Position numbers and translations under genes: made by a program. From contig JBAZKE010000001.1 of NCBI GenBank assembly GCA_041650915.1, positions 187,284 to 251,283 on the forward strand: a stretch of 64,000 bases of DNA. Reading direction: 5' to 3'. Each line of letters begins with the position of its first letter. Positions within the stretch are counted from its first letter, which is position 1. Of the stretch, positions 1 through 64,000 are shown piece by piece. The notes below the pieces were generated by a model. The model was not told the DNA's origin. It saw only the letters and a program-made list of their open reading frames with translations, and made no database searches. Source of the DNA: Patescibacteria group bacterium (GTDB lineage Bacteria > Patescibacteriota > Patescibacteriia > UBA10025 > JAHIVO01).

Positions 1-42
1 AGCGCACTCGTTGAGTAGGCATATCTTCGGCCTGGCACTGGT

Positions 43-867
43 ATGAATTTTTTTCAGGAAACCGTGCCTACCGACATCGCGCTGACCCTCGGCAGTATGG
101 CTGTACACTGGTACGGCGTGATACTGGCTGCCGCGGTACTCGTAGGATTTATTATTGCATTATACGCCGCAAAGAAAAAGCAGGTACGTGCGGACCATCT
201 GTACAACCTGTTTTTTCTTTTAACTTTTTTTTGCATTGTGGGAGGGCGGATCGGCCACGTGATTGGGGATGTTGGATACTACCTGGATCATCCCGGTAAG
301 GTAATTGCTTTTTGGCAGGGTGGCCTCGCATTCCACGGAGTAGTCCTCGCCGGACTCCTGACCGCCATCGTATATGCGAGGGTCAAACGGATTCGGTTTT
401 GGGTAATTACGGACTGCATCGTGCTCGGTCTCCCACTTATGCAGGCAATCGGTCGGTGGGGAAACTACTTTAACCAAGAGCTGTACGGGCCTCCGACCAA
501 CCTTCCGTGGGCGATCATGATTGATAGCGCTCACCGCGTGCCGGGTTACGGGACGAGTACGCTTTTTCATCCGTTGTTCCTGTATGAGTCGCTTCTTATG
601 CTCATTATTTTTGGGATTCTTTTTTCCGTTTTCCGATCGCAGCGCCTCACAGCTGGCCGCCTGACGCTGCTCTACTTTATTCTATGGGCTGCTGTGCGTT
701 TCATGCTGGATTTCTTGAGGATCGGGATGCTTGAAATCGGCCCGCTGTTGCTGACACAGTGGATTAGTATGGCGCTGCTCATTGGAGCCGCGGGGCTCTG
801 GCTGCGATTCCGTACGGCGGCGCTACCAGACGTATACCGCGAGCACGGTAAAGATCCCGAAGAATAA
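43..867 (+). CDS. lgt: Prolipoprotein diacylglyceryl transferase
   Basis: 274 aa polytopic membrane protein with the conserved Lgt signature 'GRWGNYFNQELYG' and the HWYG N-terminal motif. Confidence 0.85.
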   Translation: MNFFQETVPTDIALTLGSMAVHWYGVILAAAVLVGFIIALYAAKKKQVRADHLYNLFFLLTFFCIVGGRIGHVIGDVGYYLDHPGKVIAFWQGGLAFHGVVLAGLLTAIVYARVKRIRFWVITDCIVLGLPLMQAIGRWGNYFNQELYGPPTNLPWAIMIDSAHRVPGYGTSTLFHPLFLYESLLMLIIFGILFSVFRSQRLTAGRLTLLYFILWAAVRFMLDFLRIGMLEIGPLLLTQWISMALLIGAAGLWLRFRTAALPDVYREHGKDPEE

Positions 868-1365
868 AAGCTGGAAGAGCGCACCGATGAGCGCAGGAAA
901 ACGGTGCGTGTTGATGACATGATCAACGTAGTGGTGGATTTTTGTGTGGTGGTCGAGGAAAAAGCCAATTTTTTTAAAGAAGGCCCCGAGAATGCCCGCG
1001 CCAGCCAGTGCACGCGCGAATGCCCTCTTTTTTATGTAGCGGCAGTAGAGATCATACGTGATCCACAGTATATCGGGCAGCATCCCGCCGATAATCGCCG
1101 CCATGAGGATCGGCGCGGGCGGCAGCCCTATTTGCCGGTCCAGTGACAGTATCATAAAGGAGAGCAGCGCGCCGTCTATGCCGACGACTACCAGCGAGCG
1201 TTTCAGGTGTGAACCCCGCTTAATCCAGCGTTCAACCGGCCGGTCGCCGTGCGGGATAAAATCGAGCACGTAGTGTGAGAGCAGCGCAATGCTAAAAGCC
1301 CACCATGCATTCGGGGTGTGTTGGCTGATTACGATGCTCGCTAAGACGTGCGTCGTTACGTACAT
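823..1365 (-). CDS. Histidine-rich inner-membrane protein, possibly DUF457/YdjM-like membrane-bound metal-dependent hydrolase
   Basis: 180 aa with several hydrophobic helices and His-rich segments (HYVLDFIPHGD, DHHTKIHHYVDH). The 3' end converges on and overlaps lgt by 45 bp. Family assignment is tentative. Confidence 0.45.
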   Translation of the reverse strand: MYVTTHVLASIVISQHTPNAWWAFSIALLSHYVLDFIPHGDRPVERWIKRGSHLKRSLVVVGIDGALLSFMILSLDRQIGLPPAPILMAAIIGGMLPDILWITYDLYCRYIKKRAFARALAGAGILGAFFKKIGFFLDHHTKIHHYVDHVINTHRFPALIGALFQLLFFGIFTVLAVYVW

Positions 1366-1382
1366 GTCGTGTAGTGTGGTCT

Positions 1383-1458
1383 GGTACCAGGGGTGGGATT
1401 CGAACCCACGACCTCGGGCTTATGAGTCCCACGCTCTAACCAACTGAGCTACCCTGGC
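1383..1458 (-). tRNA. tRNA with CAT anticodon (elongator Met or Ile2/lysidine)
   Basis: Reverse complement reads gccagggtagctcagttggttagagcg...ctCATaa...ggttcgaatcc...ccctggtaCCA. D and T loops are canonical and CCA is encoded. Confidence 0.8.
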
Positions 1459-1605
1459 TCGTCGCAATGGTAATGCAAATTACGTTTCCGATAACATCGA
1501 AAATTCCACTCTGCGCGCATTACTCCTTTCCTTGCCCCGCTAGTGGGCGGTGCGCGGTAGAATTTTATTGGTTTCGCCGTTGTCTGCTTTAGGCAAACGT
1601 CGGCT

Positions 1606-1680
1606 TGGTTGCCGGGGGGGGATTCGAACCCCCGACCTCGGGATTATGAGCCCCGCGAGCTGCCACTGCTCTACCCGGCG
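1606..1680 (-). tRNA. Initiator tRNA-fMet (CAT)
   Basis: Reverse complement reads cgccgggtagagcagtggcagctcgcggggctCATaatcccgaggtcgggggttcgaatcccccccggcaaCCA. It has a C1:A72 mismatch, G-C-rich anticodon stem and GCAACCA 3' end, as in bacterial initiator tRNA (close to E. coli tRNAfMet). Confidence 0.85.
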
Positions 1681-1837
1681 TCGTTCAAATGGCACTCCAG
1701 ATTCCGTTTTCAGTGTCTATTGAAAACTTCACCCTCCGTGCCGTTTTTCCTTTTCCATACAAATGCCCAGAGCATTTGTATGGATGTTAAAGAGTCTATG
1801 CTATTATAAACGATTCTGGTGTTCTGCGCAAGTGCGT

Positions 1838-1924
1838 TGGTGCCGGAGGTGGGAGTTGAACCCACAAGAGGTTTCCCTCATGCGATTTTGAGTCGCACGC
1901 GTATGCCAGTTCCGCCACTCCGGC
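1838..1924 (-). tRNA. tRNA-Leu (CAA), type II with long variable arm
   Basis: Reverse complement reads gccggagtggcggaactggcatacgcgtgcgactCAAaatcgcatgagggaaacctcttgtgggttcaactcccacctccggcaCCA. It is 87 nt with a long variable arm. Confidence 0.85.
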
Positions 1925-2064
1925 CGATGGGTACGTTGCGTCTGCCTGTGAAATTTATCCCGTCGCAGGGTGGGGTAACCCGGCGCGTATGGCACGATTG
2001 TAGGTAAAAATGCTGTTTTTGTCAATCAATATTTGCTATACTATAGGCACTATCGCACCGCATT

Positions 2065-2844
2065 ATGCCGCGAGTAATCTCTATCGTTAACCAAAAAGGG
2101 GGCGTCGGAAAGACAACGACAGCCATCAACCTTGCGTCGTACCTGGCCCACCACGGTAAGTTTGTCCTGCTGGTTGATCTCGATCCGCAGGGCAACGCAT
2201 CGTCGGGGATTGGAATCGACCGCCGGATGGTAAACGGCGGCGTGTATGAGTCCCTCATTTCCGGTACGTCGATCCACGAAGTCACGGTTCCGACTGACGT
2301 TGACGGGCTCAAGGCGGTTCCGTCATCGGCTGATCTCGCCGGTGCCCGGGTCGAGCTTGTCGGCGTTGAGCGCCGCGAGTACCGGCTGCACGACGCCATC
2401 CTTGAGGTGCGGAATGATTACGATTACATCATCATCGACAATCCGCCATCGCTGTGCCTTCTCACCATCAACGGGCTCGTTGCGGCAGATGAGGTGCTCG
2501 TTCCCGTGCAGACCGAGTATTACGCTCTCGAAGGCCTCGGGCAGCTGCTGAACACCATCAATCTCGTGCGGGAGAATTTGAAGCCGAATATCCGCATCGC
2601 TGGGGCAGTCATGACTATGTATGATGACCGCACGAAGCTGTCGCGCGATATTTTCGAAGAGCTATACCGGTATTTTCCCGATAATATTTACCGTACGGTC
2701 ATTCCGCGCAACATCAAGCTCGCTGAGGCGCCGAGCTTTGGCAAGAGCATCCTGCACTACGACCGGCGGTCGCCGGGCGGCAAGGCGTATAAGCGCCTCG
2801 CGCGTGAGATGATTGACCAAGAGAGTACGGTCAGGCCTGTTTAG
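2065..2844 (+). CDS. parA: Chromosome partitioning ATPase ParA/Soj
   Basis: Deviant Walker A 'KGGVGKTTTAINLA' and ParA-type motifs throughout. It sits directly upstream of parB. Confidence 0.9.
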   Translation: MPRVISIVNQKGGVGKTTTAINLASYLAHHGKFVLLVDLDPQGNASSGIGIDRRMVNGGVYESLISGTSIHEVTVPTDVDGLKAVPSSADLAGARVELVGVERREYRLHDAILEVRNDYDYIIIDNPPSLCLLTINGLVAADEVLVPVQTEYYALEGLGQLLNTINLVRENLKPNIRIAGAVMTMYDDRTKLSRDIFEELYRYFPDNIYRTVIPRNIKLAEAPSFGKSILHYDRRSPGGKAYKRLAREMIDQESTVRPV

Positions 2845-2873
2845 TTTTTTATTCGATGAGCTATCGAGAGGAA

Positions 2874-3739
2874 TGAGTATGAATGCAGAAAAGAGAACGC
2901 TGGGAAGAGGCCTAAGCTCTCTTATACCGGCGGCGGGAAGAACGGATATCGGAACTGCCGGCATTACGCACGATACAGTCAGTGAGGTTCCGGTCGACCA
3001 GATTAAACCGAATCCGCACCAGCCCCGCCAGCAGTTCGACAGCGCTTCGCTCGAAGACCTAATCAACTCAATAAAGGTGCACGGCATTCTCCAGCCGCTC
3101 ATCGTCCTTCCGGTCAGGGGCGGGTATGAGCTCATTGCAGGCGAACGCCGGTTACGGGCGGCAAAAGTTCTCGGCCTGAAGCGGGTACCGGTTGTCGTCA
3201 GGAGCGCAACTGACCAGCAGAAGCTCGAGTTTGCAATCGTCGAGAACGTTCAGCGCCAGAATTTGACCCCTATAGAACGTGCATACAGCTATCGGAGCCT
3301 GGTCGATGAATTCAATATGACGCAGGAGCAGGTTGCGAAAAAGGTCAGCCAGAGCCGGGCAGCGGTTGCGAATACGCTGCGGCTGCTCGCGCTGCCTGCG
3401 CACATGCAGCAATCGTTGCTCAATGGCCGCATTACGGAAGGGCACGCCAAAGCCCTCTTGAGCGTACCTGACGAGCAGAAGCGGGAGCGGCTCTTCAGGG
3501 AGATTACCCGTGAGCAGCTCACGGTGCGCGGTACCGAGAGCCGCGCACAGAGCGTTTCGGTCAGGCAGCACCGGAGGCAGGTGAAGGGCGATCCGAATTT
3601 AAAATCAAAAGAGGATCTCCTCCAGGAATCGCTCGGGACCAAGGTTGCCGTGCGGCGGTCTGGGAGAGGAGGCACGATTACCGTGTACTACTATTCCGAT
3701 GAAGAGCTTACCGGGATTATGAAGAAAATAATTGGGTAG
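2874..3739 (+). CDS. parB: Chromosome partitioning protein ParB/Spo0J
   Basis: ParB box 'LGRGLSSLIP', GERRLRAAK motif and HTH region. The six-frame ORF begins at 2813 and overlaps parA, so the start is more likely the ATG at 2874. Confidence 0.85.
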
Positions 3740-3745
3740 CCGCAT

Positions 3746-5983
3746 ATGACGTTTTTCAATTTTTTTAAGGACGGGCCGGCTGCAGTGCAGAGCAAATCAG
3801 CGGCTGTGCTGCACTCTATTGAGTACTGGCTCTTGCTCGCAGCTGTTTTTATCCTGCCACTTTTTTTTATACCGGTCAGCAGCAATCCGCTCGAGCTCAA
3901 TAAGCTCTTTTTCTTTTACTTGGTCGTTTTTTTAGCTGCTACACTGCATATTGCGCGAGGCATGCTCTCACGTTCAGTCACGTTTTCCCGGACATTCCTT
4001 GACTGGTTTATCTGCGCATTCCTCCTGTTCAATCTGGTATCTTTTTTTATATCGCGCCACTGGTATGTCGGAGCCGTCGGGATCAGCGGATACTACAGCA
4101 GCAGCATTATTGCAGTCGTGAGCTTCATTGTGTTTTTTTACCTGATCGTGAGCATCGTCCGGTATGAACGGGATACGGTTCGGTTTCTCACCGCTCTGCT
4201 CGGTTCTGCTGCGCTCATCATTGTGTATAACTGCTTTCAGGTATACGGCATCCATCTCTTGCCCTGGGACGTGGCGGAGAACAGCGGCTTTAACCTCCTT
4301 GCGGGTTCATCGACGACGCTCGCACTCTACATCGTCTGCTGCCTCATGCTCGGCCTCGGGCTGTTGTTTTACGTCACCCAAACGTGGAAGCGGGTGCTGA
4401 TCGGGGCGGGTATCGCGCTCGGAGCATTCTTGCTGCTCCTGCTCGACAAGCGCTACGCGCTTTACGTGATCGTCATCTGTTCGTTTATCTATTTGCTGTT
4501 GCTCGCGTTCAGGTCCCGTTCGCTTCCCATATGGTGGCCGCTCGTACCGACGGTTCTGCTCCTTGTCGCCGTTGCGTCCGTATACATCGATGCGCATGAC
4601 TTTACATCGTTCACCGTGAGTGAAAGCATCCAGCTCGATGCGGCGACGTCAGCGTCGGTTGCATGGAGGAGCGTCCAGGATGCCCCCTTCTGGGGTTCCG
4701 GCCCACAGACGTTCGCGTATTCATTTTCTGAGTACCGCCCGGTTTCCTTCAATGATACGGTGCTGTGGAATGTGCGTTTCATTAAGCCATCAAATGAATG
4801 GTTCGGGCTCGCAGCGACCGTCGGAATCGGTGCGGTGCTAGCGCTGCTCGCCCTCGCTGCGGCATTCCTGGTGAAGTGCGCGCGAGTGATCTTGGCAGCC
4901 CTCGATGCCCGCCGCAGCTGGGTGCTCGTTGTCAGCATGACGCTCGGCTGGGTCTCACTTTTCATTGCAAGCTTTTTCACATCCTTCAATTTTTCTCTCC
5001 ACTTTGCGTGGTGGTTCTTGCTCGCACTCAGTTTGCGCTCGGTGATGCCGAGGAAAGTTATCGACGAGCAATATGCCTTCCGCTGGTCTCGCAAGAAATC
5101 AACGGCCGCCGCTGCCGCGCTCACCCTTGTCGCTTCTGCAACCGTCCTCATTGCCTTTTTTGGATTGAGGGTGTGGCTTGCAGATTTTCACTACCAGCGT
5201 GCTGAAGACCGGATCTCTGCTCTGAATGATATCGATGACATACAATTCGATCTCGAACGCGCCATTGACCTCAATCCTAATGAGGTGGGGTACTATCTGA
5301 CGCTCGCGCAGGGTTACGCGACCGAAGTGCAGCTAGAAGCCAGCAAAGAATCCCCCGATGCTATTAGGCTCCAGGAGCTCACGCAACTCGTCATTGATAC
5401 GCTCAGGCGGGCGGAGGAAGTTGATCCGACCAACGTCGTTCTGTACGAGCAGGAAGCCCAGCTTTACGATGGGCTCAGGAATATCATCGGAAATGCAGAT
5501 GAGGTCGCCGTTAAATCATACGCTGAGGTCATACGGTTCGAGCCGACGAACCCCCTCGCGCATCTCAACCTCGGCAGGGCGCGGCTGCTCTGGGCACTGT
5601 CGGTGCAGACGACGGCAGCCGATGACGCAGCACGGCAGCAGGCGACTGAGCTGCTCAACAGTGCCATCGTCGATTTTCGGCACGCGCGTGAGCTAAAGCA
5701 GGATTTCATAACGGCGGATTTTAATGAGGGTCTCGCGCACCAGGCGCTCGGCAACCTCGAACAAGCCCTGAGCTCGTACCAGCGGGTGCTCACGAGCTCC
5801 CCCTACTCAGCGGAAGCGTACTGGCAAATCGCGCTCGTATACGAGCAGCAGGGGAACCTTGCTGCTGCCATTAAGGAGCTCGAAACATACCTCAACCTTG
5901 ATCCTGAAAATGAGCAGGTGCTCGTCAAGCTCGATCAGCTTCGAGCTAAGGCAGCTGCTGATTCAGAAGGAGCTCAAGAGTAG
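3746..5983 (+). CDS. Polytopic membrane protein (O-antigen ligase/Wzy-like core) fused to C-terminal TPR repeats
   Basis: 745 aa. The N-terminal ~480 aa have >=10 predicted TM helices with a Wzy_C-like motif region (WRSVQDAPFWGSGPQTFAYSF). The C-terminal ~250 aa are TPR-like helical repeats (AHLNLGRARLL, AYWQIALVYEQQGNLAAAIKELETYLNLDPEN). Confidence 0.5.
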   Translation: MTFFNFFKDGPAAVQSKSAAVLHSIEYWLLLAAVFILPLFFIPVSSNPLELNKLFFFYLVVFLAATLHIARGMLSRSVTFSRTFLDWFICAFLLFNLVSFFISRHWYVGAVGISGYYSSSIIAVVSFIVFFYLIVSIVRYERDTVRFLTALLGSAALIIVYNCFQVYGIHLLPWDVAENSGFNLLAGSSTTLALYIVCCLMLGLGLLFYVTQTWKRVLIGAGIALGAFLLLLLDKRYALYVIVICSFIYLLLLAFRSRSLPIWWPLVPTVLLLVAVASVYIDAHDFTSFTVSESIQLDAATSASVAWRSVQDAPFWGSGPQTFAYSFSEYRPVSFNDTVLWNVRFIKPSNEWFGLAATVGIGAVLALLALAAAFLVKCARVILAALDARRSWVLVVSMTLGWVSLFIASFFTSFNFSLHFAWWFLLALSLRSVMPRKVIDEQYAFRWSRKKSTAAAAALTLVASATVLIAFFGLRVWLADFHYQRAEDRISALNDIDDIQFDLERAIDLNPNEVGYYLTLAQGYATEVQLEASKESPDAIRLQELTQLVIDTLRRAEEVDPTNVVLYEQEAQLYDGLRNIIGNADEVAVKSYAEVIRFEPTNPLAHLNLGRARLLWALSVQTTAADDAARQQATELLNSAIVDFRHARELKQDFITADFNEGLAHQALGNLEQALSSYQRVLTSSPYSAEAYWQIALVYEQQGNLAAAIKELETYLNLDPENEQVLVKLDQLRAKAAADSEGAQE

Positions 5984-6224
5984 CACGGAGGGCTTTTGTA
6001 ATGAGCTTAAGGCTGATTGAGGTATGCACACCAGGTGGCGTTGCTCTCATCGAGTGTCAAGCTCCCGTTTAAAAACGGGAGGTTTATGCTCGGCCAGTGG
6101 CAGCGTGTCATTATTAGCGACTGTGATTTCCATCCTGAGTGTCCACGTATGCGAGAGGCACATATTCTCATTGTCGAAGAGTTCCGGTCATGAGTGGACA
6201 GCGTACCGTGGTAATTGTTTCTAA

Positions 6225-6263
6225 CAAAAAACGCCCCGGCTTGGTGCAAGGGGCGTTTTTTTA
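6225..6263. terminator. Bidirectional intrinsic terminator between convergent genes
   Basis: aaaaaACGCCCCggcttggtgcaaGGGGCGTttttttt. The GC stem is flanked by an A-run on the left and a T-run on the right, 8 bp from the tdh stop. Confidence 0.6.
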
Positions 6264-6270
6264 CGTGTGT

Positions 6271-7260
6271 CTATTTTTTCGGCATCAATTTTTTCGTCAG
6301 GTGTATGAGCATATCTTCCGTCATTTTCGCGAGATCGTACCGCGGCTCCCAGTCCCAATCGCGCTGCGCAACGGTATCATCGATTGATCGCGGCCAGGTA
6401 TCGGCGATTGCTTGCCGCCGGTCGGGAGCAAAGGTACACGTGAAATCGGGGATGTGCTTTTTGATTTCGTCCGCGATCTGCTTTGGCGAAAAGCTCATTG
6501 CGGTAAAGTTGTACGAGAACCGCACTTTAATCCGCGGTGCGGGAGATTCCATGAGCTTGATCGTTCCCTCGATCGCATCAGGCATATACATCATCGGGAG
6601 CACCGTATCTTCCCTCAGGAATGAGGTGTACTTTTTATTCTGGATGGCTTCGTAGAAGATTTCAATTGCGTAATCGGTTGTCCCGCCTCCCGGGGGGGTC
6701 AGGTAGCTGAGCAAGCCCGGGTAGCGCAGGCTCCGGACGTCGACGCGGTATTTGTTGTAGTAGTAGTTGCAAAGCAGCTCGCCGGTATACTTCGTGATGC
6801 CGTAGACGGTATTGGGGTCCATGACCGTTACCTGCGGCGTATTTTCACGCGGCGATCCTGGCCCGAATGCCGCGATAGAGCTCGGCCAGAACACTTTTTC
6901 CATACGGTACTCTTTGGCAATGTCGAGCACGTTCTTCAGGCTGTTGATGTTGACCATCCAGGCGCTATCCGGATTTTTTTCACCCGCCGCCGAGAGTATG
7001 CCGACGAGGTGGTAGATAGTGTCAATCTTGTGCTTCTCGACGAGCGAGATGAGCACCTCCTTGTCGGTTGCGTCCCCCTGCTCGTACGGGCCCGAATCCT
7101 TTAGCTCGCCGTGCGGAGGGCGGTGGTGGCCCAGTGCCACGACATTTTCCGGACCGTACTTTTTTCTGAGCGCTAGCGTGAGCTCTGATCCGATTTGGCC
7201 GGTGGCGCCGGTAATGAGTATCTTGGGCATTGATTGAAATTTAGTGCTTAGATTTGCCAT
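6271..7260 (-). CDS. tdh: L-threonine 3-dehydrogenase, SDR/NAD-dependent epimerase-dehydratase type
   Basis: Rossmann motif 'ILITGATGQIGSEL', catalytic YxxxK ('YGITKYTGE') and 'PGGGTTDYA'. From memory of family sequences it resembles the short-chain (mammalian/Flavobacterium-type) TDH along its length. Confidence 0.7.
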   Translation of the reverse strand: MANLSTKFQSMPKILITGATGQIGSELTLALRKKYGPENVVALGHHRPPHGELKDSGPYEQGDATDKEVLISLVEKHKIDTIYHLVGILSAAGEKNPDSAWMVNINSLKNVLDIAKEYRMEKVFWPSSIAAFGPGSPRENTPQVTVMDPNTVYGITKYTGELLCNYYYNKYRVDVRSLRYPGLLSYLTPPGGGTTDYAIEIFYEAIQNKKYTSFLREDTVLPMMYMPDAIEGTIKLMESPAPRIKVRFSYNFTAMSFSPKQIADEIKKHIPDFTCTFAPDRRQAIADTWPRSIDDTVAQRDWDWEPRYDLAKMTEDMLIHLTKKLMPKK

Positions 7261-7687
7261 CCAATTATATCCACAACGCGCATAAAATGCAAACGAAGTG
7301 AGCGGCTCACGACGCTACTGTTTAGCGCTTGTTCAAGCGATTGACCTTTGGATATTTATTTGTTACAGTGAGGGCAACGTACTCATGAGTTGATCGTGTC
7401 GTACGTTGCAGAAAACAGAACGCTGTTTGACAAAGACAAAAAAAGACAGAAAAATCAACAAGCCGAGCGGGCTACCTCACCAAGCCATGGCCACATTGGA
7501 ACTTTGAAACCTGCTTTAGGTTTCGCGGGCTTTTTACTCATGAAAGGAGGCATGATTAATTGGAAACAGTTGAAGGGGGACTGTTACTAAAAACCCCCGC
7601 ATTGAGTGGTGTGGCTTGTAGCAGGCAGAGCAAGGATGTTGATGTAACAGCAAGACAACCTTTAAACGAAGAAAGTGGGGTTTCATT

Positions 7688-8197
7688 ATGAAACGCACAA
7701 TCTTGACGTTGCTGATGATGATGGTTGCGACGCTGTTTATAGTATCGGTTTCGTGCGCGAAGACCGAAGTGGTCACTACGGACTCGACGTGGGCAAGCAG
7801 TCCACCGACGTTCGCCAGCACTTTCGATACTATGACGGCAGTGTACAACAAGACGGCCGACGCACATGCGGTCGCGATGACGTATCAGGTTTCGACGGCT
7901 CCGATGTCCAAGCTGGACTATGGGCAGTATGCAGTCAATTCGCAGAAGGCAAATGAGATGACCCGGCCGGCAAATACCCGAGCGCCGGCAGCGATGCAGA
8001 ACTGCATGTTTTCGATCGACCAGATTACCTGTGGCCTGGATGAAAGCCGCGGCTCACCCAACTACACCGAGCTAGGGAACCGTGACGAATTCGCCGATCT
8101 GACTGGGATGACGATGAACAAAGCGCCAATTTCGACGGTGCTGAGTTTGATGACCGACGACCAGGGCCAAGCGATGTACCCGAACCCCTTTGCCTAA
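7688..8197 (+). CDS. Small secreted hypothetical protein
   Basis: 169 aa. N-terminal signal peptide (MKRTILTLLMMMVATLFIVSVSCA), no recognisable domain, strong terminator downstream. Confidence 0.5.
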   Translation: MKRTILTLLMMMVATLFIVSVSCAKTEVVTTDSTWASSPPTFASTFDTMTAVYNKTADAHAVAMTYQVSTAPMSKLDYGQYAVNSQKANEMTRPANTRAPAAMQNCMFSIDQITCGLDESRGSPNYTELGNRDEFADLTGMTMNKAPISTVLSLMTDDQGQAMYPNPFA

Positions 8198-8238
8198 ATC
8201 AAGCGGCGATAAGGTTCGAGTGAGTTGACATTCAAGGG

Positions 8239-8278
8239 GATCCCCGAACAGGGATCCCCATTTTTTTATTACTAAAAA
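8239..8278 (+). terminator. Rho-independent terminator
   Basis: GGGGATCCCCgaacaGGGATCCCC followed by attttttta. A self-complementary GC stem plus T-run, downstream of the 7688..8197 gene and convergent with topA. Confidence 0.6.
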
Positions 8279-8358
8279 CTACAAACGCAGGGATCGCGGC
8301 GGCTGTGTTGTTTTGGCAACGGATCAGCGCACCCGCGGAGAGGCGCGCTGAATTTTAT

Positions 8359-10629
8359 TTACTCAACCGTTTTTTGGAACTTGCACTCTTTGCTCGAGCA
8401 GCGCACTTTATTGCCGGCTGCGTACACGAGAAGCGAACCGCACTCAGGACACTTCTCGCCGGTCGGTTTGGACCACAGCGCGTACTTGCAGTCAGGATAC
8501 TTGTTGCACGAGTAGAACGTACGCCCCCGTTTCGAACGTTTGACAACGATATCGCCCTTATGACATTGCGGGCAGGTAACCCCCGTTTTCTGTTCGATGT
8601 TCTTAATATTCTTGCAGTCTGGGTAGCCCGAGCAGGCGAGGAACGGGCCAAACCGGCCGTGCTTAACCACCATCGGCTTGCCGCACTTGCCGCACACCTG
8701 GTCGGTCCCCTCGGGCAGCTGCTCTTCCACGATATCGCCGTTTTTATCGAGCGGTTTGGTATTCTTACATTCCGGATAGCCGGAGCAGGCGAGGAATTTG
8801 CCGTAGCGCCCGATTTTTATGACCATCGGCTTGCCGCACTTGTCGCACACCTTGTCAGTTTCCTGCTCGGTGAGCTCCTTCTTGCTGACCTCTTCGAGCT
8901 TGTTCATAAGGTTGTCTTTAAAGGGTTTGTAGAATTCTCTGATCACGGGAACCCACTCTTTATTGCCGTTTGCGATTTCATCGAGGTCGTCCTCCATAGT
9001 GGCGGTAAAGGCGTAGTCGACGACTTTCGGAAAGTGCTCCACGAGCACGTCGTTGACGAGCGTGCCGATCTCGGTCGGGCTCAGGCGCTTCTGGTCTTTT
9101 TCCACGTATCCGCGGCTGACGATAGTCGCGATCGTAGGTGCGTACGTAGACGGCCGCCCGATGCCGCGCTCTTCGAGCGCCTTGACGAGGCCGGCTTCCG
9201 AGTACCGTGCCGGCGGTTCGGTGAAGTGCTGCAGCGGTTCGATTTTTTTCGCATCAAGTTCCTCATCTTTCTTGACTGCAGGCAGGATTGTCTCCTTGAC
9301 GCTGTTATATACCTTCATGAACCCGTCGAACTTGATTGTTGATCCGGTTGCGCGGAATGTATACTGGCCGTTCGCATTATTAATATCGACCGATACGTTG
9401 CTCATAACGGCGCCGGGCATTTGGCTCGCCACGGCGCGGCGCCAGATCAGGTCGTAGAGCTTGTACTGCCGGGGTTCAAGGTGCTGTTTGACGCTTTCCG
9501 GTGTATGCGTTACTTCGGTGGGGCGGATCGCCTCGTGGGCTTCCTGCGCGAGCTTGGATTTTACCTTGAACCGCCGAGGCGATTCAAGTGCGTAGCTGCC
9601 GCCGTACTCTCGTTTGAGGAATGATTGCGCTTCGCCGAGAAACTTATCGGCGAGGTTTACCGAATCCGTGCGCATATACGTTATGAGCCCGACGGCGCCC
9701 GCTTTGCCAAGGCTCACGCCCTCGTACAGCTGCTGCGCCATGTACATTGTCTGCCGTGCGGAGAAGCCGAGCCTGCGGTTTGCCTCCTGCTGGAGCGATG
9801 ATGTCGTGTACGGCGGCGGCGGCGCTTTCTGGGTCTCACGCTCGCGGACGTCGGCAACGCGGTACTGCGATGTTCCGAGCTCTGTGAGTATTTTCTGCGC
9901 CGAAGCTCCATCTGCGATAGAAAATTTTTCGAGCGCTTTGCCGCCCGCCTTGGCGAGCTTCGCGACGAACGTCTCTGAGCTGCCGCCTTTTTTTGAAAAA
10001 GTCGCTTCAATGCTCCAGTACTCCTGGGGTTTGAACGCCTGAATTTCCCTTTCCCGCTCCACGATCAGGCGGAGCGCGACTGACTGCACGCGGCCCGCTG
10101 ACAAGCCTTTGGCAACTTTTTTCCAGAGGAAGGGGGAGAGCTCGTATCCGACAAGCCGGTCAAGCACGCGGCGGGCTTGCTGCGCATCCACGAGGGCACG
10201 GTTAATATCGCGGGGGTTTTCGAGCGCGCTGACGATCGCCTCTTTCGTTATTTCATGGAAAACGATCCGTTTTGACTTGCCGTCAATTTTTGGCGTGATC
10301 GTCTTGCTCCGCGCGTTCTGCTGGTTGAAAGCCTCGAGCAGGTGCCACGCGATAGCTTCTCCCTCGCGGTCTTCGTCAGTCGCGAAGTATATGGTCGGCG
10401 ACGCGAGCGCGAGCTTCTTGAGCTTGGTTACGTGCTTTTGGTTTTTTCTCGGAATGACGTACTGAGGTTCAAAGTTTTTTTTTATATCGACACCCATCTT
10501 CGAGCGCGGGAGGTCGCGGATGTGGCCGAATGACGATTCAATTACAAAATTTTTCCCGAGGAAGCGGGAAATCGTTTTTGCCTTGGTGGGCGATTCAACG
10601 ATGATCAAGCTCTTTTGTGCTTTTGCCAT
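8359..10629 (-). CDS. topA: DNA topoisomerase I
   Basis: 756 aa. TOPRIM N-terminus (IIVESPTKAKTI), topoisomerase IA core with active-site region, and four C-terminal C4 zinc-ribbon repeats (CxxC...CxxC). Confidence 0.95.
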   Translation of the reverse strand: MAKAQKSLIIVESPTKAKTISRFLGKNFVIESSFGHIRDLPRSKMGVDIKKNFEPQYVIPRKNQKHVTKLKKLALASPTIYFATDEDREGEAIAWHLLEAFNQQNARSKTITPKIDGKSKRIVFHEITKEAIVSALENPRDINRALVDAQQARRVLDRLVGYELSPFLWKKVAKGLSAGRVQSVALRLIVEREREIQAFKPQEYWSIEATFSKKGGSSETFVAKLAKAGGKALEKFSIADGASAQKILTELGTSQYRVADVRERETQKAPPPPYTTSSLQQEANRRLGFSARQTMYMAQQLYEGVSLGKAGAVGLITYMRTDSVNLADKFLGEAQSFLKREYGGSYALESPRRFKVKSKLAQEAHEAIRPTEVTHTPESVKQHLEPRQYKLYDLIWRRAVASQMPGAVMSNVSVDINNANGQYTFRATGSTIKFDGFMKVYNSVKETILPAVKKDEELDAKKIEPLQHFTEPPARYSEAGLVKALEERGIGRPSTYAPTIATIVSRGYVEKDQKRLSPTEIGTLVNDVLVEHFPKVVDYAFTATMEDDLDEIANGNKEWVPVIREFYKPFKDNLMNKLEEVSKKELTEQETDKVCDKCGKPMVIKIGRYGKFLACSGYPECKNTKPLDKNGDIVEEQLPEGTDQVCGKCGKPMVVKHGRFGPFLACSGYPDCKNIKNIEQKTGVTCPQCHKGDIVVKRSKRGRTFYSCNKYPDCKYALWSKPTGEKCPECGSLLVYAAGNKVRCSSKECKFQKTVE

Positions 10630-11777
10630 TGTATTTTGCCTGTATGTCCAGCTGCCTGCGTATACCGCATTCCGCCGAGGTGCTGGACAGCTCCCTTCAC
10701 CTCGAGCATGGAGAGTGTTGCGTTAATTGTACTGGTATTCAGTTTACACATACGATTTATTTCGTCAATATGGAGCGGGCCGGAAGACAGGAGATCCCAC
10801 AGTATTTTTTCTTCGTCGGTATCGAGTTTCGGCGCGCACTGCTGTCCGGTCGGCGTGTTCGCCTCAACGCCGAGTGCGTTGAGCACATCCTCTGTATCCA
10901 TGATGAGTGCGGCGCCCATCTTGATGAGCGCATTCGGCCCCCGCGATCTGGCACTGGTAATATTACCGGGTACGGCGAGCACGTCACGGTTCTGGTCGAG
11001 CGCACACCGGGCCGTGATCAGCGATCCGGAATCATCCGCTCCTTCGATAACGAGCACAGCCTTCGAAAGTCCTGCGATGATTCTGTTTCGTGCGGGGAAG
11101 TGGCCCCTGAGCGGCTCCGTGCCGGGCGGATATTCTGATAGCAAACAGCCGCCCTGCTCAATGATTGAGCAGGCAAGATTGATATTGGTCCTGGGGTATA
11201 CCGTATCCAGACCGCATCCGAGCACTGCCGCGGTAGTTCCGCCAGCATCAAGTGCGGCACGGTGGGCGAGCGCGTCGATGCCGAGCGCGAGCCCGGATAC
11301 GATTGTGATGCCAGCCCGGGCAAGGTCGCCGACGAGCCGGGGGGTTATCGTCCGTCCATAGGGGCTCGTCCGGCGGGTTCCGACGACAGCGAGCGCAGGA
11401 ACGCCGTCTGGCGGAAGCGTGCCGCGTATATAGAGCAGGGCGGGCGGCGAGTGGATTTCTTTTAATAACGCTGGATACCGTTCGTCTTGGATAGTGATGA
11501 TCGTTTGTCCAGAATCCTCCACGGTGCGTTGCAGCAGCTCCGGATCAACTGAATTGCGCTGCTCTACGATCGTCCGCGCGTACTGCGGTTGTATGCCTCT
11601 TTTGACGAGCTCGGCGGCTGCAGCGTTCCAGGCAGTTTCCATGGAGGGAAAGCATTCGCTGAGGTGCCGTATGGTCCGTGGGCCTATGTTATGCATCGCC
11701 GAGAAACCGATCCAGTATTTCGTATCGCGTTGGCTCATAAATAAAGAAGACCTTTCTGTCGAGGGGAAGGTCTGCAT
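10605..11777 (-). CDS. dprA: DNA processing protein A (DprA/Smf)
   Basis: Rossmann-like DprA core (GLALGIDALAHRAALDAGGTTAAVLGCGLDTVYP) plus C-terminal winged-helix domain. Overlaps the topA start by 25 bp, giving the classic dprA-topA arrangement. Confidence 0.85.
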   Translation of the reverse strand: MQTFPSTERSSLFMSQRDTKYWIGFSAMHNIGPRTIRHLSECFPSMETAWNAAAAELVKRGIQPQYARTIVEQRNSVDPELLQRTVEDSGQTIITIQDERYPALLKEIHSPPALLYIRGTLPPDGVPALAVVGTRRTSPYGRTITPRLVGDLARAGITIVSGLALGIDALAHRAALDAGGTTAAVLGCGLDTVYPRTNINLACSIIEQGGCLLSEYPPGTEPLRGHFPARNRIIAGLSKAVLVIEGADDSGSLITARCALDQNRDVLAVPGNITSARSRGPNALIKMGAALIMDTEDVLNALGVEANTPTGQQCAPKLDTDEEKILWDLLSSGPLHIDEINRMCKLNTSTINATLSMLEVKGAVQHLGGMRYTQAAGHTGKIQWQKHKRA

Positions 11778-11815
11778 TCAGCATAGCAGCTGCAGTGAAA
11801 TTTCGCAAACGGGCG

Positions 11816-14800
11816 TTACGATCGTTCCTTGGTCTCGAAAATTTTTATGACCTTCTTCAGCTCTTCGAGCCAGCCATCCCCGAGCTTGTCGAGGTCAATT
11901 TTAATGCTGTCGTCATTGAACTGCCAGTCCGTATTTTTTTGCAGGAGGCGCGCAAGGTTTTCCGGTTTGAGGGGAAAAAGGAATTTGAGGATGAGCCGGC
12001 GCCTCTTGTGCCCGAATTCATCCGTCATCAGCGATGTATCAATGTGGGAGATGTCAGTCTTCTGCGCAAGGATGCGTACCTCGAGCACTTCAAAGAGATT
12101 GAGGAGCTGCTGCGGAAAGGTGCGCTGCTCTTCTCTGGTTCGCGATCGGAACATTTTTTCTTTCAGCTCATGCAGGTCCTCGAGCCTCGTGATTCCCGCC
12201 ATCTTCTGGTATAGAATAAGCCGTTCCTCTTCGGGCAGGAATTCAGGAGGGATAAACGATTCGAGCGGAAGGTCGAGCAAGATGTCCCGGATCGGCTCCT
12301 GAACCTTGCCAAACTTAAGTTCTTCAATCGCCTGGGCGAGCAGCCGCGTATACAGTGAGAGGCCTATTGCCGAGACCTTGCCGTGCTGTTCTCTGCCGAG
12401 TATGTTGCCGGCTCCGCGGATTTCGAGGTCGCGCAGCGCGAGCTGGAATCCGCTCCCGAGTTTCTTCGCCTCCATGAGCGCCTCGAGGCGCTTCTTCGCG
12501 TTGCCCTTGAGTTTCTTGCGGTTGTACAGGAAGTACGCGTACGCTTGCCGTTCGCCGCGGCCGATCCTTCCGCGGAGCTGGTAGAGCTGCGCGAGCCCGA
12601 AATTGGTGGCATTATCAACGATCATGGTGTTGACGTTCGGCAGGTCGAGCCCATTCTCAATGATGGTTGAGCATACGAGGACGTTGGTTTTCTGCGTATC
12701 GAAGTCGGCCATTGCCTGTGCGAGGTCTTTTTCCGGGAGGCGCCCGTGTGCGATGCCGAACGTGCCACCAGGCACAAGCTTTTTAAGCGTCTCAGCGGCA
12801 AAGCTGATCGTTTCAACCTTATTGTGGAGGTAGTACACCTGTCCGTTGCGCTTGAGTTCGCGGCTGATGGCGTCCTTGATCAGGCCATCAGCGTGCTGTT
12901 CGATGTAGGTTTCGATCGGGAGCCTTCCTTCCGGCGGCGTTTCGATGATGCTCACATCCCGGACGCCGGAGAGCGCAATGTTGAGCGTACGCGGTATCGG
13001 AGTGGCCGTGAGCGTCAGAATGTGCGTCTGCGTCCGGAATGCCTTGAGTTTTTCCTTCGCCTTCACTCCGAAACGCTGTTCTTCGTCGATGATGATGAGG
13101 CCGAGGTTTTTGAAATTGACGTCAGCCGAGAGGAGCCGGTGCGTACCGATGACGATATCAATCAGGCCGCTCTTAAGCTTCTCAATTGTGTCTTTTTGCT
13201 CCTTCTCGGTCTCAAACCGCGAGAGGATGCCAACTTTCACGGGGAATTTTTTCAGCCGTGCCTTGAACGTGTCGAAGTGCTGCTGCGTGAGGATTGTTGT
13301 CGGGGCGAGCAGCGCAACCTGCTTCTTATTCATGACCGCCTTAAAAGCAGCGCGCACCGCCACTTCGGTTTTACCGAATCCAACGTCGCCGCAGATCAGC
13401 CGGTCCATCGGCGTTTCACGCTCCAGGTCCGTCGCGACGTCCGTAATGGCCCTTTCCTGGTCCGGCGTCTCGTCGTAGGGGAACGCTTTGCTCAGTTCCT
13501 GCTCTTCGGGAGTGCTCTTTGAGAACGGTTTCACCTTGACCATCTCACGCTTGGCGTAGATTTTCAGCAGCTCCTGCGCGAGGATCTTTGCTTCCTGCTT
13601 CACTTTTCGGGTCAGCTGGTACCAGTGGCTGCCGGACAGCCGGTGGAGTTTTGGGTGGGCCATGCCGATGTACTTTGAAATTTTATCGGCTGTTTCCACA
13701 GGAACCGAGAGCTTGTCACCCTCTGCGTACTGGATCGAGAAGTACTCTTTGGCAACCCCTTCAATCGTATGCTTTTCCATGCCGGTGAACTTGCCGATTC
13801 CATGGTCGAGGTGCACAACATAGTCACCAGGCCGCAGCCCCATGATGAATGCTTGGTCTACCCTCCGCCTCGGGACTTCCTGCTTCGATTGTTCTTCGCC
13901 GAAGATTTCTTTATCGGTGAGGAAGAGGATTTTCGCTGCGTCATTGATAAAGCCGCTAATCTCGTTGCCAAACGGCAGTAATGAAAAATCGGACAGAGGC
14001 AGTTTTTTTTCTTTAAGGAGCTGCTGAATGCTGCTCGCCTTATCGGTTGCGATGTGTATCGTCCAGTTCTTTTTCGCATACTGCTTGAGGTCAGCAGCCA
14101 GGTTGTTGAGCCGGTTTCTGTACAAGGGGGCGGCCTGAAAAGAAAAGTCATGCACTTTTTTTGAAAAATCCCTAATGGTAATCACCTCGTACGGATCGAG
14201 CTTTTGCTCGATGTGTTGCCAATCGGGGAGTATTGAGTTGATTTCTTCGGTATCGTGGTAGAGGATGATGGGGTTGCCGATACATTCGAGGTACCCGAAG
14301 AGCGTCGTGCGGGTATTCGTACGGATAAAACTTTTCGCGATGACCGTGCACGCCGCAACTTCTCCGGTACTCCGCTTGGTAACCGGATTGAACCGGTTGA
14401 TTTTACTGATTGCATTGTCGCTGAATTCTATTTTTACCGGCTGCTCTTCATTGACCGGGTATACGTCGAGTACGCCGCCGCGCCGGGCAAAGTATCCCGG
14501 TTCGCTCGCATGGCTCGAAAAGTCGTAGCCAAACCGTACGAGCTTCTGCGAGAGTTCGGCAGGCGTCGACCGGTCGTTGCTCGCTATCTGTATCTCATGT
14601 TCACTGATACCGCTGAGCGAAGGGAATTTTTCACTCAAGCTGCTGAATGTTGCGATGACCGTCTGCGGTATTCGTTTTGAGAGCCTCGCTGCGTTGAGCG
14701 GCGTAACGCGGTGCAGCTTCCATACGGGCTGCTGGATTTTCATTGTACGGTACCAGTACCGGAGCGCGGCTTCGGCACTGCGGGTATCTTCGTCGCGGAT

Positions 14801-15028
14801 AAGCCAAAAAACCACCCTTTTCTGCAGGGATTGCGTAGATGCTATGAAGTACGCCTGTATAGCGATTGTTGGGAGCCCCGTTACCGGCAGCTTAATACCT
14901 TTTTTGAGGAGTTGCGGGACAATTTTGAAAGGCTCGGGTACAGCTGCGCGCTCGTCACCTTGTGCTGGCACTGATTTTTGGTCTTTAATTAGCTGGAAAA
15001 ATAGTATACGACAGCCCAATGAGCTCAA
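11816..15028 (-). CDS. mfd: Transcription-repair coupling factor
   Basis: 1070 aa. UvrB-like N-terminus, RNAP-interacting domain and superfamily-2 helicase motifs (LICGDVGFGKTEVA, DEEQRFGV, TLTATPIPRT). TTG start at 15028 preceded by a GGGAGG RBS. Confidence 0.85.
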   Translation of the reverse strand: MSSLGCRILFFQLIKDQKSVPAQGDERAAVPEPFKIVPQLLKKGIKLPVTGLPTIAIQAYFIASTQSLQKRVVFWLIRDEDTRSAEAALRYWYRTMKIQQPVWKLHRVTPLNAARLSKRIPQTVIATFSSLSEKFPSLSGISEHEIQIASNDRSTPAELSQKLVRFGYDFSSHASEPGYFARRGGVLDVYPVNEEQPVKIEFSDNAISKINRFNPVTKRSTGEVAACTVIAKSFIRTNTRTTLFGYLECIGNPIILYHDTEEINSILPDWQHIEQKLDPYEVITIRDFSKKVHDFSFQAAPLYRNRLNNLAADLKQYAKKNWTIHIATDKASSIQQLLKEKKLPLSDFSLLPFGNEISGFINDAAKILFLTDKEIFGEEQSKQEVPRRRVDQAFIMGLRPGDYVVHLDHGIGKFTGMEKHTIEGVAKEYFSIQYAEGDKLSVPVETADKISKYIGMAHPKLHRLSGSHWYQLTRKVKQEAKILAQELLKIYAKREMVKVKPFSKSTPEEQELSKAFPYDETPDQERAITDVATDLERETPMDRLICGDVGFGKTEVAVRAAFKAVMNKKQVALLAPTTILTQQHFDTFKARLKKFPVKVGILSRFETEKEQKDTIEKLKSGLIDIVIGTHRLLSADVNFKNLGLIIIDEEQRFGVKAKEKLKAFRTQTHILTLTATPIPRTLNIALSGVRDVSIIETPPEGRLPIETYIEQHADGLIKDAISRELKRNGQVYYLHNKVETISFAAETLKKLVPGGTFGIAHGRLPEKDLAQAMADFDTQKTNVLVCSTIIENGLDLPNVNTMIVDNATNFGLAQLYQLRGRIGRGERQAYAYFLYNRKKLKGNAKKRLEALMEAKKLGSGFQLALRDLEIRGAGNILGREQHGKVSAIGLSLYTRLLAQAIEELKFGKVQEPIRDILLDLPLESFIPPEFLPEEERLILYQKMAGITRLEDLHELKEKMFRSRTREEQRTFPQQLLNLFEVLEVRILAQKTDISHIDTSLMTDEFGHKRRRLILKFLFPLKPENLARLLQKNTDWQFNDDSIKIDLDKLGDGWLEELKKVIKIFETKERS

Positions 15029-15305
15029 ATCCTCCCTTGCACCGGGAGGGTCTTGACATGGGCCATCTACTCTGCTAGTATGTAGTATTACAATTGTTTT
15101 TTAAAAAATCAAGTGGAAAACTGACTTGAGCTCAGCTTTCTGCCTCCAATGCGGCAAACGTTAGGTAACCCCTCCTAAAACCTGATAAGTAGCCACAAGA
15201 TAAGGTTGTACAGTTTTGTACTGTACGATCTTGCGCTTGGAGGCAGTAAGCTGGGTTTTTTGATACAAAAAAGAATGGCAAAGCCGTATCCGTTGCAGAG
15301 GGCTG

Positions 15306-16400
15306 CTACCTGCCAGTCCGCTTGAGTGCAAGACCCGCTGCGATCGACATCTTCGGCGCTATGTTCATGAGCTCTTCTTCAAGGTCGGTGGGGTAGGATA
15401 TCCGCTGCCAGGGATTTGCGATTGTCGTATTGATTCCGAGCACCTGCTGGAGGTATGCAGGGAAGTTTTTCATTCGTGCGCAGCCGCCCGTGATTATTAT
15501 CTCGGAGATGCTGCCCCGATTCATCTTTTTAAACGCATAGATGAGGCGCTTGAGCTCCTGGGTCAGCATGTTGTCGATGACGAATTTGATTGCCTTGCTC
15601 GCTGGATGCGAGTACTCGCCGGACTCCGGCAAGCCGATGCTCAGTTTGAATTGCTCGGCGCGTTCGGCGGTAATATTCATCGTGTTTGCGATATTCCTGT
15701 CGATCGTTTCCCCGCCAACATCGGTGTGGCGCGAGAGTATCGGGACTCCGTGCCAGAAAATGATCATGTTCGTGGTCGTAGCACCCATATCGACAACCAT
15801 GAAGGCGTCGCCGTTCGACGGCTGGAGTGAGCGGCGAAATGCGGCAGCTTCTGTCTCGAGGCCGATGAGCGTGAGATCAAGCTCTTTGAAGATGCTGATG
15901 TAATTATTGATCGTTTCTTTCGGAGCGGCTGTTAAAATGATTGGCATCGTTTTTTTAACCTCCTTGCCTTTTTCCTGTTTCTCGTCAGTCTTCTTTTCGG
16001 GTGACATCCATTCGGGAATTACGTGCCAGTCAACGGACATTTTATCTACAGGGAGCGGGAGCAGCTTTTTGGCTTCCCACGTAATTGCCGACGCGATTTC
16101 TTTGTCAGGCATTGCTGGCAGATCAATGAGTGCGCTGAAGACGTTCAAGGAGGGGAGTGACGCGACAACTTCAGTGGCTCTCGTCTTTGCGCTCTGCAGG
16201 AGATCGCGCAGGTGTTGCACTGCTTCGGTCTTGTTCTGGATAGCGCCGCGTTCTGGTGCGGTTTCAGGGAGCTCGGCAATGCCGTACGTAATGAGACGCA
16301 CGTGGTTATCCTCGTTGCGGAGCTCGACCGCTTTGATTGCAGCCGCTCCGAGGTCAATCCCGAGCGTGCTTACATTTTTAATGTTTTTTCCAAATGCCAT
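15306..16400 (-). CDS. pilM: Type IV pilus assembly protein PilM (actin-like ATPase)
   Basis: 364 aa. N-terminal 'LGIDLGAAAIKAVEL' actin-fold phosphate-1 motif, with PilM-like length and organisation. Sits immediately downstream of pilT. Confidence 0.7.
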   Translation of the reverse strand: MAFGKNIKNVSTLGIDLGAAAIKAVELRNEDNHVRLITYGIAELPETAPERGAIQNKTEAVQHLRDLLQSAKTRATEVVASLPSLNVFSALIDLPAMPDKEIASAITWEAKKLLPLPVDKMSVDWHVIPEWMSPEKKTDEKQEKGKEVKKTMPIILTAAPKETINNYISIFKELDLTLIGLETEAAAFRRSLQPSNGDAFMVVDMGATTTNMIIFWHGVPILSRHTDVGGETIDRNIANTMNITAERAEQFKLSIGLPESGEYSHPASKAIKFVIDNMLTQELKRLIYAFKKMNRGSISEIIITGGCARMKNFPAYLQQVLGINTTIANPWQRISYPTDLEEELMNIAPKMSIAAGLALKRTGR

Positions 16401-16409
16401 ATAGTGTTA

Positions 16410-17483
16410 TTACGTTTGCAGCATGTACTGCAGCTGCTGTGGATCATTCGAGTGTTTAAGTGCGTCTTCCGGGAGTATCTGGTTTGACTTGACGAGTTCG
16501 GCGAGGGACCAGTCCAGGGAAACCATCCCCTCAGCACGTGATGTTTGGATGATGTTGTTGATCTGGTGCAGCGAACCTTCTCTGATATTTGATTGGATAG
16601 GCGGGATCATCCTCATGATTTCCGCGACCGCAACTTGTCCGCCGCCGATTTTTGGGATGAGCCGCTGGCAGATTGTTGCAGCGAGGTTCAACGAGAGTTG
16701 CTGCCTGATTTGGCCCTGCTCAACACTTGAAAAGCTGTTGAGAATGAGCTCAAGCGTCCTCATGGTAGTATCCGCTTCAACATTGGCAATGACGAGCCTC
16801 CCCGATGCGGCGATCGTGAGCGCCTGCTTGATGACGGAAGGGGAGGTCACTTCCGAGAGAAAAAGCACGTTGACATCTTCCTGCGTTATGCTGCTGAGGG
16901 CGTGTTCAAATGAGATCGCGTCCCTGCCGATTTCACGCTGCTCGACGATACTCTTCCTATTTTGAAAAATATATTCGATCGGCCTCTCAATGGTAAGGAT
17001 ATATGCGGATCTGTGTTCATTGATATACTCGAGTATCGAAGCGGACGTGGTCGTTTTACCGGATCCAAATACGCCGCTGATGAGGAGCAAGCCTTCTCGG
17101 AGTTGGGCAAGGTCATAAAGCGCCGTCGGCAGGCCAAGCTGTTCGAGCGGGATGATGCGGTCGCCAATCAGCCGAAGGTATGCCGCGAGCACCTTTTTTT
17201 GGTAAAAGATATTAACCCGAAATCGTGCCTGCTTCTGGTGCTGGTAGGCGAATACCAATTCTTTTTCCTTTTGTAGCTGCTCTCGCTGGCCCTCATCAAG
17301 GATTTCCTCGGTGAATTCCTCCATGAATTCCTTCGTGATAATTTCCTCACCTTTCAGCGGTATCAGCTGTCCGTTCATTCTGAGCGTCGGAGGGCTCCCT
17401 ACGGAGAGATGGAGGTCAGATGCCTTCTGTTCGGCAGTCGTGCTAAGGATGTTATTGAGGACGAGTTTTGATTGCGTATCCAT
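16410..17483 (-). CDS. pilT: Type IV pilus retraction ATPase PilT (twitching motility)
   Basis: 357 aa. Walker A 'GVFGSGKTT', Asp box, Walker B and His box characteristic of the PilT/PilU secretion ATPase family. Confidence 0.85.
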   Translation of the reverse strand: MDTQSKLVLNNILSTTAEQKASDLHLSVGSPPTLRMNGQLIPLKGEEIITKEFMEEFTEEILDEGQREQLQKEKELVFAYQHQKQARFRVNIFYQKKVLAAYLRLIGDRIIPLEQLGLPTALYDLAQLREGLLLISGVFGSGKTTTSASILEYINEHRSAYILTIERPIEYIFQNRKSIVEQREIGRDAISFEHALSSITQEDVNVLFLSEVTSPSVIKQALTIAASGRLVIANVEADTTMRTLELILNSFSSVEQGQIRQQLSLNLAATICQRLIPKIGGGQVAVAEIMRMIPPIQSNIREGSLHQINNIIQTSRAEGMVSLDWSLAELVKSNQILPEDALKHSNDPQQLQYMLQT

Positions 17484-17508
17484 AGTGTGCGGCAGATTGA
17501 TTATATTA

Positions 17509-18099
17509 TCAGTATACCTCTTTTTGCTGTTTTTGATTATACGTTTGGGCGGCTGTTTCAGGACTGTGGTTCAGGAATGCATCCACGGCCTGTACGGCCC
17601 GGCCAATGATTGGTACGAGCTCGGCGCGTTCTTCCGTGGTGAACGGCGATAGGACGTACGCCTCGCCCGGCATGGTATCTTTCGTTTTTCCGGCAATGCC
17701 TATCCTCATACGCCAGAAGCTGTCTTTCGGGAGGACTTCCATCGTTGACAGCGCTCCCTTATGCCCCGCCGCGCTATGCCCCCGTTGAATTTTCAGCTGG
17801 GAAAATGGAATATCGAGGTCATCGTGGATAATAAGAAAATTATCCGGCTGAGCCCTATCAAGCTTGAAGTAGTCTATGAGCGATTCAAGAGCCGCGCCGG
17901 ATTCATTCATATAGGTAGTCGGTTTGGCCAGAATGATATCTGGATTTTCAGAAAGTATGCAGTGTAAAGCTTTATTTTCTTTCAATGGCGAACGCTCTGA
18001 TGATTGCACCAGCGCATCAACGACTCTGAAGCCGATATTGTGCCTCGTTTTCTCGTACTTTTTCCCTGGGTTGCCGAGTCCAATGATGAGTTTTTTCAT
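17509..18099 (-). CDS. pth: Peptidyl-tRNA hydrolase
   Basis: 196 aa, 'LIIGLGNPGKKYEKTRHNIGF' Pth signature. Confidence 0.9.
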   Translation of the reverse strand: MKKLIIGLGNPGKKYEKTRHNIGFRVVDALVQSSERSPLKENKALHCILSENPDIILAKPTTYMNESGAALESLIDYFKLDRAQPDNFLIIHDDLDIPFSQLKIQRGHSAAGHKGALSTMEVLPKDSFWRMRIGIAGKTKDTMPGEAYVLSPFTTEERAELVPIIGRAVQAVDAFLNHSPETAAQTYNQKQQKEVY

Positions 18100-18103
18100 G
18101 GGA

Positions 18104-19429
18104 TTAACGCCTTTTTTGAAGAAGCATGGTTATAGGGGTGCCGGTGAACCCGACCTGGCTGCGAATTCTTTTCTCGAGCAGGTTGAGGTACGCCGGGTTG
18201 ATTCTGTCCGGCCGTTTTACGGTGAGCGTGAACGTGGGCGGAGCAGTTTCTGCCTGTTGCAAGCTGAGGAGGGTTGCATTTTTTTTCCCCTTTGCAGGCT
18301 TGCCCACTTTAAGAGGAGTTGCTGCCAGGATCGCGTCGAGCGTTTCTTGGGGCACAATTTTATTCCGTTCCCGGACTACCTCGATTGCCTTCTGCAGCAG
18401 CTTTCCCACCCGGATTTTTTTCAGCGCCGAAACGAATTCGAGCGGCGCCCAGCCGAGGGAGGGGAAATAACGGCCGTAGGATTTCCGTATGCTCCGCATC
18501 GCCTCTTCTGTTTTTTCTTCAGCGAGGTCCCATTTGTTTGCGATGATGATGATGCTGTTTCGCTCGCGGAGCGCAATTTCGGCGATTGCCTGATCTTGGC
18601 TCGAGAGCGGTTCTGAAACGTCGGTTACGAGCAGCGAAATTGCAGACCGCTTGATTGCGTGGAGGGTACGCTCCACGCTCTCGCGTTCGAGCGGATCCGC
18701 CTTTCCTCTCTTTTTTCGCATGCCCGCAGTGTCGACGAGCTTAAAATTGCTGCCGCGGTACGTGAAGGGGATATCATTTGGTTCTCTCGTCGTATGGGGG
18801 ATTGGCGTAACGAGTACACGCTCTTGTCCGAGGATTGCATTGAGGAGTGAAGACTTCCCTACATTTGTTTTTCCGATGATTGAGAGTATGATGTCGGTCG
18901 GCTTTTCCATGACCTTCCTGCGGGGGAGTTCCGCAACAACTGCGTCGAGGAGGTCGCCCGTTCCGATGCCTGAGACGGCGGAAACGTAGAACAGGGGCCC
19001 GAGGCCGAGCTTGGAAAAATCAGGGGAAGCTTGCCTGCGCAGCTCGGGACTGTCGAGCTTGTTGAGCACGACGAGTTTCTTGAGGTTGGAATTTTGTTTG
19101 AGTGTACGCGCGATCGTTCTGTCTTTGCCCGTCAGTTCTGTCCGCCCGTCAATGACGAAGAGGGCTAGGTCTGCTCTGCTGATCGCCCTGTACGCGTGAT
19201 CCTGTACGTACCGTTCGATTTCGCCGAGCCGTGCGGCATCGAGCCCTCCGGTATCGATAAGCTCGAATGTGGTACCCCTCCATTCAATTGTTGCGTAATT
19301 TAAATCACGAGTCGTTCCGGGAGTACTCGATACGATCGCCCTCGTTGCATCTGAGAGCGTATTGAATAGTGTTGACTTGCCAGCGTTGATCCGCCCTACG
19401 AGGACCACCTTTGGAATGCGTTTGCCCAT
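18104..19429 (-). CDS. der: Ribosome-associated GTPase Der/EngA
   Basis: 441 aa. Two tandem GTPase domains (GRINAGKSTLFN...DTGG and GKTNVGKSSLLN...DTAG) plus a C-terminal KH-like domain. Confidence 0.9.
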   Translation of the reverse strand: MGKRIPKVVLVGRINAGKSTLFNTLSDATRAIVSSTPGTTRDLNYATIEWRGTTFELIDTGGLDAARLGEIERYVQDHAYRAISRADLALFVIDGRTELTGKDRTIARTLKQNSNLKKLVVLNKLDSPELRRQASPDFSKLGLGPLFYVSAVSGIGTGDLLDAVVAELPRRKVMEKPTDIILSIIGKTNVGKSSLLNAILGQERVLVTPIPHTTREPNDIPFTYRGSNFKLVDTAGMRKKRGKADPLERESVERTLHAIKRSAISLLVTDVSEPLSSQDQAIAEIALRERNSIIIIANKWDLAEEKTEEAMRSIRKSYGRYFPSLGWAPLEFVSALKKIRVGKLLQKAIEVVRERNKIVPQETLDAILAATPLKVGKPAKGKKNATLLSLQQAETAPPTFTLTVKRPDRINPAYLNLLEKRIRSQVGFTGTPITMLLQKRR

Positions 19430-19440
19430 ACGGTTTTTCT

Positions 19441-20958
19441 TTAGCTGGTTGCGGCAGGTTTGCTGCTGAGCTGTGGATCGGCGGTAAAATCCGTGCCGAG
19501 AATGATCAGAATATCGATTTCCTCACCCGTTGCATTGATATTTGCACTATTGATAGGGCTTGCGATGGTTTCATAGCTCACATCGCTGTTGACCATGAAG
19601 GCGGGAAGCGTTGGCGAGATCGGCGCTTGCAGGTAGTTTTTCAAGCTTACGACCGTATAAGGCTTTACGCCGCCTGAGAGATCGTAAATTGTCGTCGTTG
19701 TCACCTCTTGCTCGAGGTTCGCGTTGCCTACCTTCACAACATTATAGTGGAGGTCTAAGAGCTGCTCGGCGGTTTCGCTTGCCAGGCCAGCCTGTGCGGT
19801 ACTGTTCTGGATCTCGATGCGGGCGCCTTCTCGCATGAGATAGCTTGCATTGAATATATTTTCCGCACGGTATTGGATTTCACTGTAGTCACCGGCTACT
19901 GGCTGCAGTATGTACGCTCCGTCGACGGTTGTTTCTGAGAACAGGAGCCCCCCCTCGCTCGTATCAAGCACTTCGGTGATGAGCATATCGCCCGTCGTGT
20001 CCTTGATAATGTTCGCGAGCCGGAGTATCTCCCAGACTTCAAGGTTAGTCTTATTGTGCTCGCCGAGCGATTCGAGCGCATCAATGAGGCTCGACGGATT
20101 GAGCAGCGTTTTGAGGGACAGTGACTTTTCTTTCAGCGCGAGCAGGACTTTCTGCTGGCGCTGGGAGCGGGCAAAATCAGATCCCTCACCGTTTGTGCCG
20201 TGCCGTGATCGGACGAACTGGAGCGCGGTCTCACCGTCCATCACATTCAGGCCCTCATCAAAGGAAATCGTTTGGAAACCGTAATTGTAATCAGGGTATT
20301 CGTAGTCGGTGAAGCTCTGATCGACATTTACTTTAATGCCGCCGAGATCGTCGATCGCCTTGCGGAATCCTTCGAAATCTATTCTCGCGTAGTAGTGGAT
20401 CGGCTGATCCACAACGGTGTTGACGACTTGAGCGAGCAGCGCTTCCCCGCCGCCCGGATAATCCGAATTCATGCCGAACGCGAGAGCGTTATTTATTTTA
20501 CGCCAGCCGAACTCGGGAATCTCGACGTAAAGGTCGCGGGGTATCGACATCATCGCCACCTCGCCTGTCGACGGTTTGATACTCGCGAAGATTATCGTAT
20601 CGGCGAGGTATGCCCCGTCATGGCCTGCTCCGCCGATGCCCGCGAGGAGGATGTTGATGCGGTCGTCAGCTTCGCCGCGGAGCTCTTTATCGGGGTTGGC
20701 TACGAGGTGCCTGATCTGTTCAAAGAAGCCGACCTTCTTTCCCGATGCGTCATTTGTGCTGTTGATGGCCAAGACAACCTTGGTCAGCAAGCCAATGCTG
20801 ATGATCAGTGCGATAGCAAAAATAACAATCGTCGTTCGCCATATCCACGACGTCTTTTTCTTTGGTTTTGTTTCTCCGCCTGACGGTCCGTGAGCTGGTC
20901 CTTCGGCAGGTTCAGGAATGGAAATTTTTCCTTCCTTAGTCTTGATCAAATTTGGCAT
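19441..20958 (-). CDS. LytR-CpsA-Psr (LCP) family cell-envelope phosphotransferase
   Basis: 505 aa. N-terminal TM anchor, then LCP domain motifs (INILLAGIGGAGHDGAYLADTIIFASI, SIPRDLYVEIPEFGWRKINNALAFG, VRSRH). Confidence 0.75.
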   Translation of the reverse strand: MPNLIKTKEGKISIPEPAEGPAHGPSGGETKPKKKTSWIWRTTIVIFAIALIISIGLLTKVVLAINSTNDASGKKVGFFEQIRHLVANPDKELRGEADDRINILLAGIGGAGHDGAYLADTIIFASIKPSTGEVAMMSIPRDLYVEIPEFGWRKINNALAFGMNSDYPGGGEALLAQVVNTVVDQPIHYYARIDFEGFRKAIDDLGGIKVNVDQSFTDYEYPDYNYGFQTISFDEGLNVMDGETALQFVRSRHGTNGEGSDFARSQRQQKVLLALKEKSLSLKTLLNPSSLIDALESLGEHNKTNLEVWEILRLANIIKDTTGDMLITEVLDTSEGGLLFSETTVDGAYILQPVAGDYSEIQYRAENIFNASYLMREGARIEIQNSTAQAGLASETAEQLLDLHYNVVKVGNANLEQEVTTTTIYDLSGGVKPYTVVSLKNYLQAPISPTLPAFMVNSDVSYETIASPINSANINATGEEIDILIILGTDFTADPQLSSKPAATS

Positions 20959-21143
20959 ACAGTGCGTTCATTATAATAGAAAAGGCGCGTTCAGTCAAAG
21001 GTTATTGCGGAAATATCGTACTTCTCAGCACAGCTGAAACCGAGCCGTCAGGTTCAACCAGTAGTACGTGCTCACTGCGCATACTTTTTCGCTTCGGTTT
21101 GTTGTGCGGCGGTACGTAGTGGTGGTACAATGCAGCTACCATA

Positions 21144-21871
21144 TGCGTTCAACAGTTATACTTCCGACGTACAACGAGCGTGAAAACCTTCGGGAAATCG
21201 TAGAGAAAGTTTTATCGCAAGGCATCCAGGATTTAAGCATTCTGGTCGTCGATGACGATTCCCCGGACGGCACCGGGAACATTGCCGATGAGCTCGCGAT
21301 GTCATATCCTGCGGTGAGCGTTCTGCACCGTCCGCATAAAGAAGGGCTCGGGAGAGCTTACATCGCAGGCTTCCGCCGCACGCTTGAGGATCCGAGCGTG
21401 GAACTAATTTTTGAAATGGATGCCGATCACTCGCACCAGCCGAAGTATCTGCCGCTGCTGATTGAAGCAGCAGCTGGAGCCGATGTCGTGTTGGGATCCC
21501 GGTACATGGAGGGCGGTGGCGTTCAGAACTGGGGCGCCTTCAGGCGGTTCATCAGCTGGTTTGCCAACACAACGATTCGGTGGATTCTCGGCGTGCCGAT
21601 CAGGGACCTCACCGGAGGCTTCAAGTGTTTTCACCGGCGGGTTCTTGAGGCGCTTGATCTCGATCGCGTGGCTTCGAGAGGCTACAATTTTCAGATCGAG
21701 ATGACGTACGAGGTCTACATCCGTGGCTATACGGTCCGCGAGATTCCGATCGTGTTTATTGAGCGCCGGGCGGGCAGCTCAAAGTTCAGCATCATGATCA
21801 TGCTCGAGAGCTTCGTGCAGGTGCTCCTCCTCAGATTCAGGCAGCGCATCCGCCGGAACGGAGGGAAGTAG
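21144..21871 (+). CDS. GT2 family glycosyltransferase (polyprenyl-phosphate mannosyl/glucosyltransferase-like)
   Basis: 'VILPTYNERENL', 'VVDDDSPDGT' and an 'EMDAD' DxD region typical of Dpm1/GtrB-like GT2 enzymes. The ATG at 21144 is chosen over the upstream in-frame start at 21068. Confidence 0.8.
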
Positions 21872-21896
21872 CACGGCAATGCAGGGCAGATTGCCT

Positions 21897-21925
21897 TTGA
21901 CTTTTCCTTTTTTTAGTGCTATAAT
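21897..21925 (+). promoter_or_regulatory. Sigma70-like promoter upstream of the tRNA-Val pair
   Basis: TTGACT, a 17-nt spacer, then TATAAT (21897-21902 and 21920-21925), about 80 bp upstream of tRNA-Val. Confidence 0.5.
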
Positions 21926-22002
21926 TTTGCTATTGCGTTTATTTTATATTGATTTTATTGAGCGAAATACTGTTGTACATTTTCCCCACGGAACGCGTGT
22001 GT

Positions 22003-22076
22003 GGGCGAGTAGCTCAGTTGGTTAGAGCGTACGATTCACATTCGTAAGGTCATAGGTTCGACTCCTATCTCGCCCA
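22003..22076 (+). tRNA. tRNA-Val (CAC)
   Basis: gggcgagtagctcagttggttagagcgtacgattCACattcgtaaggtcataggttcgactcctatctcgccca. Canonical cloverleaf, CCA not encoded. Confidence 0.8.
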
Positions 22077-22110
22077 TGGAAAAATTGGCAGTAATTTCAT
22101 AAAAAACCGG

Positions 22111-22187
22111 GGGCGGTTAGCTCAGCTGGCTAGAGCGTCTGCTCGACACGCAGGAGGTCAGTGGTTCGAGTCCACTACCGCCCACCA
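22111..22187 (+). tRNA. tRNA-Val (GAC)
   Basis: gggcggttagctcagctggctagagcgtctgctcGACacgcaggaggtcagtggttcgagtccactaccgcccaCCA. The anticodon loop is tcGACac and CCA is encoded. Confidence 0.7.
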
Positions 22188-22202
22188 TTGTATCCGATAT
22201 CT

Positions 22203-22856
22203 ATGAGACTATCATTTGGGCGCGGTGAAACCCGCGACAGGAAGATTCAAGAAGAGAAGAGGCTGCAGCGCGCTTCAGACGTGCCTGCATTTGCCGAGTC
22301 TCCGAAGAAGTTCATCTTCGAGCTTCTCAAGATCGTACTCATCGCCCTCGCGGTGATCATCCCCGTCCGCTACTTCTTGTTCCAGCCTTTCTACGTGCGG
22401 GGGGCGTCGATGGAGCCGTCATTCCATGATAATGAATATCTGATCATCGATGAGATTACGTATCGGTTTGCAGACCCGCAGCGCGGAGAGGTGGTCGTGG
22501 TCAAGAATCCGGACCGCACCTCGGAGTTTTTTATCAAACGCATCATCGGTTTGCCCGGCGAGACAATTGAGGTAAAAAACGGCGACGTGGTAATTTTTAA
22601 TTCGAGCAAGCCGCTCGGCTTCATTCTTGAAGAACCGTATCTTTCTGAGGAAGTCGTCACGAGAGGCGGGCAACGCACGACACTCGGGCCGGACCAGTAC
22701 TTCGTCATGGGTGATAACCGGTCAGTGAGCCTGGACTCGAGAACCTTCGGCCCGCTTAATTCGTCCTTTATCGTCGGCCGGGCGTGGCTCAGAGTGTGGC
22801 CGTTTGAAGAATTTGAACACTTTACCCCGCCAGCCTATAACTTAAACGGAGCATAG
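22203..22856 (+). CDS. lepB: Signal peptidase I
   Basis: TM anchor, then the catalytic Ser box 'RGASMEP', 'KRIIGLPGE' and 'GDNRSVSLDSR' boxes. The six-frame ORF start at 22161 overlaps the tRNA, so the ATG at 22203 is preferred. Confidence 0.85.
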   Translation: MRLSFGRGETRDRKIQEEKRLQRASDVPAFAESPKKFIFELLKIVLIALAVIIPVRYFLFQPFYVRGASMEPSFHDNEYLIIDEITYRFADPQRGEVVVVKNPDRTSEFFIKRIIGLPGETIEVKNGDVVIFNSSKPLGFILEEPYLSEEVVTRGGQRTTLGPDQYFVMGDNRSVSLDSRTFGPLNSSFIVGRAWLRVWPFEEFEHFTPPAYNLNGA

Positions 22857-22857
22857 T

Positions 22858-24237
22858 ATGCCAAAGAAGCCAGAAGAAAGAGCAAAGAAGCAGCCCCAGC
22901 TCTTGCGGGGTATGAGGGATATATTGCCTGAGGACCAGCCGTACTGGAATTTTATCCGTACGCGCGTTGCGAGCGTTGCGTCGGCATACAGCTTTGGCCG
23001 CATTGACTGCCCGATACTCGAGGAAGCGTCTCTCTTTATCCGGTCAGTCGGAAAAGATACTGATATCGTCGAGAAAGAAATGTATACCTTTGAAGAAAAG
23101 AGCGGCACCCCGGTCACGATGCGCCCGGAGGGTACGGCAAGCATCTGCCGTGCCTATATCGAGCACGGCATGCTCAACCGGCCCCAGCCGGTGAAGCTAT
23201 ACTACGTTGGGCCTTTTTTTCGGTACGATCGGCCGCAAGCCGGCAGATACCGGCAGTTCTACCAGTTCGGGTTTGAGGCACTCGGTGACGACCATGCGGT
23301 ACTCGATGCCCAGATTATGATGCTCGCGTACAATTTATATGCGGAGGCTGGCATACCCGTTTCGCTGCAGGTGAACAGCATTGGGCATCCTGAGTGCCGA
23401 GATGGTTATCGGAAAGCGCTCGTAGATTACTACCGGACACGGAAGAATGCGCTCTGTGAAGAGTGCAAGCGCCGGCTCCTCAAGAATCCATTGCGGCTCT
23501 TGGACTGCAAGGAGCCGGACTGCCAGGTGCTCGCGCAGGATGCGCCGCAAACCGTTGACTACCTGTGCGAGGATTGCAATAAGCATTTCGTGACCGTTCT
23601 GGAGCACCTTGATGAGCTCGATATTTCGTACGTGCTTAATACGAGGCTTGTGCGGGGGCTCGACTACTATTCGGGTACCGTTTTTGAGCTGTGGCCGGAA
23701 ACGAGTGAGGCGGGTGAGAACCAGGTGAAGGCATCATCCCAGTCAGCGCTCGGCGGCGGCGGCCGGTACGATTATCTCATTGAGTCGCTCGGCGGCCAGC
23801 CGACACCGGCGATCGGATTTTCAGGAGGCATTGAGCGGATGATCGTCGAGCTCAAGCGGCGGCAGAGCGATATTGGGAAGGGGCCATTGCCCGATATCTT
23901 CGTGGCGCAGCTCGGGGATGCCGCACGCAAAAAATCACTCAAGCTCTTCGAAGACTTGCGCCGTTCCAGCTTTAAGGTCGCCGAGAGTTTTTCCAAAGAC
24001 GGCCTCAAGCCGCAGATGGAGATGGCGCACAAGCTGGGCGCAAAATTTGCACTTATACTCGGGCAGAAGGAGATCATGGACGATACGATACTCATCAGAG
24101 ACATGGAGAGCGGCATTCAGGAAACCGTACATTACGCGAAGGCAAGTGAAGAGATAAAACGCCGCCTCGAGAAGTATATGGTTGTTCATAGGGACAGGGT
24201 ACAGGAGCAAGAGCAAACCAAGGAACATAATGGGTAG
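22858..24237 (+). CDS. hisS: Histidyl-tRNA synthetase
   Basis: 459 aa. Class II aaRS motifs (LRGMRDILPE, RYDRPQAGRYRQFYQ, GGGRYDYLIE) and a C-terminal anticodon-binding domain. Carries an insertion with Cys pairs CEEC...CKEPDC...CEDC. Confidence 0.9.
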   Translation: MPKKPEERAKKQPQLLRGMRDILPEDQPYWNFIRTRVASVASAYSFGRIDCPILEEASLFIRSVGKDTDIVEKEMYTFEEKSGTPVTMRPEGTASICRAYIEHGMLNRPQPVKLYYVGPFFRYDRPQAGRYRQFYQFGFEALGDDHAVLDAQIMMLAYNLYAEAGIPVSLQVNSIGHPECRDGYRKALVDYYRTRKNALCEECKRRLLKNPLRLLDCKEPDCQVLAQDAPQTVDYLCEDCNKHFVTVLEHLDELDISYVLNTRLVRGLDYYSGTVFELWPETSEAGENQVKASSQSALGGGGRYDYLIESLGGQPTPAIGFSGGIERMIVELKRRQSDIGKGPLPDIFVAQLGDAARKKSLKLFEDLRRSSFKVAESFSKDGLKPQMEMAHKLGAKFALILGQKEIMDDTILIRDMESGIQETVHYAKASEEIKRRLEKYMVVHRDRVQEQEQTKEHNG

Positions 24238-24571
24238 CTGTATTTTTTGCAGTATCATCAAGGGCGAGGTAGCGTCTGAGATCGTTTATGAGTCAGACGA
24301 GTTCATCGTGATCAAAGATATCGCGCCGAAGGCGCCCGTACACCTGCTGTTGATGCCGAAACGCCACATTGAGACGCTCAATGATATGCGGAGTTCAGAC
24401 AGCGCGCTGCTCGGAGCCATGCACTATAAGGCTATTCAGCTTGCTGCCCGGTTTGGAATTGCAGAGAGTGGGTATAAAATCATCACGAATACCGGGGCAG
24501 ATGGCGGACAGGTAGTCAAGCATGTGCACATTCACCTGCTCGGCGGTAAAAAATTATCAGGGGAAGTATAG
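24230..24571 (+). CDS. HIT-family (histidine triad) nucleotide hydrolase
   Basis: 'CIFCSII', then 'HVHIHLLGG' histidine triad. The ATG at 24230 overlaps the hisS stop by 8 bp. Confidence 0.8.
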   Translation: MGSCIFCSIIKGEVASEIVYESDEFIVIKDIAPKAPVHLLLMPKRHIETLNDMRSSDSALLGAMHYKAIQLAARFGIAESGYKIITNTGADGGQVVKHVHIHLLGGKKLSGEV

Positions 24572-24632
24572 AGGGGGGGGGGGCAACAAGCCTGCCGCGG
24601 CAAGGAACCTTATTTTCCAGGCTTTTTAAGTT

Positions 24633-24660
24633 TTGCATCAAGTTTGACATTCGGTATAAT
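24633..24660 (+). promoter_or_regulatory. Sigma70-like promoter upstream of rpsU
   Basis: TTGCAT (24633-38), a 16-nt spacer, then TATAAT (24655-60). A GGGAGGTG RBS precedes the GTG start at 24744. Confidence 0.5.
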
Positions 24661-24743
24661 CGCGTGTTATATTAAATAAGCAATTTGACAGTCGGTATGA
24701 GGTTTCATTCATTCATTAATCCAATTAGGGAGGTGAATTTTTT

Positions 24744-25031
24744 GTGGTCGAAGTAAAGAAACGGGAAGGCGAGTCACCTGAGAGTCTGGTACGGCGGTTT
24801 ACGAAGAAGGTGCAGGCGAGCGGTGTTCTGATTCGGGCAAAGCGCGGGAGGTACCGGGCACCGAAGAAGAGTAAGTTGCAGCTCAAGCAGGAGGCCACGA
24901 GGCGGAAGCAAATCAGGGATAAGAAAGAATTCCTGCGCAAGATTGGCAAGCTCGACGATTTTATTGATCCAAAGCGGCCGAACAAACGGGGGACGATGAA
25001 GAAGCTCTTGCAGGCACGGGTAAAAAAGTAA
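24744..25031 (+). CDS. rpsU: 30S ribosomal protein S21
   Basis: 95 aa basic protein. 'ESPESLVRRFTKKVQASGVLIRAKRGRYRAPKKSK' matches the S21 family pattern. GTG start. Confidence 0.8.
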   Translation: MVEVKKREGESPESLVRRFTKKVQASGVLIRAKRGRYRAPKKSKLQLKQEATRRKQIRDKKEFLRKIGKLDDFIDPKRPNKRGTMKKLLQARVKK

Positions 25032-25054
25032 GGTGACGCATCTTTATCCGCCAG

Positions 25055-25504
25055 ATGACTACATTTGAAAAAATTGAAGTCGATATTCAGAAGGCTCAGA
25101 CAGCCCGCGATGTGTTGACGCTGTCAGTGCTGCGACTCGTGAAGAGTGCACTGCATAATTTTGCAATTGAAAAGAGGAAAAAAGATACCGGACTGAGTGA
25201 AGAAGATACGATTGCCGTCCTCGGCACTCAGGCAAAGCAGCGTAAAGATTCAATCGCAGCGTACGAGAAGGGCGGGCGCTCTGATCTCGCCGAGAAAGAA
25301 AAAAATGAGCTGGCAATCATCAGCCGGTACTTGCCCCCCCAGCTGCCGGATGAGGAGATCAAAAAAGTTGTTCATAGAGTTGTGGAGAGTGTTGGCGCTG
25401 GTGCCGATAGCTTCGGCGCGGTTATGGGCAGGTCCATGGCCGAGCTCAAGGGCAGGGCGGACGGCGCTGCCGTTTCTCGCATCGTAAAGGAAGTGCTGGG
25501 TTAG
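25055..25504 (+). CDS. yqeY: GatB/YqeY domain protein
   Basis: 149 aa. The 'LSVLRLVKSAL...' YqeY/GatB C-terminal domain pattern, commonly encoded next to rpsU. Confidence 0.75.
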   Translation: MTTFEKIEVDIQKAQTARDVLTLSVLRLVKSALHNFAIEKRKKDTGLSEEDTIAVLGTQAKQRKDSIAAYEKGGRSDLAEKEKNELAIISRYLPPQLPDEEIKKVVHRVVESVGAGADSFGAVMGRSMAELKGRADGAAVSRIVKEVLG

Positions 25505-25580
25505 GCTCGCGCTTAGCAATGAGTGCGGTCGGCGGTTATAAAGACTGACATGATCACGAATGAGTCTTTGAGCACACGCA

Positions 25581-28500
25581 ATGGGTATAGAGAATAAAAA
25601 AAGTTTTCTCCGTGGATTTTCGGCAAGCCTCATCGTTGGCGCGTTTCTGCTGCTGCCGCTCTTTTTTGGCATGAGTAACCCGGTCCACGCGCAGGCTGGC
25701 GTTTCCGGCGAGCTCGGCGCAACATTCGGGCTCGGCACTGCCGACCTCATGTCAACCGTGATCAGCATAGTCCAGTGGTTTCTCGGCTTCCTCGGCCTCA
25801 TTGCCGTCATCATGATCCTGTACGGCGGATTCCTATGGATGACTGCCCGCGGTGATGTGGCGCGGATCGACAAGGCGAAGAAAGTCATCCAGCGGGCGAT
25901 TATTGGGCTCATTATCGTCCTGCTCTCGTGGTCTATCGTAACGTTTATATATAAGGTAGTTAGCGACGCGACAAGTACCCCGCCGCTGCCCGCACACTGC
26001 TCAGATGGCATCCAGAATTTCGATGAAACCGGCGTTGACTGCGGCGGCGTTGACTGCTTGCCGTGCGGGCATATCTTGCCGACCGACGATTTTGAGTGGG
26101 ATGAGAATGAGACATCCTTTGCATCAGGCGGAGACTATGCAACAGACGTAAACCGCTGCAGCCGCATCCAAGCGCTCTTCAACCACAATGTTGACCAGGC
26201 GAGCGTTGATGCGCTCTGGGCGCCTGACAATTCCGGTGAAATATTCGTTGAAGGCTTTACGCCGGTAGGCAGCGTCGAGTGGGTGACCTCCGGGAAGATG
26301 CTCACCTTCAAGCATGATGACGATCTGCTGGGATCGGATCTCGGGCCTGTCGGGTACCGCCTCTGGATGCCGAAAGCGGTTCGGGATACGGATGGATCCG
26401 GCATACTGCTCGAGACCATTTCTACTGGTGTTTCCGGCGAGGGCACCAATCCGCATGGCGGCGGCACGCCGAATGATGCGTTCTATTGGGATTTCCAGAC
26501 CGGCACCGAGATTGACGATGTCATGCCGACTATTACCGATACGTATCCAATATCTGATCTGGCGAGCCCGTGGTATCCGGACCAGAGTGTTGTCCGCGCT
26601 CCCGAAATCGAGATCAGTTTCAATGAGGCGATTGATGCAACGACGATCTATGGGGCGGGTGGGCACCCGATCGCGGGAAATTTTGTGCTCGAGGAGCTCG
26701 CGAGCTTCGGCGGTGCGGTCGTCGGAACGGTACCCGATGCAAATCTCGGGGTAGAGATGATGGCGCAGGGCTTCCGTATCCGGATGGTACCGCCAAATCT
26801 CCTCGAGTCCTGGACATGGTACCGGATCACGATTGATCATATCGAAGACCTCTGCGGCAATCCGATGCCAGGCCCATACGTGTGGGAGTTCCAGACGACC
26901 GACCTCGCACCGGGCGTTTCCGGGTACTACCCGACCGGTTCGAGCGAGTGCCCCGATGTTATTCCCACGATCGTATTCAATACGCAGATGTTCAGTGACC
27001 TTGTCCACATTGAAATAAACGGCTCAGACGGATCGCAATACATCGCTGAAATGCGCCCCTCTAATATTAATCCCGCATCCAATCCGAATTTTATACTTGG
27101 GACGCTGCCTGGCTCCCCGAATATGGGGTACCTGCAGGTGGCCGACCATGCCATGCCGGTTGATAATCGGTTCCGTGTTTTTGAATTCCATCCATCTGAT
27201 ATCGTTTATAATCCTGTCCCCTTGAGCACAAACACAACGTATACCGTCGATGTGACGACTGATAAGCTCATCGATGTTTCCACATACCTGTCGCAGAGCT
27301 GGTCGTTTACTACGGCCGATGCAGCTTCGTGCACCTGTGCGCCGTTTATCACGAGCATAAGCCCGAATGCCGGCCCCCGGGGAGAGTGCATCACGGTACA
27401 TGGGCCGTGCTTCCAGGGCACTCCCGCCAATCCCGCGTCGATTACCAGTTTTACTTTCGTTGATCCTTATGATGGTATCCCTGGCGTTACGACCGCAACG
27501 CCGGACGGTTCAGGGCCGACGTACGTCGCGACCACGCTTCCGCTCGCGTTCAACGACGGAGATTTTGCGCGGCCCCAGATCGAAATTACCTACGATCCGC
27601 CGTCTTCGTTCGGTACCGTGGCGAGCAGCAACGCGAGCGTGGATTACTACGTAGCGACGCCTGATACCGCAACCGGTCCGTGCCTGTTTGGTATTAATCC
27701 GTCATCGGGTTACCACGGAACCGGCGTTAGCCTGACGGGCACCCGCTTCAATCCGACGAGTTCGCTCAAGCGGGTGAATTTCACAGGCGATTTCCAGACC
27801 CTGACGAGCTGGTACGATGATTGGGCAACGACGACCGTACCGGGCGGCGCGGCGTACGGCATCAACCAGGTCAGTATTGAGAATGATGCCGGCCCGAGCA
27901 ATAAAGTTCCTTTTGAAGTGTCTACCATCCCTCCCAACGAGCCGGTCGTCATCAACCACTACCCGATCTGCCAGGACGTGTGCCCCACTGCGCAGGTCGG
28001 CGGTACCATCAGCCTCAACGTGACCGCCAGCATGCTGTACGGCCCGGCGAGTACTGTCCGGCTGTACGAGTGCACGGATGCTACCTGTGCTTCACTGACC
28101 TTCGTTCCGGCAGCTGACGTGGTGTTTACAACTTCTCTTATCGGGGGCAATACCGATTTCAGCATAAACCACAGCACGGGATGGGCGGTGGATACGAACT
28201 ACCGCGTAGTCCTTACGAACGCGATCCAGAGCAGCACGGGGGGTTACCTCTCAACCGTCAACTATACCGATCCGTTTTCCGGTGAGCTCGCGTACTCGTG
28301 GACCTTTAAGACGAAGCCCGATGCCGCAGGGTGCGTTATGGAGACCGTTGAAACAATTCCACCGACGGCCTCCGAGCCGGTTGGAGTGCATATTGATTAC
28401 GTAGCGAACGCGCGGACCGCACCGGACTCGTGCGATCCGTCTGGCCAAATCCTCAATGCAAATCTTTTCACCTGGACTTGGGCTGTTGACGATCCGCTCA

Positions 28501-31500
28501 GCCGTGCTCCAGTTCCGGCGTCGGTTGATGCGTCGGTTGCCATTCCGCCTAATCTTAATGTTGCGATCGCTACCACGGTCGAGCCGACAGGCACCGACCC
28601 GGTATTTATCGAGCCGACGGCAACGGACGGCGCGGTGACCGAAACCGGAAGCGGCGAGCTCAACGTAACGACCGATCCGCCGCCGGTGCCTCCATCGCCT
28701 GCAGTTGTCAACCATTATCCGACGTGCGGTGATGTCTGTCCAAACGGCCAGATTGGCGGCGCAATAAGCCTCAATGTTGCCGCGAGCATGGTGTACGGAG
28801 GCGGCAGCACGGTGCGGCTGTACGCATGCGCCGACGCTTCGTGTGATCCGGGTTCGCTCACGCCGGTTGCGCCCGGCGACGTGGTATTTAACGCAACGTA
28901 CGACGGCTCGTCCGTAACTAATTTTAGTATCAATTCCGCAACCACGTGGCCCGCTGACCAGAACTACCGGGTATTTTTATCCGGAGCGATCGCCGATGCG
29001 GTAAACGGAATGTTGTTATCGGGCCTCAACTGGACCGATCCGCTCGACGGTGTTTCGGGCTACACGTGGCAATTCAAGACAAAAGCTGGCGCGGGAGCAT
29101 GCTCGCTGGAATCTGTTGAAACAATTCCGCACGTGTTTTCATTGCCAGAGACGATGACCCATAATTACTACGCAAATGCCCGTTCGCTTCCGGACTCGTG
29201 CGATCCGGCGGGCCAGATCCTCGATCCAAATCCGCTCATATGGTCGTGGGATATACGCGATCCGCTCTCACGGGTGCCCGCAGTCGCCTCAGTCGACGCT
29301 TCGGCTGCCGTGCCCGCTAACCTCAACCACGCGGTTGCTACTGCAATCCACAGCACGGTAGCGGATCCCGTCTATGTACGGGCACAGGCGACAGATCCAG
29401 GAGCGCCGGTTACGCATGAGGGCGAAGGTGAGTTTACCATAACGGCAGACCCTCCGCCGATACCGCCCTCGCCGATGGTTGTGAACCACTACCCCACGTG
29501 CGGAGATGTATGCCCGAACGGCTTGGTCCGCGGCACCATTACCCTCGATGTGCTCGCGAGTTTGTCATACGCACCGGCAGGAACCGTCCGCTTGTACTCG
29601 TGTTCTGATCCCGCATGTGCACCGGGTACGATGACATTCGTCCCCGCAGCAGATATCAATTTCGTACCGACCGTCAACGGTGGCAATACTGATTTTGAGA
29701 TAAACCACAGCACCGGCTGGGCAGCGGATACGGGCTACCGCGTTTTTCTCGCCGCGGGGATCACTGATGGCGTTGAAACGCTCGCAAGCATCAATTATAC
29801 CGATCCGGCGGACAGCACTCCCGGCTACTCCTGGACGTTCAAAACAAAGCCTGGCGCTGGCGCGGTGTGCTCCCTCCAGTCCGTTGAGACCGTGCCGAGC
29901 AGCTTGATTCTTGCTGAGACTGAATCTTACAACTATTACGCAAATGCGCGTTCGCTACCAGACTCGTGCGATCCGGCAGGCCAGATCCTCGATCCGAATC
30001 CGCTCACGTGGGTTTGGGACGTCAGGGATCCGCTCCTCCGCGCACCGGTACCTGCCATAGCTGATGCGGTGCCGGCGGTTCCGCCGAATTTGAACCATGC
30101 AGTCACGACCGCGGTCGCCGGTACAGGTGCGAATCCAGTCTATATACGGGCACAGGCTACTGATCCTGGATCGGCTGTTACGCACGAGGATGAGGGCACA
30201 CTCAGCGTTTCGGCAGGGCTTCCCCCGGATCCCCAACCGCCGACCGTCATTGACCGGAACCCGCTCTGCAACGATGTCTGCCCGAACGGCTTGATCCGCG
30301 GCACGATAAGCCACGACGTTGCAGCGAGCATGGCGTACGGCTCCGGCAGTACGGTGCGGCTGTACTCCTGCTCAGACCCGAGCTGTGCCCCGGGAACTCT
30401 CACGATTGTGCCGGATGCCGACATTACCTTTACTGTGACGGTGAATGGCGGCAATACTGATTTTGAAATCAACCACGCGTCGGGGTGGACTCCTGATACG
30501 GGCTACCGCGTGTTTCTGTCGCAGGGAATCACGGATGGAGTACGGAATTTGGCGAATCCAAACTGGTCAGATCCGTTCGACGGCACCTCAGGCTACTCAT
30601 GGGTATTCAAGACAAAACCGGGCGCGGATGCATGCGTGCTTGAAACGGTGGACATGGTCCCATCGATCGCGAGCGAGCCTGCATCGGTAACTATCAGCTA
30701 CTACGCGAATGCCCGTTCACTCCCGGATTCGTGCGATCCCGCCGGCCAAATTATTGATCCCTATACGTTCACCTGGACATGGAATATCAATGATCCGCTC
30801 GCACGCGTGCCTATCGTTGCCTCTGTCGATGCGTCGACTGTCGTGCCGCCGAACTTGAACCACGCTCTCACAACTACGCTCGAGCCGACGGGAACCGACC
30901 CGGTCACCGTCGAAGCCAATGCGCAGGTCGGCGCACTCTCGAGGACGGGCAGCGGTGAGCTCAACATTACCACCGATCCGCCTCCTACTGACCCATATCC
31001 GACCGTTGTCCTTTGGTACCCCGAGTGCCAGGACGTGTGCCCCAATGCGCAGGTTGGCGGGCGGATAACCCTCGACGTGGGCGCCTCGATGTCGTATACC
31101 GCACAGAGCGATACGGTACGGCTCTATACTTGTTCTGATCCAACCTGCGGTCCCGGCACGATGACGTACGTCGGTCCCGGTATGGTAACGCTCACTGCGA
31201 GCTACATTGGCGGTAATACTGAGTTTGCCGTTAATGCACTTGCAAACTGGCCTGCCGATACGTACTACCGCGTGTTCCTTTCCCGCGATATCGTCGATGC
31301 AACGTATGGACATACGCTCGCCAGCCTCAACTGGTCAGACCCTTTTGACAGCACGCCGGGATACTCATGGACATTCAAGACAAAAGCAGGATCCGATCCC
31401 TGCGCACTCGAAACAGTCGAGACGCTTCCCCCGTACGCTTCAACGACGCTCGGTGTGAATGTCACATACCTAGCGAATGGCCGGACCTTGCCTGACTCCT

Positions 31501-34500
31501 GTGATGCAGCAGGCCAGATACTGAATCCGGCTGGCTTGTCCTGGACGTGGTCGTATAATGATCCCTTTGGCAGGCCAGGTTTGCCGCTTGCGACGGTTAT
31601 CCAGGACAGCCTCAATCATGCCCACGCGATCCCGGTTGCGCGGACAAATTTCCAGCCGGTGCAGGCAGTCGCGGGCGCGACGCAGGGCGGTCCGATTGTA
31701 TCTGGAGCCGGCAATCTTGATATACTCGACTGCACGGATAATACGTTCTGCCGCGACCACTGCTTTGCGCTTACCGGGGTGCCCAATAGCTCTACTTGTG
31801 ATCTCGCGACAGGCAGCTGCACGCCGGTTGTCACCTCTCTGGTCCAGAACCAAGGCCCGATTGATACCTCGTTCAGCGTCAACGGCTGCTACTTCGGCGC
31901 AACGAGGGATGATGGCGCGGTTATGTATTATACGGCCGCTCAACCCGGTGGAGTTGCAGCTGCCTTGCTCTGCGGTGATGTCGGCTGGTCCGACAACCAG
32001 ATCATTGCCAGCATGAGCCTCAATCCGGCTCTGTATAGCGCTGGAGATGTCGTCACGGTTTCACCGAGAACGGGAAGCATATACGGCGCCCTAAGCCCGA
32101 ATCCAGGGGATACGGAAGAATTCACCTTGAGCGATGAGTGTATCCCGGGAGTGAGCGTCCCATCCGGCGGCATGCCGATACTCTGCCAGGTTGTGCCAGG
32201 CACGGCTGCATTAGGGCAGGATATATCGCTCGATGGGTTTAATTTCGTTGGGGCGATATCCAGCGCCGCACAGTTTTATACTGGTTCCGGTGTGCCGCCC
32301 TATACGCCTGGAGTTGCCGGATCATTTGTCGCGGCTGTCCCGCCGTATGAGGATCGGTATTCAAATGTGACGGTTCCCGGAGCAGCAGTGAGCAGCGCTA
32401 CGCTCGGCGTGCGGATGCTTGTCGATAGCTGTCCATCCAATCCAGTTGGCTTTGGCGTGCGGTGCGACGACGATACTGACTGTACGGTGCCCGGATACCA
32501 GTGCTGTGCATTCGATCCGGGGCACGGCGAGAATGTTTGTTCCCTTGATGCACTGTGCAGCTCCGGCGGGCCTGGAGATCCGTGTACCGATGGCGCTGTC
32601 TGCCCGGTTGGCCCGTCGTGTATTGATCCCGCTAACTATTCATGCCTGACCGACGGTGGCGACTGTAACTGCTGCTGCGCTCCGGGGCAGGTGAGCACGA
32701 CCGGGCTCGATTGCGTGACAAACCAGGCTCCCTGTGATGGCGGCACCCGCGGGTTGTACTGCGGGTGCACGAGTGACGCTGACTGCGGTAATCCGGCAAC
32801 TATCGGCTGCTCTCCCGTGGCGCCGAACTGCTGCTACCAGCGTCCGCGCGTAGTAACCGCGCAGTCAACGCCGCTACCTGGCGCGCCAAATGTATGCCTC
32901 AACGCAGGGATGATCGTCGTATTCGATCAAGCAATGGATAACAGTACGCTTATAGCGGGTAACATTATTCTGCAGGATGTAACCGGGAGCACATCGAGAG
33001 CCATCACCGTCACTGGGATGGGGGACCGCGCCCTTGTGCATCCGGATGCGCTGCTAGAGTCAAACCACGTACATAGGATTGTCATACTCGGACAGCCCCT
33101 CGGGGGGGTTCGTTCTGCACGACAGATTGCCTTGGCCGGCGCGGGTTTAAACTATGATTATAATTCAGACGGTGTCCTCGACAGCTTCGCGTGGACGTTC
33201 ACGACCCGGTTGAACACGTGCGCTATTACTGGATACTATATGCGGGCAGGCTGGGCCACTGGATCGGATTTTGATCCGCGGGTAACTCCCGTCAGCTTCA
33301 ATTGCGCTCACGATACGTGCTTCAACGACCGCAATACAACACATCCAGGCAACAATATTCACGTCTATGCCTACCCGCTCGATGAGAACGGCAACTACGT
33401 TGCCGATTCAATCATTTCCTGGTCAGAATTTGATCCGTCGAATGCCCTGCTTTTGGAAGATCCGGTTTTTCCTCCTGATCCGCCGTCCCCGAATGGCATC
33501 AACCACTATCTGACTGCGCAGAACAGCACTGGCATGGTAACCGTTACTGTAACGGCAAACTCTCCGTCGTCCGGCACCTACAGTGAGAATTTTGAGGTCA
33601 ACGTCGACCTCTGTACCGCGCCGTGGCCTGATGTGTGGGCAGGAGATGACTACCCATTTGTGGATGATACCGGCAATCCCACCCACGAAACACAGTTTTC
33701 CGTGTCGTACTGCCGTGAACCGGGAGGGCTGCCCCTGCTCAATTCGCCGTCCGTTGCGATCATTGATGAGAATGTTCCGAGTGAGCCGGGGAGAGATGAG
33801 CTCCTTAAAGAATTTTTCTTCCTCAGGGCTGGCATAGCTGATGCGATCGGCATCCGGGTCATGGAGAATGAGGGCGGAAAATCGCCTCGCGACTGGTACT
33901 TTCAGCAGTTTGGGCCGTCCGCTCCTGAGCCGCAGGCGCTCACTATCGACGGGTATCCGGCAGTCCGGTCCGGCAGGACGGTGTACGTGACCGCGTGGAA
34001 TGTTGATCTCGGCACCGGTATCATATACCCGAACGTCTACCTCATGTCGTACAGCGACGGGGCATCTGCTGAGACGATTGAGATATACAACAGGATGCTC
34101 GCAAACTGGCGCTTTAATGCGAACCTCACCGCAACTGAAAAAGCGCAGCTTCAGCGCGATATGAAACGCGTGAGCGACCTGAGCGATATCTTCAACAAAC
34201 TCCTCGACTATAAGGCGGCGCATGGCACGTTTCCACTGCTCGAGGGGGGGACTTTTATCAACGGGGTCAGCACGTCGCGGTGGCCATCATGGCAGGAAAC
34301 ACTCGGCGCCGCAGCGGGGATTACGCTGCCGGTGGATCCGCTCAATAACCTGTCTCCAATCACCGCATGCCCGTCGCCGCCATTTGACCAGCAGACCTGC
34401 TGGGATGATGCCGGCAAAGTGTACGTTACCCCGGCCAGTTCACACATCTATTTGTACCGCGCCAGTTCGAGCGGGGACGTCGCGAATCTGTACGCGCGCC

Positions 34501-36749
34501 TTGAGCGTATCTGGTACGATGGCGGTGTAGACTTGTTCATGTGGGCCGGAGCGCCGGTCTTCAACCCGTGCGTTGGCATTCCCAATGCTACGTGCAATGC
34601 CTTCAACTACGCGCACCTCCTGTCGGGGAGCGCAAGCGACCATACGCCGCCGGTTTTCTTGTGGGCGCACGCGGATGGCTTCACGTTCCTTCCCGATGTC
34701 GGGCCGCCACCGCCGACCCTCCCGGGAGTCAATCCGCTGATTACAGCTTCGTTTATTGACGATATGGAGCTTGCGTATGCTGAGTTTTACATTGACGGGA
34801 TTCTCCGCCATACGTCACCGGTGGAAGCAGGCTTCTTCTACCAGTGGGATGGGTTTGTGCAGACAGATTTTTCCGAGCAGGTGCATAATTTTATGATCAG
34901 GGGCTACGATACTGCGGGCAACTATTCGGATGCGAGCGCGGACATCCAGATCACGCACAATTTCGGAGATACGACCCCGCCCTTTATACAGTTCATTAAC
35001 CCTCTCGATGGCACTACGGTATCGGGCACGGTTCAGGTCCGGGTAACGGGCAGTGATAACAGGCAGATCACGTCATTCCAGCTTGATGTGACTTGCACGG
35101 GCGGCCCTTCGTTCGGGCCCATACCGCCAGTTCCGAATCCGCATACGATTTCGTACAGTTGGGATACGACATCCCAGCCAAACGGCCCCTGCTCGCTCGA
35201 GGCGACGATCTATGACGGCACAAATCCGCCTGTCGTCGCAGCGGTTACCGTGAATATCGATAACCAGGATACGGTTGAGCCGGCCGTAACCCTGACGAGC
35301 GCCCCGGGAACGTGCGCTGCCGACGGTGCAGCCTGCAATATCAGCGTGCCGTGCGCGAACACGGTATGCGACGGCGGATCGAATGACCGCGCCGCCTGTT
35401 CCGGTCCGGCTGATTGCGATACGGGCATCCCGTGCACGCCAATCTGCGAACGTTCGGGTGTCGTTCCGGTCCAGGTAACGGCGACCGATAACCAGGCGGT
35501 CACGAGGGTTGATTTCCTTGTCGATGGCATTGTGCAGGACCAGGGAACGGAGATCGGGCCAAATACCTATGAGTGGCTATGGGATACGCGGATTTACTCG
35601 AACGGCGACCATACGCTCTCGGTGAATGCCTACGATGCTTATAGTAACAGCGGCGGTTTGAGCGTCCAGTACCGCCTGTGGAATGCCGAGCAGGATTCGG
35701 TCCCGCCAACCGTGTCTTTCGTTTCACCTCCGACCCCGGTTTACGGCTCGTCGGTCGATAATACGATAACGGTTGAAGTTGATGCTCTCGACAATCCGGG
35801 CGGTTCAGGCGTGCAAAGGGTTAACTTTTACCTCGATTACGTCTGGAAAGCTGCGGATGCGACAGCCGGGCCGTATTCATGGAACCTCGACACGCTTCCC
35901 ATCTCCGATGGCTGGCACAGAATCCAGGTTGATGCGGTCGATAACAATGGCAACCGCAGCGAGAGCATAGAAATACGGGTTGAGGTTCGCGGCACGGGGG
36001 GTCCGCTCATAACGTATGCGCTCGTGACGCCCTGCAGCGGCGGCCAGTTTACGCCGTTCAACTTTACGGCTGTCGTGACGGATCCGGATGGCGTGAGCAG
36101 GGTGGAAGCGATCATCCAGCAGCCGGATAATGTTCCGATTGACCGGTCTACCATGACTGATGCCGGCCTGGATACGTACATCGGATCTTGGAATTCCGGC
36201 ATCCACGAGGGGACATTCTTTGTTGATATTGAAGCCGAAGACGCGGCAGGGAATATTAGCTGGCTCGATAACATTGAGTGCACGGCAGTGCCCTGTGCCG
36301 TGAACGGAGATGCGTGTAGTGCCGCTTCGGACTGTTGCAGCGGTTACTGTGGCGGCGGCGGCATCTGTGCAGAGCCACCCGCCTGCCTGCCGAATGGGAA
36401 TGCATGTACGGCTAACGGGGATTGTTGCAGCAACTACTGCGATAGTGGGGGGTCGAACCAGTGTGAAGACCTGCCCTCACCCCCGACATGCCCTGACGGG
36501 AATTGTGATGTAGGCGAGGATCCGGATACATGCCCTGCTGATTGCGGGAGCAATTGGTCGGTGTACCTGTGCCATACTCAATTTGGGGAAGTACACGTGA
36601 TCAGCTCGTGGTGTGATACATCCGCAGCTTGCTCTAATCCCGGACCGCCACGGTGGGAGTGCGAAGCATCCGATCCGGCAAATCATGCGTGTCTCAATCC
36701 CGCAAGCCCCGTGGTGTGCTGCATGGTTGATGTAAACTGTGCAATATAG
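25581..36749 (+). CDS. Giant cell-surface protein (3722 aa) with signal peptide, VirB2/TrbC-like double-TM N-terminal anchor, tandem Cys-bearing beta-repeat modules, knottin-like Cys modules and Ig-like C-terminal domains
   Basis: Uninterrupted 11,169-nt ORF. N-terminus has a signal peptide (…PVHA|QAG) followed by two hydrophobic helices separated by a basic loop (…FLWMTARGDVARIDKAKKVIQRAIIGLIIVLL…). Five ~255-aa repeats each contain NHYPxCxDVCPNxxxGG…TVRLYxCxDxxC…GGNTDFxINH…YRVFL…GYSWxFKTK…YYANARSLPDSCDPAGQILDP. C-terminal CxxxxxxCxxxxxCCxxxCxxxxxC modules and Ig-like segments (PPTVSFVSPP…) follow. Confidence 0.8.
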   Translation: MGIENKKSFLRGFSASLIVGAFLLLPLFFGMSNPVHAQAGVSGELGATFGLGTADLMSTVISIVQWFLGFLGLIAVIMILYGGFLWMTARGDVARIDKAKKVIQRAIIGLIIVLLSWSIVTFIYKVVSDATSTPPLPAHCSDGIQNFDETGVDCGGVDCLPCGHILPTDDFEWDENETSFASGGDYATDVNRCSRIQALFNHNVDQASVDALWAPDNSGEIFVEGFTPVGSVEWVTSGKMLTFKHDDDLLGSDLGPVGYRLWMPKAVRDTDGSGILLETISTGVSGEGTNPHGGGTPNDAFYWDFQTGTEIDDVMPTITDTYPISDLASPWYPDQSVVRAPEIEISFNEAIDATTIYGAGGHPIAGNFVLEELASFGGAVVGTVPDANLGVEMMAQGFRIRMVPPNLLESWTWYRITIDHIEDLCGNPMPGPYVWEFQTTDLAPGVSGYYPTGSSECPDVIPTIVFNTQMFSDLVHIEINGSDGSQYIAEMRPSNINPASNPNFILGTLPGSPNMGYLQVADHAMPVDNRFRVFEFHPSDIVYNPVPLSTNTTYTVDVTTDKLIDVSTYLSQSWSFTTADAASCTCAPFITSISPNAGPRGECITVHGPCFQGTPANPASITSFTFVDPYDGIPGVTTATPDGSGPTYVATTLPLAFNDGDFARPQIEITYDPPSSFGTVASSNASVDYYVATPDTATGPCLFGINPSSGYHGTGVSLTGTRFNPTSSLKRVNFTGDFQTLTSWYDDWATTTVPGGAAYGINQVSIENDAGPSNKVPFEVSTIPPNEPVVINHYPICQDVCPTAQVGGTISLNVTASMLYGPASTVRLYECTDATCASLTFVPAADVVFTTSLIGGNTDFSINHSTGWAVDTNYRVVLTNAIQSSTGGYLSTVNYTDPFSGELAYSWTFKTKPDAAGCVMETVETIPPTASEPVGVHIDYVANARTAPDSCDPSGQILNANLFTWTWAVDDPLSRAPVPASVDASVAIPPNLNVAIATTVEPTGTDPVFIEPTATDGAVTETGSGELNVTTDPPPVPPSPAVVNHYPTCGDVCPNGQIGGAISLNVAASMVYGGGSTVRLYACADASCDPGSLTPVAPGDVVFNATYDGSSVTNFSINSATTWPADQNYRVFLSGAIADAVNGMLLSGLNWTDPLDGVSGYTWQFKTKAGAGACSLESVETIPHVFSLPETMTHNYYANARSLPDSCDPAGQILDPNPLIWSWDIRDPLSRVPAVASVDASAAVPANLNHAVATAIHSTVADPVYVRAQATDPGAPVTHEGEGEFTITADPPPIPPSPMVVNHYPTCGDVCPNGLVRGTITLDVLASLSYAPAGTVRLYSCSDPACAPGTMTFVPAADINFVPTVNGGNTDFEINHSTGWAADTGYRVFLAAGITDGVETLASINYTDPADSTPGYSWTFKTKPGAGAVCSLQSVETVPSSLILAETESYNYYANARSLPDSCDPAGQILDPNPLTWVWDVRDPLLRAPVPAIADAVPAVPPNLNHAVTTAVAGTGANPVYIRAQATDPGSAVTHEDEGTLSVSAGLPPDPQPPTVIDRNPLCNDVCPNGLIRGTISHDVAASMAYGSGSTVRLYSCSDPSCAPGTLTIVPDADITFTVTVNGGNTDFEINHASGWTPDTGYRVFLSQGITDGVRNLANPNWSDPFDGTSGYSWVFKTKPGADACVLETVDMVPSIASEPASVTISYYANARSLPDSCDPAGQIIDPYTFTWTWNINDPLARVPIVASVDASTVVPPNLNHALTTTLEPTGTDPVTVEANAQVGALSRTGSGELNITTDPPPTDPYPTVVLWYPECQDVCPNAQVGGRITLDVGASMSYTAQSDTVRLYTCSDPTCGPGTMTYVGPGMVTLTASYIGGNTEFAVNALANWPADTYYRVFLSRDIVDATYGHTLASLNWSDPFDSTPGYSWTFKTKAGSDPCALETVETLPPYASTTLGVNVTYLANGRTLPDSCDAAGQILNPAGLSWTWSYNDPFGRPGLPLATVIQDSLNHAHAIPVARTNFQPVQAVAGATQGGPIVSGAGNLDILDCTDNTFCRDHCFALTGVPNSSTCDLATGSCTPVVTSLVQNQGPIDTSFSVNGCYFGATRDDGAVMYYTAAQPGGVAAALLCGDVGWSDNQIIASMSLNPALYSAGDVVTVSPRTGSIYGALSPNPGDTEEFTLSDECIPGVSVPSGGMPILCQVVPGTAALGQDISLDGFNFVGAISSAAQFYTGSGVPPYTPGVAGSFVAAVPPYEDRYSNVTVPGAAVSSATLGVRMLVDSCPSNPVGFGVRCDDDTDCTVPGYQCCAFDPGHGENVCSLDALCSSGGPGDPCTDGAVCPVGPSCIDPANYSCLTDGGDCNCCCAPGQVSTTGLDCVTNQAPCDGGTRGLYCGCTSDADCGNPATIGCSPVAPNCCYQRPRVVTAQSTPLPGAPNVCLNAGMIVVFDQAMDNSTLIAGNIILQDVTGSTSRAITVTGMGDRALVHPDALLESNHVHRIVILGQPLGGVRSARQIALAGAGLNYDYNSDGVLDSFAWTFTTRLNTCAITGYYMRAGWATGSDFDPRVTPVSFNCAHDTCFNDRNTTHPGNNIHVYAYPLDENGNYVADSIISWSEFDPSNALLLEDPVFPPDPPSPNGINHYLTAQNSTGMVTVTVTANSPSSGTYSENFEVNVDLCTAPWPDVWAGDDYPFVDDTGNPTHETQFSVSYCREPGGLPLLNSPSVAIIDENVPSEPGRDELLKEFFFLRAGIADAIGIRVMENEGGKSPRDWYFQQFGPSAPEPQALTIDGYPAVRSGRTVYVTAWNVDLGTGIIYPNVYLMSYSDGASAETIEIYNRMLANWRFNANLTATEKAQLQRDMKRVSDLSDIFNKLLDYKAAHGTFPLLEGGTFINGVSTSRWPSWQETLGAAAGITLPVDPLNNLSPITACPSPPFDQQTCWDDAGKVYVTPASSHIYLYRASSSGDVANLYARLERIWYDGGVDLFMWAGAPVFNPCVGIPNATCNAFNYAHLLSGSASDHTPPVFLWAHADGFTFLPDVGPPPPTLPGVNPLITASFIDDMELAYAEFYIDGILRHTSPVEAGFFYQWDGFVQTDFSEQVHNFMIRGYDTAGNYSDASADIQITHNFGDTTPPFIQFINPLDGTTVSGTVQVRVTGSDNRQITSFQLDVTCTGGPSFGPIPPVPNPHTISYSWDTTSQPNGPCSLEATIYDGTNPPVVAAVTVNIDNQDTVEPAVTLTSAPGTCAADGAACNISVPCANTVCDGGSNDRAACSGPADCDTGIPCTPICERSGVVPVQVTATDNQAVTRVDFLVDGIVQDQGTEIGPNTYEWLWDTRIYSNGDHTLSVNAYDAYSNSGGLSVQYRLWNAEQDSVPPTVSFVSPPTPVYGSSVDNTITVEVDALDNPGGSGVQRVNFYLDYVWKAADATAGPYSWNLDTLPISDGWHRIQVDAVDNNGNRSESIEIRVEVRGTGGPLITYALVTPCSGGQFTPFNFTAVVTDPDGVSRVEAIIQQPDNVPIDRSTMTDAGLDTYIGSWNSGIHEGTFFVDIEAEDAAGNISWLDNIECTAVPCAVNGDACSAASDCCSGYCGGGGICAEPPACLPNGNACTANGDCCSNYCDSGGSNQCEDLPSPPTCPDGNCDVGEDPDTCPADCGSNWSVYLCHTQFGEVHVISSWCDTSAACSNPGPPRWECEASDPANHACLNPASPVVCCMVDVNCAI
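27930..31760 (+). repeat. Intragenic tandem array of 5 units of ~765 bp (252-258 aa)
   Basis: Anchor motif aaccactaccc/aaccattatcc (NHYP) recurs near 27954, 28710, 29484, 30250 and 31010. Unit lengths are 756-774 bp and units are diverged (~50-65% aa identity). Confidence 0.7.
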
Positions 36750-36847
36750 CTATCAATATCAGGTGTTGATGATCCAGAGCGACTCGAGTATACTTTATTA
36801 AGGCGCAAAAAGAATTAATTTTTTAATAGTGATAAAGGAGCAGCATT

Positions 36848-38479
36848 ATGAACAAAAAAAATAAGCTGATTGGGGTTGCGGCACTGGGGGCATGCCTGGT
36901 ACTCTTTGGCTACGGGGCGTATGCCGCATCCGAAGTCGGGTCTGAACCGACGTTCGAAGTCGATACATCACTGCCCTACGGCCCCGAATTGACCGGAGGT
37001 TTTACCATCTCTCCGCCGCAGGTTGATCCTGGCCAGCCGGTCGAGTTTTCCGCGGGTGTCTACGATCAGTCAGGCGTAAAATCCGTGTACGTCGACATTG
37101 TTTCTCCGGCGACTGACACAACGCTCAAGTCAATAGAACTGCTCGACGACGGTTCGAATGATGACGGTACGGCCGGCAACAATGTTTTTGGCAGAGGATG
37201 GGATACGAGCGGGATGAGCGTCGGTGTCTATACGGTTCGGCTGAGAATGGCTGACAAGCTGGATAACCTCAATACGCAGGATGCGGGGTACATCGCACTC
37301 GGTGAAGGCGGGTGCCTGCACGACGATGAATGCACGTCACCCGAACGCTGCTGCTACGGAGTATGCGTAAGCAATGCATGCTCGACGGATGCCGACTGTG
37401 ACGATGCAGATGATGCCACGCTCGATCGCTGCAATACGGTTGATGTCTGCCCGGCGTACTGTTCAAATAACGTATTGCCATGCGTGGGCGGAGACGGCGT
37501 CTGCCCCCCGGGATGCGGTGAAGATGCGTGGGAGTGCGTCGGCGGTGACTATAATGGTATTGCGTGCGATCCCGCTGACAGCGAGAGCTGTGGCGGTCCA
37601 TCATCGGGGAGCGTCTGCACGTTGATTGAGGCTGATTCGGACTGTACGGTAGATACGACGGCACCCGTCGTGTCTGTCCAGACCCCGGGAGATTCAGAAA
37701 CAATTGATGGAAATACCTACACTGAGTATGAGGTTACCGTTACGGCATCTGATCCGGAATCGAATATCGCGCAGGTTCGCTTTTTGCTCGATGGAACTGA
37801 GCAGTCAGTATGGCTCGGCGACCCAGCTCCCGGAACGGGGCTGTATACCTGGATTATGCCTGTCGGGCCGCTCACTGAGGGGGCTCACACTATCATTGCC
37901 GAAGCAGAGAATGGCATCGGGACACTCAGCGAGGACGGGGTATCCTTTATCTACACTGCTCCTACGTCGAGCGTTGCCCCGACAGTGAGCATTACTGCCC
38001 CTGCGAACGGCGCTACGGTTACGGGAAGCACGACCGTTGATGTGACGGCGACGGATGACGGCCTCGTCAATGAGGTTAGCTTTTACCACTGCGTTGTCGG
38101 CCTGCAGGATTCTGATTCGAGCTTTACGCCCGCCTCGACGGTTAATGTAACGCTCAACTCCTGGAATGCGACAAGCACCGCAACCGCCCTGCTCGAAAAT
38201 TACATTATGCCGTTTGCCGCGTTGCAGCAGGACGTGAAGAAGTTCAAGCTGCCGTTCGTACCGGTTGCGCATGCGGCAGATGATTCGAACTGTACCACGA
38301 CAACAACGACTCGCAACTATACGCAGTGCATCTATGCCATGGCCATTGACGACGACAGCCTTGTCGGTACCAGTGCGTACGTTTACGTGACCACTCCGAT
38401 TACGACAACAACGACAAGCTGCACGACCACAAATCGCATGGACACTCCGTCTAGTGCGTCCAGCAGCTCGGCAATCTAG
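36848..38479 (+). CDS. Secreted surface protein, paralogous in module content to the C-terminal part of the upstream giant protein
   Basis: 543 aa. Signal peptide (LGACLVLFGYGAYAAS), a knottin-like Cys module (CLHDDECTSPERCCYGVCVSNAC…) and Ig-like domains (TAPVVSVQTPGDSE…, APTVSITAPANGATVTGS…). RBS AAAGGAG upstream of the start. Confidence 0.7.
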   Translation: MNKKNKLIGVAALGACLVLFGYGAYAASEVGSEPTFEVDTSLPYGPELTGGFTISPPQVDPGQPVEFSAGVYDQSGVKSVYVDIVSPATDTTLKSIELLDDGSNDDGTAGNNVFGRGWDTSGMSVGVYTVRLRMADKLDNLNTQDAGYIALGEGGCLHDDECTSPERCCYGVCVSNACSTDADCDDADDATLDRCNTVDVCPAYCSNNVLPCVGGDGVCPPGCGEDAWECVGGDYNGIACDPADSESCGGPSSGSVCTLIEADSDCTVDTTAPVVSVQTPGDSETIDGNTYTEYEVTVTASDPESNIAQVRFLLDGTEQSVWLGDPAPGTGLYTWIMPVGPLTEGAHTIIAEAENGIGTLSEDGVSFIYTAPTSSVAPTVSITAPANGATVTGSTTVDVTATDDGLVNEVSFYHCVVGLQDSDSSFTPASTVNVTLNSWNATSTATALLENYIMPFAALQQDVKKFKLPFVPVAHAADDSNCTTTTTTRNYTQCIYAMAIDDDSLVGTSAYVYVTTPITTTTTSCTTTNRMDTPSSASSSSAI

Positions 38480-38510
38480 CTTGTGCGAGTGGTAAAGGAA
38501 AATTCACGTA

Positions 38511-39158
38511 ATGACTGATAAAGATACAAAACAAGTCGAAGATATTTTCGCTGAAGCTGATTCTGGGGGCACTGCACGCAGTGCCCCCCAGAAAAAAGCG
38601 CCGGTAAAACCAATTGCACAGCCGGCACCGGCCGCACGGGAAGTGAGAAATATCCAGCCGACAGCCAATCGTCCGCAGTACCGGAAGACGAAGATTATGC
38701 TAATAGTGCTTTTGAGCGCTGGGGCGCTCATCGTCGTCGGCGGCGGTGCAGTGCTCGTGACAAGCGGGGTATTCTCCGGTGAAAATGCGAACAGCACTCC
38801 CGCAACGAACAGTGCGGCAACGGACGGGTCCGCACCGACGGTTAATGTACCGACGAACAGCTCCGGGACGGTACGGCTGCAGAAAGTAGATTTGAGTTTG
38901 CAGCCGGTTGATACGGATAGTGACGGACTCACCGATGCAGAGGAAGCTGAGCTCGGCACGGATATCCGCACGGTTGACACGGATGGCGACGGCCTCTATG
39001 ACCGTGAGGAGGTTCGGGTATACGGTACGGATCCCCTGCAAACCGATACAGATCAGGATGGCATTGTTGACGGGACCGAGGTTGCAAACGGGTATGATCC
39101 TTCCGGACCGGGGATGCTGCTCGATTTGGATGCTGCAATTGAGAGGCTTCAATCTTAA
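38511..39158 (+). CDS. Single-pass membrane protein with thrombospondin-type-3/dockerin-like Ca2+-binding repeats
   Basis: 215 aa. Cytoplasmic basic N-terminus, one TM helix (IMLIVLLSAGALIVVGGGAVLV), a Thr/Asn-rich linker, then DTDSDGLTDAEE / DTDGDGLYDREE / DTDQDGIVDGTE repeats. Confidence 0.65.
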   Translation: MTDKDTKQVEDIFAEADSGGTARSAPQKKAPVKPIAQPAPAAREVRNIQPTANRPQYRKTKIMLIVLLSAGALIVVGGGAVLVTSGVFSGENANSTPATNSAATDGSAPTVNVPTNSSGTVRLQKVDLSLQPVDTDSDGLTDAEEAELGTDIRTVDTDGDGLYDREEVRVYGTDPLQTDTDQDGIVDGTEVANGYDPSGPGMLLDLDAAIERLQS

Positions 39159-39181
39159 TATGCTTTATTAATACCTTTGGT

Positions 39182-40318
39182 ATGCCAGACAATCCACAGC
39201 AAGGGCAGACGGGCAGTCCAGCGCCGAGCCAGCGTAAAGCGCGCATCCATACAATGCCGGATAAGTTTTACATTGATGATGCCGGCGGCGGTGGCAGCAA
39301 AAATACATTCTTAATCATTGGAATAATCATTCTCGTCGTTGCGATCCTTGGGGCTGCAACCTTTTTTCTGCTCCAGCGGTACGGAGGCGGTGAAGATAAT
39401 GCGAACAGCGCAACGAATGCCACGACAAACGGTGTGAGCAATATAAATACAGGCAATGTAAACGCAGCGACGAATAGTACCGTCAATACGCTGGCTAACG
39501 CCAATGCTGCGCTCAATACCAATACTTCTAACGGCAATGTCAATGCCGCGTTGAATGTCAATTCCATTACCAACAATCTATTCCCGAACAGCAATACGGC
39601 AACGAATACCGCCTCCAATGTCAATGCAATCGTTTCGAGCAGGGATTCTGACTCCGATAGCCTCACCGATATTGAAGAAGCTCTTTTTGGAACCAATTTA
39701 TCGCTATCAGATACTGACGGCGATGGCTACCAGGACGGCCAGGAGGTAACGAGCGGGTACGATCCGAACGGGACATCTGCGCTCGATGAGAACAGCGCCG
39801 TGTACCGGTATACGGACGGCGTCGGCAGCTATTCAATCCTGTATCCAAACGCGTGGGATGTTGCAACGGATCCGCAGAGCGCATACGGTAAAATGTTCAG
39901 CAGCACCAACGGTGAATTCATCGAGGTTTCGATTGAAGAAAACCCGGCGAAGTTGGGCGCACGTGACTGGTACCTGACGAAGTCGCCCGGCATTGATTCA
40001 ACTCAGATTTTGTCCGTCTCAACGTGGGACGGCAAGCTCGTCGGGGTGAAGAGCCCAGACGGCTCCACCGTATACTATACGAAGGGAGATAACGCGTACG
40101 TGATATCGTATAACATCAATATCCTCTCGGAAGCAAACTTCCTTACGACGTTCGAAATGATGTACCAGAGTTTCGTAGTAATTGAATCAGCGCTCACCAA
40201 TACGAATACGAACACGTCAAATACAAATTCAAATACCAATGTAAATGTTAATTCCAATGGAAATTCAAATACCAATACAAATACAAATAGCAACACGAAC
40301 AGCACGCCTCATCTGTAA
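39182..40318 (+). CDS. Single-pass membrane protein with Asn-rich low-complexity segments and a DxDxDG Ca2+-binding motif
   Basis: 378 aa. TM helix (FLIIGIIILVVAILGAATFFLL), Asn/Thr-rich tracts, DSDSDSLTDIEEALFGTN…DTDGDGYQDGQE, a globular segment, and a C-terminal (N-T/S-N)n tail. The stop abuts the ybeY start. Confidence 0.65.
   Translation: MPDNPQQGQTGSPAPSQRKARIHTMPDKFYIDDAGGGGSKNTFLIIGIIILVVAILGAATFFLLQRYGGGEDNANSATNATTNGVSNINTGNVNAATNSTVNTLANANAALNTNTSNGNVNAALNVNSITNNLFPNSNTATNTASNVNAIVSSRDSDSDSLTDIEEALFGTNLSLSDTDGDGYQDGQEVTSGYDPNGTSALDENSAVYRYTDGVGSYSILYPNAWDVATDPQSAYGKMFSSTNGEFIEVSIEENPAKLGARDWYLTKSPGIDSTQILSVSTWDGKLVGVKSPDGSTVYYTKGDNAYVISYNINILSEANFLTTFEMMYQSFVVIESALTNTNTNTSNTNSNTNVNVNSNGNSNTNTNTNSNTNSTPHL
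40195..40313 (+). repeat. Imperfect AAY-ACN microsatellite-like coding repeat (Asn-Thr/Ser)n
   Basis: aatacgaatacgaacacgtcaaatacaaattcaaataccaatgtaaatgttaattccaatggaaattcaaataccaatacaaatacaaatagcaacacgaacagc. Confidence 0.5.
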
Positions 40319-40759
40319 ATGGAAATAGCGGTAAACAATACAGAGGGATTTCGGTTTACTACAGCGTTTATTGAAAAGCTATTCAGGGTTATTAGTACCG
40401 TACTGCCACGTTTCAAGCGTGGTATTGTTTCAGTCGCGTTTGTCGGCAACCGGACGATACGCAGACTCAACGCGCGGTACCGCCAGAAGGATGCGGTTAC
40501 CGACGTGCTGTCTTTTCCTGAGATGCAGCAGATTCGCACCGTACGGCGGGGGCAGTTCCTTGGAGAAATTATTATTTCGTATCCGCGGGCACGGTCGCAA
40601 GCTCGGGAGCGGGGTGAGGCAGTGAGCCGTGAACTCGTCCGTCTGCTCGTGCATGGCTTTTTACACCTCGTCGGCTATGACCATAGAGGCGTTCGGGACG
40701 CCCGCAAGATGGAAGCACAGGAGGGCAGGGTCATCAGACTATTTGAGCGAAAAAAGTGA
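40319..40759 (+). CDS. ybeY: Endoribonuclease YbeY (rRNA maturation factor)
   Basis: 146 aa. 'DVLSFP' and the 'HGFLHLVGYDH' zinc-binding motif. Confidence 0.85.
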   Translation: MEIAVNNTEGFRFTTAFIEKLFRVISTVLPRFKRGIVSVAFVGNRTIRRLNARYRQKDAVTDVLSFPEMQQIRTVRRGQFLGEIIISYPRARSQARERGEAVSRELVRLLVHGFLHLVGYDHRGVRDARKMEAQEGRVIRLFERKK

Positions 40760-40765
40760 ACTACT

Positions 40766-41134
40766 ATGTTACTCATTAATCTCAGGAGGCTGCTAAAAAG
40801 CTTTCGGTACGCGTTTCGGGGATTCTGGTATGCGTTTAAAAGCGAACAGAATATCCGTGTACACCTTCTCGCGAGCGTAGTCGTCATTACCCTCATGATT
40901 TACTTTCAGGTTGCATTCTGGGAAGCAATTATCCTATTCCTCCTCATGATGCTCGTGCTTATTTTAGAGCTTATAAACACCATTTTTGAAAAGGTCATCG
41001 ATATGCTCCGTCCGCGCATTCATTTCTATGCAGAGGTTATTAAAGATATCATGGCAGCCACGGTGCTTGTTTCGTCAATTGGAGCCCTGGTAATCGGCCT
41101 GCTCATTTTCCTGCCCTATATCGTCGGCAGGTAG
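40766..41134 (+). CDS. dgkA: Diacylglycerol/undecaprenol kinase
   Basis: 122 aa, three TM helices. 'EQNIRVHL' and 'ELINT..E' DgkA motifs. Confidence 0.8.
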   Translation: MLLINLRRLLKSFRYAFRGFWYAFKSEQNIRVHLLASVVVITLMIYFQVAFWEAIILFLLMMLVLILELINTIFEKVIDMLRPRIHFYAEVIKDIMAATVLVSSIGALVIGLLIFLPYIVGR

Positions 41135-41203
41135 CCACCGGGGGATTTTGCATAATACCGAGTTATACTTTATAATAGAGGTACATATCTGAACAAGTAA
41201 TTT

Positions 41204-42457
41204 ATGCCAAAGGAAGATATCATTACAGGGCTCGATATTGGGTCAACAGCGATTCGAGTCGTTGTCGGGCAGCTTAATCCGCACGATCGGAAGATCCACG
41301 TGCTCGGAGCGGCTGAAAATACCGCAGAGGGCGTCAACAAGGGGAGCGTGACGAGCATTGAGGACGGCGTTTCATCGATTTCCGGAGCGCTTGAGAAGGT
41401 CGAGCGTATGGTTGGCATACCGGTCGAGCACGCTTTTGTGGGTATAAACGGCAACCACATCACCTCGCAGGACAGCCATGGCGTCATTGCAGTGTCGAAG
41501 TCCGACGGCGAGATCAGGGAAGAAGACGTTGAGCGTGTCATTGAAGCCGCCCAGGCAGTCGCAACCCCCCCAAACTATGAGATTCTGCATGTGATACCCC
41601 GCAGCTTTACCGTCGACAATCAGCAAGGCATCAAGGATCCTATCGGGATGACCGGAATACGGCTCGAGGTTGATGCGCAGATCATCCAGGGGCTCTCCGC
41701 GCAGATAAAAAACCTGACAAAGTGCGTCTACCGCACCGGTATCGACATTGATGACATTGCGCTCGGCGTGCTTGCCTCGTCAGAGTCGGTATTGACGAAG
41801 AAGCAGAAGGATCTCGGGGTTGCGCTGCTCAATATCGGCGGTTCGACGACGAGCCTGCTCGTGTTTGAGGAGGGTGACGTTCTCCATACCGCTATCTTGC
41901 CGGTTGGCTCAAGTCACATTACGAATGACATCGCGATCGGCCTCCGCACTTCGATTGACCTTGCTGAAAAGATAAAAATCGAGTACGGAACCGCGCTGCC
42001 GGCGGAGATCAACAAGCGCGATGAGATCAACCTTGAGGAGGTTGACTCGCGTGAAGAGGGCGCTGTCTCGCGGAAGCACGTTGCTGAGATCATTGAAGCT
42101 CGGTGTGAAGAGATATTCAAGTTGGCCAACAAAGAGCTCGAGAAGATAGACCGCGCTGGCCTCTTGCCGGCAGGCGTTGTGTTGACCGGCGGCGGCGCAA
42201 AGCTTCCCGGCCTCATTGAAGTCGCGAAGCAGGAATTCAAGCTGCCCGCGTCACTCGGGTATCCGCTTGATCTCGGTTCGACCGCCGTTGATAAGGTCAA
42301 CGATTTGAATTATTCGACAGCAGTTGGGTTGTTGAGCTGGGGAGCGAGTTTTTCCGGGCGTAGCGGTGAGGGCAAAGTTTTTTCAATGCCGAAGTTTTCT
42401 TCGGTGGCTGACGCTACATCGAAGATGAAGAAGTGGTTTAAAACTTTAGTCCCGTAA
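41204..42457 (+). CDS. ftsA: Cell division protein FtsA
   Basis: 417 aa actin-fold protein. '[16 protein letters not shown]', 'GGGAKLPGL', C-terminal amphipathic tail. Confidence 0.9.
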
Positions 42458-42467
42458 GGGCCAATAC

Positions 42468-43691
42468 GTGAATGGTATGAGGCAAAAATCTAACGGACAG
42501 AATACTATGGAAATTAAACCCGATATTGAGACGTTTGCAAAGATTAAAGTCGTCGGTGTCGGTGGATCCGGAGGCTCAGCGATTGATCGGATGATTAACG
42601 ACAAGATTCGCGGCGTCGAGTTTATTGCTGTTAATACGGATGCGCAAGCCCTGCACCACTCAAAAGCGCCCCATAAGCTGCATATCGGCAAGACGACGAC
42701 AAGAGGCCTCGGAGCGGGGATGGACCCCGAACTCGGCAGAAAAGCTGCGGAGGAGGACCAAGATGAAATCCACGATATGTTCAAGGGCGCGGATATGGTT
42801 TTCGTTACGTGCGGGCTCGGTGGCGGTACTGGCACGGGAGCCGCGCCGCTCATTGCTGAGATTGCCCGAGATGCCGGCGCGCTTACCGTCGCAGTGGTTA
42901 CGAAACCGTTTGCATTCGAGGGGGCACAGCGCAAGAGCATCGCAGAGAGCGGACTGGGGGATTTGATTGATAAAGTTGATACGATCATTACGATACCGAA
43001 CGACCGGATTTTGCAGATTATTGATAAAAAGACATCGTTGCTCGATGCGTTCAAAACGGTCGATGAAGTGCTTCGGCAAGGCGTGCAGGGGATTTCCGAC
43101 CTTATTACCGTACCCGGCCTTATCAACGTCGATTTCGCCGATGTACGTTCGATCATGGAGAATGCCGGTTCTGCACTGATGGGGATCGGCCAGGGAGCAG
43201 GGGAAAACCGGGCTGTTGACGCGGCAAAAGCGGCAATTGACAGCCCACTGCTCGAGTTATCGATTGAGGGAGCCAAGGGCATCCTCTTTACGGTGACGGG
43301 TGGCCCTGACCTGGGGATGTATGAGGTGAATGAAGCTGCCCGCATCATCACTTCATCAGCAGATCCAAATGCGAGGGTAATTTTTGGATCTGTCATTGAT
43401 GAATCCATGAAAGACCAGATTAAGATAACGGTCATCGCAACCGGTTTCGGCACGAAGCAGAAAACGATTAAAAAGATAAAACCGATGGAATTCGGAGCAC
43501 TTGACCGTGAAATAGCGTCCAAACCCTCTTTTTCTACCGCGCGAGTTTCAGCGGCAACCCCGCCGTTATCCCGAAAACCGGAACGGAGGCCAGTCGTTGA
43601 CCGTTCTGTCCCTGAAAAAACGCAGACTGCTGCGGAAAAAGAAGAAGAGGATCTTGAAATCCCCGCGTTTATTCGGAAGAAGATGATGTAA
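42468..43691 (+). CDS. ftsZ: Cell division GTPase FtsZ
   Basis: '[13 protein letters not shown]' and the tubulin signature '[10 protein letters not shown]'. Annotated with a GTG start at 42468, though the true start may be a downstream Met (MEIKP… at about 42507). Confidence 0.9.
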
Positions 43692-43819
43692 GAGTGGGGT
43701 ATCCGTTTTATTGCCCGTTTTCAGATAATAGGCCGGGAGTAAAAATAAAAAGAAAAAACAGGTATAAAAAGATGACATGGTACCAGGTGTCTCTTTTTTT
43801 GCGCCTCACGTGCGGTGAG

Positions 43820-43828
43820 TTATCCACA
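43820..43828 (+). promoter_or_regulatory. Consensus DnaA box (TTATCCACA) in the ftsZ-nrdR intergenic region
   Basis: Perfect 9-mer 'ttatccaca' within a ~300-bp AT-rich intergenic region upstream of nrdR-nrdJ. Confidence 0.35.
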
Positions 43829-43924
43829 TTTTTTGGAAAAAAATTGAGCGGACTATACCTTTTTTAAAACAAAAAAATTTAAAAAAACCGCCAACCATAG
43901 TAACAAAAAAGCCTTACATTATTG

Positions 43925-43978
43925 ACAAATCTATATGTTGTAGTATACTGTATGGTAGGACTACAATATGTAGATAAA
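43925..43978 (+). promoter_or_regulatory. Candidate NrdR boxes / promoter of the nrdR-nrdJ operon
   Basis: Imperfect palindromes 'atctatatgttgtagtat' and 'ctacaatatgtagat', about 30 bp apart and just upstream of the nrdR ATG. They resemble the NrdR-box consensus (acaCwAtATaTwGtgt) only loosely. Confidence 0.3.
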
Positions 43979-43987
43979 TAAATTGAT

Positions 43988-44464
43988 ATGAAATGCCCTG
44001 CTTGCCACCATCCAGATTCAAAGGTCACTGATTCGCGGCTCGTGAATGATGGCATGGCAGTTCGGCGCAGGAGAGAGTGTTTGGAGTGTAAGTTTCGCTT
44101 CTCAACCTATGAAGAGGTTGAGATTTTGGACCTTGCTGTCATCAAGAGTGATGGCCGGCGCGAACCATACGCTCGAGAAAAGCTCGAGAACGGCCTGAAG
44201 AAGGCATTTGAGAAGCGCCCAATCACCAAAGATGGCTTTAAGCAGCTTATCAGCACGATCGAGCGAGACATCCAGCTCGCCGCGAAAGAAGAGATAGAAA
44301 GCAGCACGCTCGGCGAGATCGTCATGAAGCACCTGAAGCGTAAGGACCAGGTCGCGTACATCCGTTTTGCATCGGTATACCGGTCGTTTGAGGACGTTGA
44401 GACGTTTCAGGAAGAGCTCATGAAGCTCAGCAAACCGAAAAAAACAAGGACCGTTAGAAAATAA
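43988..44464 (+). CDS. nrdR: Transcriptional repressor NrdR
   Basis: 158 aa. N-terminal zinc ribbon 'MKCPACHHPDSKVTDSR…CLECKFRFSTYE' plus an ATP-cone. Confidence 0.9.
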   Translation: MKCPACHHPDSKVTDSRLVNDGMAVRRRRECLECKFRFSTYEEVEILDLAVIKSDGRREPYAREKLENGLKKAFEKRPITKDGFKQLISTIERDIQLAAKEEIESSTLGEIVMKHLKRKDQVAYIRFASVYRSFEDVETFQEELMKLSKPKKTRTVRK

Positions 44465-44493
44465 TTATAAACTAACACTTCCCCAAAGAGCGT

Positions 44494-46785
44494 ATGGTAA
44501 AAATAAAAAATATCAAGAAGCGGAGCGGCCAGATCGTGGCATTTGACCAGCAGAAGATTGCAAACGCGATCTATAAGGCTACGAAGTCGATCCAGAAGGA
44601 AGACGCGAAGCTCGCAGACAAGCTTTCAAAAAAGGTGGTCAGCATACTCCGGAAGAAATTTGATGAAACGACAGTGCCGACAGTCGAGCAAATACAGGAT
44701 ATTGTTGAAGAAGTTCTCATCAAAGAAGATCAGATCCAGCTGGCGAAAGCATATATTCTCTACCGGAAGGAGCACCAGAAGATTCGGGAAGCAAAGGGGT
44801 CGTACATCGGCTTGCCCGAGCTCGATACAAAGCTCTCAATCAATGCGCTCCGCGTGCTCAGCAAGCGGTACCTGCGTAAAGCTCGGAACGGCAAGGTAGT
44901 TGAAACACCGAAAGAGATGTTCCGCCGGGTTGCCCAGAATATCGCCCAGGCGGATGAACGCTACGATAGCCTGCTCAACCAGGAAGTTGATGCGGAGAAG
45001 ACCGAGCGGGAGTTCTATAAGATGATGTTTAATTTGGAGTTTATCCCGAATTCTCCGACGCTCATGAACGCCGGCAAGGAATTGCAGCAGCTCGCCGCAT
45101 GTTTTGTGTTGCCGGTCGGCGATTCGATGGAGGAGATTTTTGATGCGGTTAAGTGGACAGCCCTCGTCCACAAGACGGGCGGCGGGACCGGCTTCGCGTT
45201 TTCGAGGCTCCGCCCGAAGAGCGATCGCGTCATGTCTACCAAGGGCGTCGCATCCGGTCCCGTTTCATTCATGACGGTATTTGATGCAGCCACTGAGACG
45301 GTCAAGCAGGGAGGCACGCGCCGGGGCGCGAATATGGGCATCCTCCGCGTTGACCACCCTGATATACTGGAGTTTGTGACTGCGAAAGAAAATAATGACA
45401 GGCTCAATAATTTTAATATTTCTGTGGCGGTCACCGAGGATTTTATGCGTGCCGTTGAGCAGGGCACCGAGTATGATTTGCTGAATCCGAGGAATAAAGA
45501 ATCGGTGGACAGGTTGAACGCACGAAAAGTGTTCGACCTGATCGTGACGCTCGCGTGGAAGAATGGCGATCCGGGCATCGTTTTCATTGACCGCATCAAT
45601 AAGGACAATCCAACGCCGCACGTGGGCGAGATTGAGGCGACGAATCCGTGCGGTGAGCAGCCGCTCCTTCCCTTTGAGGCGTGCAACCTCGGCTCGATCA
45701 ACCTCGCAAAGATGGTACAGGGAGACTTCTCGCTCGGCGAGCCGGTTGAAATGGACTGGGATAAGCTCCGAAAAACAGTCCGGATGTCCATCCACTTCCT
45801 CGATAACGTTATCGATATGAGCAACTACCCGCTGCCGCAGATTACTGAAATGGTCAATAACAACAGGAAGATCGGCCTTGGAGTTATGGGGTGGGCTGAC
45901 CTGCTCATCATGCTCGGGATACCGTACGATTCCGATGAGGCGGTGGAATTCGCCGAAAAGGTGATGAAGTTCATCAAGGATGAGTCGAGGAAAATGTCGC
46001 ATGAACTCGCCGAGGACCGCGGCCAGTTTCCGAATTTTGAAGGGAGCATTTTTGATACGAAGGACGCGCTCAAGTTGCGGAATGCGACTACCAATACGAT
46101 CGCGCCGACTGGCACGATCAGCATTATCGCTGGATGCTCTTCCGGCATTGAGCCGCTCTTCGCGATCTCATACATCCGCAACGTGATGGACGATAATGAG
46201 CTCATCGAGGTCAATCCGATTTTCGAGCAACTCGCACGTCGTGAGGGCTTCTACTCCGAGGAGCTCATGAAAAAAATCGCTGAGGCAGGCGGTGTGCAGG
46301 GTTTGGATGAGGTACCGGCGAAGTGGCAGCGCCTGTTTGTCGTATCTCACGACATCATGCCGGAGTGGCACCTGAAAATGCAGGCCGCGTTCCAAAAGTA
46401 TACGGACAATGCGGTTTCAAAAACCGTCAACTTCGCGCACGATGCGACTGCAGCCGATATCGAGCAGGTGTACATGCTCGCCTTCAAGCACGGCTGCAAA
46501 GGCGTGACGATCTACCGTGATCGATCGCGCGAATCGCAGGTACTCAACATCGGCAAGGTAAACCATAAAGAGCAGAAGAAGTCGTTCAGCTACAGCTATG
46601 ATGCTATTCGAAATGGGGCAACCGAACGCGAAGCGGAGCCGGCCGAAACTGAAGCAAAAGAAAAGGTGCCGGTTACCGCCGGCCACGGCATTAAAATTTG
46701 CCCTGACTGCAAGAGTGCAATGGAGGTCAAGGAAGGATGCTCAACCTGTCCGAACTGCGGATTTTCCGCATGCAGCCTTGGTTAA
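44494..46785 (+). CDS. nrdJ: Class II (adenosylcobalamin-dependent) ribonucleotide reductase
   Basis: 763 aa. N-terminal ATP-cone, RNR core with 'NPCGEQPL', 'PTLMNAGKE' and 'CNLGSINL' motifs, and a C-terminal Cys-rich tail CPDCK…CSTCPNCG. No beta subunit or glycyl-radical motif is present. Confidence 0.85.
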   Translation: MVKIKNIKKRSGQIVAFDQQKIANAIYKATKSIQKEDAKLADKLSKKVVSILRKKFDETTVPTVEQIQDIVEEVLIKEDQIQLAKAYILYRKEHQKIREAKGSYIGLPELDTKLSINALRVLSKRYLRKARNGKVVETPKEMFRRVAQNIAQADERYDSLLNQEVDAEKTEREFYKMMFNLEFIPNSPTLMNAGKELQQLAACFVLPVGDSMEEIFDAVKWTALVHKTGGGTGFAFSRLRPKSDRVMSTKGVASGPVSFMTVFDAATETVKQGGTRRGANMGILRVDHPDILEFVTAKENNDRLNNFNISVAVTEDFMRAVEQGTEYDLLNPRNKESVDRLNARKVFDLIVTLAWKNGDPGIVFIDRINKDNPTPHVGEIEATNPCGEQPLLPFEACNLGSINLAKMVQGDFSLGEPVEMDWDKLRKTVRMSIHFLDNVIDMSNYPLPQITEMVNNNRKIGLGVMGWADLLIMLGIPYDSDEAVEFAEKVMKFIKDESRKMSHELAEDRGQFPNFEGSIFDTKDALKLRNATTNTIAPTGTISIIAGCSSGIEPLFAISYIRNVMDDNELIEVNPIFEQLARREGFYSEELMKKIAEAGGVQGLDEVPAKWQRLFVVSHDIMPEWHLKMQAAFQKYTDNAVSKTVNFAHDATAADIEQVYMLAFKHGCKGVTIYRDRSRESQVLNIGKVNHKEQKKSFSYSYDAIRNGATEREAEPAETEAKEKVPVTAGHGIKICPDCKSAMEVKEGCSTCPNCGFSACSLG

Positions 46786-46886
46786 TGGGGTAATAACCGG
46801 GAGTTTTCCCTCATAGCCCCTTTTTCCTCCGCATACCTTACCTCGGGGCCCGCGAGATTTGTAGGCTCGGCAGAGCATCGATTTTT

Positions 46887-47432
46887 ATGAAGTATAAAGT
46901 CATAGATCGGGGTTTGGTGCACGTTTACACTGGCGATGGCAAGGGAAAGACCACCGCGGCATTGGGATTGGCAGTGCGGGCGATCAGCTATAGGAAAAGG
47001 GTGCTTATCGTGCAGTTTATCAAGGGGCCGTGGCGTTCGGGTGAGCTGAATATTATACAGCGGCTGCGGCCGTACCTTACTATCCATGCGATGGGAGAGG
47101 GTTTCGTCAAGATACTCGGCGACCGCAAACCCCTGAGCGTGCATAGGAAAGCTGCACAGGGCGCGCTGCGTTTTGCGCAGCGGGCAATGCGGTCAGGCAG
47201 GTATGATATCGTTGTTCTCGACGAGGTCAATGTGGCGGTACGCGAGCGCCTGCTGGCGGTATCGCAGGTTGCTGAGCTGGTCAGAAAGAAGCCACGTGAA
47301 CTTGAGCTCGTATTGACCGGAAGAAATGCCGCTGCTACAATTGAAAGGCTCGCTGATTACGTTTCCCATATTCGTGAGATTCGGCACCCCTACCGGCGGG
47401 GCATTCTTGCCCGGCAGTCGATCGACTATTAA
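46887..47432 (+). CDS. cobO: Cob(I)yrinic acid a,c-diamide / cob(I)alamin adenosyltransferase (CobO/CobA/BtuR family)
   Basis: 181 aa. P-loop 'GDGKGKTTAALGLAVRA', 'VQFIKG' and 'VVLDE' motifs of the BtuR/CobA family. Confidence 0.85.
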   Translation: MKYKVIDRGLVHVYTGDGKGKTTAALGLAVRAISYRKRVLIVQFIKGPWRSGELNIIQRLRPYLTIHAMGEGFVKILGDRKPLSVHRKAAQGALRFAQRAMRSGRYDIVVLDEVNVAVRERLLAVSQVAELVRKKPRELELVLTGRNAAATIERLADYVSHIREIRHPYRRGILARQSIDY

Positions 47433-47439
47433 CAATTTA

Positions 47440-47633
47440 TTATAGCGAAGGGAAGTGTGGTGGAAAACCAACGCGATCCCGTCACTGTAATCGGGGAATT
47501 TGCTTCCGTATCATGCCACTGGCTTGCTCGCGTGTGAGCTAGCTGGGAAGGCAGGGAGCAGGTTGAGATCCGAGAGCCAGAATACCTTCGTGCACGGAAA
47601 GTCCCTTCGGTTGAGAGGGCGAAAGATTAAACG
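47440..47633 (+). promoter_or_regulatory. Cobalamin (B12) riboswitch aptamer
   Basis: GAAGGGAAgtgtGGTGGAAAACCaacgcgaTCCCGtCACTGTaa … atcatGCCACTGGcttg … GGGAAGGCagg … GAGCCAGAATACCttcg. These match the conserved AGGGAA / GGTGnAAAnCC / CCCGCCACTG / GGGAAGGC / B12-box elements in the canonical order. Confidence 0.6.
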
Positions 47634-47686
47634 AATCTTAGCTTTGAGACCACTGTGGGGAGGCTAAGATTTTTTAAAAAAAGGAA
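47634..47686 (+). terminator. Intrinsic terminator forming the riboswitch expression platform
   Basis: AATCTTAGCtttgagaccactgtggggagGCTAAGATTTTTTaaaaaaa immediately 5' of the AAGGAA RBS and the ATG at 47691. Confidence 0.55.
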
Positions 47687-47690
47687 TCCT

Positions 47691-48176
47691 ATGAAGCACC
47701 AAACACATGTCGGCTATACCGTCGCGGTTGTTGCGCTCGGCGTTGCTTTTATGACCGCGCTCGCCCTATTCGGGTACACGGTCGAGCAGGATGTAGCGGA
47801 GATAGCGCAGCAGCGCTATGATGCGGTTCAGGCGCCAGTTCCGTCAGGGCAGGTTGCCGGCGTCGCCGTTGAGCTCGCCACGGTTAGCATTGATCGCGGT
47901 AACGGCAATTCAATCAGCTATCAGATTGAGGTGTCCGGAGAGACGACAGTCCTCGATGCGCTCGAGCTTGCGGCTGATCAGTACGGTCTGGAGATCAAGA
48001 CGACGGAGTACGACTTCGGCACCATCGTCGATGGGATCGGGGGGATGCTCGGCGGATTTGAAAATCAGTATTGGATTTACTATATCGACGGCGTCATGGC
48101 GGTCAGCTCAGTCGATACCCAGATCGTGGAGCCCGGCGATATGGTCGAGTTTCGATTCGAAGAAAGCACGTTTTAG
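47691..48176 (+). CDS. DUF4430-domain protein (putative membrane-anchored corrinoid-binding protein)
   Basis: N-terminal TM anchor (VGYTVAVVALGVAFMTALALFGY) followed by a beta-rich domain ending '…GFENQYWIYYIDGVMAVSSVDTQIVEPGDMVEFRFE', characteristic of DUF4430. It is the first gene after the B12 riboswitch. Confidence 0.6.
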   Translation: MKHQTHVGYTVAVVALGVAFMTALALFGYTVEQDVAEIAQQRYDAVQAPVPSGQVAGVAVELATVSIDRGNGNSISYQIEVSGETTVLDALELAADQYGLEIKTTEYDFGTIVDGIGGMLGGFENQYWIYYIDGVMAVSSVDTQIVEPGDMVEFRFEESTF

Positions 48177-48204
48177 CACGTCAGTGATGAAAGAGGACAA
48201 CCAC

Positions 48205-48738
48205 ATGAAAAAAAACATTTACTTTCTGCTCTTCCTGGCGCTCATCGCCGGGGCGAGCGTACTCATGCGGCTGCTGCCGCACCCCGCAAACTTCATTCCG
48301 ATCGGCGCCCTCGCACTCTTCAGCGGGACGCACATCCGGTCGCGGTGGGGAATTCTCCTGCCGGTCGCGGTAATGGCAGTGAGCGATATCATCATAGGCC
48401 TGCACAGCCTCTACCTTGTTACCTGGGGCAGCTTTCTCCTGATCGGCATGATCGGCTGGTGGGTACGGAACAAGAAGAGTGCGCTGCGCATCGTCAGCGG
48501 ATCCGTGACGGGCTCAGTTCTATTTTTTCTGTTGACGAATTTTGCCGTATGGCTCTTCACGCCGCTCTACGCAAAGACTACGGCAGGGCTTGTACAGTGC
48601 TACTATATGGCAATCCCGTTTTTTAGAAATACCATCCTTGGTGATCTGTTCTACGTCGCTGTTTTTTTCGGCCTGTACGCCATTATCAGAAAAACAGCGG
48701 CTGTATACCGCAAGCAATCCATGACGGCAATCCAGTAG
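48205..48738 (+). CDS. Small polytopic membrane protein, ECF-transporter S-component-like (candidate corrinoid-specific CbrT-type)
   Basis: 178 aa with ~5-6 TM helices, co-transcribed with the DUF4430 gene downstream of the B12 riboswitch. Family assignment is by context and architecture only. The longer six-frame ORF from 47818 overlaps the DUF4430 gene and is rejected. Confidence 0.45.
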   Translation: MKKNIYFLLFLALIAGASVLMRLLPHPANFIPIGALALFSGTHIRSRWGILLPVAVMAVSDIIIGLHSLYLVTWGSFLLIGMIGWWVRNKKSALRIVSGSVTGSVLFFLLTNFAVWLFTPLYAKTTAGLVQCYYMAIPFFRNTILGDLFYVAVFFGLYAIIRKTAAVYRKQSMTAIQ

Positions 48739-48808
48739 GGCAGCCTGGCCGGATGCGAGGGGTTTCCCTGGTGCGCGTTATTTACTATAATAGAGGGTGT
48801 AATCCCTT

Positions 48809-49726
48809 ATGGCACCGTATCAACAGTACAAGCGCTATCGGCAGCCTTCTAAAAGGCCTATGCTCCAGATAGGCAAGATTGTCGTCTTTATCGGGATTGC
48901 ATTCATACTCTATCTTATTGGAAGGTCAATTTTTGGGAGCAGCCCAACTGTGGAGAGCGTGCTTCCGAATACTAACGCCACTGTCAATGCCGACGCTGGG
49001 ACCGAGAGTAGCAATTCGAACGGCAATACGAATGCAGGTTCGAATACCAATGGCGAAACAAACGTCAATTCAAACGTGAATGTCGATGCCTCTGAAGCCG
49101 CATCTTTCGATCTCGGTTCGTGCACGGGCGTGATATCGAGCGGCAAGGCCGGCACGAAAGCCGTGAGCCTTACCTTCAACGTCGGGACAACCAAGGAGGG
49201 GGAGGTTCAGAAGGTGCTTGATGCGCTCAAGAACGCGAATGTCGAGGCTGACTTTTTTGCCCGCGGCGACGTAGCTGAGGAGAATCCCGATCTGATCAAA
49301 AAAATCGGCGATGCTGGTTTTCCCATCCATAATTTGAGCTACAGCCATCCGTACTTTACGGACCTTCCGACGAGCGGCATGGCGGAGCAGCTCGAGAATG
49401 CCGAGGCGGCGATTTCCCAGCGGACCGGCAAGACGACGAAACCGTTTTTCCGGCCGCCGTACGGCGATGCAGATGAGGACGTCGCTGCAGCCGCGCATGA
49501 AGCTGGCTACTGCACCGTAACGTGGAGCATTGATGCGATGGATTGGTCAACCGAATTCACCGCGGTACAGTCGAAAGAGCGGGTACTGTCGAATGTGAAG
49601 AACGGTTCGATCATACTTATGCAGGCGAGCAACTCCACGACCGCTGAAATCATTCAAGACGTCATTACGGAGCTCAAGAACGGCGGCTACGCCATCGTCA
49701 AACTTGAATCACTACTTGCACCGTAG
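48809..49726 (+). CDS. Polysaccharide deacetylase (CE4/NodB domain), membrane-anchored
   Basis: N-terminal TM helix and Asn-rich linker, then NodB motifs ('TFNVGT', 'HNLSYSHPYFTDL', 'FFRPPYGD', 'ILMQAS'). Confidence 0.8.
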   Translation: MAPYQQYKRYRQPSKRPMLQIGKIVVFIGIAFILYLIGRSIFGSSPTVESVLPNTNATVNADAGTESSNSNGNTNAGSNTNGETNVNSNVNVDASEAASFDLGSCTGVISSGKAGTKAVSLTFNVGTTKEGEVQKVLDALKNANVEADFFARGDVAEENPDLIKKIGDAGFPIHNLSYSHPYFTDLPTSGMAEQLENAEAAISQRTGKTTKPFFRPPYGDADEDVAAAAHEAGYCTVTWSIDAMDWSTEFTAVQSKERVLSNVKNGSIILMQASNSTTAEIIQDVITELKNGGYAIVKLESLLAP

Positions 49727-49729
49727 CGT

Positions 49730-49942
49730 ATGTCGGAAGAAGAGCTCAAACAGCTGCTGAATACAAATATCGAACTAACGCGGAGCGTGTATGAGTCGCT
49801 CGAGCGCCAGCGCAAGGTAAGGCTCTGGACGCTCATTCTCGGCATTGCGGTGATTGTGCTTCCGTTGATTGCAGCCGCATTTGCCGTTCCATGGATGATC
49901 AGCACCATCGAGTCGTACTACGGGGGTGCGCTCAATTACTAG
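49730..49942 (+). CDS. Small membrane protein, hypothetical
   Basis: 70 aa with one TM helix, starting 4 bp after the deacetylase stop. Confidence 0.4.
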   Translation: MSEEELKQLLNTNIELTRSVYESLERQRKVRLWTLILGIAVIVLPLIAAAFAVPWMISTIESYYGGALNY

Positions 49943-50018
49943 AATGGCGGACGACTTGACAGGTCGGGAAAAGCTGATTCATAATAGTAGTACTCTAATA
50001 CATTAGCTATTTTTTCAT

Positions 50019-51347
50019 ATGGCAGTAATATCGAAATCAAAATCAGGAACAAAAAAGTTGCCTCCCGCAGCGGGCAGTAAGCCCGACGGGAACAATCCTT
50101 CCGCCGGAATCGAACCGCCCCGACAGGCGCTCCGTACGGTCGCCATTTTCACCATTACACTCAGCGTGCTGTTCGGAGGGATAGCAGGGGCTGTGTTCGG
50201 AGCGTGGATAAGCACCGATGAATCCGCCGCGTCGTGGATCCAGCAGAACGTTTTTGGCACGTCATCAACGCAGTCCGTTGTTCCGCCGGTGGGCGAGTCA
50301 AAAATTATGATTGTTGAAGAGGAATCGGCAACAATCGACGTCGTAGAGACAGTCCGTCCCTCTGTCGTCAGCATAGTCGTAACACAGGATTTGAGCACTA
50401 TCTACAATTTAACAGGCCCGAATTTGTCGCCGTTTGGGGACCTCTTTTCTTTTCCGGGAGAGCAGGCGCCGGAGGGGGAGCAGGAGGTTGGAGCGGGGAC
50501 GGGTTTTATCATCAGGGCTGACGGCCTCATCCTTACTAATAAGCACGTCGTGGCGACGGAGGATGCGGAGTATACCGTTATCCTCAACGACGGGGAGCAG
50601 TTTGACGCGACGATTATCGATACGGACCCGTTCAACGATATCGCGCTGCTTAAGATCGACGCTACGGACTTGCCGGCGGTTGAGCTCGGTGATTCTGATG
50701 CGCTCAAGATAGGGCAGACCGTGATCGCGATCGGCAATACGCTCGGTGAGTACCAGAATACGGTCACGCAAGGCATCGTTTCCGGCCTCTCACGCACGGT
50801 CACGGCAGGGGACGGCAGGGGCCAGTCTGAGACGCTCGAGGGCATCGTCCAGACCGATGCCGCAATCAACTCGGGCAATTCCGGCGGGCCACTCCTCAAT
50901 CTCGACGGGCAGGTCATCGGCGTCAATACCGCCATTAGCCTCGACGGACAGCTCGTAGGATTTGCGATACCGATCAACCAGGCGAAGCGGTCGATCGACA
51001 GCGTCGAAGAATACGGCCGGATCGTGCGCCCGTACCTCGGCGTACGGTACATGCTGCTCAATGAGGAGATTGCCAAAGAAAACAACCTTCCAGTCGATTA
51101 TGGCGCGCTGGTTGTAAAGGGCAGCCAGGCGTCAGACCTTGCGATCGTACCGGGAAGCCCGGCTGACATCGCGGGGCTCGAGGAGAATGATATTATTCTT
51201 GAGGTGGATGGCGAGCGCATAACCGAAGAACGGAGCCTCGCGAAGCAGCTCCAGCAGTACAATCCCGGCGATACGGTCACGCTCAAGCTGCTGCACGACG
51301 GCGCGGAGAAGACCGTGGAAGCGGTTCTTGCGGAGGTTGAAGAGTAA
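50019..51347 (+). CDS. htrA: HtrA/DegP-family serine protease with PDZ domain
   Basis: Catalytic triad context 'TNKHVV', 'DIALLKI', 'GNSGGPLLN', plus a C-terminal PDZ domain and an N-terminal TM anchor. Confidence 0.85.
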   Translation: MAVISKSKSGTKKLPPAAGSKPDGNNPSAGIEPPRQALRTVAIFTITLSVLFGGIAGAVFGAWISTDESAASWIQQNVFGTSSTQSVVPPVGESKIMIVEEESATIDVVETVRPSVVSIVVTQDLSTIYNLTGPNLSPFGDLFSFPGEQAPEGEQEVGAGTGFIIRADGLILTNKHVVATEDAEYTVILNDGEQFDATIIDTDPFNDIALLKIDATDLPAVELGDSDALKIGQTVIAIGNTLGEYQNTVTQGIVSGLSRTVTAGDGRGQSETLEGIVQTDAAINSGNSGGPLLNLDGQVIGVNTAISLDGQLVGFAIPINQAKRSIDSVEEYGRIVRPYLGVRYMLLNEEIAKENNLPVDYGALVVKGSQASDLAIVPGSPADIAGLEENDIILEVDGERITEERSLAKQLQQYNPGDTVTLKLLHDGAEKTVEAVLAEVEE

Positions 51348-51369
51348 TTAATTCCTCATACATACCACT

Positions 51370-52032
51370 ATGAAACGAGAAGCCGCTCAGGAAGATATGG
51401 TCGGAGATGGGATGGAGAGTAAAAAGCCCGGCATGGAACCGCAGGCAGACGAGGCGGCAGCAGTGGAGCCAGAGGCGCCCGATGATGAAGTTGCCGAACC
51501 AGTCGCTGGCGCCACAGCGGGTAGGGGTAAGCAGCGAGCAGTGCCTCCGGAAAGCGTGATAGCCCGTGAACCGGTAGGACAGAGCCGACAGCCAGATCAG
51601 GATCAGCACCCTGCAGGCGAGGTCCATAACGTTGAGCAGGCGGAGGGCATTGACAGTGGAGAGGTGAAGATGCGGGATGAGCGCGAGTTTTTCGAAAAGC
51701 TCTTTCGGGCGATGGATCGCTACCGTGATCCAGGCTGGACTCTGGGGAAAATCAGGGCAAACAGCGCTTCAATGCGCCCGCTGCTTGGGGAAATCGAAGA
51801 TTTGCTTGAGGGGGGCGGCATTTCGAGCAAGGACACGAAGAAGAAACTGCTCACCGAAGTGCTGACGCAGGTCAGGGAGGCGAAGGGTTTTGATGATTTT
51901 TTCCGCTCGATATCGAAGCGCGGGGCAATGCCTGCGGGCAGCACGCTCGCAGAGTTCCACGATGCTTTCATCGCGGGACGGGAAGCGCAACGCCACGACG
52001 AGATCGGGGATGATGTCACTTCTGCGGCTTAG
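51370..52032 (+). CDS. Acidic hypothetical protein (disordered N-terminus)
   Basis: 220 aa, Glu/Asp/Ala-rich N-terminal third, no recognisable motif. Confidence 0.45.
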   Translation: MKREAAQEDMVGDGMESKKPGMEPQADEAAAVEPEAPDDEVAEPVAGATAGRGKQRAVPPESVIAREPVGQSRQPDQDQHPAGEVHNVEQAEGIDSGEVKMRDEREFFEKLFRAMDRYRDPGWTLGKIRANSASMRPLLGEIEDLLEGGGISSKDTKKKLLTEVLTQVREAKGFDDFFRSISKRGAMPAGSTLAEFHDAFIAGREAQRHDEIGDDVTSAA

Positions 52033-52056
52033 CAATTTTTACGCAATATTTTTTAA

Positions 52057-52082
52057 CAGCCCCCGCTTTTCGCTGGGGGCTG
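52057..52082. terminator. Hairpin between convergent genes (likely terminator)
   Basis: CAGCCCCCGcttttcgCTGGGGGCTG with a weak T tail, between the hypothetical gene (+) and glnA (-). Confidence 0.4.
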
Positions 52083-52110
52083 TTGTAATCCTGATTGCGG
52101 GAGGGCGCTC

Positions 52111-53463
52111 CTAGAGGTCCTGGAGGTAATGCTTGAGTTCGTAATCGGTCACCGTTTTCCTGAAGTTATCCCACTCAATTTGCTTGTTTGCTATGAGCGA
52201 GTTGAATACGTGTTCGCCGAGCGTCTGTTTCATGAGCGGATCCTTTTTGAAGTGCTCGATTGCTTCACTCAGGTTTGACGGGAGTGAATCGATGCCGAGC
52301 TGGTTCCTCCGCTCGGGTGACATTGAAAAAATATCTTCTTCGATTGGAGGGGGGAGCGCTGCCGGATTTTGTATGCCGTCGAGCGCTGCAGCCTGCATGA
52401 CCGCAAAAACGAGGTACGGGTTGCACGCGGGGTCGGGATTGCGCAGCTCAATCCGTGCGGCACTCGCGTTTTTAAATGCGGGGATGCGTATAAGGGAGGT
52501 GCGGTTTCTTGTGCCGTACGAGATATACGCCGGAGCTTCAAACCCGGGAATGAGGCGCTTGTATGAGTTAACCCATTGGTTCGTGATCAGGCACATTCCT
52601 CTGATGTGGCGCAGCATGCCCGCGATGCAGTTATGGGCTACTTCAGAGAGCGCGAACGTGCCATGCTCATCGTAGAAGATGTTGTGCGTGCCATTAGGAT
52701 CATTTCCATCATTTTTGAATATGGAGAAATGTACATGCATTCCTGATCCGTTCTGGTCGGAGAGCGGCTTCGGCATGAAGGTAGCGTAAATTTCCTCCTG
52801 GATCGCCGTTTCCTTGATGACGAACCGTGCCGTCATCAGCTGGTCTGCCATTTTAAGCATCCGGTGGTAGTGGGGATCGATCTCATGCTGTGAGTGCGCG
52901 ACTTCGTGGTGGAGGCTCTCAATTTTAACTCCCATTTGCTCGAGCGCCGAAACCGCCTTTTTCCGGGCGCGCGTCCCCTGGTCTACGGTTGAGGCGTCGA
53001 AGTACCCGCGCTTGTCGAGAATGTCGGTTCCGCAATTATTTTTAAAGTAGAAGTACTCTATTTCCGGACCGGCTTTTGCGATCAAGCCTTCGCGCTCGAG
53101 CCGCTGTGTGGTTTGCTTGAGGATATGCCGCGGATCGCCCTCGAAGGGGGTGCCGTCGGGCATCTGGACGTCACAGTACATAAACGCGACACGGTCGCCG
53201 TTAATCGGCCAGGGAAATACGTTAAACGATTCGATATCCGGTTTAATAATCAGATCCGATTCCTCTATTCGGGCGAATCCTTCAATAGAGGAGCCGTCGA
53301 TGGTCTGCCCCTGGTCGAGGACCTTGTCGAGTTCTCTTCTCGCAATGCTGATACTCTTGAGGCGGCCGAGGACATCGGTAAACTGCAGCCGGATGTAGCT
53401 GACATTCAGCTCGTCGATTTTTTCGTTGAGCTCTTGTACGGACGCTGGTTTTTTTTGCCTCAT
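52111..53463 (-). CDS. glnA: Glutamine synthetase, type I
   Basis: GS beta-grasp N-domain and catalytic domain motifs (e.g. 'GSGMHVHFS', 'NPY'). The six-frame ORF extends to 53601, but the conserved N-terminus begins at Met47 (MRQKKPASVQELNEK), so the start is set at 53463. Confidence 0.8.
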   Translation of the reverse strand: MRQKKPASVQELNEKIDELNVSYIRLQFTDVLGRLKSISIARRELDKVLDQGQTIDGSSIEGFARIEESDLIIKPDIESFNVFPWPINGDRVAFMYCDVQMPDGTPFEGDPRHILKQTTQRLEREGLIAKAGPEIEYFYFKNNCGTDILDKRGYFDASTVDQGTRARKKAVSALEQMGVKIESLHHEVAHSQHEIDPHYHRMLKMADQLMTARFVIKETAIQEEIYATFMPKPLSDQNGSGMHVHFSIFKNDGNDPNGTHNIFYDEHGTFALSEVAHNCIAGMLRHIRGMCLITNQWVNSYKRLIPGFEAPAYISYGTRNRTSLIRIPAFKNASAARIELRNPDPACNPYLVFAVMQAAALDGIQNPAALPPPIEEDIFSMSPERRNQLGIDSLPSNLSEAIEHFKKDPLMKQTLGEHVFNSLIANKQIEWDNFRKTVTDYELKHYLQDL

Positions 53464-53668
53464 AGCGGTTTCAGTTATTATATTAAACTGCCGGATTGTA
53501 CGAGTGAAGGAGCCCCCGCGGCTCCTTTGTACTAACAGTAGCGTATTTTCCGTGCGAATATTTAATATAGACAGTATAGAAGCAACGGCGAACCGCGTCA
53601 AATTTGCAAAAGCCGCTCCATTCAGCTATGATACCGATATTGACCGAACCGGTAAGAGCGCATATGAT

Positions 53669-54767
53669 ATGAAAGAATTAATTGAGAAGGTTACCTCGCT
53701 CAGAGAGAAGATCTTCCGTACATGGGGGTATCTTTGACCTCGATACCGTAAAAAATGAGGTGAAATCGCTCGAGTTTGAGATGGCTGAACCCCACTTTTG
53801 GTCAAACCCGGAAAAAGCGAAAAGTACAGGCCAGCGCTTCGATGAGCTCCGCGGTGAGATCGAACGCTGGGAGTCGATCCGGAAGGATGTCGATGATCTG
53901 CTCAGCATTGCGAAGGAATCCGAACGAGAGAATGATCACGCCCTCAAGCTGGAGATTACAGACCGTTATGGGCAGCTCCTCAAAAAGTTCAATGCGCTGG
54001 AGTTTTACATACTGCTGTCAGGGGACTATGATAAGCGGGACGCTCTCCTCGCGATCCATGCAGGAGCGGGCGGCGTTGACGCCCAGGATTGGGCAGCGAT
54101 GCTCCTCCGGATGTACACTCGATTCGCGGAGCGCAAGGGGTGGACCGTGCGGATACTTGATCAGTCAGTCGGATCGGAAGCCGGGATCAAAAGCGTAACC
54201 GTGGAGGTCAACGGGCGGTACGCGTACGGTTTTTTGAAATCGGAAGCGGGCGTCCACCGGCTCGTGCGCATTTCTCCCTTTGATGCGGAAAAGATGCGGC
54301 ACACCTCATTTGCGCTCGTGGAAGTCTTGCCGGAGCTCGGTGACATCGCGGAAAGCGCGATCAACGAAAAGGATATACGGGTTGATACGTTCCTCTCATC
54401 GGGACACGGCGGGCAGTCTGTAAACACGACGTACTCAGCAGTCAGGATCGTACATATTCCTACCGGTATCCGCGTATCGTGCCAGAATGAGCGGTCCCAG
54501 CAGCAGAACAGGGAAACCGCTTTGAAGATACTGCAGAGCAAGCTGCACGCGAGGCGCCTCGCGGAACAGCAGCATGAGAAACAGCAGCTCCGGGGCGAAT
54601 ACCAGGAAGCAGCTTGGGGGAACCAGGTGCGTTCGTATGTCCTCCACCCGTACCAGATGGTCAAAGACCACCGTACGAAGCACGAGGTTGGCCAGACGGA
54701 CGCTGTCCTCGACGGGTCACTCGATGATTTCATAGAAAGCTATTTACGAATGAAGGCAAAAAAATAA
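53669..54767 (+). CDS. prfB: Peptide chain release factor 2 with programmed +1 ribosomal frameshift
   Basis: Frame-0 ORF MKELIEKVTSLREKIFRTWGYL ends at CTT-TGA-C (53732-53738). It is preceded by the SD-like GGGGG, identical to the classic prfB shifty site AGGGGGTATCTTTGAC. The +1 frame continues DLDTVKN… with the RF2 'SPF' and 'GGQ' motifs. Confidence 0.85.
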
Positions 54768-54768
54768 T

Positions 54769-56664
54769 ATGTGCGGCATTGTCGGATACATTGGAACAAA
54801 AGATGCGCAGACCATACTGCTCGATGGGCTGAAACGTTTGGAGTACCGGGGGTACGATTCAGCCGGCATGACGACGGTGGGCGATACGCTCCAGACCGTC
54901 AAGGTAGCGGGCAGGATCACCGGGCTTGAAGAGCGGCTCAAGGAGCACTCGCTGGCCGGATCGGTCGGCATAGCGCATACGCGCTGGGCAACGCACGGGG
55001 AGCCGTCTGAACTCAACGCGCATCCCCATACGGACTGCGACGGGACGATTGCGATCGCACACAACGGGATTATTGAAAATTACCGTTCGCTCCGGAGCCT
55101 GCTCGAACGGGAAGGCCACACCTTCCGTACGGACACCGATACCGAGGTCATTGCGCACCTCATCGAGGGGTACTATGAAGGCAAGAACCTCGAGGGTGCA
55201 GTACGGAAAGCCCTGCGGCAGCTCGAGGGCACGTACGGCCTCGTCATCGTCAGCAGCGCTGAGCCGAAGAAAATTGTGGTCGCTCGGAACGGCAGTCCGA
55301 TCGTGCTCGGCATCAAGGAGGATGAGTACTTCGTTGCTTCCGATGCCTCCGCAATCCTCCCCTACACCCGCCAGGTCGTGTATCTCGAAGACGGTGAGAT
55401 GGCGACGTTGACGAGTAAGGGTTATAAGATTACGACGCTCGACAATCAGTCAGTCGACAAGAATGTCGAGCAGATCACCTGGGACCTCGAACAGATTGAG
55501 AAGGGGGGGTACACCCACTTTATGCTCAAGGAGATTTTTGAGCAGCCGCAGGCGATCGAAAATATTCTCGGCGGCAAAGTGAAGCGTGACGCTCCCGACG
55601 TCCGCCTGCGGTGCCTGCGTGAGGGGTTCCCGGAGAAGGTGAGCCGGATCAATTCAATCAAGATACTCGCGTGCGGAACTTCGTGGCACGCGGGGCTTGT
55701 CGGGTCATTCCTCATGGAGAAGGTGCTTCGCGTCCCCGTTACGTGTGAGCAGGCAGCCGAATTCCGCTATCGGCACCCGGTCATCCCTCCGAATACCGTG
55801 GCGCTGAGCATTTCCCAGTCCGGGGAGACGTCCGATACCAAGGGGGCCGTTGAGCTGGTCAAGAAGCTCGGAGCGTACAGTCTCGGGATCGTGAACGTCG
55901 TCGGTTCGAGCATTGCCCGCCTCGTTGACGGCGGCGTGTACCTGCACGCCGGCCCGGAAATCGGCGTCGCCTCAACGAAAGCTTTCTCAACGCAGGTTGC
56001 CGCACTCTCGCTCCTCAATATGGGGTTGGCGAAGTTCATGGATGAGCGCCAGCCGCTCGAGGGCGGCAAACCCCGCATGATCGATGACGATTATATCAAA
56101 ATCGCGAATGAACTCATCAGCCTTCCCGCAAAGGTAGAGCAAGTGTTGAGGAATGTGTATGACAAAGATACCGGCACGGGAATCGTGCAGGAGATTGCCC
56201 GTGAGTTCAAAAGGAATGACAATTTCCTGTACCTCGGCCGCGGCTACAATTTTCCGATTGCGCTCGAGGGAGCGCTCAAGCTCAAAGAAATTTCATACGT
56301 GCACGCCGAGGGTTATTCGGCAGCCGAGATGAAGCACGGTCCGATCGCCCTTATCGACGAGAATATGCCGGTCGTCATCATTGCACCGACTGACAGTGAA
56401 GAGCCGTCGAGCTACGATAAAATCGCCTCAAACGCGGAGGAAGTCCGTGCGCGGGGCGGCAGGATTATCGCGGTCGTCAACCACGGCGATTCTATCATAT
56501 CAAAGATGGCGGAGTGGGTAATCGAAATTCCCAATACGCTTGGCCACCTCGTGCCCGTGCTGGCCACCATTCCGCTGCAACTGCTCGCGTATGAGATTGC
56601 CGTGCTCCGCGGGCTCGATCCGGACAAGCCCCGCAACCTCGCAAAGTCGGTGACGGTAGAGTAG
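54769..56664 (+). CDS. glmS: Glutamine--fructose-6-phosphate aminotransferase
   Basis: 'MCGIVGY' Ntn glutaminase start, two SIS domains, 631 aa. Confidence 0.95.
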   Translation: MCGIVGYIGTKDAQTILLDGLKRLEYRGYDSAGMTTVGDTLQTVKVAGRITGLEERLKEHSLAGSVGIAHTRWATHGEPSELNAHPHTDCDGTIAIAHNGIIENYRSLRSLLEREGHTFRTDTDTEVIAHLIEGYYEGKNLEGAVRKALRQLEGTYGLVIVSSAEPKKIVVARNGSPIVLGIKEDEYFVASDASAILPYTRQVVYLEDGEMATLTSKGYKITTLDNQSVDKNVEQITWDLEQIEKGGYTHFMLKEIFEQPQAIENILGGKVKRDAPDVRLRCLREGFPEKVSRINSIKILACGTSWHAGLVGSFLMEKVLRVPVTCEQAAEFRYRHPVIPPNTVALSISQSGETSDTKGAVELVKKLGAYSLGIVNVVGSSIARLVDGGVYLHAGPEIGVASTKAFSTQVAALSLLNMGLAKFMDERQPLEGGKPRMIDDDYIKIANELISLPAKVEQVLRNVYDKDTGTGIVQEIAREFKRNDNFLYLGRGYNFPIALEGALKLKEISYVHAEGYSAAEMKHGPIALIDENMPVVIIAPTDSEEPSSYDKIASNAEEVRARGGRIIAVVNHGDSIISKMAEWVIEIPNTLGHLVPVLATIPLQLLAYEIAVLRGLDPDKPRNLAKSVTVE

Positions 56665-56718
56665 GTTGACGTAGGCAGGCGGCTGCGCTAGGATAGAGAT
56701 ATAGACCTTCCCCACAAC

Positions 56719-58245
56719 GTGCGGAAGGGATTTTGCATGGGTGGGATAACAAAATCGAAAATATTCTGTGCGGTCTGTCTGAGCGTTGTACTCGGCGTCG
56801 GCATTCGGTCCTTTTTTACGGTTCCGGTCGCTCTGCTGTACGCTGCAGGCATGCTTGGCTGTACAGTGATGCTCGTATGGTGGGCATCAAAACCTGCCCG
56901 GCTCATCGGCCTGTCAATCATCGCGCTAACTGTTGGTGTCGTCCGCTATGAGCTTGCCATGCCAGCCGTTGACGGCGGCTCCATCGCATCGTACAACGGC
57001 ACCGCAGTCCGGTTTGCCGGCATTGTCGCGGCAGAGCCGGACCAGCGGAAAGACCACACTAAATTAACGGTCGAAGCGCAGCGTGGCATAGCAGGCGCGC
57101 CTGCTGCGCTGCATGGTAAAGTGCTCGTGAAGACAACACCCTATCCGGCGTACGGGTACGGTGACCTGCTTGATATTACCTGCAGCTTAGTCGCCCCCGA
57201 GCCGATTGAGTTTGAAACCGACGTTGGCATCCGGACGTTTCGGTACGACCAGTACCTGTCGAGGTTTTCGATCTACTCGCTCTGCTACCGTCCGAGCATT
57301 ACAAAGGCGGCAGCTGGCCAGGGAAACGTTCTCCTCGGCGGTGCGCTCGCCGTGAAGGGATATTTCGTTTCCCTCGTGCAGGACGTATTTGCCGAGCCGC
57401 ACGCGTCTTTCCTCAACGGGCTCCTGCTCGGAGCGAAGAAAAGCATCCCGGACGATCTCATGGAGGCGTTTAATAGGACCGGCACGACGCACATCGTAGC
57501 GCTCTCCGGGTACAATATTGCGATCATCGCGGTGCTGGTCCAGAAGCTATGCTTGCGGCTGTGGATTTCCAGGAAGAGGGCTTTCTGGGCATCACTCGGG
57601 GCAATTTGCTTTTTTGTGCTTATCACTGGAGCGCAGGCCTCCGTTTTGCGCGCCGGGATCATGGGCATGCTCGTGCTCCTCGCGCTGCAGCTCGGGCGGC
57701 TGAGCAGGATAACCAATACGCTTGTACTTGCAGCTGCCGTCATGGTGCTGATCAACCCGAAGGTACTCGTTTTCGATGCGGGCTTCCAACTCTCGTTCCT
57801 CGCGACGATCGGGCTCGTGTACGTCTCACCGCAGCTCGAAAGGCTCTTCTCGTGGGTGCCGGCTGCGTTCGAGCTGCGGGGGAGCCTGACGGCGACGCTC
57901 GCAGCGACGGCAATGACGCTCCCGCTCATTATTTTCCAGTTCGGCCGGCTCTCAGCGGTGTCGCCGGTCGTCAATGTTTTGATCCTTCCAGCGATTCCGA
58001 TAGCTATGGGTTTCGGTTTTGTTACTGGCCTTGCGGCGCTCGTTTCCGTCGGCGCAGCGCGCGTGCTGGGCTGGATCGTATGGGCGATACTGAGCTACAT
58101 CATGCTCGTTGTTGAATTTTTTTCGAACCTTCCGTTTTCATCATTTAACATCGGCCAAATCAGCTGGTTGTGGGTTGCGGTGAGTTACGTAACGATCGCC
58201 GTGCTGATCCTGCTCAGCAGACAGCCGGGGAGGCAACGGGCGTAG
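56719..58245 (+). CDS. comEC: DNA internalisation competence protein ComEC/Rec2, N-terminal OB (DUF4131) and membrane competence domain
   Basis: 508 aa polytopic membrane protein with 'TGTTHIVALSGYNIAIIAVLV' competence-domain motifs. Ends 1 nt before the next ORF. Confidence 0.8.
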   Translation: MRKGFCMGGITKSKIFCAVCLSVVLGVGIRSFFTVPVALLYAAGMLGCTVMLVWWASKPARLIGLSIIALTVGVVRYELAMPAVDGGSIASYNGTAVRFAGIVAAEPDQRKDHTKLTVEAQRGIAGAPAALHGKVLVKTTPYPAYGYGDLLDITCSLVAPEPIEFETDVGIRTFRYDQYLSRFSIYSLCYRPSITKAAAGQGNVLLGGALAVKGYFVSLVQDVFAEPHASFLNGLLLGAKKSIPDDLMEAFNRTGTTHIVALSGYNIAIIAVLVQKLCLRLWISRKRAFWASLGAICFFVLITGAQASVLRAGIMGMLVLLALQLGRLSRITNTLVLAAAVMVLINPKVLVFDAGFQLSFLATIGLVYVSPQLERLFSWVPAAFELRGSLTATLAATAMTLPLIIFQFGRLSAVSPVVNVLILPAIPIAMGFGFVTGLAALVSVGAARVLGWIVWAILSYIMLVVEFFSNLPFSSFNIGQISWLWVAVSYVTIAVLILLSRQPGRQRA

Positions 58246-58246
58246 T

Positions 58247-59107
58247 ATGCAGTTCAAGAAGACCATCGTCATTTCCTCCGGCGCGCTCTTCCTGAGCTGC
58301 ATGCTCGTGTGCGTAACGTTCTGGTACGATGCGTCGTCACGGGAGCTGACCGTCACGTTTTTTGATGTCGGGCAGGGAGACAGCATTTTCATCCAGACAC
58401 CCTCACGGCATACGGTTCTCATCGACGGCGGACCGGATGCGGGCGTCCTGGCAAAAGTCGGCAGGCGGATGCCGTTCTACGACCGAACTATCGATCTCGT
58501 AATCTTGACGCACGTTCACGCCGACCACATTGCCGGGCTGGTACCGATCATCGAACGGTACGATGTCGGCACCGTCCTTTTCTCGAACATCGATTACACG
58601 TCGCCGGAGTACAGAGCTTGGCTCGAAACGATCGACGAGAAAGAAATCGAAGCCGTCTCGCCGCGCGCCCGCTTACAGTATCAGTTTGGTGAGGTGGATT
58701 TGGAAATCCTCTATCCGTTCGATGAGATTTCCGGCCCGTTCGGCGGGGATATCAATGATACGTCAGTCGTTGCCCGGATGCAGTATGGCAGCACCTCGTT
58801 TTTATTTACCGGGGACGCGTCAGCGTCCGTTGAGGGGGAATTGTTGCTGCAGTACGGTTCGGCGGCGCTCGAGAGCGATGTTCTGAAGGTTGGCCACCAC
58901 GGCAGCAAGTACTCATCGTCGCTCGAATTTCTCGAGGTGGTGGGCCCCCGGTACGCGGTTGTGCAGGTGGGGGAGGGCAATAGCTTCAGCCACCCGCACC
59001 GCATGGTGATGAAGCGGCTCGAGGGTCTCGGCATAAGCGTTTACCGAACCGATGAGCTCGGTGATATTACGCTCTGCAGCGACGGAAGCGCGCTCAGCAT
59101 TGAGTAG
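58247..59107 (+). CDS. ComEC C-terminal metallo-beta-lactamase-fold domain as a separate ORF
   Basis: 286 aa. 'FFDVGQGDSIFIQ', 'LTHVHADHIAGL', 'GHHGS' MBL motifs and an N-terminal TM helix. The ATG at 58247 follows the TAG at 58243-58245. Confidence 0.8.
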   Translation: MQFKKTIVISSGALFLSCMLVCVTFWYDASSRELTVTFFDVGQGDSIFIQTPSRHTVLIDGGPDAGVLAKVGRRMPFYDRTIDLVILTHVHADHIAGLVPIIERYDVGTVLFSNIDYTSPEYRAWLETIDEKEIEAVSPRARLQYQFGEVDLEILYPFDEISGPFGGDINDTSVVARMQYGSTSFLFTGDASASVEGELLLQYGSAALESDVLKVGHHGSKYSSSLEFLEVVGPRYAVVQVGEGNSFSHPHRMVMKRLEGLGISVYRTDELGDITLCSDGSALSIE

Positions 59108-59199
59108 TGCCGCTACTTGACGCAGGTCGATTGCTCTGGTAAGGTGCCAGAACCGTACGTAAACAACCAAACCAACCAAACAGAGATTGGAGGCCTCAC

Positions 59200-60252
59200 A
59201 TGGCAGAAAAAAACGCTGCTATCAAAGCAGCACCGCACGGCGATCCTGCGATCGAGCCTCAGCACGCGAAGAAGTGGTGGCGGTTTTCGGCCAGCACTGA
59301 CCAGCGCCGGGTGCTCATCGCATCGGCAGCTACCGTCTTCGGGCCGCTCCTTGTCGGGGCGATCACGGGGAGCTCGCTGCTCGGATTGCTTGCTGGCATC
59401 GTTTCGATCGGTGTGTTCGGAATCCGTTCTGTACCGCCGGTCAGCAACGCGCTTCTGTACCTGTTTTGGAACAGGCGCACGCGAATCGGCTTCTCGGAGG
59501 GGCCGGTCTGGATTCCCTGGTTCCTTGGAGCACGGCTCCAGCACGTCGACATTAAGCAGATGACGCATGACATCTCGAAGGAGGATAACTTCACAAAGGA
59601 CGGCATGCATCTCATCTACGATATCGTGGTGCACTACGGGATCACGCATATACGCGAGGAAGGCCTCTGGAAAAATTTTTCCAGGGCAGTGCGCTGGATC
59701 TCCAGCCGGGAGCAGAACGCCGCTGGACTGTACAGCTTCGTGAGCGTTGTCGACATGCCGGCGGCCATCGTGATGATGGATTCGATGGCATCCGACCTGA
59801 CGCGCGCTGCACTTAACCGGCGCGGGTTCGAACAGGTGTTCAATTTCAGCCTGGAGGGAAGAGCGGTTGCCGCCACCGCGAACGGCGATGAAATCCAGAA
59901 CGAGGTGCAGGGCCAGCTCAACGCAAAGCTCGAGCGGATCGGAATTACCGTCTATGAGTTTTCACTCAAGGACATTGATTTCCACCCATCGAGCGCGCAA
60001 GCGATGGAGCAGAAGGTGCTGTCCAAGATTTTGAGCGAGGCGATCGAAATTGCGTATCAGACTATTACGAGGATTGCCAAGAGCCTCGTTACCGAGGGTG
60101 CTGCCGTCAACCAGACAGCGCTGCTCGTCCAGGTGATCGAGGCAATGAAAAAGTCTGCTGAAAGCGCAGGCATGCTCGGACCGCTGCTGCAGTCCCTGAC
60201 CTGGGACAAGGTGCAGTCGATGGGCAGCGGCAGTTTGGGAAGTGCCGTTTAG
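59200..60252 (+). CDS. SPFH/band-7 (stomatin-prohibitin-flotillin-HflK/C-like) domain membrane protein
   Basis: N-terminal TM region, an SPFH-like segment (…TKDGMHLIYDIVVHYGITHI…) and a C-terminal coiled coil. Tentative assignment. Confidence 0.45.
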   Translation: MAEKNAAIKAAPHGDPAIEPQHAKKWWRFSASTDQRRVLIASAATVFGPLLVGAITGSSLLGLLAGIVSIGVFGIRSVPPVSNALLYLFWNRRTRIGFSEGPVWIPWFLGARLQHVDIKQMTHDISKEDNFTKDGMHLIYDIVVHYGITHIREEGLWKNFSRAVRWISSREQNAAGLYSFVSVVDMPAAIVMMDSMASDLTRAALNRRGFEQVFNFSLEGRAVAATANGDEIQNEVQGQLNAKLERIGITVYEFSLKDIDFHPSSAQAMEQKVLSKILSEAIEIAYQTITRIAKSLVTEGAAVNQTALLVQVIEAMKKSAESAGMLGPLLQSLTWDKVQSMGSGSLGSAV

Positions 60253-60517
60253 TACGCAGAGCGTTTGCGCTCGGGCTCATATGGGACATGGGCTCTTTTT
60301 TTATATTTATCCCCTTGACAAATCTACGGAAAAGTACTAGGATTGAAAGCCGTGTAAACTGCCCAGAGTGCATTTACACTGCCTGAGATCTGTATAGATC
60401 TTTGACAACTTGTGAACTGGAAAAAACCGTAAAAAAGAATCTGAAGTATATAGAAGAAAAGAGGTACAAGATGAAGAAACTGCATTGTTGTTTTGACACA
60501 ATCGGAATTGAAGGGGG

Positions 60518-61618
60518 GTGGTGAGCTTGGCAAGGACGGGTTTAACCGCAGGTAGCGCCAGTCACGTGGCACGGCAGACTGTAATTAGAATGATGTTGAA
60601 TGCGGGCCTGGTCAGGCTCGCGAATACACCAGCTGTACAGGATGCCATGACTCAACTGGGACACTTACTGCATGATGCACCGGGAGGTAATTTTGCAGTG
60701 AGCCTTGGACATACGATCATCGATTTCGTGCCTTCCGGCGACGCTCGGGCTGCGCTCGAGACCGTGTATAACCGGGCGGTGTTCAGTACATCGCCACAAC
60801 GACAGGAGACTGAGATGCCTAATAAAGGAGGCAAAGGAAAAACTGAGGTGAGTACGGGTACTCCTGGTACGCAGGCTCGCAACGGCGAGGACTTCGTACA
60901 GAAGGGGCGTACGCTCGTGCTGAGCCTCGGCGATCCTGCCTCGGGTACTATCTCAGGCTGGATCGCTCTGCTCGCAACAACCGAACAGCAAAACTTTGTG
61001 TATGCTGTCATTGGTGAGTTCTATAACGCATCGGCGCTGCAGCAGATCCATGCGATCTGGAAGGATCGCGAGAATCCGGATCCGCTCCTCATCTTTGGAC
61101 TGGAGCTAAATCCGGGTATCGCAGCCGGCATACGTATTGCCGGAGATGATGACCAGATTGCCGAGCCGCAGACTGTCGGTGAGAAGCGAGCTGCCGTTAT
61201 GGGCTGGCTCGCAAGCGGCGTACCTGGAGTGTACAAGCACCTCGCTGACGTTCTCGCGAAGAGCGTAGCAAGTGACTCGCCGGCCGATCGCCAGCGCTTT
61301 GATGAGTACATGGCGACGTTCTATCCGCTCGGTCCGTCCCGGACTATTTTGCAGTTTTCGCTGCTTAATGATCTCGGGATAGAAGAGCTGGCAAAGGTGT
61401 GTGGCGTTCGCGCCAATATGTTCACCAAGGTCACTCAATTCCTGAAGAAGTTTTTCGCAAAGGTGCGCAAACGCACCCGGGGCAGCTTTGATAGCGATAC
61501 GCTCAGGCGGTACGCGGCAGCGCTCAATGAAGAAAACCGGAGGCTTGGTATGCCGGAGGTTCAACCTTCGACACGCCCGCCTAAGGTTATCACTCTCGGA
61601 TACGATGGACAGAAATAG
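60518..61618 (+). CDS. Hypothetical cytoplasmic protein
   Basis: 366 aa. GTG start preceded by a GAAGGGGGG RBS, no TM segments, no recognisable motif. Follows a ~265-bp AT-rich intergenic region. Confidence 0.5.
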   Translation: MVSLARTGLTAGSASHVARQTVIRMMLNAGLVRLANTPAVQDAMTQLGHLLHDAPGGNFAVSLGHTIIDFVPSGDARAALETVYNRAVFSTSPQRQETEMPNKGGKGKTEVSTGTPGTQARNGEDFVQKGRTLVLSLGDPASGTISGWIALLATTEQQNFVYAVIGEFYNASALQQIHAIWKDRENPDPLLIFGLELNPGIAAGIRIAGDDDQIAEPQTVGEKRAAVMGWLASGVPGVYKHLADVLAKSVASDSPADRQRFDEYMATFYPLGPSRTILQFSLLNDLGIEELAKVCGVRANMFTKVTQFLKKFFAKVRKRTRGSFDSDTLRRYAAALNEENRRLGMPEVQPSTRPPKVITLGYDGQK

Positions 61619-61648
61619 AAAGAAATGAAATGAGAAAGGAGGCCTTAA

Positions 61649-62194
61649 GTGGCTGAAGAAAGAAACAAAGAAGCGGAGCAGGCCATCCGCGGAGCAATTG
61701 ATGAGCTCAATGGCATATGGGGCGATACGCTCCAGTTCGTGAGGGATCTGATTAAAGATCTCCCCGCGTTCAAGCTGCTGCTCGTATTCCTCGCTGGCGG
61801 CATCGCTGCGGACATTTTCTTCAACCGGCTCGAAAAGCTGGTCGCTGAAGATGCTGAGGAGCGAATGATCGCCCGCCAAATGCTGTGGCAGCACCGGCGG
61901 AAGCTTGCCGAACACTACGGCAAGCTCGGCTGGGAAAAGGTCATTAAACTCGCTAAAAAGATCAAGGGGAAATACCCGGATCTTTTGGACTGGCTTGCTA
62001 AAAGGGGCTGGGAGGACACTGTTCATGCAAATGGGCTGATCGAGCAAGGCAATGCTCGTTTAGCTCAAACCGGGCTTTTCTCCTGGTTGCAGTGCCCGCC
62101 CTTTGCAGGTCCCAAGCGGATACCCAGTTCAACCGCTTGCAAACTGTTGCCTGCACCGGTAGGGACGATGGAGGTGAACGATGAAAGCAACTGA
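61649..62194 (+). CDS. Hypothetical protein with one predicted TM helix
   Basis: 181 aa. The stop overlaps the start of the next gene (GGAGGTGAACG-ATGA). Confidence 0.45.
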   Translation: MAEERNKEAEQAIRGAIDELNGIWGDTLQFVRDLIKDLPAFKLLLVFLAGGIAADIFFNRLEKLVAEDAEERMIARQMLWQHRRKLAEHYGKLGWEKVIKLAKKIKGKYPDLLDWLAKRGWEDTVHANGLIEQGNARLAQTGLFSWLQCPPFAGPKRIPSSTACKLLPAPVGTMEVNDESN

Positions 62195-64000
62195 AGGAAT
62201 CAAGAAAGCCGCTAAGTGGCTTCAGGACCTCGCGAAACGTCTTGACACGTGGTCGCGTACGGGAGCGCAGGGGCACATCCTCCAGATACTTGCGCTTATA
62301 GGAGCGGAAGAGGTCTGGCAAAAACGGCGGACGATCTGGGGATATTTCTGGAATTTTCTGTCCCTCGTTCTGTTTGCCGCGGATAAGGGCCTCCACCCGA
62401 CGCTCATGGCGTACGGGAGAGCTGTCCGTTTGCTCCTGCCGATCGGACTCTTCCTGATAATCGAGTCTCTGGTCATGATTTTTTGCGGGATCGGGCAAAC
62501 GTCGGTGTTCATGACCGTCGTGATCGGGGTCATCGTGGCGCTGTTCGTGCAATATGCGTTTAATTACATTTTCAGAACGCATACCGCAGCGGCGCCTCCC
62601 AACCAGCAGCTCGGTGTGACGAGTAGCTGGCGGGACCGTTTCGGATCGTTGTTCGACGGATTGGTACGGATGGTACGGTGGCTTGTAACGCGCGCAGCGT
62701 TTACGGTAGCGATCGCGGCATTTGTCTGGTGGGCATACGGCTATGTCGGTAATGGAAATCCTGCGGGGGTTATCGTTACCATGCCGTTTCTCATCTTCCT
62801 CGGCTTGATCTTTTGCATCGTGACGTTCCCGGCGCTCTACATCGCGTTCCTCCTAGCGAAGGCCGCAAAAATGGTCGACGCCAAGGATGCTGATGATAAA
62901 CCGGTGACGTTCCTCAACACCGCTGCGAAGCCGGTATTGCAGGCGACGTTCTTCATGATCGGGACGCTCCTCTCGCTCGAGCTCTTCTGTATCATCGGAT
63001 ACCTGGCGCCAGCTGCTGCGTATGCGGTGATATTGGCAATGCTCGGGTTGGGGATTGCCTCGATTACCAATCCGTTTATGCGGAAGGTTCTGAAGAGCAT
63101 TACGACCAGCAATATGGTGCTTTCAATCGGTGTCACGATTATCCTGGCGCTCGTAACCGCAGCTCTCCCGATGCAGCGTGAAAACATCACGCAGCTTGTG
63201 AAGAATGCAGTGCATGCGCGTATTGCCCCAGCGCTCGAGTACATCTCCGTGCGCTCGGCGGGTGACGTGAACTACGACGGAATGACGGATAAGCGTGATG
63301 TTGAGCTTGTTGAGCATTTCGTGGTAAACGGGACGCAAACCGAGCTCCTCCCCGAAGACCTTCGCTATGCGGATGTCAACGGGACGCTGACTGTTGATCG
63401 GCTCGACGTAGCTTTCTTGACCGATGCGGTTGCGACCGGCAACCACATGAGGCTCAGACAGCCGCAGAAGTACGACGGATCATTCTATATCGTCGGCGAC
63501 TTCAACGGTAATGGTGTTTTCGACTGGGGTGACCATTCGCTCATGTCGCAAGCTCTTGCCGGAGACCTGACGCTTCTGCCGATGGGCAACGCTCTGTATG
63601 CCGATGCAAACGGCGACGGGCAATTTACCCAGGCTGATGCCGTGTTCTGCTCCCGTTGCCTGAACGGAACGGGACCGACTCCTCGCATCATCGCAATTCC
63701 ATCGCTTTCCCATGCGGGGTCTCACGTTGCCACCGCAAGCATGTTACCGTCGCTCGGCGGGGCGCACGCGGCAACGCTTCCGGCTGCAGTATTGAGTCCG
63801 ATTACCCCTCGGGTGATCGAGTTCATTAACGGCCAGCCGGTTAATCCGATGGGGCACGGTGGAGTTGAATGGCGCGTAAAAACGCTTGAAATCCACGAAG
63901 ACAGCATACTATGCATCATAACGCTTCAACCTCAACGGGATAGGAAGATTATGGTACACAGTTCGACCCGCATTGTAACGGATAATGGGCAAGAAATTCC
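62181..64000 (+). CDS. Polytopic membrane protein with C-terminal dockerin-type Ca2+-binding repeats (3' partial, runs off the window end)
   Basis: Not in the ORF track because no stop lies inside the window. Manual translation from the ATG at 62181 gives an uninterrupted frame of >=606 aa. It has ~8 hydrophobic helices, then dockerin-like repeats DVNYDGMTDKRDVEL…, DVNGTLTVDRLDVAFL…, DFNGNGVFDWGDHSLM… and DANGDGQFTQADAV…. Confidence 0.6.
   Translation, partial: MKATEGIKKAAKWLQDLAKRLDTWSRTGAQGHILQILALIGAEEVWQKRRTIWGYFWNFLSLVLFAADKGLHPTLMAYGRAVRLLLPIGLFLIIESLVMIFCGIGQTSVFMTVVIGVIVALFVQYAFNYIFRTHTAAAPPNQQLGVTSSWRDRFGSLFDGLVRMVRWLVTRAAFTVAIAAFVWWAYGYVGNGNPAGVIVTMPFLIFLGLIFCIVTFPALYIAFLLAKAAKMVDAKDADDKPVTFLNTAAKPVLQATFFMIGTLLSLELFCIIGYLAPAAAYAVILAMLGLGIASITNPFMRKVLKSITTSNMVLSIGVTIILALVTAALPMQRENITQLVKNAVHARIAPALEYISVRSAGDVNYDGMTDKRDVELVEHFVVNGTQTELLPEDLRYADVNGTLTVDRLDVAFLTDAVATGNHMRLRQPQKYDGSFYIVGDFNGNGVFDWGDHSLMSQALAGDLTLLPMGNALYADANGDGQFTQADAVFCSRCLNGTGPTPRIIAIPSLSHAGSHVATASMLPSLGGAHAATLPAAVLSPITPRVIEFINGQPVNPMGHGGVEWRVKTLEIHEDSILCIITLQPQRDRKIMVHSSTRIVTDNGQEI

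What the first reader, a model, noticed from the sequence alone, without database searches (positions are those of the whole stretch)
25581..36749. 11.2-kb gene for a 3722-aa modular surface protein with no recognisable catalytic domain
One uninterrupted ORF occupies 17% of the window. Its parts are a signal peptide, a double-TM hairpin, an N-terminal beta-rich region with IPT/TIG-like CTC…C segments, five tandem ~255-aa Cys-bearing repeats, a middle alpha/beta domain (…AGIADAIGIRVMENEGG…), Ig-like domains and knottin-like Cys modules. Proteins of this size in small-genome episymbionts are thought to mediate host-cell attachment, and I could not match this domain combination to any characterised adhesin family.
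Basis: partly seen in the sequence, partly recalled or inferred. Interest (0 to 1): 0.8.

Follow-up and report, generated by a model that had tools for sequence, protein, structure and literature searches.

The report
Giant pilin-anchored surface fibre protein
This is a real 3,722-residue cell-surface protein of an ultra-small Patescibacteria bacterium, rooted in the membrane by a conjugative-pilus-type (VirB2-like) pilin module. It belongs to a large, unstudied family that may be how these bacteria hold on to other cells.

Summary
The ORF is real: 25581-36749 (+), 3,722 aa, no internal stops, found identically in independent public assemblies. NCBI calls it "Ig-like domain-containing protein", Patescibacteria.

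- **The "double-TM hairpin" is a VirB2/TrbC-type pilin module.** It passes Pfam's own threshold for PF18895 (T4SS_pilin). It is 42-73% identical to stand-alone ~117-aa pilins.
- **The "middle alpha/beta domain" defines a family.** It has no Pfam model but occurs in at least 1,462 protein clusters. A confident AlphaFold model shows a DcrB/PsbP-like half joined to a half resembling the pseudopilin GspG.

Full-length orthologues (31-41% identity) sit at one conserved chromosomal site (yqeY | giant | TSP3-repeat membrane proteins | ybeY-dgkA-ftsA-ftsZ). Every genome I could classify is class ABY1.
- In 13 of 75 relatives the gene is split into a pilin-anchored stalk and a separately secreted head.
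- The 255-aa unit occurs 1-3 times in relatives and five times here.

My best reading is a pilin-rooted, roughly 100-nm fibre of Ig-like modules used for cell contact. Adhesion, and any incorporation into a type IV secretion pilus, are inferred, not shown. There is no homology to RTX, Bap, LapA or LPXTG adhesins. I rate it a new variant of known kinds.

The parts
25581..36749 (+). Whole gene: 3,722-aa modular pilin / giant surface protein
   Evidence: Uninterrupted ORF. The identical protein is in NCBI, JGI, ENA and Logan assemblies.
25581..25697 (+). Sec-type signal peptide (aa 1-39; predicted signal peptidase I site AQA|G)
   Evidence: A hydrophobic segment centred at aa 18-26. Ala37 of the cleavage motif is invariant in the family alignment A3. 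The cleavage itself is inferred.
25746..25949 (+). VirB2/TrbC-type pilin hairpin (aa 56-123): TM1, basic loop MTARGDVARIDKAKKVIQR, TM2
   Evidence: PF18895 T4SS_pilin scores 37.4 bits on the whole protein and 43.3 bits on the domain alone, against a cut-off of 26.6. TrbC/VirB2 PF04956 scores E=2e-4. The hairpin is 42-73% identical to stand-alone pilins.
25998..26066 (+). Small 4-Cys motif just outside TM2 (CSDGIQNFDETGVDCGGVDCLPC)
   Evidence: Read directly from the sequence. The first ~209 aa align with orthologues at 40-45% identity. Function unknown.
26133..27320 (+). Big_5 (SbsA-type) Ig-like modules (aa ~185-580)
   Evidence: Pfam PF13205, E=1.9e-32 on the whole protein; several stretches when segments are scanned.
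27330..27923 (+). Two IPT/TIG modules (aa ~584-781)
   Evidence: Pfam PF01833, 28.1 bits against a cut-off of 20.9, two stretches.
27924..31745 (+). Five tandem ~255-aa repeats (aa 782-2055), each with 6 Cys and probably two beta-sandwich modules
   Evidence: Units are 48-61% identical as protein and 56-65% as DNA. DNA spacing between units is 756-774 nt. Relatives carry 1-3 copies, the first at the same position.
31746..32429 (+). Beta-rich, IPT-like region (aa 2056-2283)
   Evidence: No Pfam hit above threshold. It is collinear with orthologues. The fold was not tested.
32430..32834 (+). Cys-rich cluster (aa 2284-2418)
   Evidence: Cys positions. No Pfam hit.
32862..33680 (+). Big_5 module plus a beta-rich linker ending in the conserved pre-head motif (FSVSYCRE)
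   Evidence: Big_5 E=1.4e-6. The pre-head motif is present in about 60% of family hits. In L013 the gene split lies exactly here.
33783..34112 (+). Head domain, N-terminal half (aa 2735-2844): DcrB/PsbP/LpqN-like alpha/beta fold
34113..34577 (+). Head domain, C-terminal half (aa 2845-2999): head resembling a type IV pilin or the pseudopilin GspG, without the hydrophobic N-terminal helix
34698..36260 (+). Big_7 / Big_3_3 / Big_13 Ig-like modules (aa ~3040-3560), with a Cys-rich insert at aa 3245-3289
   Evidence: Big_7 E=1.4e-31 with four stretches; Big_3_3 at 31.2 bits; Big_13 at 27.2 bits.
36279..36746 (+). C-terminal Cys-rich knobs (aa 3567-3722), including two copies with a knottin-type Cys framework
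   Evidence: The spacing C-x6-C-x5-CC-x3-C-x5/7-C is read from the sequence. Toxin_27 and Toxin_19 score E about 0.01-0.02, below cut-off. Maurocalcin scores E=0.27.
36848..38479 (+). Conserved downstream gene: 543-aa secreted Big_7 and Cys-rich protein
   Evidence: Big_7 E=2.3e-16. It is 27% identical to the giant protein's C-terminal modules. It sits at the same position in 9 loci.
38511..39158 (+). Conserved downstream gene: 215-aa single-pass membrane protein with bacterial TSP3 (Ca-binding-type) repeats
   Evidence: TSP3_bac E=1.4e-13. A member of this gene family follows the head-domain gene in 42 of 64 loci.
39182..40318 (+). Conserved downstream gene: 378-aa single-pass membrane protein with TSP3 repeats and a region like the N-terminal half of the head domain
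   Evidence: TSP3_bac E=1.6e-4, below Pfam's cut-off. hhalign against the head-domain profile gives probability 67%, E=5e-5.

Best explanation
The gene encodes a 'modular' VirB2-type pilin that forms a giant cell-surface fibre.

**How it is made and held.** A Sec signal peptide is removed. The two-helix pilin hairpin then sits in the cytoplasmic membrane with its basic loop facing the cytoplasm and both ends outside. The remaining 3,599 residues (379 kDa, pI 4.1, 120 Cys) are therefore extracellular.

**What the extracellular part is.** It is a chain of roughly 25-30 beta-sandwich-sized modules:
- Big_5 modules, IPT/TIG modules, five duplicated 255-aa units, and Big_7 modules.
- Cys-knot clusters that punctuate the chain.
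- One strongly conserved 'head' domain: a DcrB/PsbP-like half plus a half resembling the pseudopilin GspG.

**What it probably does.** It would project on the order of 100 nm from a cell about 200-300 nm across. The conserved pilin module roots the fibre. The conserved head most likely docks to partner proteins encoded at the same locus, the TSP3-repeat single-pass membrane proteins. The fast-evolving Ig modules, the lineage-specific repeat expansion and the Cys knobs would make contact with the outside, most plausibly another cell.

**Shown:** the ORF, the topology signals, the domain homologies, the family, the synteny, the gene fission and the variation in repeat number.
**Inferred:** signal-peptide cleavage, extended length, head-partner docking and adhesion.
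For: **Pilin module.**
- PF18895 scores above its cut-off here and in 16 of 16 family N-termini. TrbC/VirB2 PF04956 matches 8 of 16.
- The whole protein has only three hydrophobic segments, all N-terminal, and the loop between the two helices is basic.
- In the solved T-pilus both VirB2 termini face outward and the loop carries the lumen-facing Arg (10.1101/2022.09.25.509369).
- The pilin module (40-61% identity) and the head (about 50-55% to the best hits) are more conserved than the rest of the protein (24-41%).

**Extracellular Ig-like chain.**

**Head domain.**
- It occurs in 1,462 clusters.
- The model is confident.

**Family and locus.**
- 75 of the 149 other best hits carry both the pilin module and the head.
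- 245 species-level genome hits carry, wherever the title is informative, Patescibacteria-type names. All seven that I could look up are GTDB class ABY1.
- Synteny is conserved.
- 13 of 75 loci are split into a pilin-anchored stalk and a head protein with its own signal peptide. This shows the stalk and head are separable parts of one system.
- A TSP3-repeat membrane protein follows the head-domain gene in 42 of 64 loci, and one of them carries a paralogous half-head domain.
- Repeat copy number varies from 1 to 5.
Against: - No experiment or expression data supports any step.
- Adhesion is argued only by analogy with other giant Ig-repeat proteins.
- The locus is core-genomic, vertically conserved and adjacent to ftsA/ftsZ. 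That is unusual for a host-specificity adhesin and fits a structural envelope role.
- The head-partner docking is inferred only from gene adjacency and one weak hhalign match (probability 67%).
- The repeat unit, the Cys clusters and most linkers have no structural model.
- The pilin module might do more than anchor (see the first rival explanation).
Confidence: 0.55

Rival explanations
1. **Minor or tip pilin of a type IV secretion pilus.** The type IV secretion machinery of Patescibacteria extracts the N-terminal pilin module from the membrane. The module then co-polymerises with the ~117-aa stand-alone pilins. The 3,600-aa chain hangs off the outside or tip of a conjugative-type pilus as its adhesin.
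For: - The hairpin is 42-73% identical (median 66%) to the best-matching stand-alone pilins. It keeps all residues that are invariant across the family alignment.
- Its conservation exceeds what a passive anchor needs.
- VirB2 termini face outward in assembled pili.
- Some relatives have arrays of a bare 123-aa pilin, a mid-size pilin-Ig protein and the giant protein side by side (L073).
- All five pilin-bearing genomes that overlap a published census have VirB4.
- That census found no separate adhesin in Patescibacteria type IV secretion systems (PMC12102498). Pilin arrays are essential for epibiotic growth in Southlakia (PMC10633639).
Against: - No VirB4, VirB6 or VirD4 gene lies in the 64-kb window or in any of 75 related 20-kb loci.
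- In a related genome the stand-alone pilins are scattered among housekeeping genes.
- Most ABY1 genomes have VirB4 anyway, so the co-occurrence is weak evidence.
- No conjugative pilin with a large grafted domain is known to me or was found in six literature searches.
- A 379-kDa appendage on a subunit of a five-start helical pilus is sterically demanding.
Confidence: 0.25
2. **Structural envelope component.** The protein is an S-layer-like or sheath scaffold, or a spacer. Together with the TSP3-repeat membrane proteins it builds or stabilises the cell envelope. It is not a host adhesin.
For: - The locus is conserved and vertically inherited between yqeY and ybeY-dgkA-ftsA-ftsZ in most of the genomes that carry the pilin-fused (giant or split) form.
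- Head-domain proteins also occur without a pilin module, next to envelope-biosynthesis genes (GT2, YceG/MltG, PAP2).
- Big_5 is the SbsA-type Ig domain typical of S-layer proteins (my own knowledge of Pfam PF13205).
- The protein is acidic, and the partner proteins have Ca-binding-type repeats.
Against: - No SLH or other known S-layer anchoring domain was found.
- The sequence diverges very fast, and repeat number and gene architecture vary between related species. That is more typical of interaction surfaces.
- A protein this long is an expensive lattice subunit for a genome of about 1 Mb.
Confidence: 0.2
3. **Artefact.** The ORF is an assembly chimera of a repeat family, or a decaying pseudogene read through by chance.
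For: Only the a-priori risk that comes with an 11-kb repetitive gene in a metagenome-derived sequence.
Against: - The identical 3,722-aa product is found on at least 3 independent contigs.
- Repeat units share at most 19 identical bases in a row.
- The protein is collinear over its full length with orthologues of 2,700-3,700 aa.
- All six Cys of each unit are conserved in register.
Confidence: 0.01
4. **Divergent member of a characterised adhesin class:** a type I secretion RTX/LapA/Bap-type adhesin or a Gram-positive LPXTG/PrgB-type adhesin.
For: Size, repetitiveness, acidity and Ig-like modules resemble those proteins.
Against: - No HemolysinCabind/RTX, VCBS, cadherin-like, BapA or Gram_pos_anchor hit was found in Pfam or NCBIfam.
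- The C-terminus is Cys-rich and has no LPXTG motif or hydrophobic tail.
- Export is signalled at the N-terminus (Sec signal peptide plus hairpin), not by a C-terminal type I secretion signal.
- No relative with a solved structure was found by sequence.
Confidence: 0.01

Closest known systems
VirB2/TrbC-like pilins of Patescibacteria (Pfam PF18895 T4SS_pilin), including the essential pilin arrays of Southlakia epibionticum and TM7x
   Same: The N-terminal 125 aa is a full-length match above Pfam's cut-off. It has a signal peptide, two hydrophobic helices and a basic loop. It is 42-73% identical to stand-alone pilins. Relatives show tandem arrays of proteins carrying this pilin domain, like the arrays described in PMC12102498.
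   Different: Described pilins are about 100-150 aa. This one carries a 3,599-aa C-terminal extracellular part. The gene is not next to virB4 or other type IV secretion genes. Whether it polymerises is unknown.
Modular type IV pilins, e.g. Streptococcus sanguinis PilB (PMC8179133)
   Same: The same design principle: a pilin module with a functional adhesive module grafted onto its C-terminus, so the filament subunit is itself the adhesin.
   Different: It is an unrelated pilin class (type IV pilin with a class III signal peptide, versus a VirB2 hairpin). The grafted part here is about ten times larger. Incorporation into a filament is not shown.
Giant Ig-repeat surface adhesins (LapA, SiiE, Bap, Ebh; Giant1-5 of Apilactobacillus kunkeei, PMC12863079)
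   Same: More than 3,000 aa, acidic, with tandem beta-sandwich modules, lineage-specific repeat expansion and no catalytic domain.
   Different: There is no sequence homology. The export and anchoring logic differs: an N-terminal Sec signal plus a pilin hairpin, rather than type I secretion with a retention module or an LPXTG anchor. The protein is disulfide-rich (120 Cys). It contains a conserved non-Ig head domain.
Type II secretion major pseudopilin GspG/EpsG/PulG and type IV pilin head domains
   Same: The C-terminal half of the head domain has a long helix followed by a small sheet. It has a '...Y(K)..NG.YP...LP.DP.N' signature that aligns to GspG.
   Different: It is an internal domain. 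It lacks the prepilin signal peptide and the hydrophobic N-terminal helix, so it cannot polymerise as a pilin does. All the sequence evidence is below significance thresholds.
DcrB / PsbP / Mog1 / LpqN / SciW fold (small extracytoplasmic alpha/beta proteins)
   Different: There is no sequence-level match to the corresponding Pfam families. Here the fold is fused to a pilin-like half inside a giant protein.

Membership tests
PF18895 T4SS_pilin / VirB2-TrbC-type conjugative pilins | Profile-HMM score at or above the curated Pfam cut-off, over the full length of the model | tested here: met
   37.4 bits on the whole protein and 43.3 bits on the domain alone, against a cut-off of 26.6, covering model positions 4-71 of 71. 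TrbC/VirB2 PF04956 scores only E=2e-4 and 21.8 bits, below its cut-off of 27.9.
PF18895 T4SS_pilin / VirB2-TrbC-type conjugative pilins | Cleavable signal peptide followed by two hydrophobic helices joined by a short basic loop | tested here: met
   Three hydrophobic segments at aa 18-26, 65-82 and 110-120 (window centres). The loop is MTARGDVARIDKAKKVIQR. Cleavage itself was not tested.
PF18895 T4SS_pilin / VirB2-TrbC-type conjugative pilins | Small stand-alone subunit of about 100-150 aa | tested here: not met
   The protein is 3,722 aa. Its closest pilin relatives are about 117 aa.
PF18895 T4SS_pilin / VirB2-TrbC-type conjugative pilins | Encoded with type IV secretion machinery genes (virB4, virB6, virB3) | tested here: not met
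   None lies in the 64-kb window or in 75 related loci. VirB4 is present elsewhere in 6 of 7 overlapping genomes according to PMC12102498 Table S1.
PF18895 T4SS_pilin / VirB2-TrbC-type conjugative pilins | Polymerises with phospholipid into a pilus | not testable with these tools
   This needs cryo-EM or biochemistry, or at least multimer structure prediction.
Type IV pilin / type II secretion pseudopilin (GspG-like), for the C-terminal half of the head domain | Class III (prepilin) signal peptide and a hydrophobic N-terminal helix | tested here: not met
   The domain is internal (aa 2845-2999). There is no hydrophobic segment beyond aa 120.
Type IV pilin / type II secretion pseudopilin (GspG-like), for the C-terminal half of the head domain | Pilin head fold: a long helix packed on an antiparallel sheet | tested here: inconclusive
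DcrB/PsbP/Mog1-like fold, for the N-terminal half of the head domain | Fold-level similarity to solved members | tested here: met
RTX / LapA / Bap-type type I secretion adhesins | RTX nonapeptide, VCBS or cadherin-like repeats and a C-terminal type I secretion signal | tested here: not met
   No such Pfam or NCBIfam hit was found. The C-terminus is a Cys-rich knob.
LPXTG-anchored Gram-positive adhesins (MSCRAMM, PrgB) | C-terminal LPXTG motif, hydrophobic segment and basic tail | tested here: not met
   The protein ends ...VVCCMVDVNCAI. There is no C-terminal hydrophobic segment and no Gram_pos_anchor hit.
S-layer proteins | Cell-wall anchoring module (SLH or equivalent) and the ability to form a lattice | tested here: not met
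   There is no SLH hit. SbsA-type Big_5 modules are present. Lattice formation cannot be tested here.
Inhibitor cystine knot (knottin) modules | C-C-CC-C-C framework and a family-level match | tested here: inconclusive
   The framework occurs twice, at aa 3572-3596 and aa 3602-3628. Toxin_27 and Toxin_19 score E=0.013-0.019, below cut-off. Maurocalcin scores E=0.27.
Target protein of a diversity-generating retroelement | A template/variable repeat pair and a nearby reverse transcriptase | tested here: not met
   The gene shares no significant repeat with the rest of the window; the only outside copy is 57 nt at 61% identity, at the reporting threshold. No reverse transcriptase appears among the annotated ORFs.

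The most novel reading that the evidence does not exclude
Class ABY1 Patescibacteria build a conjugative-type (VirB2) pilus or stub in which some subunits are 'modular pilins'. Each of these carries a ~100-nm Ig-repeat adhesive fibre with a conserved docking head. This would be the first case of an adhesin grafted directly onto a type IV secretion pilin. It would also be the missing attachment device of the Patescibacteria type IV secretion system, which is essential for epibiotic growth in the one species tested.
Probability: 0.25. Interest if true: 0.85.

Novelty: new variant of a known kind. Interest (0 to 1): 0.62.

Why it matters
Patescibacteria make up a large share of bacterial diversity, and the cultivated ones live attached to other cells.

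- **The gap.** In the one genetically tractable species, the type IV secretion system and its VirB2-like pilin array are essential for epibiotic growth (PMC10633639). Nobody knows what the pilins do. The one genome-wide census found no adhesin associated with the system and treated VirB2 as a small protein (PMC12102498).
- **What this finding adds.** In one large class (ABY1) the pilin module is fused to extracellular parts of up to 3,600 aa. These carry a conserved, unannotated head domain, lie at a fixed chromosomal site and have fixed partner genes.
- **What becomes testable.** This gives concrete candidates for the cell-contact apparatus. It also gives a new domain (at least 1,462 clusters, no Pfam model) to characterise. 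The split stalk and head genes are a natural experiment on which parts work together.
- **If it is only an anchor.** Even then it documents a distinctive Patescibacteria way of displaying giant proteins on a single-membrane cell that uses neither sortase nor type I secretion.

Tried and rejected
**Searches and runs that failed or gave nothing useful**
- Searching the big protein index with the full-length protein timed out.
- The word-indexed search with the head domain found only 1 hit with the single sequence and 10 with the profile, because of candidate caps. The exhaustive HMMER search was needed.
- Single-sequence AlphaFold of the head domain was useless (pLDDT 35). It cost one of the two structure jobs, so the 255-aa repeat and the pilin module were never modelled.
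- The 22-sequence alignment was too diverse for the locus finder. A 5-sequence alignment worked.
- The afdb50 fold library was unavailable.
- A profile of the pilin module against PDB sequences gave only spurious 'Pizza' designer-protein matches and no VirB2 or TraA.
- PDB sequence searches with the N-terminal Ig region and the repeat profile found nothing. The C-terminal region gave only weak fibronectin-III-like and maurocalcin matches.
- Tandem Repeats Finder found nothing because the 765-nt period exceeds its 500-nt limit. The repeat finder did find the repeats.

**Ideas considered and rejected**
- Target of a diversity-generating retroelement: no template/variable repeat pair and no reverse transcriptase.
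- Polymorphic toxin or effector: no toxin or enzymatic C-terminal domain.
- Lipoprotein: no lipobox Cys in the signal peptide.
- Type IV pilus subunit assembled by the nearby PilM and PilT-like genes: no prepilin signal.
- The second type of locus holding head-domain proteins has no secretion or pilus genes, only envelope and housekeeping genes.

**Literature**
Six searches found no description of giant VirB2-fused proteins.
Full report
**1.

A single ATG-started ORF spans 25581-36749 on the + strand. It encodes 3,722 aa without a stop and covers 17.5% of the window.

It is not an assembly artefact.
- The identical protein is recorded on at least three independently assembled contigs. It is in NCBI as MFA5134324.1, 'MAG: Ig-like domain-containing protein [Patescibacteria group bacterium]'.
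- The five tandem units share only 56-65% DNA identity, with no identical run longer than 19 nt.
- The protein is collinear over its whole length with orthologues of 2,700-3,700 aa.

The surrounding genes are typical of the Candidate Phyla Radiation: ParAB, TopA, DprA, Mfd, PilM, a PilT-like ATPase, HisRS, S21, YqeY, YbeY, DgkA, FtsA, FtsZ, NrdR, a ribonucleotide reductase and ComEC.

**2. Anatomy**

The protein has only three hydrophobic segments: a signal peptide and two helices centred at aa 65-82 and 110-120, joined by the basic loop MTARGDVARIDKAKKVIQR. Everything after aa 123 is predicted to be outside the cell. That part is 3,599 aa, 379 kDa, pI 4.1, with 120 Cys and 0.8% Lys.

From the N-terminus to the C-terminus, Pfam and direct reading give:

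| Region (aa) | Content |
|---|---|
| 140-162 | 4-Cys motif just outside TM2 |
| ~185-580 | Big_5 modules |
| ~584-781 | two IPT/TIG modules |
| 782-2055 | five tandem ~255-aa units, 48-61% identical, six Cys each in register |
| 2056-2283 | beta-rich stretch |
| 2284-2418 | Cys cluster |
| 2428-2700 | another Big_5 module and a linker |
| 2735-2999 | the 'middle' (head) domain |
| ~3040-3560 | Big_7, Big_3_3 and Big_13 modules |
| 3567-3722 | C-terminal Cys knobs |

Two of the C-terminal knobs have the knottin-type framework C-x6-C-x5-CC-x3-C-x5/7-C. Their matches to knottin families are below threshold. No catalytic domain was detected.

**3. The hairpin is a VirB2-type pilin module**

- Residues 56-123 match Pfam PF18895 (T4SS_pilin) over the whole model. 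The score is 37.4 bits in the full protein and 43.3 bits alone, against a cut-off of 26.6.
- TrbC/VirB2 (PF04956) scores E=2e-4. An NCBIfam pilin-like conjugal-transfer family matches below its cut-off.
- All 16 family N-termini I aligned hit PF18895, and 8 of 16 also hit TrbC/VirB2.
- The best database relatives of this module are stand-alone ~117-aa proteins that NCBI and JGI name 'pilin' or 'TrbC/VirB2 family'. They are 42-73% identical over the hairpin, as close as the hairpins of other giant proteins.
- In the solved T-pilus, VirB2 is U-shaped. Both termini lie on the outside of the filament, and a basic residue in the loop faces the lumen (10.1101/2022.09.25.509369). A C-terminal extension is therefore compatible both with a membrane-embedded pilin and, in principle, with an assembled one.

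**4. The middle domain is a conserved, unannotated family domain**

- Pfam has no model for it.
- An exhaustive HMMER search of 1.84 billion cluster representatives found 1,462 proteins at E<=1e-3 and 677 at E<=1e-30.
- With a 22-sequence alignment, AlphaFold2 gave a confident model: pLDDT 84.6, pTM 0.82.
- Two independent weak sequence signals agree with the pilin-like half. A family profile finds GspG in PDB at E=1.6, aligned over '...YP...LPxDP'. T2SSG is the only Pfam family that recurs among the members, in 6 of 22 with best E=0.012.
- The domain has no hydrophobic N-terminal helix, so it cannot be a polymerising pilin.

**5. It is a family with a fixed genomic address**

- Of the 149 other best hits to the head domain, 75 also carry the same N-terminal pilin module.
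- A scan of one genome per species found 245 matching species. Wherever the record title is informative it names Patescibacteria lineages: Kerfeld-, Falkow-, Uhr- and Buchananbacteria and the 'Parcubacteria group'. The many 'uncultured Gammaproteobacteria' titles share the same synteny and look mislabelled.
- Seven of these genomes appear in a published table, and all seven are GTDB class ABY1.
- In 25 of the 75 fetched loci the pilin module and the head are in one ORF of 1,566-3,727 aa.
- The neighbourhood is conserved. In order it reads:
  - HisRS, HIT, S21, YqeY
  - zero to two smaller pilin-Ig proteins (123-970 aa)
  - the giant protein
  - a ~500-aa Big_7 protein
  - two single-pass TSP3-repeat membrane proteins
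  - YbeY, DgkA, FtsA, FtsZ
- In 13 loci the gene is split. A 1,544-2,238-aa pilin-anchored stalk protein is followed within 45 nt, or overlapped, by a head protein that has its own signal peptide. In L013 the break lies exactly in the conserved linker before the head.
- Head-domain proteins without any pilin partner also occur at a second conserved site, among envelope and housekeeping genes.
- A TSP3-repeat membrane protein follows the head-domain gene in 42 of 64 loci. All 90 members of that family have an N-proximal hydrophobic segment and a DxDxDx motif. The 378-aa copy in the window has a region resembling the N-terminal half of the head (hhalign probability 67%, E=5e-5).

**6. Repeat number varies**

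The 255-aa unit is a family element. In relatives its first copy starts at about aa 760-1030, most often near aa 780, and it is present 1-3 times. Only this protein has five copies. At 48-61% identity between units, the expansion is old rather than recent.

**7. What it most likely is and does**

The shown facts fit a pilin-rooted giant surface fibre.
- The conserved pilin hairpin (40-61% identical among orthologues, against 24-41% for most of the chain) roots it in the membrane.
- A chain of roughly 25-30 beta-sandwich-sized modules would reach on the order of 100 nm. I infer this from the length; about 14 modules have direct Pfam support.
- The conserved head probably docks to conserved partners. 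The co-inherited TSP3 proteins are the obvious candidates.
- The variable modules and Cys knobs face the outside.

I give this general model 0.55. Within it, host or partner-cell adhesion is the most plausible function, but it is untested.

Rival explanations:
- **(a) Pilus subunit (0.25).** The pilin module is actually assembled into a type IV secretion pilus, which would make this a 'modular conjugative pilin'. The pilin-level conservation, the arrays that include bare pilins, and VirB4 in all five overlapping pilin-bearing genomes favour it. The absence of any type IV secretion gene in the window or in 75 related loci, and the scattered bare pilins, count against it.
- **(b) Structural envelope scaffold (0.2).** The core-genome position next to ftsAZ and the Big_5 modules favour it. 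The absence of an S-layer anchor and the rapid architectural change count against it.
- **(c) Artefact, or a classical RTX/Bap/LapA/LPXTG adhesin.** Both are refuted.

**8. Comparison with what is known**

- It is a member of PF18895 by the Pfam criterion. It fails two features of described VirB2 pilins: small size and linkage to type IV secretion genes.
- It works like a giant Ig-repeat adhesin but belongs to none of the characterised families.
- The nearest concept is the modular type IV pilin, such as S. sanguinis PilB (PMC8179133), but in an unrelated pilin class.
- Six literature searches found no description of VirB2-type pilins with large grafted extracellular parts.
- The Patescibacteria type IV secretion census reported that no adhesins were detected and treated VirB2 as a small protein (PMC12102498).

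I therefore rate it a new variant of known kinds, of moderate-to-high interest (0.62). It offers concrete candidates for the cell-contact apparatus of a major uncultivated lineage, and a widespread new domain to characterise.

Noticed in passing
window 47405-47607 (+): A cobalamin riboswitch (Rfam RF00174, 63.6 bits) lies directly after the corrinoid adenosyltransferase gene (46887-47432). It precedes a DUF6580 membrane protein (47818-48738), which may be a B12-related transporter. A ribonucleotide reductase and NrdR lie just upstream.
   Followed up: no
window 56719-59107 (+): ComEC is encoded as two adjacent ORFs: Competence+DUF4131 at 56719-58245 and the metallo-beta-lactamase domain at 58247-59107. 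This is either a natural split or a frameshift.
   Followed up: no
window 15306-17483 (-): The type IV pilus genes PilM and a PilT-like T2SSE ATPase sit about 8 kb upstream of the giant gene on the opposite strand. Nothing found here links them to it.
   Followed up: partly
window 22111-22187 and 22161-22856 (+): The second tRNA-Val overlaps the mechanically listed GTG start of the signal peptidase I ORF. The real start is probably further downstream. Signal peptidase I is part of the conserved neighbourhood (12 loci).
   Followed up: no
window 38511-40318 (+); loci L001-L075: A family of single-pass membrane proteins with bacterial TSP3 (DxDxDx) repeats and long Asn/Thr-rich tracts follows head-domain genes in 42 of 64 loci. 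This holds at both kinds of locus. It looks like a conserved gene pair of unknown function.
   Followed up: partly
L015, L018, L020, L021, L026, L033, L035, L049 and others: Shorter proteins (270-1,130 aa) begin with a signal peptide followed directly by the head domain. They sit at a second conserved site: GT2, GT2, NTP-transferase, PfkB, PTAC, Fpg | head protein | PAP2, CAP, cytidylyltransferase, YceG. Some genomes carry two or three such paralogues.
   Followed up: partly
L003, L017-L019, L026-L032, L035, L036, L040, L041 and others: Many MAG records titled 'uncultured Gammaproteobacteria bacterium' (binchicken and SRP co-assemblies) carry this locus with the same synteny as records named Patescibacteria. 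The record titles look mislabelled.
   Followed up: no
L073 2736-15685 (+): This locus is a graded array. A bare 123-aa pilin, a 507-aa pilin-Ig protein and a 3,676-aa pilin+head giant lie in tandem. It could be a useful natural series for testing co-assembly.
   Followed up: partly
whole window: TGA is rare as a stop codon: 4 of 48 greedily called ORFs, against 26 TAG and 18 TAA. GC content is 50-59%, high for Patescibacteria.
   Followed up: no

What the first reader, a model, noticed from the sequence alone, without database searches (positions are those of the whole stretch)
25581..25985. The giant protein starts with a T4SS-pilin (VirB2/TrbC)-like hydrophobic hairpin
After a cleavable signal peptide (…SNPVHA|QAG) come two long hydrophobic helices separated by a short basic loop (…VQWFLGFLGLIAVIMILYGGFLWMTARGDVARIDKAKKVIQRAIIGLIIVLLSWSIVTFIY…). 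This is the architecture of TrbC/VirB2-type conjugative pilins, here apparently used as the membrane anchor of a multi-thousand-residue ectodomain.
Basis: inference. Interest (0 to 1): 0.6.

Follow-up and report, generated by a model that had tools for sequence, protein, structure and literature searches.

The report
Giant surface protein with VirB2-like anchor
A 3,722-residue surface protein of an uncultured Patescibacterium starts with a complete copy of the small "conjugative pilin" hairpin. The same design heads more than a hundred other giant proteins in this group, which raises the question of what these so-called pilins really do.

Summary
ORF 25581..36749 (+) encodes 3,722 aa with a signal peptide (AxA|Q) and two hydrophobic helices joined by a basic loop. 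There are no other hydrophobic segments.

- Residues 57-123 match Pfam PF18895 T4SS_pilin above threshold (42 bits against a cut-off of 26.6).
- The module is 60-68% identical to free 117-aa Patescibacteria pilins.
- A profile of these pilins aligns colinearly with canonical plasmid VirB2/TrbC (hhalign 91.5%, E 9e-7; reversed and shuffled controls at most 1.5%).

This is a family trait, not a one-off:
- At least 106 cluster representatives of 1,068-5,369 aa begin with the same module.
- In 36 of 64 related genomes, pilin-headed genes lie just downstream of lepB-hisS(-yqeY), usually as a pair of one mid-size and one giant gene.
- The hairpin is the best-conserved N-terminal part, and paired genes share only this module.

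No T4SS gene lies in the window or the 8 kb beyond it. Two draft genomes with the module are listed as lacking VirB4.

Best reading: a membrane-tethered giant adhesin whose VirB2-type hairpin anchors it and probably packs with other pilin modules. Incorporation into a pilus is unproven. The domain call is already in databases. I found no published description of the fusion family.

The parts
25581..36749 (+). Whole gene: 3,722-aa pilin-headed giant surface protein (NCBI MFA5134324.1, annotated 'Ig-like domain-containing protein')
25581..25691 (+). Signal peptide, residues 1-37. The n-region carries K6, K7 and R11, the h-region is 13-31, and the c-region is SNPVHA with predicted cleavage A37|Q38.
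   Evidence: Hydropathy and charge count. The AxA|Q site aligns with that of free pilins and with the AAA|Q region of Agrobacterium VirB2. Cleavage itself is inferred.
25749..25949 (+). PF18895 T4SS_pilin match, residues 57-123
   Evidence: 42.1 bits against GA 26.6, model positions 5-71 of 71. 45.1 bits on the mature segment alone.
25749..25844 (+). Hydrophobic helix 1 (about residues 57-88), carrying the motif LGxLGLIAVIxIxYGGFxWMT
25845..25895 (+). Short basic loop (residues 89-105, ARGDVARIDKAKKVIQR), predicted cytoplasmic. The KAKK motif is conserved.
   Evidence: 6 K/R against 2 D/E. 42% mean identity over 106 giants.
25896..25973 (+). Hydrophobic helix 2 (hydropathy core 106-124; the AF2 helix runs to 131)
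25998..26069 (+). Cys-rich motif of about 24 aa, CSDGIQNFDETGVDCGGVDCLPC (residues 140-163), first module outside the membrane
   Evidence: Sequence. The same motif recurs up to 39 times in other proteins (P0148) and occurs in T9SS-tailed proteins. It is absent from most orthologues (66% gaps).
26070..26990 (+). Conserved membrane-proximal ectodomain (residues 164-470), including a Big_5 Ig-like domain at 335-439
   Evidence: Big_5 E 1.9e-32. Aligns colinearly 1-470 with more than 100 giant representatives.
27948..31772 (+). Five tandem repeats of about 255 aa (starting at residues 790, 1042, 1300, 1556 and 1809), 47-60% identical to one another
   Evidence: The same repeat type is present in orthologous giants.
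33768..34664 (+). Conserved unnamed module (residues 2730-3028). It also occurs near the N-terminus of 293-814-aa proteins.
   Evidence: No Pfam match. AF2 pLDDT 70. No PDB fold match at E<=0.001.
35565..35984 (+). Big_7 / Big_3_3 Ig-like domains (residues about 3329-3468)
36258..36746 (+). Cys-rich C-terminal tail (residues about 3560-3722; 21 Cys in the last 220 residues)
22161..25504 (+). Conserved upstream synteny block: S26 signal peptidase (22161-22856), hisS (22858-24237), HIT (24182-24571), S21-like small ORF (24744-25031), yqeY (25055-25504)
   Evidence: The same order is seen in L003-L006 and in GTDB loci.

Best explanation
The gene encodes a giant cell-surface fibre, most likely an adhesin, of an ABY1-type Patescibacterium. 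Its first 130 residues are a complete VirB2-type pilin module.

Proposed mechanism:
1. The protein is exported by Sec.
2. The signal peptide is removed at VHA|Q.
3. The two helices insert as a hairpin, with the basic loop in the cytoplasm and both ends outside.
4. The roughly 3,600-residue ectodomain therefore projects from the cell. It is acidic, poor in lysine, and built of Ig-like and Cys-rich modules.

The hairpin is not a degenerate anchor. It is kept as conserved as the free 117-aa pilins and is matched between paired genes of one genome. It therefore probably packs side by side with other pilin modules, free or fused, in the membrane, as VirB2 protomers do. Whether it is then extracted into a pilus by a type IV secretion machine is open.

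Shown here: homology, topology features, family size, synteny and conservation pattern.
Inferred: signal-peptide cleavage, orientation, adhesin role and oligomerisation.
For: Homology:
- PF18895 above threshold.
- 133.9 bits to an HMM of free pilins across HMM positions 15-117 of 118.
- 60-68% identity to free 117-aa pilins, and 55-73% to the hairpins of the twelve best-matching giants.
- hhalign to canonical VirB2/TrbC gives 91.5% probability, E 8.7e-7, with clean controls.

Topology:
- Three hydrophobic segments only, basic loop, acidic exterior.
- Two-helix AF2 model, pLDDT 81.

Ectodomain:
- Big_5 in four stretches, Big_7 in three, five 255-aa repeats, 3.2% Cys, 0.8% Lys, and no enzyme domain.

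Family:
- phmmer of residues 1-470 against 1.84 billion representatives gives 121 hits at E<=1e-30.
- 106 listed representatives of at least 1,000 aa (median 2,035, maximum 5,369) carry the pilin module at the N-terminus.

Synteny:
- 36 of 64 related GTDB genomes have pilin-headed ORFs downstream of hisS on the same strand, and 34 of them have a pair.

Constraint on the hairpin:
- The helices average 53% identity to the window over 106 giants, against 14-33% for flanking parts.
- The modules of gene 1 and gene 2 in the same genome are 55.9% identical, against 42.7% between genomes. Their similarity ends a median of 2 aa after the module.
Against: - No T4SS gene lies in the window or 8 kb beyond it.
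- The closest free pilins examined (P0010, P0015) are also not next to T4SS genes.
- Two genomes carrying the paired module (the sources of L009 and L046) are listed as 'Presence of VirB4: No' in Table S1 of PMC12102498. These are drafts of 724 and 870 kb.
- The fold search of the hairpin against the PDB was non-diagnostic: nothing at E<=0.001 and no pilin among the top 50 hits.
- A sequence profile found no solved pilin.
- No direct evidence exists for adhesion, cleavage or oligomerisation.
- The within-genome similarity of the modules could come from gene conversion between adjacent genes rather than from a functional need to match.
Confidence: 0.7

Rival explanations
1. Modular VirB2 pilin. 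A Patescibacterial T4SS extracts the hairpin from the membrane and builds it into a VirB2-type pilus together with free 117-aa pilins. The giant ectodomain then hangs from the filament, at the tip or at sparse lateral positions, as a host-binding adhesin.
For: - The module is as conserved as free pilins and belongs to the same sequence cluster.
- The loop motif WMTAxG...KAKK is retained.
- The modules of paired genes co-vary within a genome.
- From established knowledge: in F-type and T-type pili both pilin termini face outward, and C-terminal peptide extensions of F-pilin are displayed on the pilus.
- Patescibacteria commonly encode a T4SS with VirB2-like pilins. These pilins are essential in Southlakia epibionticum (PMC12102498, PMC10633639).
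- ABY1 genomes frequently have VirB4.
Against: - No T4SS genes lie near this gene or its orthologues.
- Two of two checkable genomes with the module lack a detected VirB4.
- A 3,600-residue appendage on every subunit is sterically incompatible with a homopolymer.
- No pilus made of PF18895 proteins has been shown experimentally in the papers read.
Confidence: 0.2
2. Plain membrane anchor. The hairpin was recruited from a pilin gene only as a convenient N-out/C-out tether, and has no interaction with other pilins or with a T4SS.
For: - The genes are chromosomal, among housekeeping genes, and far from T4SS loci.
- The module is present in genomes without detected VirB4.
- Different ectodomains are attached to near-identical hairpins. 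P0230, P0250 and P0265 match the window only over the first 126-211 residues.
Against: - A mere tether need only stay hydrophobic. Here the helices, the loop motif and the pre-helix GLGTADL motif are conserved at 36-53%, while the adjoining linker falls to 14%.
- Paired genes keep only this module alike.
Confidence: 0.25
3. Precursor that is split. By analogy with the C-terminal trimming of RP4 TrbC, a protease cuts after helix 2. This would release the giant ectodomain to the surface or medium and leave a normal free pilin.
For: - From established knowledge, C-terminal processing of TrbC-type pilins has precedent: RP4 TrbC is trimmed and cyclised by TraF, an S26-family peptidase.
- A Pro-rich, poorly conserved linker follows helix 2 (14% identity).
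- An S26 peptidase gene lies 3 kb upstream.
Against: - The S26-hisS adjacency is universal. It is found in 60 of 60 related loci whether or not pilin-headed genes follow, so it is not a dedicated maturase.
- No conserved cleavage motif appears after helix 2.
- Genomes of this group already carry several free pilin genes.
Confidence: 0.07
4. Artefact. A free pilin gene and a downstream giant gene were joined by a sequencing or assembly error.
For: Free pilins of this group end where helix 2 ends.
Against: - An identical ORF is present in an independent assembly.
- 106 representatives of at least 1,000 aa have the same fused architecture.
- The architecture is conserved at a syntenic position in dozens of genomes.
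Confidence: 0.01

Closest known systems
Patescibacteria VirB2-like pilins (Pfam PF18895 T4SS_pilin). These include the essential pilin array of Southlakia epibionticum, and were surveyed in Quinonero-Coronel et al. 2025 (PMC12102498).
   Same: Signal peptide with AxA|Q, the pre-helix GLGTADL motif, two hydrophobic helices, and the loop motif WMTAxG..KAKK. Identity is 60-68% over the whole mature pilin.
   Different: Those are proteins of about 100-140 aa, often in arrays and often near virB4. This one continues for 3,600 residues after helix 2 and sits among housekeeping genes. The paper reports pilin arrays but, in the text and tables I searched, no giant fusions.
Canonical conjugative pilins VirB2 (Agrobacterium Ti plasmid) and TrbC (Pfam PF04956)
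   Same: Colinear profile match covering the leader cleavage site, helix 1, the loop and helix 2 (hhalign 91.5%). The predicted topology is the same.
   Different: It scores below the PF04956 threshold. No sequence match to solved pilins was found. Head-to-tail cyclisation, as in VirB2/TrbC, needs a free C-terminus just after helix 2, which is absent here unless the protein is cut. The host is a monoderm.
Modular type IV pilins, that is, type IV pilus subunits carrying a grafted C-terminal functional domain (for example Streptococcus sanguinis PilB and PilC; from my own knowledge)
   Same: A pilin module at the N-terminus with a bulky functional or adhesive module grafted onto the exposed C-terminal end.
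   Different: The pilin superfamily is unrelated: a single N-terminal helix processed by a prepilin peptidase, against a two-helix hairpin processed by signal peptidase I. The grafts are far smaller. This is an analogy only.
Mycoplasma ICE 'Mbov_0395 family pilin-like conjugal transfer protein' (NCBIfam NF045849)
   Same: A weak hit over the hairpin, residues 56-126 against model positions 9-79 of 80. It is also from wall-less or monoderm bacteria.
   Different: The score is 32.1 bits against a cut-off of 40, so this is not a member. Those are small proteins encoded on ICEs.
Giant Ig-repeat adhesins of other bacteria (RTX adhesins such as SiiE and LapA, and Ebh-type proteins; from my own knowledge)
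   Same: Multi-thousand-residue, acidic fibres rich in Ig-like repeats that project from the cell.
   Different: Those are exported by type I secretion or anchored by LPXTG or a C-terminal TM segment. None is known to me to start with a VirB2-type hairpin.

Membership tests
Pfam PF18895 T4SS_pilin (Patescibacteria VirB2-like pilins) | Score at or above the curated gathering threshold, with the match covering the model | tested here: met
   42.1 bits against 26.6, model positions 5-71 of 71. 45.1 bits on the mature segment alone.
Pfam PF18895 T4SS_pilin (Patescibacteria VirB2-like pilins) | Sec signal peptide followed by two hydrophobic helices joined by a short basic loop | tested here: met
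   Hydropathy and charge, AF2 helices, alignment with 52 free pilins. No dedicated SignalP or TMHMM run was possible.
Pfam PF18895 T4SS_pilin (Patescibacteria VirB2-like pilins) | Small stand-alone protein of about 100-140 aa | tested here: not met
   3,722 aa. This is a domain-level member, not a typical family member.
Pfam PF18895 T4SS_pilin (Patescibacteria VirB2-like pilins) | Encoded with or near T4SS genes (virB4, virB6, virB3/prgI, trsD) | tested here: not met
   None was found among the ORFs scanned in the 64-kb window or in 8 kb further right. The rest of the 680-kb contig could not be read. The paper finds pilins near virB4 in only 1,135 of 1,948 assemblies, so this feature is not strict.
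TrbC/VirB2 conjugative pilins (Pfam PF04956) | Score at or above the gathering threshold | tested here: not met
   20.2 bits against 27.9, E 7e-4.
TrbC/VirB2 conjugative pilins (Pfam PF04956) | Superfamily-level homology to bona fide VirB2/TrbC | tested here: met
   hhalign of A3 against eight annotated plasmid VirB2/TrbC proteins: 91.5%, E 8.7e-7, 82 columns. Reversed template 0.8%; 20 column shuffles at most 1.5%. Eight of 53 close relatives hit PF04956 at E<=0.01.
TrbC/VirB2 conjugative pilins (Pfam PF04956) | Fold matching solved pilin protomers (F TraA, T-pilus VirB2) | tested here: inconclusive
TrbC/VirB2 conjugative pilins (Pfam PF04956) | Polymerises into an extracellular pilus with help from VirB4 and the T4SS | not testable with these tools
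   Needs experiment or the full genome.
NCBIfam NF045849 Mbov_0395 pilin-like conjugal transfer protein | Score at or above the curated cut-off | tested here: not met
   32.1 bits against 40.
Pilin-headed giant surface proteins of ABY1-type Patescibacteria (unnamed family defined here) | N-terminal PF18895 module, a colinear conserved region of about 340 aa with Big_5, and an ectodomain of more than 1,000 aa | tested here: met
   Colinear 1-470 alignments to more than 100 representatives. 106 of these are at least 1,000 aa and carry an N-terminal pilin hit.
Pilin-headed giant surface proteins of ABY1-type Patescibacteria (unnamed family defined here) | Position downstream of lepB-hisS(-yqeY) on the same strand | tested here: met
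   Window, L003-L006, and 36 of 64 GTDB loci. The window has one such gene where most loci have two.

The most novel reading that the evidence does not exclude
The VirB2-type hairpin is a general assembly module in Patescibacteria. Free 117-aa pilins, tandem poly-pilins and giant pilin-headed adhesins would co-assemble through it into one filament or membrane array. These giants would then be 'modular VirB2 pilins', which present host-binding fibres on a T4SS-type pilus or on a T4SS-independent polymer. This would be the first case of a conjugative-type pilin carrying a large grafted domain. It would also bear on why the pilins are essential for the epibiotic lifestyle.
Probability: 0.25. Interest if true: 0.8.

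Novelty: new variant of a known kind. Interest (0 to 1): 0.55.

Why it matters
Patescibacteria are mostly uncultured episymbionts. Their T4SS and its VirB2-like pilins are essential in the one species tested, yet nobody knows what the pilins build (PMC10633639, PMC12857230).

This analysis found three things:
- The same pilin module heads a large, syntenic family of giant Ig-repeat surface proteins.
- The module is under tighter constraint than the rest of the N-terminus.
- The module is matched between paired genes.

Together these link the 'pilin' module to cell-surface display and host contact. They also yield a concrete prediction: co-assembly of free and fused pilin modules.

The analysis also cautions against reading every PF18895 hit as a pilus subunit of a T4SS, because some genomes with these genes have no detected VirB4.

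Tried and rejected
1. Full-length protein search. It timed out and was replaced by searches with residues 1-600 and 1-470.

2. Fold search of the hairpin against the PDB. Only generic helical hairpins were returned, so it is non-diagnostic. The sequence profile against PDB chains gave no pilin hit.

3. The idea that the upstream S26 peptidase is a dedicated TraF-like pilin maturase. Rejected, because S26-hisS adjacency occurs in 60 of 60 related loci regardless of pilin genes.

4. My early impression that the nearest relatives of the hairpin are all free pilins. This was an artefact of the word-indexed search. The exhaustive search shows giants with equally or more similar hairpins, up to 73%.

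5. Walking out of the window to look for T4SS genes. To the left only a 4-kb contig was available, carrying ferritin and DsbA genes. To the right, 8 kb showed more surface proteins and acetate kinase but no T4SS. One look-up failed on a wrong start codon.

6. Context of the close free pilins P0010 and P0015. No T4SS neighbours were found.

8. R388 accession BR000038 is not in the plasmid collection. I used Ti-plasmid VirB2 relatives instead.

9. Literature searches for VirB2 or pilin fusions with giant or adhesin domains in CPR bacteria found nothing.
Full report
THE OBSERVATION

The window holds one very long ORF, 25581..36749 on the + strand, encoding 3,722 aa.

A Kyte-Doolittle scan (19-residue window, threshold 1.6) finds only three hydrophobic segments in the whole protein: residues 13-31, 67-85 and 106-124.
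- The first segment has the features of a Sec signal peptide. K6, K7 and R11 lie before it, and 'SNPVHA|Q' follows it.
- The segment joining the other two (residues 89-105) carries 6 K/R against 2 D/E.
- The 50 residues after the last helix carry 1 K/R against 11 D/E.

By the positive-inside rule the loop is cytoplasmic and both ends of the hairpin are outside, so the remaining 3,600 residues are extracellular. AlphaFold2 of residues 38-140, run with 58 homologues, gives two long helices at protein residues 56-88 and 93-131, with mean pLDDT 81.

WHAT THE HAIRPIN IS

- Residues 57-123 match Pfam PF18895 'Type IV secretion system pilin' at 42.1 bits (gathering score 26.6), covering model positions 5-71 of 71.
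- The older TrbC/VirB2 model PF04956 is hit below threshold (20.2 against 27.9 bits).
- NCBIfam's Mycoplasma ICE pilin-like model is also below its cut-off (32.1 against 40).
- A search with the first 163 residues returned 187 proteins. The 120 listed are 103-141 aa, nearly all about 117 aa. They carry PF18895, and those with a source name come from Patescibacteria, several of them Kerfeldbacteria. Identity is 35-66%.
- An HMM built from these scores the window protein at 133.9 bits over HMM positions 15-117 of 118. A whole free pilin is therefore embedded at the N-terminus. Nothing else in the window matches this HMM.

To test the link to classical conjugative pilins, I fetched eight annotated VirB2/TrbC genes that sit between virB1 and virB3 on MPF_T plasmids. 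I then compared profiles. hhalign gives 91.5% probability, E 8.7e-7, over 82 colinear columns, and the AxA|Q leader-cleavage sites are superposed. With the template reversed the probability is 0.8%. With 20 column shuffles it never exceeds 1.5%.

Fold comparison was not informative. A two-helix hairpin matches many unrelated helical proteins, and no hit reached E 0.001. No solved pilin was found by sequence profile either.

IT IS A FAMILY, NOT A FREAK

The identical ORF is present in an independent Logan assembly. It is in NCBI as MFA5134324.1, 'Ig-like domain-containing protein', on a 680-kb contig.

An exhaustive phmmer search of residues 1-470 against 1.84 billion cluster representatives gave 32,998 hits at E<=0.001 and 121 at E<=1e-30. 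Of the 148 listed representatives other than the window's own protein:
- 129 carry an N-terminal pilin module.
- 106 of those are at least 1,000 aa long, with median 2,035 and maximum 5,369.
- Most align colinearly over residues 1-470.

Shorter fusions (343-863 aa, with Big_5 or TIG domains) also exist.

CONSERVED POSITION

In four metagenomic contigs the fusion genes follow the same housekeeping block as in the window: S26 signal peptidase, then hisS, then a small ORF, then yqeY in three of the four. In these contigs they usually come as a pair. The first gene has a pilin head and encodes about 600-860 aa. The second has a pilin head and encodes a giant of 1,864, 1,865 or 4,171 aa.

Using a HisRS alignment I fetched 80 GTDB species representatives. 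The best identity was 57%, and the records are named Uhrbacteria, Magasanikbacteria, Kerfeldbacteria, Buchananbacteria and Falkowbacteria, which the T4SS paper's Table S1 assigns to class ABY1 where they are listed.
- Of 64 loci with at least 3 kb downstream of hisS, 36 have pilin-headed ORFs there on the same strand.
- 34 of those have two such ORFs.

The window's protein is the counterpart of the giant second gene. It shares the 255-aa repeat type and the module at residues 2730-3028. Its residues 1-470 also resemble the first gene. The window has a single gene where most relatives have two.

CONSTRAINT ON THE HAIRPIN

Mean identity to the window over the 106 giants, by region:

| Region | Identity |
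|---|---|
| Two helices | 53% |
| Loop | 42% |
| Pre-helix GLGTADL segment | 36% |
| Linker after helix 2 | 14% |
| Following ectodomain | 17-33% |

In genomes with two genes, the two pilin modules are 55.9% identical to each other. Modules from different genomes are 42.7% identical. The similarity between the two proteins stops a median of 2 residues after the module.

The window's hairpin is as close to free pilins (median 61%, maximum 68%) as to the best giants (up to 73%). A mere tether would only need to stay hydrophobic. This pattern suggests that the module contacts something specific. The most economical candidate is other pilin modules, though gene conversion between neighbouring genes is an alternative cause of the within-genome similarity.

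THE REST OF THE PROTEIN

After a Pro-rich linker the order is:
1. A 24-aa Cys motif (residues 140-163).
2. Ig-like Big_5 domains.
3. Five tandem 255-aa repeats, 47-60% identical to one another.
4. A Cys-rich stretch.
5. A conserved unnamed module (2730-3028). It also occurs near the N-terminus of 293-814-aa proteins.
6. Big_7 domains.
7. A Cys-rich tail.

The composition is acidic and very poor in lysine (0.8%). No enzymatic domain was detected. This is the make-up of a surface fibre or adhesin. The adhesin role is an inference.

LINK TO A TYPE IV SECRETION SYSTEM

This link is not shown.
- Every sizeable ORF of the window was scanned against Pfam. The window holds housekeeping, cell-division, competence (DprA, ComEC) and type IV pilus (PilM, PilT-like) genes, but no VirB4, VirB6 or VirD4.
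- The 8 kb to the right adds more surface proteins only.
- The closest free pilins that I could place (P0010, P0015, on a 1.1-Mb Kerfeldbacteria contig) also lie among housekeeping genes.
- The published survey of Patescibacterial T4SS found VirB2-like pilins in 1,948 VirB4-containing assemblies, near virB4 in 1,135 of them (PMC12102498).
- In that paper's Table S1 the two genomes that I could match to my loci (the sources of L009 and L046) are both listed as lacking VirB4. They are drafts of 724 and 870 kb, and many other ABY1 genomes have VirB4.

The idea that the upstream S26 peptidase is a TraF-like pilin maturase fails. The S26-hisS pair is universal in this group (60 of 60 loci).

VERDICT

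The most likely mechanism is a Sec-exported, signal-peptidase-processed giant adhesin. A VirB2-type hairpin holds it in the cytoplasmic membrane, and the hairpin probably also mediates packing with other pilin modules. Incorporation into a T4SS pilus, as a 'modular VirB2 pilin', remains possible but unproven. I put it at roughly one in four to one in five.

The domain call already exists in precomputed Pfam annotation. Patescibacterial VirB2-like pilins are published. I found no paper that describes pilin-headed giant proteins, their conserved paired locus or the matched modules. I therefore rate this a new variant of a known kind, of moderate interest.

Noticed in passing
P0135, P0232, P0244, P0251, P0257, P0258, P0273, P0276, P0279, P0283, P0290 (database proteins): Tandem 'poly-pilin' proteins. 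They carry 2 to 8 PF18895 hairpins in one polypeptide, for example 8 in 820 aa (P0290), 6 in 552 aa (P0232) and 3 in 366 aa (P0135). They add to the picture of the hairpin as a reusable module.
   Followed up: partly
window 25998-26069 (protein residues 140-163): A short Cys-rich motif, CxDGxxNxxETGxDCGGxxCxxC, with no Pfam match. It recurs up to 39 times in other large proteins (P0148), and single copies occur in proteins with T9SS sorting tails and M43 peptidase domains (P0122, P0128-P0130). Most orthologous giants lack it.
   Followed up: partly
window 33768-34664 (protein residues 2730-3028): A conserved module without a Pfam family. It is shared with orthologous giants and occurs near the N-terminus of 293-814-aa proteins (P0141-P0147, 38-41% identity). 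The AF2 model has pLDDT 70 and no significant PDB fold match. By eye, its second half (RD..R..DL....L..YK...G.FP...) recalls the head of type IV pilins or pseudopilins. That impression is untested.
   Followed up: partly
window 27948-31772: Five tandem repeats of about 255 aa, 47-60% identical, each starting with VVNHYPxCxDVCPN. The same repeat type is present in the giants of related genomes.
   Followed up: partly
window 36848-40318: Three more predicted envelope proteins lie directly downstream on the same strand: a 543-aa secreted Cys-rich protein with Big_7 domains, and two single-TM proteins (215 and 378 aa) with bacterial TSP3 calcium-binding repeats. To the right of the window (L097 12982-20888) lie further large surface proteins with dockerin-like, NHL/FG-GAP and FecR/fn3 features.
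   Followed up: no
window 22161-24237 and loci L007-L086: The S26 signal peptidase gene lies immediately upstream of hisS in all 60 related Patescibacteria loci that could be scored. This is a very stable gene pair, independent of the pilin-headed genes.
   Followed up: yes
window 10605-11777 (-), 15306-17483 (-), 56719-58245 (+): Competence and type IV pilus genes typical of Patescibacteria are present: DprA, PilM plus a PilT/T2SSE-like ATPase, and ComEC. The window GC content is 54%.
   Followed up: no
window 25581-26990 compared with loci L019, L020: The window, and at least two related loci including a Kerfeldbacteria one, have a single pilin-headed giant where most relatives have a mid-size plus giant pair. 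The window protein's residues 16-470 resemble the first gene of the pair and the rest resembles the second. This suggests a fusion or loss event, which I did not resolve.
   Followed up: partly

What the first reader, a model, noticed from the sequence alone, without database searches (positions are those of the whole stretch)
27930..31760. Five diverged ~765-bp tandem repeats inside the giant gene
The periodicity is visible directly in the DNA (aaccactaccc-type anchors every 756-774 bp) and in the recurrence of related antisense ORFs. The units are only ~50-65% identical, suggesting ancient duplication with selection for diversification. Each unit keeps four Cys (NHYPxCxDVCP…LYxCxDxxC) and a CDP motif (LPDSCDPAGQI). 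Arrays like this are recombination hot-spots and frequently collapse in short-read assemblies.
Basis: seen in the sequence. Interest (0 to 1): 0.55.

Follow-up and report, generated by a model that had tools for sequence, protein, structure and literature searches.

The report
Five Ig-module repeats in surface giant
The five ~765-bp repeats are real: they are five old, in-frame copies of a two-domain immunoglobulin-like module that lengthen the outside part of a 3,722-residue membrane-anchored surface protein of an uncultured Patescibacteria (CPR) bacterium, which is an ordinary way for giant surface proteins to grow.

Summary
Window 27918-31745 holds five head-to-tail units of 756-774 bp. They are 52-63% identical in DNA and 48-62% in protein, and lie inside one ORF (25581-36749, 3722 aa).

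Each unit has a Pro-rich linker followed by two Ig-like beta-sandwiches (AF2 pLDDT 93). It has six invariant Cys, not four plus one.

The protein has a signal peptide and a VirB2-like two-helix anchor (Pfam T4SS_pilin). The remaining ~3,590 residues are predicted to be extracellular.

The module marks a family of at least 390 clusters of giant proteins; the relatives located in named genomes are all Patescibacteria. The gene sits at a conserved position (hisS…yqeY-GIANT-TSP3-TSP3-ybeY-dagK-ftsA-ftsZ). The syntenic orthologue in the nearest genome has one unit, and other relatives have 1-4. The window's five units are monophyletic, so this is a lineage-specific tandem expansion.

- The duplication is ancient (dS is saturated).
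- dN/dS of 0.10-0.26 indicates purifying selection, not diversifying selection.
- The longest shared word is 19 nt, and a second assembly gives the same gene sequence, so the array is neither a recombination substrate nor at risk of assembly collapse.
- The antisense ORFs are shadow ORFs.

The most likely role is a disulfide-stabilised stalk extender, possibly a multivalent binder. Interest is low to moderate.

The parts
25581..36749 (+). Giant gene, 3722 aa. In NCBI as MFA5134324.1, 'Ig-like domain-containing protein [Patescibacteria group bacterium]'.
   Evidence: Single ORF. Pfam hits to T4SS_pilin, Big_5, TIG and Big_7. Exact match in the public collection. Syntenic orthologues in other genomes.
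25581..25694 (+). Signal peptide (about aa 1-38: basic n-region, hydrophobic core, VHA/QA).
   Evidence: Hydropathy segment 9-35. The cleavage site was read from the sequence by eye and is an inference.
25749..25949 (+). VirB2-like two-helix membrane anchor (aa 57-123), with a basic loop between the helices.
   Evidence: Pfam PF18895 T4SS_pilin, 37.4-40.1 bits against a cut-off of 26.6. The only hydrophobic segments in the protein are 9-35, 56-91 and 101-129. 125 of the top 150 relatives share this N-terminus.
27918..28673 (+). Unit 1 (aa 780-1031): Pro-rich linker plus Ig-like domain 1 (weakly Big_5-like) plus Ig-like domain 2.
   Evidence: Big_5 scores 15.4 bits, below the cut-off.
28674..29447 (+). 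Unit 2 (aa 1032-1289). This is the unit that was modelled.
   Evidence: AF2 with a 26-sequence alignment: pLDDT 93.0, pTM 0.86, two beta-sandwiches covering residues 11-136 and 147-257. Foldseek probability 1.0 to two-Ig chains.
29448..30218 (+). Unit 3 (aa 1290-1546). Closest to unit 2 (62% aa identity).
30219..30977 (+). Unit 4 (aa 1547-1799).
   Evidence: Big_5 scores 18.9 bits, below the cut-off.
30978..31745 (+). Unit 5 (aa 1800-2055). Most diverged (48-50% to the others) and colinear with the C-terminal flank of the orthologue.
29172..29228 (+). Most conserved stretch of the unit: the loop ANARSLPDSCDPAGQILDP. Its equivalents start at 28404, 29940, 30705 and 31473.
   Evidence: Mean pairwise identity is 0.82 in a region that is not a strand. 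Repeat family D3 has five copies. The loop is conserved as PDxC..GQ.LN in relatives.
32877..33230 (+). Distant lone relative of unit domain 1 (aa 2433-2550). It is not a sixth unit.
   Evidence: The family profile hits positions 15-137 only, at 32 bits. Pfam Big_5, 27.7 bits.
35706..35930 (+). Best of four C-terminal Big_7 Ig domains (aa 3376-3450).
28251..28715 (-). Antisense shadow ORF. It is not a gene. Others of the same kind are at 29955-30314, 30717-31313 and 31470-31943.
   Evidence: All are in the same antisense frame and are bounded by sense TCA or CTA codons.
36848..38479 (+). Downstream secreted 543-aa Cys-rich Big_7 protein. It is absent at this position in the orthologous locus L040.
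38511..40318 (+). Two membrane-anchored TSP3-repeat proteins (38511-39158 and 39182-40318). They are conserved partners downstream of the giant gene.
   Evidence: Pfam TSP3_bac. Synteny across the fetched loci.
41204..43691 (+). ftsA and ftsZ, which mark the conserved neighbourhood.

Best explanation
The repeats are five copies of a ~255-residue protein module. Each module has a Pro-rich linker (DPPPxPPxP), a first Ig-like beta-sandwich distantly related to Big_5/SbsA-type domains, and a second Ig-like beta-sandwich. Six conserved cysteines are spread over both domains. The modules lie in the extracellular part of a giant surface protein of a Patescibacteria (CPR) bacterium. The protein is exported by a signal peptide and held in the membrane by an N-terminal VirB2-like hairpin, so everything after residue ~130 is outside the cell. 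The gene is a conserved, syntenic component of these genomes. The ancestor of this lineage had one module at this position. In-frame tandem duplications raised that to five long ago, and all five copies have since been kept under purifying selection. The inferred function is that each module is a rigid, disulfide-stabilised 'double bead'. Four extra modules add 8 Ig domains plus 4 proline linkers to the stalk, roughly 30-40 nm at ~4 nm per Ig domain. This pushes the distal C-terminal domains further from the small cell towards a host or substrate surface. What is shown: the repeats, the fold, the family, the synteny, the copy-number difference and the selection regime. What is inferred: the topology, the disulfides, and the spacer or adhesion role.
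For: The fold comes from AF2 (pLDDT 93, pTM 0.86, two all-beta domains). Foldseek against the PDB gives 1,226 hits at E<=1e-3; the top ones are scFv, Fab and diabody chains, titin I65-I70, S-layer SbsC 2ra1 and LigA 8gyr. Pfam gives weak Big_5 hits on the first half of three units. For topology, there are only three hydrophobic segments, all in the first 130 aa, and the protein has 120 Cys; T4SS_pilin scores above its cut-off. For the family, an exhaustive profile search finds 390 clusters at E<=1e-3, with proteins of about 0.2-6.2 kaa (median 2,790 aa). 125 of the top 150 have the same N-terminus. The 19 relatives found in named genomes are all from uncultured MAGs: 14 are labelled Patescibacteria or candidate phyla within it (Uhrbacteria, Buchananbacteria, Falkowbacteria) and the other five carry Raymondbacteria or 'Gammaproteobacteria' labels. 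For synteny, the order hisS…GIANT-TSP3-TSP3-ybeY-dagK-ftsA-ftsZ, or the part of it a locus reaches, is seen in every one of the ~25 distinct fetched loci that extends far enough. P0002 in GCA_964549245.1 sits in the same gene order. Its FtsA is 85% and its FtsZ 78% identical to the window's, but its giant protein is only ~38% identical and carries ONE unit. That unit is colinear both with U1 and its N-flank and with U5 and its C-flank. Copy number among the top 150 relatives is 1 (20), 2 (70), 3 (51), 4 (6) and 5 (the window only); the longest tandem run elsewhere is 4. The five units are monophyletic (100% NJ bootstrap) and sister to P0002's unit (98%). Each unit's best matches among 273 unit instances are the other four units. 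For selection, dN/dS is 0.10-0.26 with dS saturated. From the literature, giant membrane proteins of CPR are thought to form surface fibres for host attachment (PMC8080830), and an MdbA-like disulfide oxidoreductase family is enriched in CPR (PMC6744442).
Against: There is no experimental datum on this family. The spacer role is an analogy with other tandem-Ig surface proteins. The best-conserved part of the unit is a loop (PDSCDPAGQI, identity 0.82) rather than the strands, which could indicate a binding or metal site and so favour a binding role. Strands are hardly more conserved than loops (0.54 vs 0.51). The model coordinates could not be read, so unit length, rigidity and disulfide pairing are not measured. 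The nearest relative is already distant (~38%), so the timing and number of duplication events are only roughly bounded.
Confidence: 0.6

Rival explanations
1. Multivalent binding array. Each unit is an independent ligand-binding module (for a host glycan, protein or metal) that uses the conserved disulfide-tethered loop PDSCDPAGQI. Five copies raise avidity rather than length.
For: The loop is the most conserved segment among the units (0.82). It is also conserved in distant relatives as PDxC..GQ.LN. Purifying selection acts on all five copies. Ig-like domains of Lig and intimin-type proteins do bind ligands (established knowledge; LigA appears among the fold hits).
Against: The conserved residues are mostly of the structural kind (Cys, Trp, Tyr, Pro, Gly). 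The loop Cys co-varies with a Cys of domain 1 (C3-C6, Fisher p 8e-22), which suggests an inter-domain staple rather than a pocket. No known binding family matches.
Confidence: 0.25
2. Surface-lattice (S-layer-like) building blocks. The units make lateral contacts that form the ordered outer layer seen on ultra-small bacteria.
For: There is Big_5/SbsA-type similarity, and SbsC (2ra1) gives the best TM-score normalised to the query (0.32) of the 50 listed Foldseek hits, though it ranks only 30th by E-value. In the fetched Patescibacteria loci the gene occupies one conserved position next to ftsA/ftsZ, as expected of a basic envelope component. S-layer proteins have been predicted in Patescibacteria (bioRxiv 10.1101/2024.05.28.596244).
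Against: Gene length varies from about 2.1 to 4.2 kaa and unit number from 1 to 5 between orthologues. That is hard to reconcile with a fixed lattice. A 2-TM anchor and a 3,600-residue ectodomain are atypical for S-layer proteins. The TM-scores are low.
Confidence: 0.1
3. One reading: a diversifying, recombination-prone cassette array that generates variation through unit shuffling or copy-number change, or as a DGR target.
For: Copy number differs between species. Surface proteins of host-associated bacteria often vary.
Against: dN/dS is 0.10-0.26. No shared word exceeds 19 nt. There is no near-identical template/variable repeat pair. None of the 46 larger window ORFs scanned against Pfam matches a reverse-transcriptase family. 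Two assemblies encode the identical protein. The protein is a singleton at the 90% cluster level, so no variants were seen.
Confidence: 0.03
4. Assembly artefact: a mis-joined or over-expanded repeat.
For: None beyond the general risk that repeats pose in metagenome-assembled genomes.
Against: The units differ at ~40% of positions, so reads place uniquely. The reading frame is intact across all junctions for 11,169 nt. A separately produced Logan contig agrees over 17,170 nt with no mismatch and one single-base gap, and its copy of the gene translates to the identical protein.
Confidence: 0.01

Closest known systems
Tandem bacterial-Ig extender regions of giant adhesins (Salmonella SiiE, Marinomonas MpIBP, Pseudomonas LapA; from established knowledge)
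   Same: These are long extracellular proteins in which head-to-tail Ig-like beta-sandwich domains act as a length-setting stalk between a cell anchor and distal domains. Copy number differs between relatives.
   Different: Those proteins are T1SS substrates with C-terminal RTX signals, are retained in an outer membrane, are stiffened by Ca2+, and their repeats are often near-identical. The window protein has a signal peptide and an N-terminal 2-TM VirB2-like anchor, and Pfam gave no RTX match. Its repeat is a two-domain, six-Cys unit, and the units are only ~50-60% identical.
Pfam Big_5 (PF13205) / SbsA-SbsC S-layer Ig-like domains
   Same: The first half of the unit gives weak Big_5 hits. 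Other parts of the same protein pass the Big_5 threshold. SbsC is among the fold matches.
   Different: The units score 13.8-18.9 bits against a cut-off of 23.6, and two units give no hit at all. The Cys pattern and the obligatory second domain are not Big_5 features.
Leptospira Lig proteins and intimin/invasin (Big_2/Big_1 tandem arrays)
   Same: These are beads-on-a-string Ig-like arrays on a cell surface. LigA 8gyr is among the Foldseek hits. The sequence pattern of the unit's second domain (V.V.P…Y.A.A…W.W…A.V…L.V) resembles Big_2 by eye.
   Different: There is no Pfam Big_2 hit at E<=1. The anchoring and the organisms differ.
Giant membrane proteins of CPR bacteria (e.g. Vampirococcus lugosii, PMC8080830)
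   Same: These are CPR proteins of 1.4-4.2 kaa with a predicted membrane location. They are proposed to form the fibrous surface and to mediate host attachment.
   Different: That paper lists other domain types (WD40, PKD, saposin). Homology with this family was not tested, and that lineage (Absconditabacteria) is different.
VirB2/TrbC-type pilins of Patescibacteria T4SS (PF18895; PMC12102498)
   Same: The N-terminal 57-123 matches T4SS_pilin above the cut-off. Such domains are widespread in Patescibacteria.
   Different: The described pilins are small proteins near virB4, often in arrays. Here the domain is fused to a 3,600-residue ectodomain, and none of the 46 larger window ORFs scanned against Pfam gave a T4SS component match.

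Membership tests
Ig-like beta-sandwich tandem-domain proteins (fold level) | Each repeat folds as an Ig-like beta-sandwich. | tested here: met
   AF2 gives pLDDT 93.0 and pTM 0.86, with two all-beta domains. Foldseek against the PDB gives probability 1.0 to two-Ig chains, titin, SbsC and LigA. A marginal sequence-profile hit to a TCR mu Ig domain has E 0.002.
Pfam Big_5 (PF13205) | Score at or above the gathering threshold of 23.6 bits. | tested here: not met
   The units score 15.4, none, 13.8, 18.9 and none. The whole protein passes (112.6 bits) because of other domains at aa 335-439 and ~2423-2507.
Pfam Big_2 (PF02368) | Any Pfam match to the second half of the unit. | tested here: not met
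   No Big_2 hit at E<=1 for any unit.
Pfam T4SS_pilin (PF18895), N-terminal anchor | Score at or above 26.6 bits, and two hydrophobic helices around a basic loop. | tested here: met
   37.4-40.1 bits at aa 57-123. Hydropathy segments at 56-91 and 101-129.
Functional VirB2 pilin of a T4SS | Genomic association with virB4 or other T4SS genes, and assembly into a pilus. | tested here: not met
   No T4SS component was found among the 46 larger window ORFs scanned. Only the 64-kb window was examined. Pilus assembly cannot be tested with these tools.
Patescibacteria syntenic giant surface-protein family (defined here) | A pilin-like N-terminus, at least one double-Ig six-Cys unit, and the position hisS…GIANT-TSP3-TSP3-ybeY-dagK-ftsA-ftsZ. 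| tested here: met
RTX/T1SS giant adhesins | C-terminal RTX nonapeptide repeats or a T1SS signal. | tested here: not met
   No RTX or HemolysinCabind hit in Pfam at E<=1. An N-terminal signal peptide is present instead.
DGR target / hypervariable cassette | A near-identical template/variable repeat pair and a reverse transcriptase nearby. | tested here: not met
   No such repeat in 24000-41000. None of the 46 larger window ORFs scanned against Pfam matches a reverse-transcriptase family.
Recombinogenic / assembly-collapsing tandem repeat | Stretches of identity between units longer than ~25 nt (RecA) or longer than the assembly k-mer. | tested here: not met
   The longest shared words are 11-19 nt. 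Two assemblies encode the identical protein.
Disulfide-stabilised extracellular domain | Conserved Cys paired in space. | tested here: inconclusive
   Six Cys are invariant in the five units. Across 273 unit instances, co-occurrence favours C2-C5 (p 4e-13; 8 instances keep only these two) and C3-C6 (p 8e-22), and argues against C5-C6. Some apparent 'losses' are alignment shifts, and the model coordinates could not be read.

The most novel reading that the evidence does not exclude
The array is the extreme case of a length-tuning mechanism in an undescribed core surface organelle of Patescibacteria. This would be a single-copy giant fibre, always encoded between yqeY and the TSP3/ybeY/ftsA/ftsZ block, held in the membrane (or even polymerised) through a VirB2-like pilin domain. 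It would be built from double-Ig units stapled across domains by disulfides (C22-C143, C52-C176). The number of units would set how far the cell reaches to its host.
Probability: 0.2. Interest if true: 0.55.

Novelty: new member of a known kind. Interest (0 to 1): 0.3.

Why it matters
As a repeat array this is ordinary. Tandem Ig-like domains are the standard way giant bacterial surface proteins gain length, and nothing here points to programmed variation. Its value is descriptive in three ways. First, it defines a ~255-residue double-Ig, six-Cys module that no Pfam or NCBIfam model covers, yet which occurs in at least 390 protein clusters. Second, it shows that these giant proteins are positional orthologues in a conserved neighbourhood next to ftsA/ftsZ in the fetched Patescibacteria loci. 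Third, it gives a clean 1-to-5 natural expansion between two syntenic genes. For organisms whose biology depends on attaching to other cells and which cannot yet be grown alone, a conserved surface fibre of tunable length is a reasonable candidate for host contact. It would be a concrete target for cryo-ET, metaproteomics and recombinant structural work.

Tried and rejected
- **Tandem Repeats Finder:** it found nothing in the array, because of its period limit of 500 and the divergence of the units.
- **Word-indexed protein search:** it failed three times. The unit profile gave no hit. The whole protein timed out. The N-terminal 650 aa returned only matches to a ~25-residue Cys-rich motif in Saprospiraceae T9SS proteins, and not even the query protein itself. 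The exhaustive representative search was what revealed the family.
- **PDB sequence searches:** the unit and the 5-sequence profile found nothing meaningful. The region aa 2651-3330 also found nothing.
- **First AF2 run:** with only the five units as the alignment, the second domain was unresolved (pLDDT 52). It was superseded by the 26-sequence run.
- **Locus searches:** The search for related loci rejected the diverse alignment. The genome and metagenome scans found only distant relatives (at most 31% identity by best-segment tblastn; partial matches reach 37%), so no close strain was available for copy-number polymorphism.
- **DGR or hypervariation idea:** rejected.
- **Gene conversion between units:** the single 57-nt patch of 91% identity between U2 and U3 lies in the most conserved peptide, and no run exceeds 19 nt.
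- **Gene fission:** the idea that the downstream 543-aa Big_7 gene is a split-off tail of the giant gene is rejected. It has no similarity to the window protein and only weak similarity to P0002.
- **C143-C176 disulfide:** my initial guess of an intradomain C143-C176 bond is not supported by co-occurrence (25 discordant instances).

Full report

Yes. The window holds one ORF of 11,169 nt (25581-36749, + strand, 3722 aa). Anchor motifs recur in its translation five times: N-H-Y-P-x-C-x-D-V-C-P, R-L-Y-x-C-x-D-x-x-C and P-D-S-C-D. DNA autocorrelation over 27000-33000 peaks at lag 768 (0.366, against a background of 0.257 ± 0.0125), with harmonics at 1533 and 2301. The repeat finder reports six direct-repeat families spaced 756-774 nt apart.

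I set the units at:

| Unit | Window coordinates |
|---|---|
| U1 | 27918-28673 |
| U2 | 28674-29447 |
| U3 | 29448-30218 |
| U4 | 30219-30977 |
| U5 | 30978-31745 |

A profile of the units re-finds exactly five full copies (E 1e-127 to 1e-140). It also finds one distant lone relative of the first domain at aa 2433-2550. Pairwise identity is 48-62% in protein and 52-63% in DNA.

- Six Cys are invariant per unit, not four plus one.
- The DNA 'anchor' AACCACTACCC is exact in two units and within two mismatches in a third.
- TRF did not see the array.

**2. What the unit is**

Pfam gives only sub-threshold Big_5 hits on the first half of three units, and nothing on the second half. NCBIfam gives nothing, and PDB sequence searches give nothing useful.

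An exhaustive profile search of 1.84 billion representative proteins found 390 clusters at E<=1e-3. The listed top 150 range from about 0.2 to 6.2 kaa, with a median of 2,790 aa. I aligned the five units with 21 units from relatives (A2). With that alignment AlphaFold2 gave a confident model: pLDDT 93.0 and pTM 0.86. It shows a short Pro-rich N-terminal linker followed by two all-beta domains, at residues ~11-136 and ~147-257.

Foldseek against the PDB returns 1,226 hits at E<=1e-3. The top hits are chains with two Ig domains (scFv, diabody, Fab). Also present are titin I65-I70, the S-layer protein SbsC (2ra1, the best query-normalised TM-score among the 50 listed hits, 0.32) and Leptospira LigA. 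So each 'repeat' is a pair of Ig-like sandwiches.

Units are joined by DPPPxPPSP-type linkers. Conservation among the five units is about the same in strands (0.54) and elsewhere (0.51). The best-conserved segment is the loop SLPDSCDPAGQI of domain 2 (0.82).

**3. What the protein is and where it sits**

- *Anchor.* The N-terminus has a signal-peptide-like segment (aa 9-35) and two further hydrophobic helices (56-91, 101-129). These match Pfam T4SS_pilin above the cut-off. They also match, below the cut-off, a mycoplasma ICE pilin-like family.
- *Topology.* No other hydrophobic segment exists in the protein. The basic loop between the helices implies, by the positive-inside rule, that the remaining ~3,590 residues are outside the cell. 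This is an inference.
- *Ectodomain.* It is acidic and very poor in Lys (0.7%), and it carries 120 Cys. Besides the array it contains Big_5, TIG and four Big_7 domains, plus Cys-rich segments.
- *Identity.* The exact protein is in NCBI as MFA5134324.1, 'Ig-like domain-containing protein [Patescibacteria group bacterium]'. It is a singleton at 90% identity.
- *Genome.* The window is a typical Patescibacteria chromosome segment. It carries parAB, topA, dprA, mfd, pilM, a T4P ATPase, der, lytR, signal peptidase I, hisS, ftsA, ftsZ, nrdR, a ribonucleotide reductase (Pfam Ribonuc_red large-subunit domains), split comEC and others.

**4. Relatives and history**

125 of the top 150 relatives share the pilin-like N-terminus. 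A scan of GTDB species genomes found 19 relatives, all in uncultured MAGs. Fourteen are labelled Patescibacteria or candidate phyla within it (Uhrbacteria, Buchananbacteria, Falkowbacteria). The other five carry Raymondbacteria or 'Gammaproteobacteria' labels. The JGI metagenome scan added only distant relatives.

The neighbourhood is conserved. In every one of the ~25 distinct loci fetched that extends far enough, the visible part of this gene order is kept: hisS … pilin-N giant gene – TSP3 protein – TSP3 protein – ybeY – dagK – ftsA – ftsZ.

The closest relative is P0002 (3568 aa, GCA_964549245.1). It lies in the same order: S26 peptidase, hisS, HIT, S21, yqeY, GIANT, TSP3, TSP3, a further 398-aa ORF with no family match, ybeY, dagK, ftsA, ftsZ, nrdR. 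Its FtsA is 85%, its FtsZ 78% and its HisRS 65% identical to the window's. Its giant protein is only ~37-39% identical and has a single unit. P0002 1-1006 aligns with window 1-1029 (N-flank plus U1). P0002 767-1894 aligns with window 1807-2924 (U5 plus C-flank).

With the broader family profile, unit counts among the 150 best relatives are:

| Units per protein | Number of relatives |
|---|---|
| 0 | 2 |
| 1 | 20 |
| 2 | 70 |
| 3 | 51 |
| 4 | 6 |
| 5 | 1 (the window) |

The longest tandem run elsewhere is 4. ORFs read downstream from the pilin-like N-terminus in the fetched loci hold 0-4 units and span about 0.2-4.2 kaa; the shortest, unit-free ones look like split or truncated genes.

In an NJ tree the five window units form a clade (100% bootstrap) that is sister to the P0002 unit (98%). 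The branching order is U5, U1, U4, (U2, U3). Among 273 unit instances, each window unit's best matches are the other four (47-60%), then P0002 (37-44%), then everything else at 35% or less. The array is therefore a lineage-specific 1-to-5 tandem expansion. It occurred after the split from the P0002 lineage but long ago.

**5. Selection, recombination, assembly**

- *Selection.* Nei-Gojobori estimates give pN 0.25-0.37 and pS 0.63-0.80. dS is saturated (two pairs are beyond correction), and dN/dS is 0.10-0.26. This is purifying selection; the ratios are if anything overestimates. Site-level positive selection in loops cannot be excluded with these data.
- *Recombination.* The longest exact word shared by any two units is 11-19 nt. 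That is below what RecA-dependent recombination needs (established knowledge) and below common assembly k-mers.
- *Assembly.* A Logan contig from run SRR8542065 agrees with the window over 17,170 nt with no mismatch and one single-base gap, and its copy of the gene translates to the identical protein.
- *DGR.* No DGR-type near-identical repeat pair is present, and none of the 46 larger ORFs scanned matches a reverse-transcriptase family.
- *Antisense ORFs.* The ORFs at 28251-28715, 29955-30314, 30717-31313 and 31470-31943 share one frame. Stops in that frame require the sense codons TTA, CTA or TCA, which are depleted (48 of 3722). Each ORF is bounded by exactly such codons. They are shadows of the sense repeat.

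**6. Cysteines**

Across 273 unit instances, 147 keep all six Cys and 95 lack only the first. Presence and absence are most tightly linked for C3-C6 (p 8e-22) and C2-C5 (p 4e-13). Eight degenerate copies retain only C2 and C5. C1 never occurs without C4. C5-C6 is discordant in 25 instances.

This tentatively suggests the pairs C22-C143, C52-C176 and C18-C57. The first two would staple domain 1 to the linker and to domain 2. That would explain both the high pTM and the invariance of the PDSCDP loop. Some apparent losses are alignment shifts, and I could not read the model coordinates, so this remains a prediction. CPR genomes are enriched in an MdbA-like oxidoreductase that could form such bonds (PMC6744442).

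**7. Mechanism**

The best-supported reading is that the array is a stalk extender. It consists of ten Ig-like domains and five proline linkers in series, between the membrane-proximal Big_5/TIG region and the distal Cys-rich and Big_7 region. At ~4 nm per Ig domain (established knowledge from titin and bacterial Ig arrays), the four extra units add roughly 30-40 nm relative to the one-unit orthologue.

Giant membrane proteins have been proposed to form the fibrous, adhesive surface of a CPR predator (PMC8080830). Variation in unit number between orthologues fits length tuning.

The rivals are:
- A multivalent binding array that uses the conserved loop (0.25).
- An S-layer-like lattice component (0.1).
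- An assembly artefact (0.01).

**8. Comparison with known systems and verdict**

The array works like the tandem-Ig extender regions of giant adhesins such as SiiE, MpIBP, LapA and the Lig proteins. It is not a member of those families. It has no RTX/T1SS features, no Big_2 hit, and only sub-threshold Big_5 hits. Its anchor is a VirB2-like hairpin rather than an outer-membrane or cell-wall anchor.

The double-Ig six-Cys unit has no curated model, and the family has no experimental characterisation that I could find.

The finding is thus a correct observation of an ordinary phenomenon, domain amplification in a giant surface protein, in an under-described CPR family. I rate it a new member of a known kind, with interest 0.3.

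Noticed in passing
window 22161-43691; loci L002-L040: The giant gene is a positional orthologue across Patescibacteria. The order signal peptidase I - hisS - HIT - S21 - yqeY - GIANT - TSP3 - TSP3 - ybeY - dagK - ftsA - ftsZ - nrdR, or the part of it a locus reaches, recurs in ~25 distinct loci. The length of the ORF read from the pilin-like N-terminus varies widely between them; those ORFs that carry at least one unit span about 1.7-4.2 kaa.
   Followed up: partly
window 25995-26075 (aa 139-165 of the giant protein): A short Cys-rich module (CSDGIQNFDETGVDCGGVDCLPCG) is 44-83% identical to segments of T9SS-sorted metalloproteases (Peptidase_M43) from Saprospiraceae. It was the only part of the N-terminal region that the word-indexed search could match.
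   Followed up: no
window ~36350-36746 (C-terminal ~130 aa of the giant protein): Two copies of a knot-like Cys motif are present (C..NG..C....DCCS.YC…C). They are followed by CPDGNCDVGEDPDTCPADCG and a Cys-rich tail. The only family signal is a faint Toxin_27 hit (E 0.32).
   Followed up: no
window 25971-36746 (ectodomain): The composition is unusual: Lys 0.7%, Asp 7.7%, Cys 3.3% (120 Cys in the whole protein). It is a strongly acidic, Lys-poor extracellular protein.
   Followed up: no
window 36848-38479: A secreted 543-aa Cys-rich Big_7 protein lies between the giant gene and the TSP3 genes. No gene occupies this position in the orthologous locus L040, and it is not a split-off piece of the giant gene.
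   Followed up: partly
window 40217-40300: A 6/12/18-nt repeat (CAAATA-type) encodes an Asn/Thr/Ser-rich low-complexity tail (…NTNSNTNVNVNSNGNSNTNTNTNSNTN…) at the C-terminus of the TSP3 membrane protein 39182-40318.
   Followed up: no
window 43988-48738: A cobalamin-related cluster: nrdR, a ribonucleotide reductase (44494-46785; Pfam Ribonuc_red large-subunit domains plus ATP-cone), a BtuR/CobO corrinoid adenosyltransferase (46887-47432), then a cobalamin riboswitch (47405-47607, 63.6 bits) upstream of a DUF6580 membrane protein (47818-48738). The DUF6580 protein may be a corrinoid transporter candidate.
   Followed up: no
window 56719-59107: ComEC appears split into two adjacent ORFs: Competence plus DUF4131 (56719-58245) and the metallo-beta-lactamase domain (58247-59107). 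dprA (10605-11777), pilM (15306-16400) and a T2SSE/PilT-like ATPase (16410-17483) are also in the window.
   Followed up: no
window 1382-1924 and 22002-22187: tRNA clusters: two tRNA-Met(CAT) and tRNA-Leu(CAA) on the minus strand. tRNA-Val(CAC) and tRNA-Val(GAC) lie in tandem just upstream of the signal peptidase gene, and the second of them overlaps the listed start of that ORF (22161).
   Followed up: no
tool behaviour: The word-indexed protein search did not return the query protein itself, although the exact sequence is in the collection. Its negative results for this family are therefore uninformative.
   Followed up: yes
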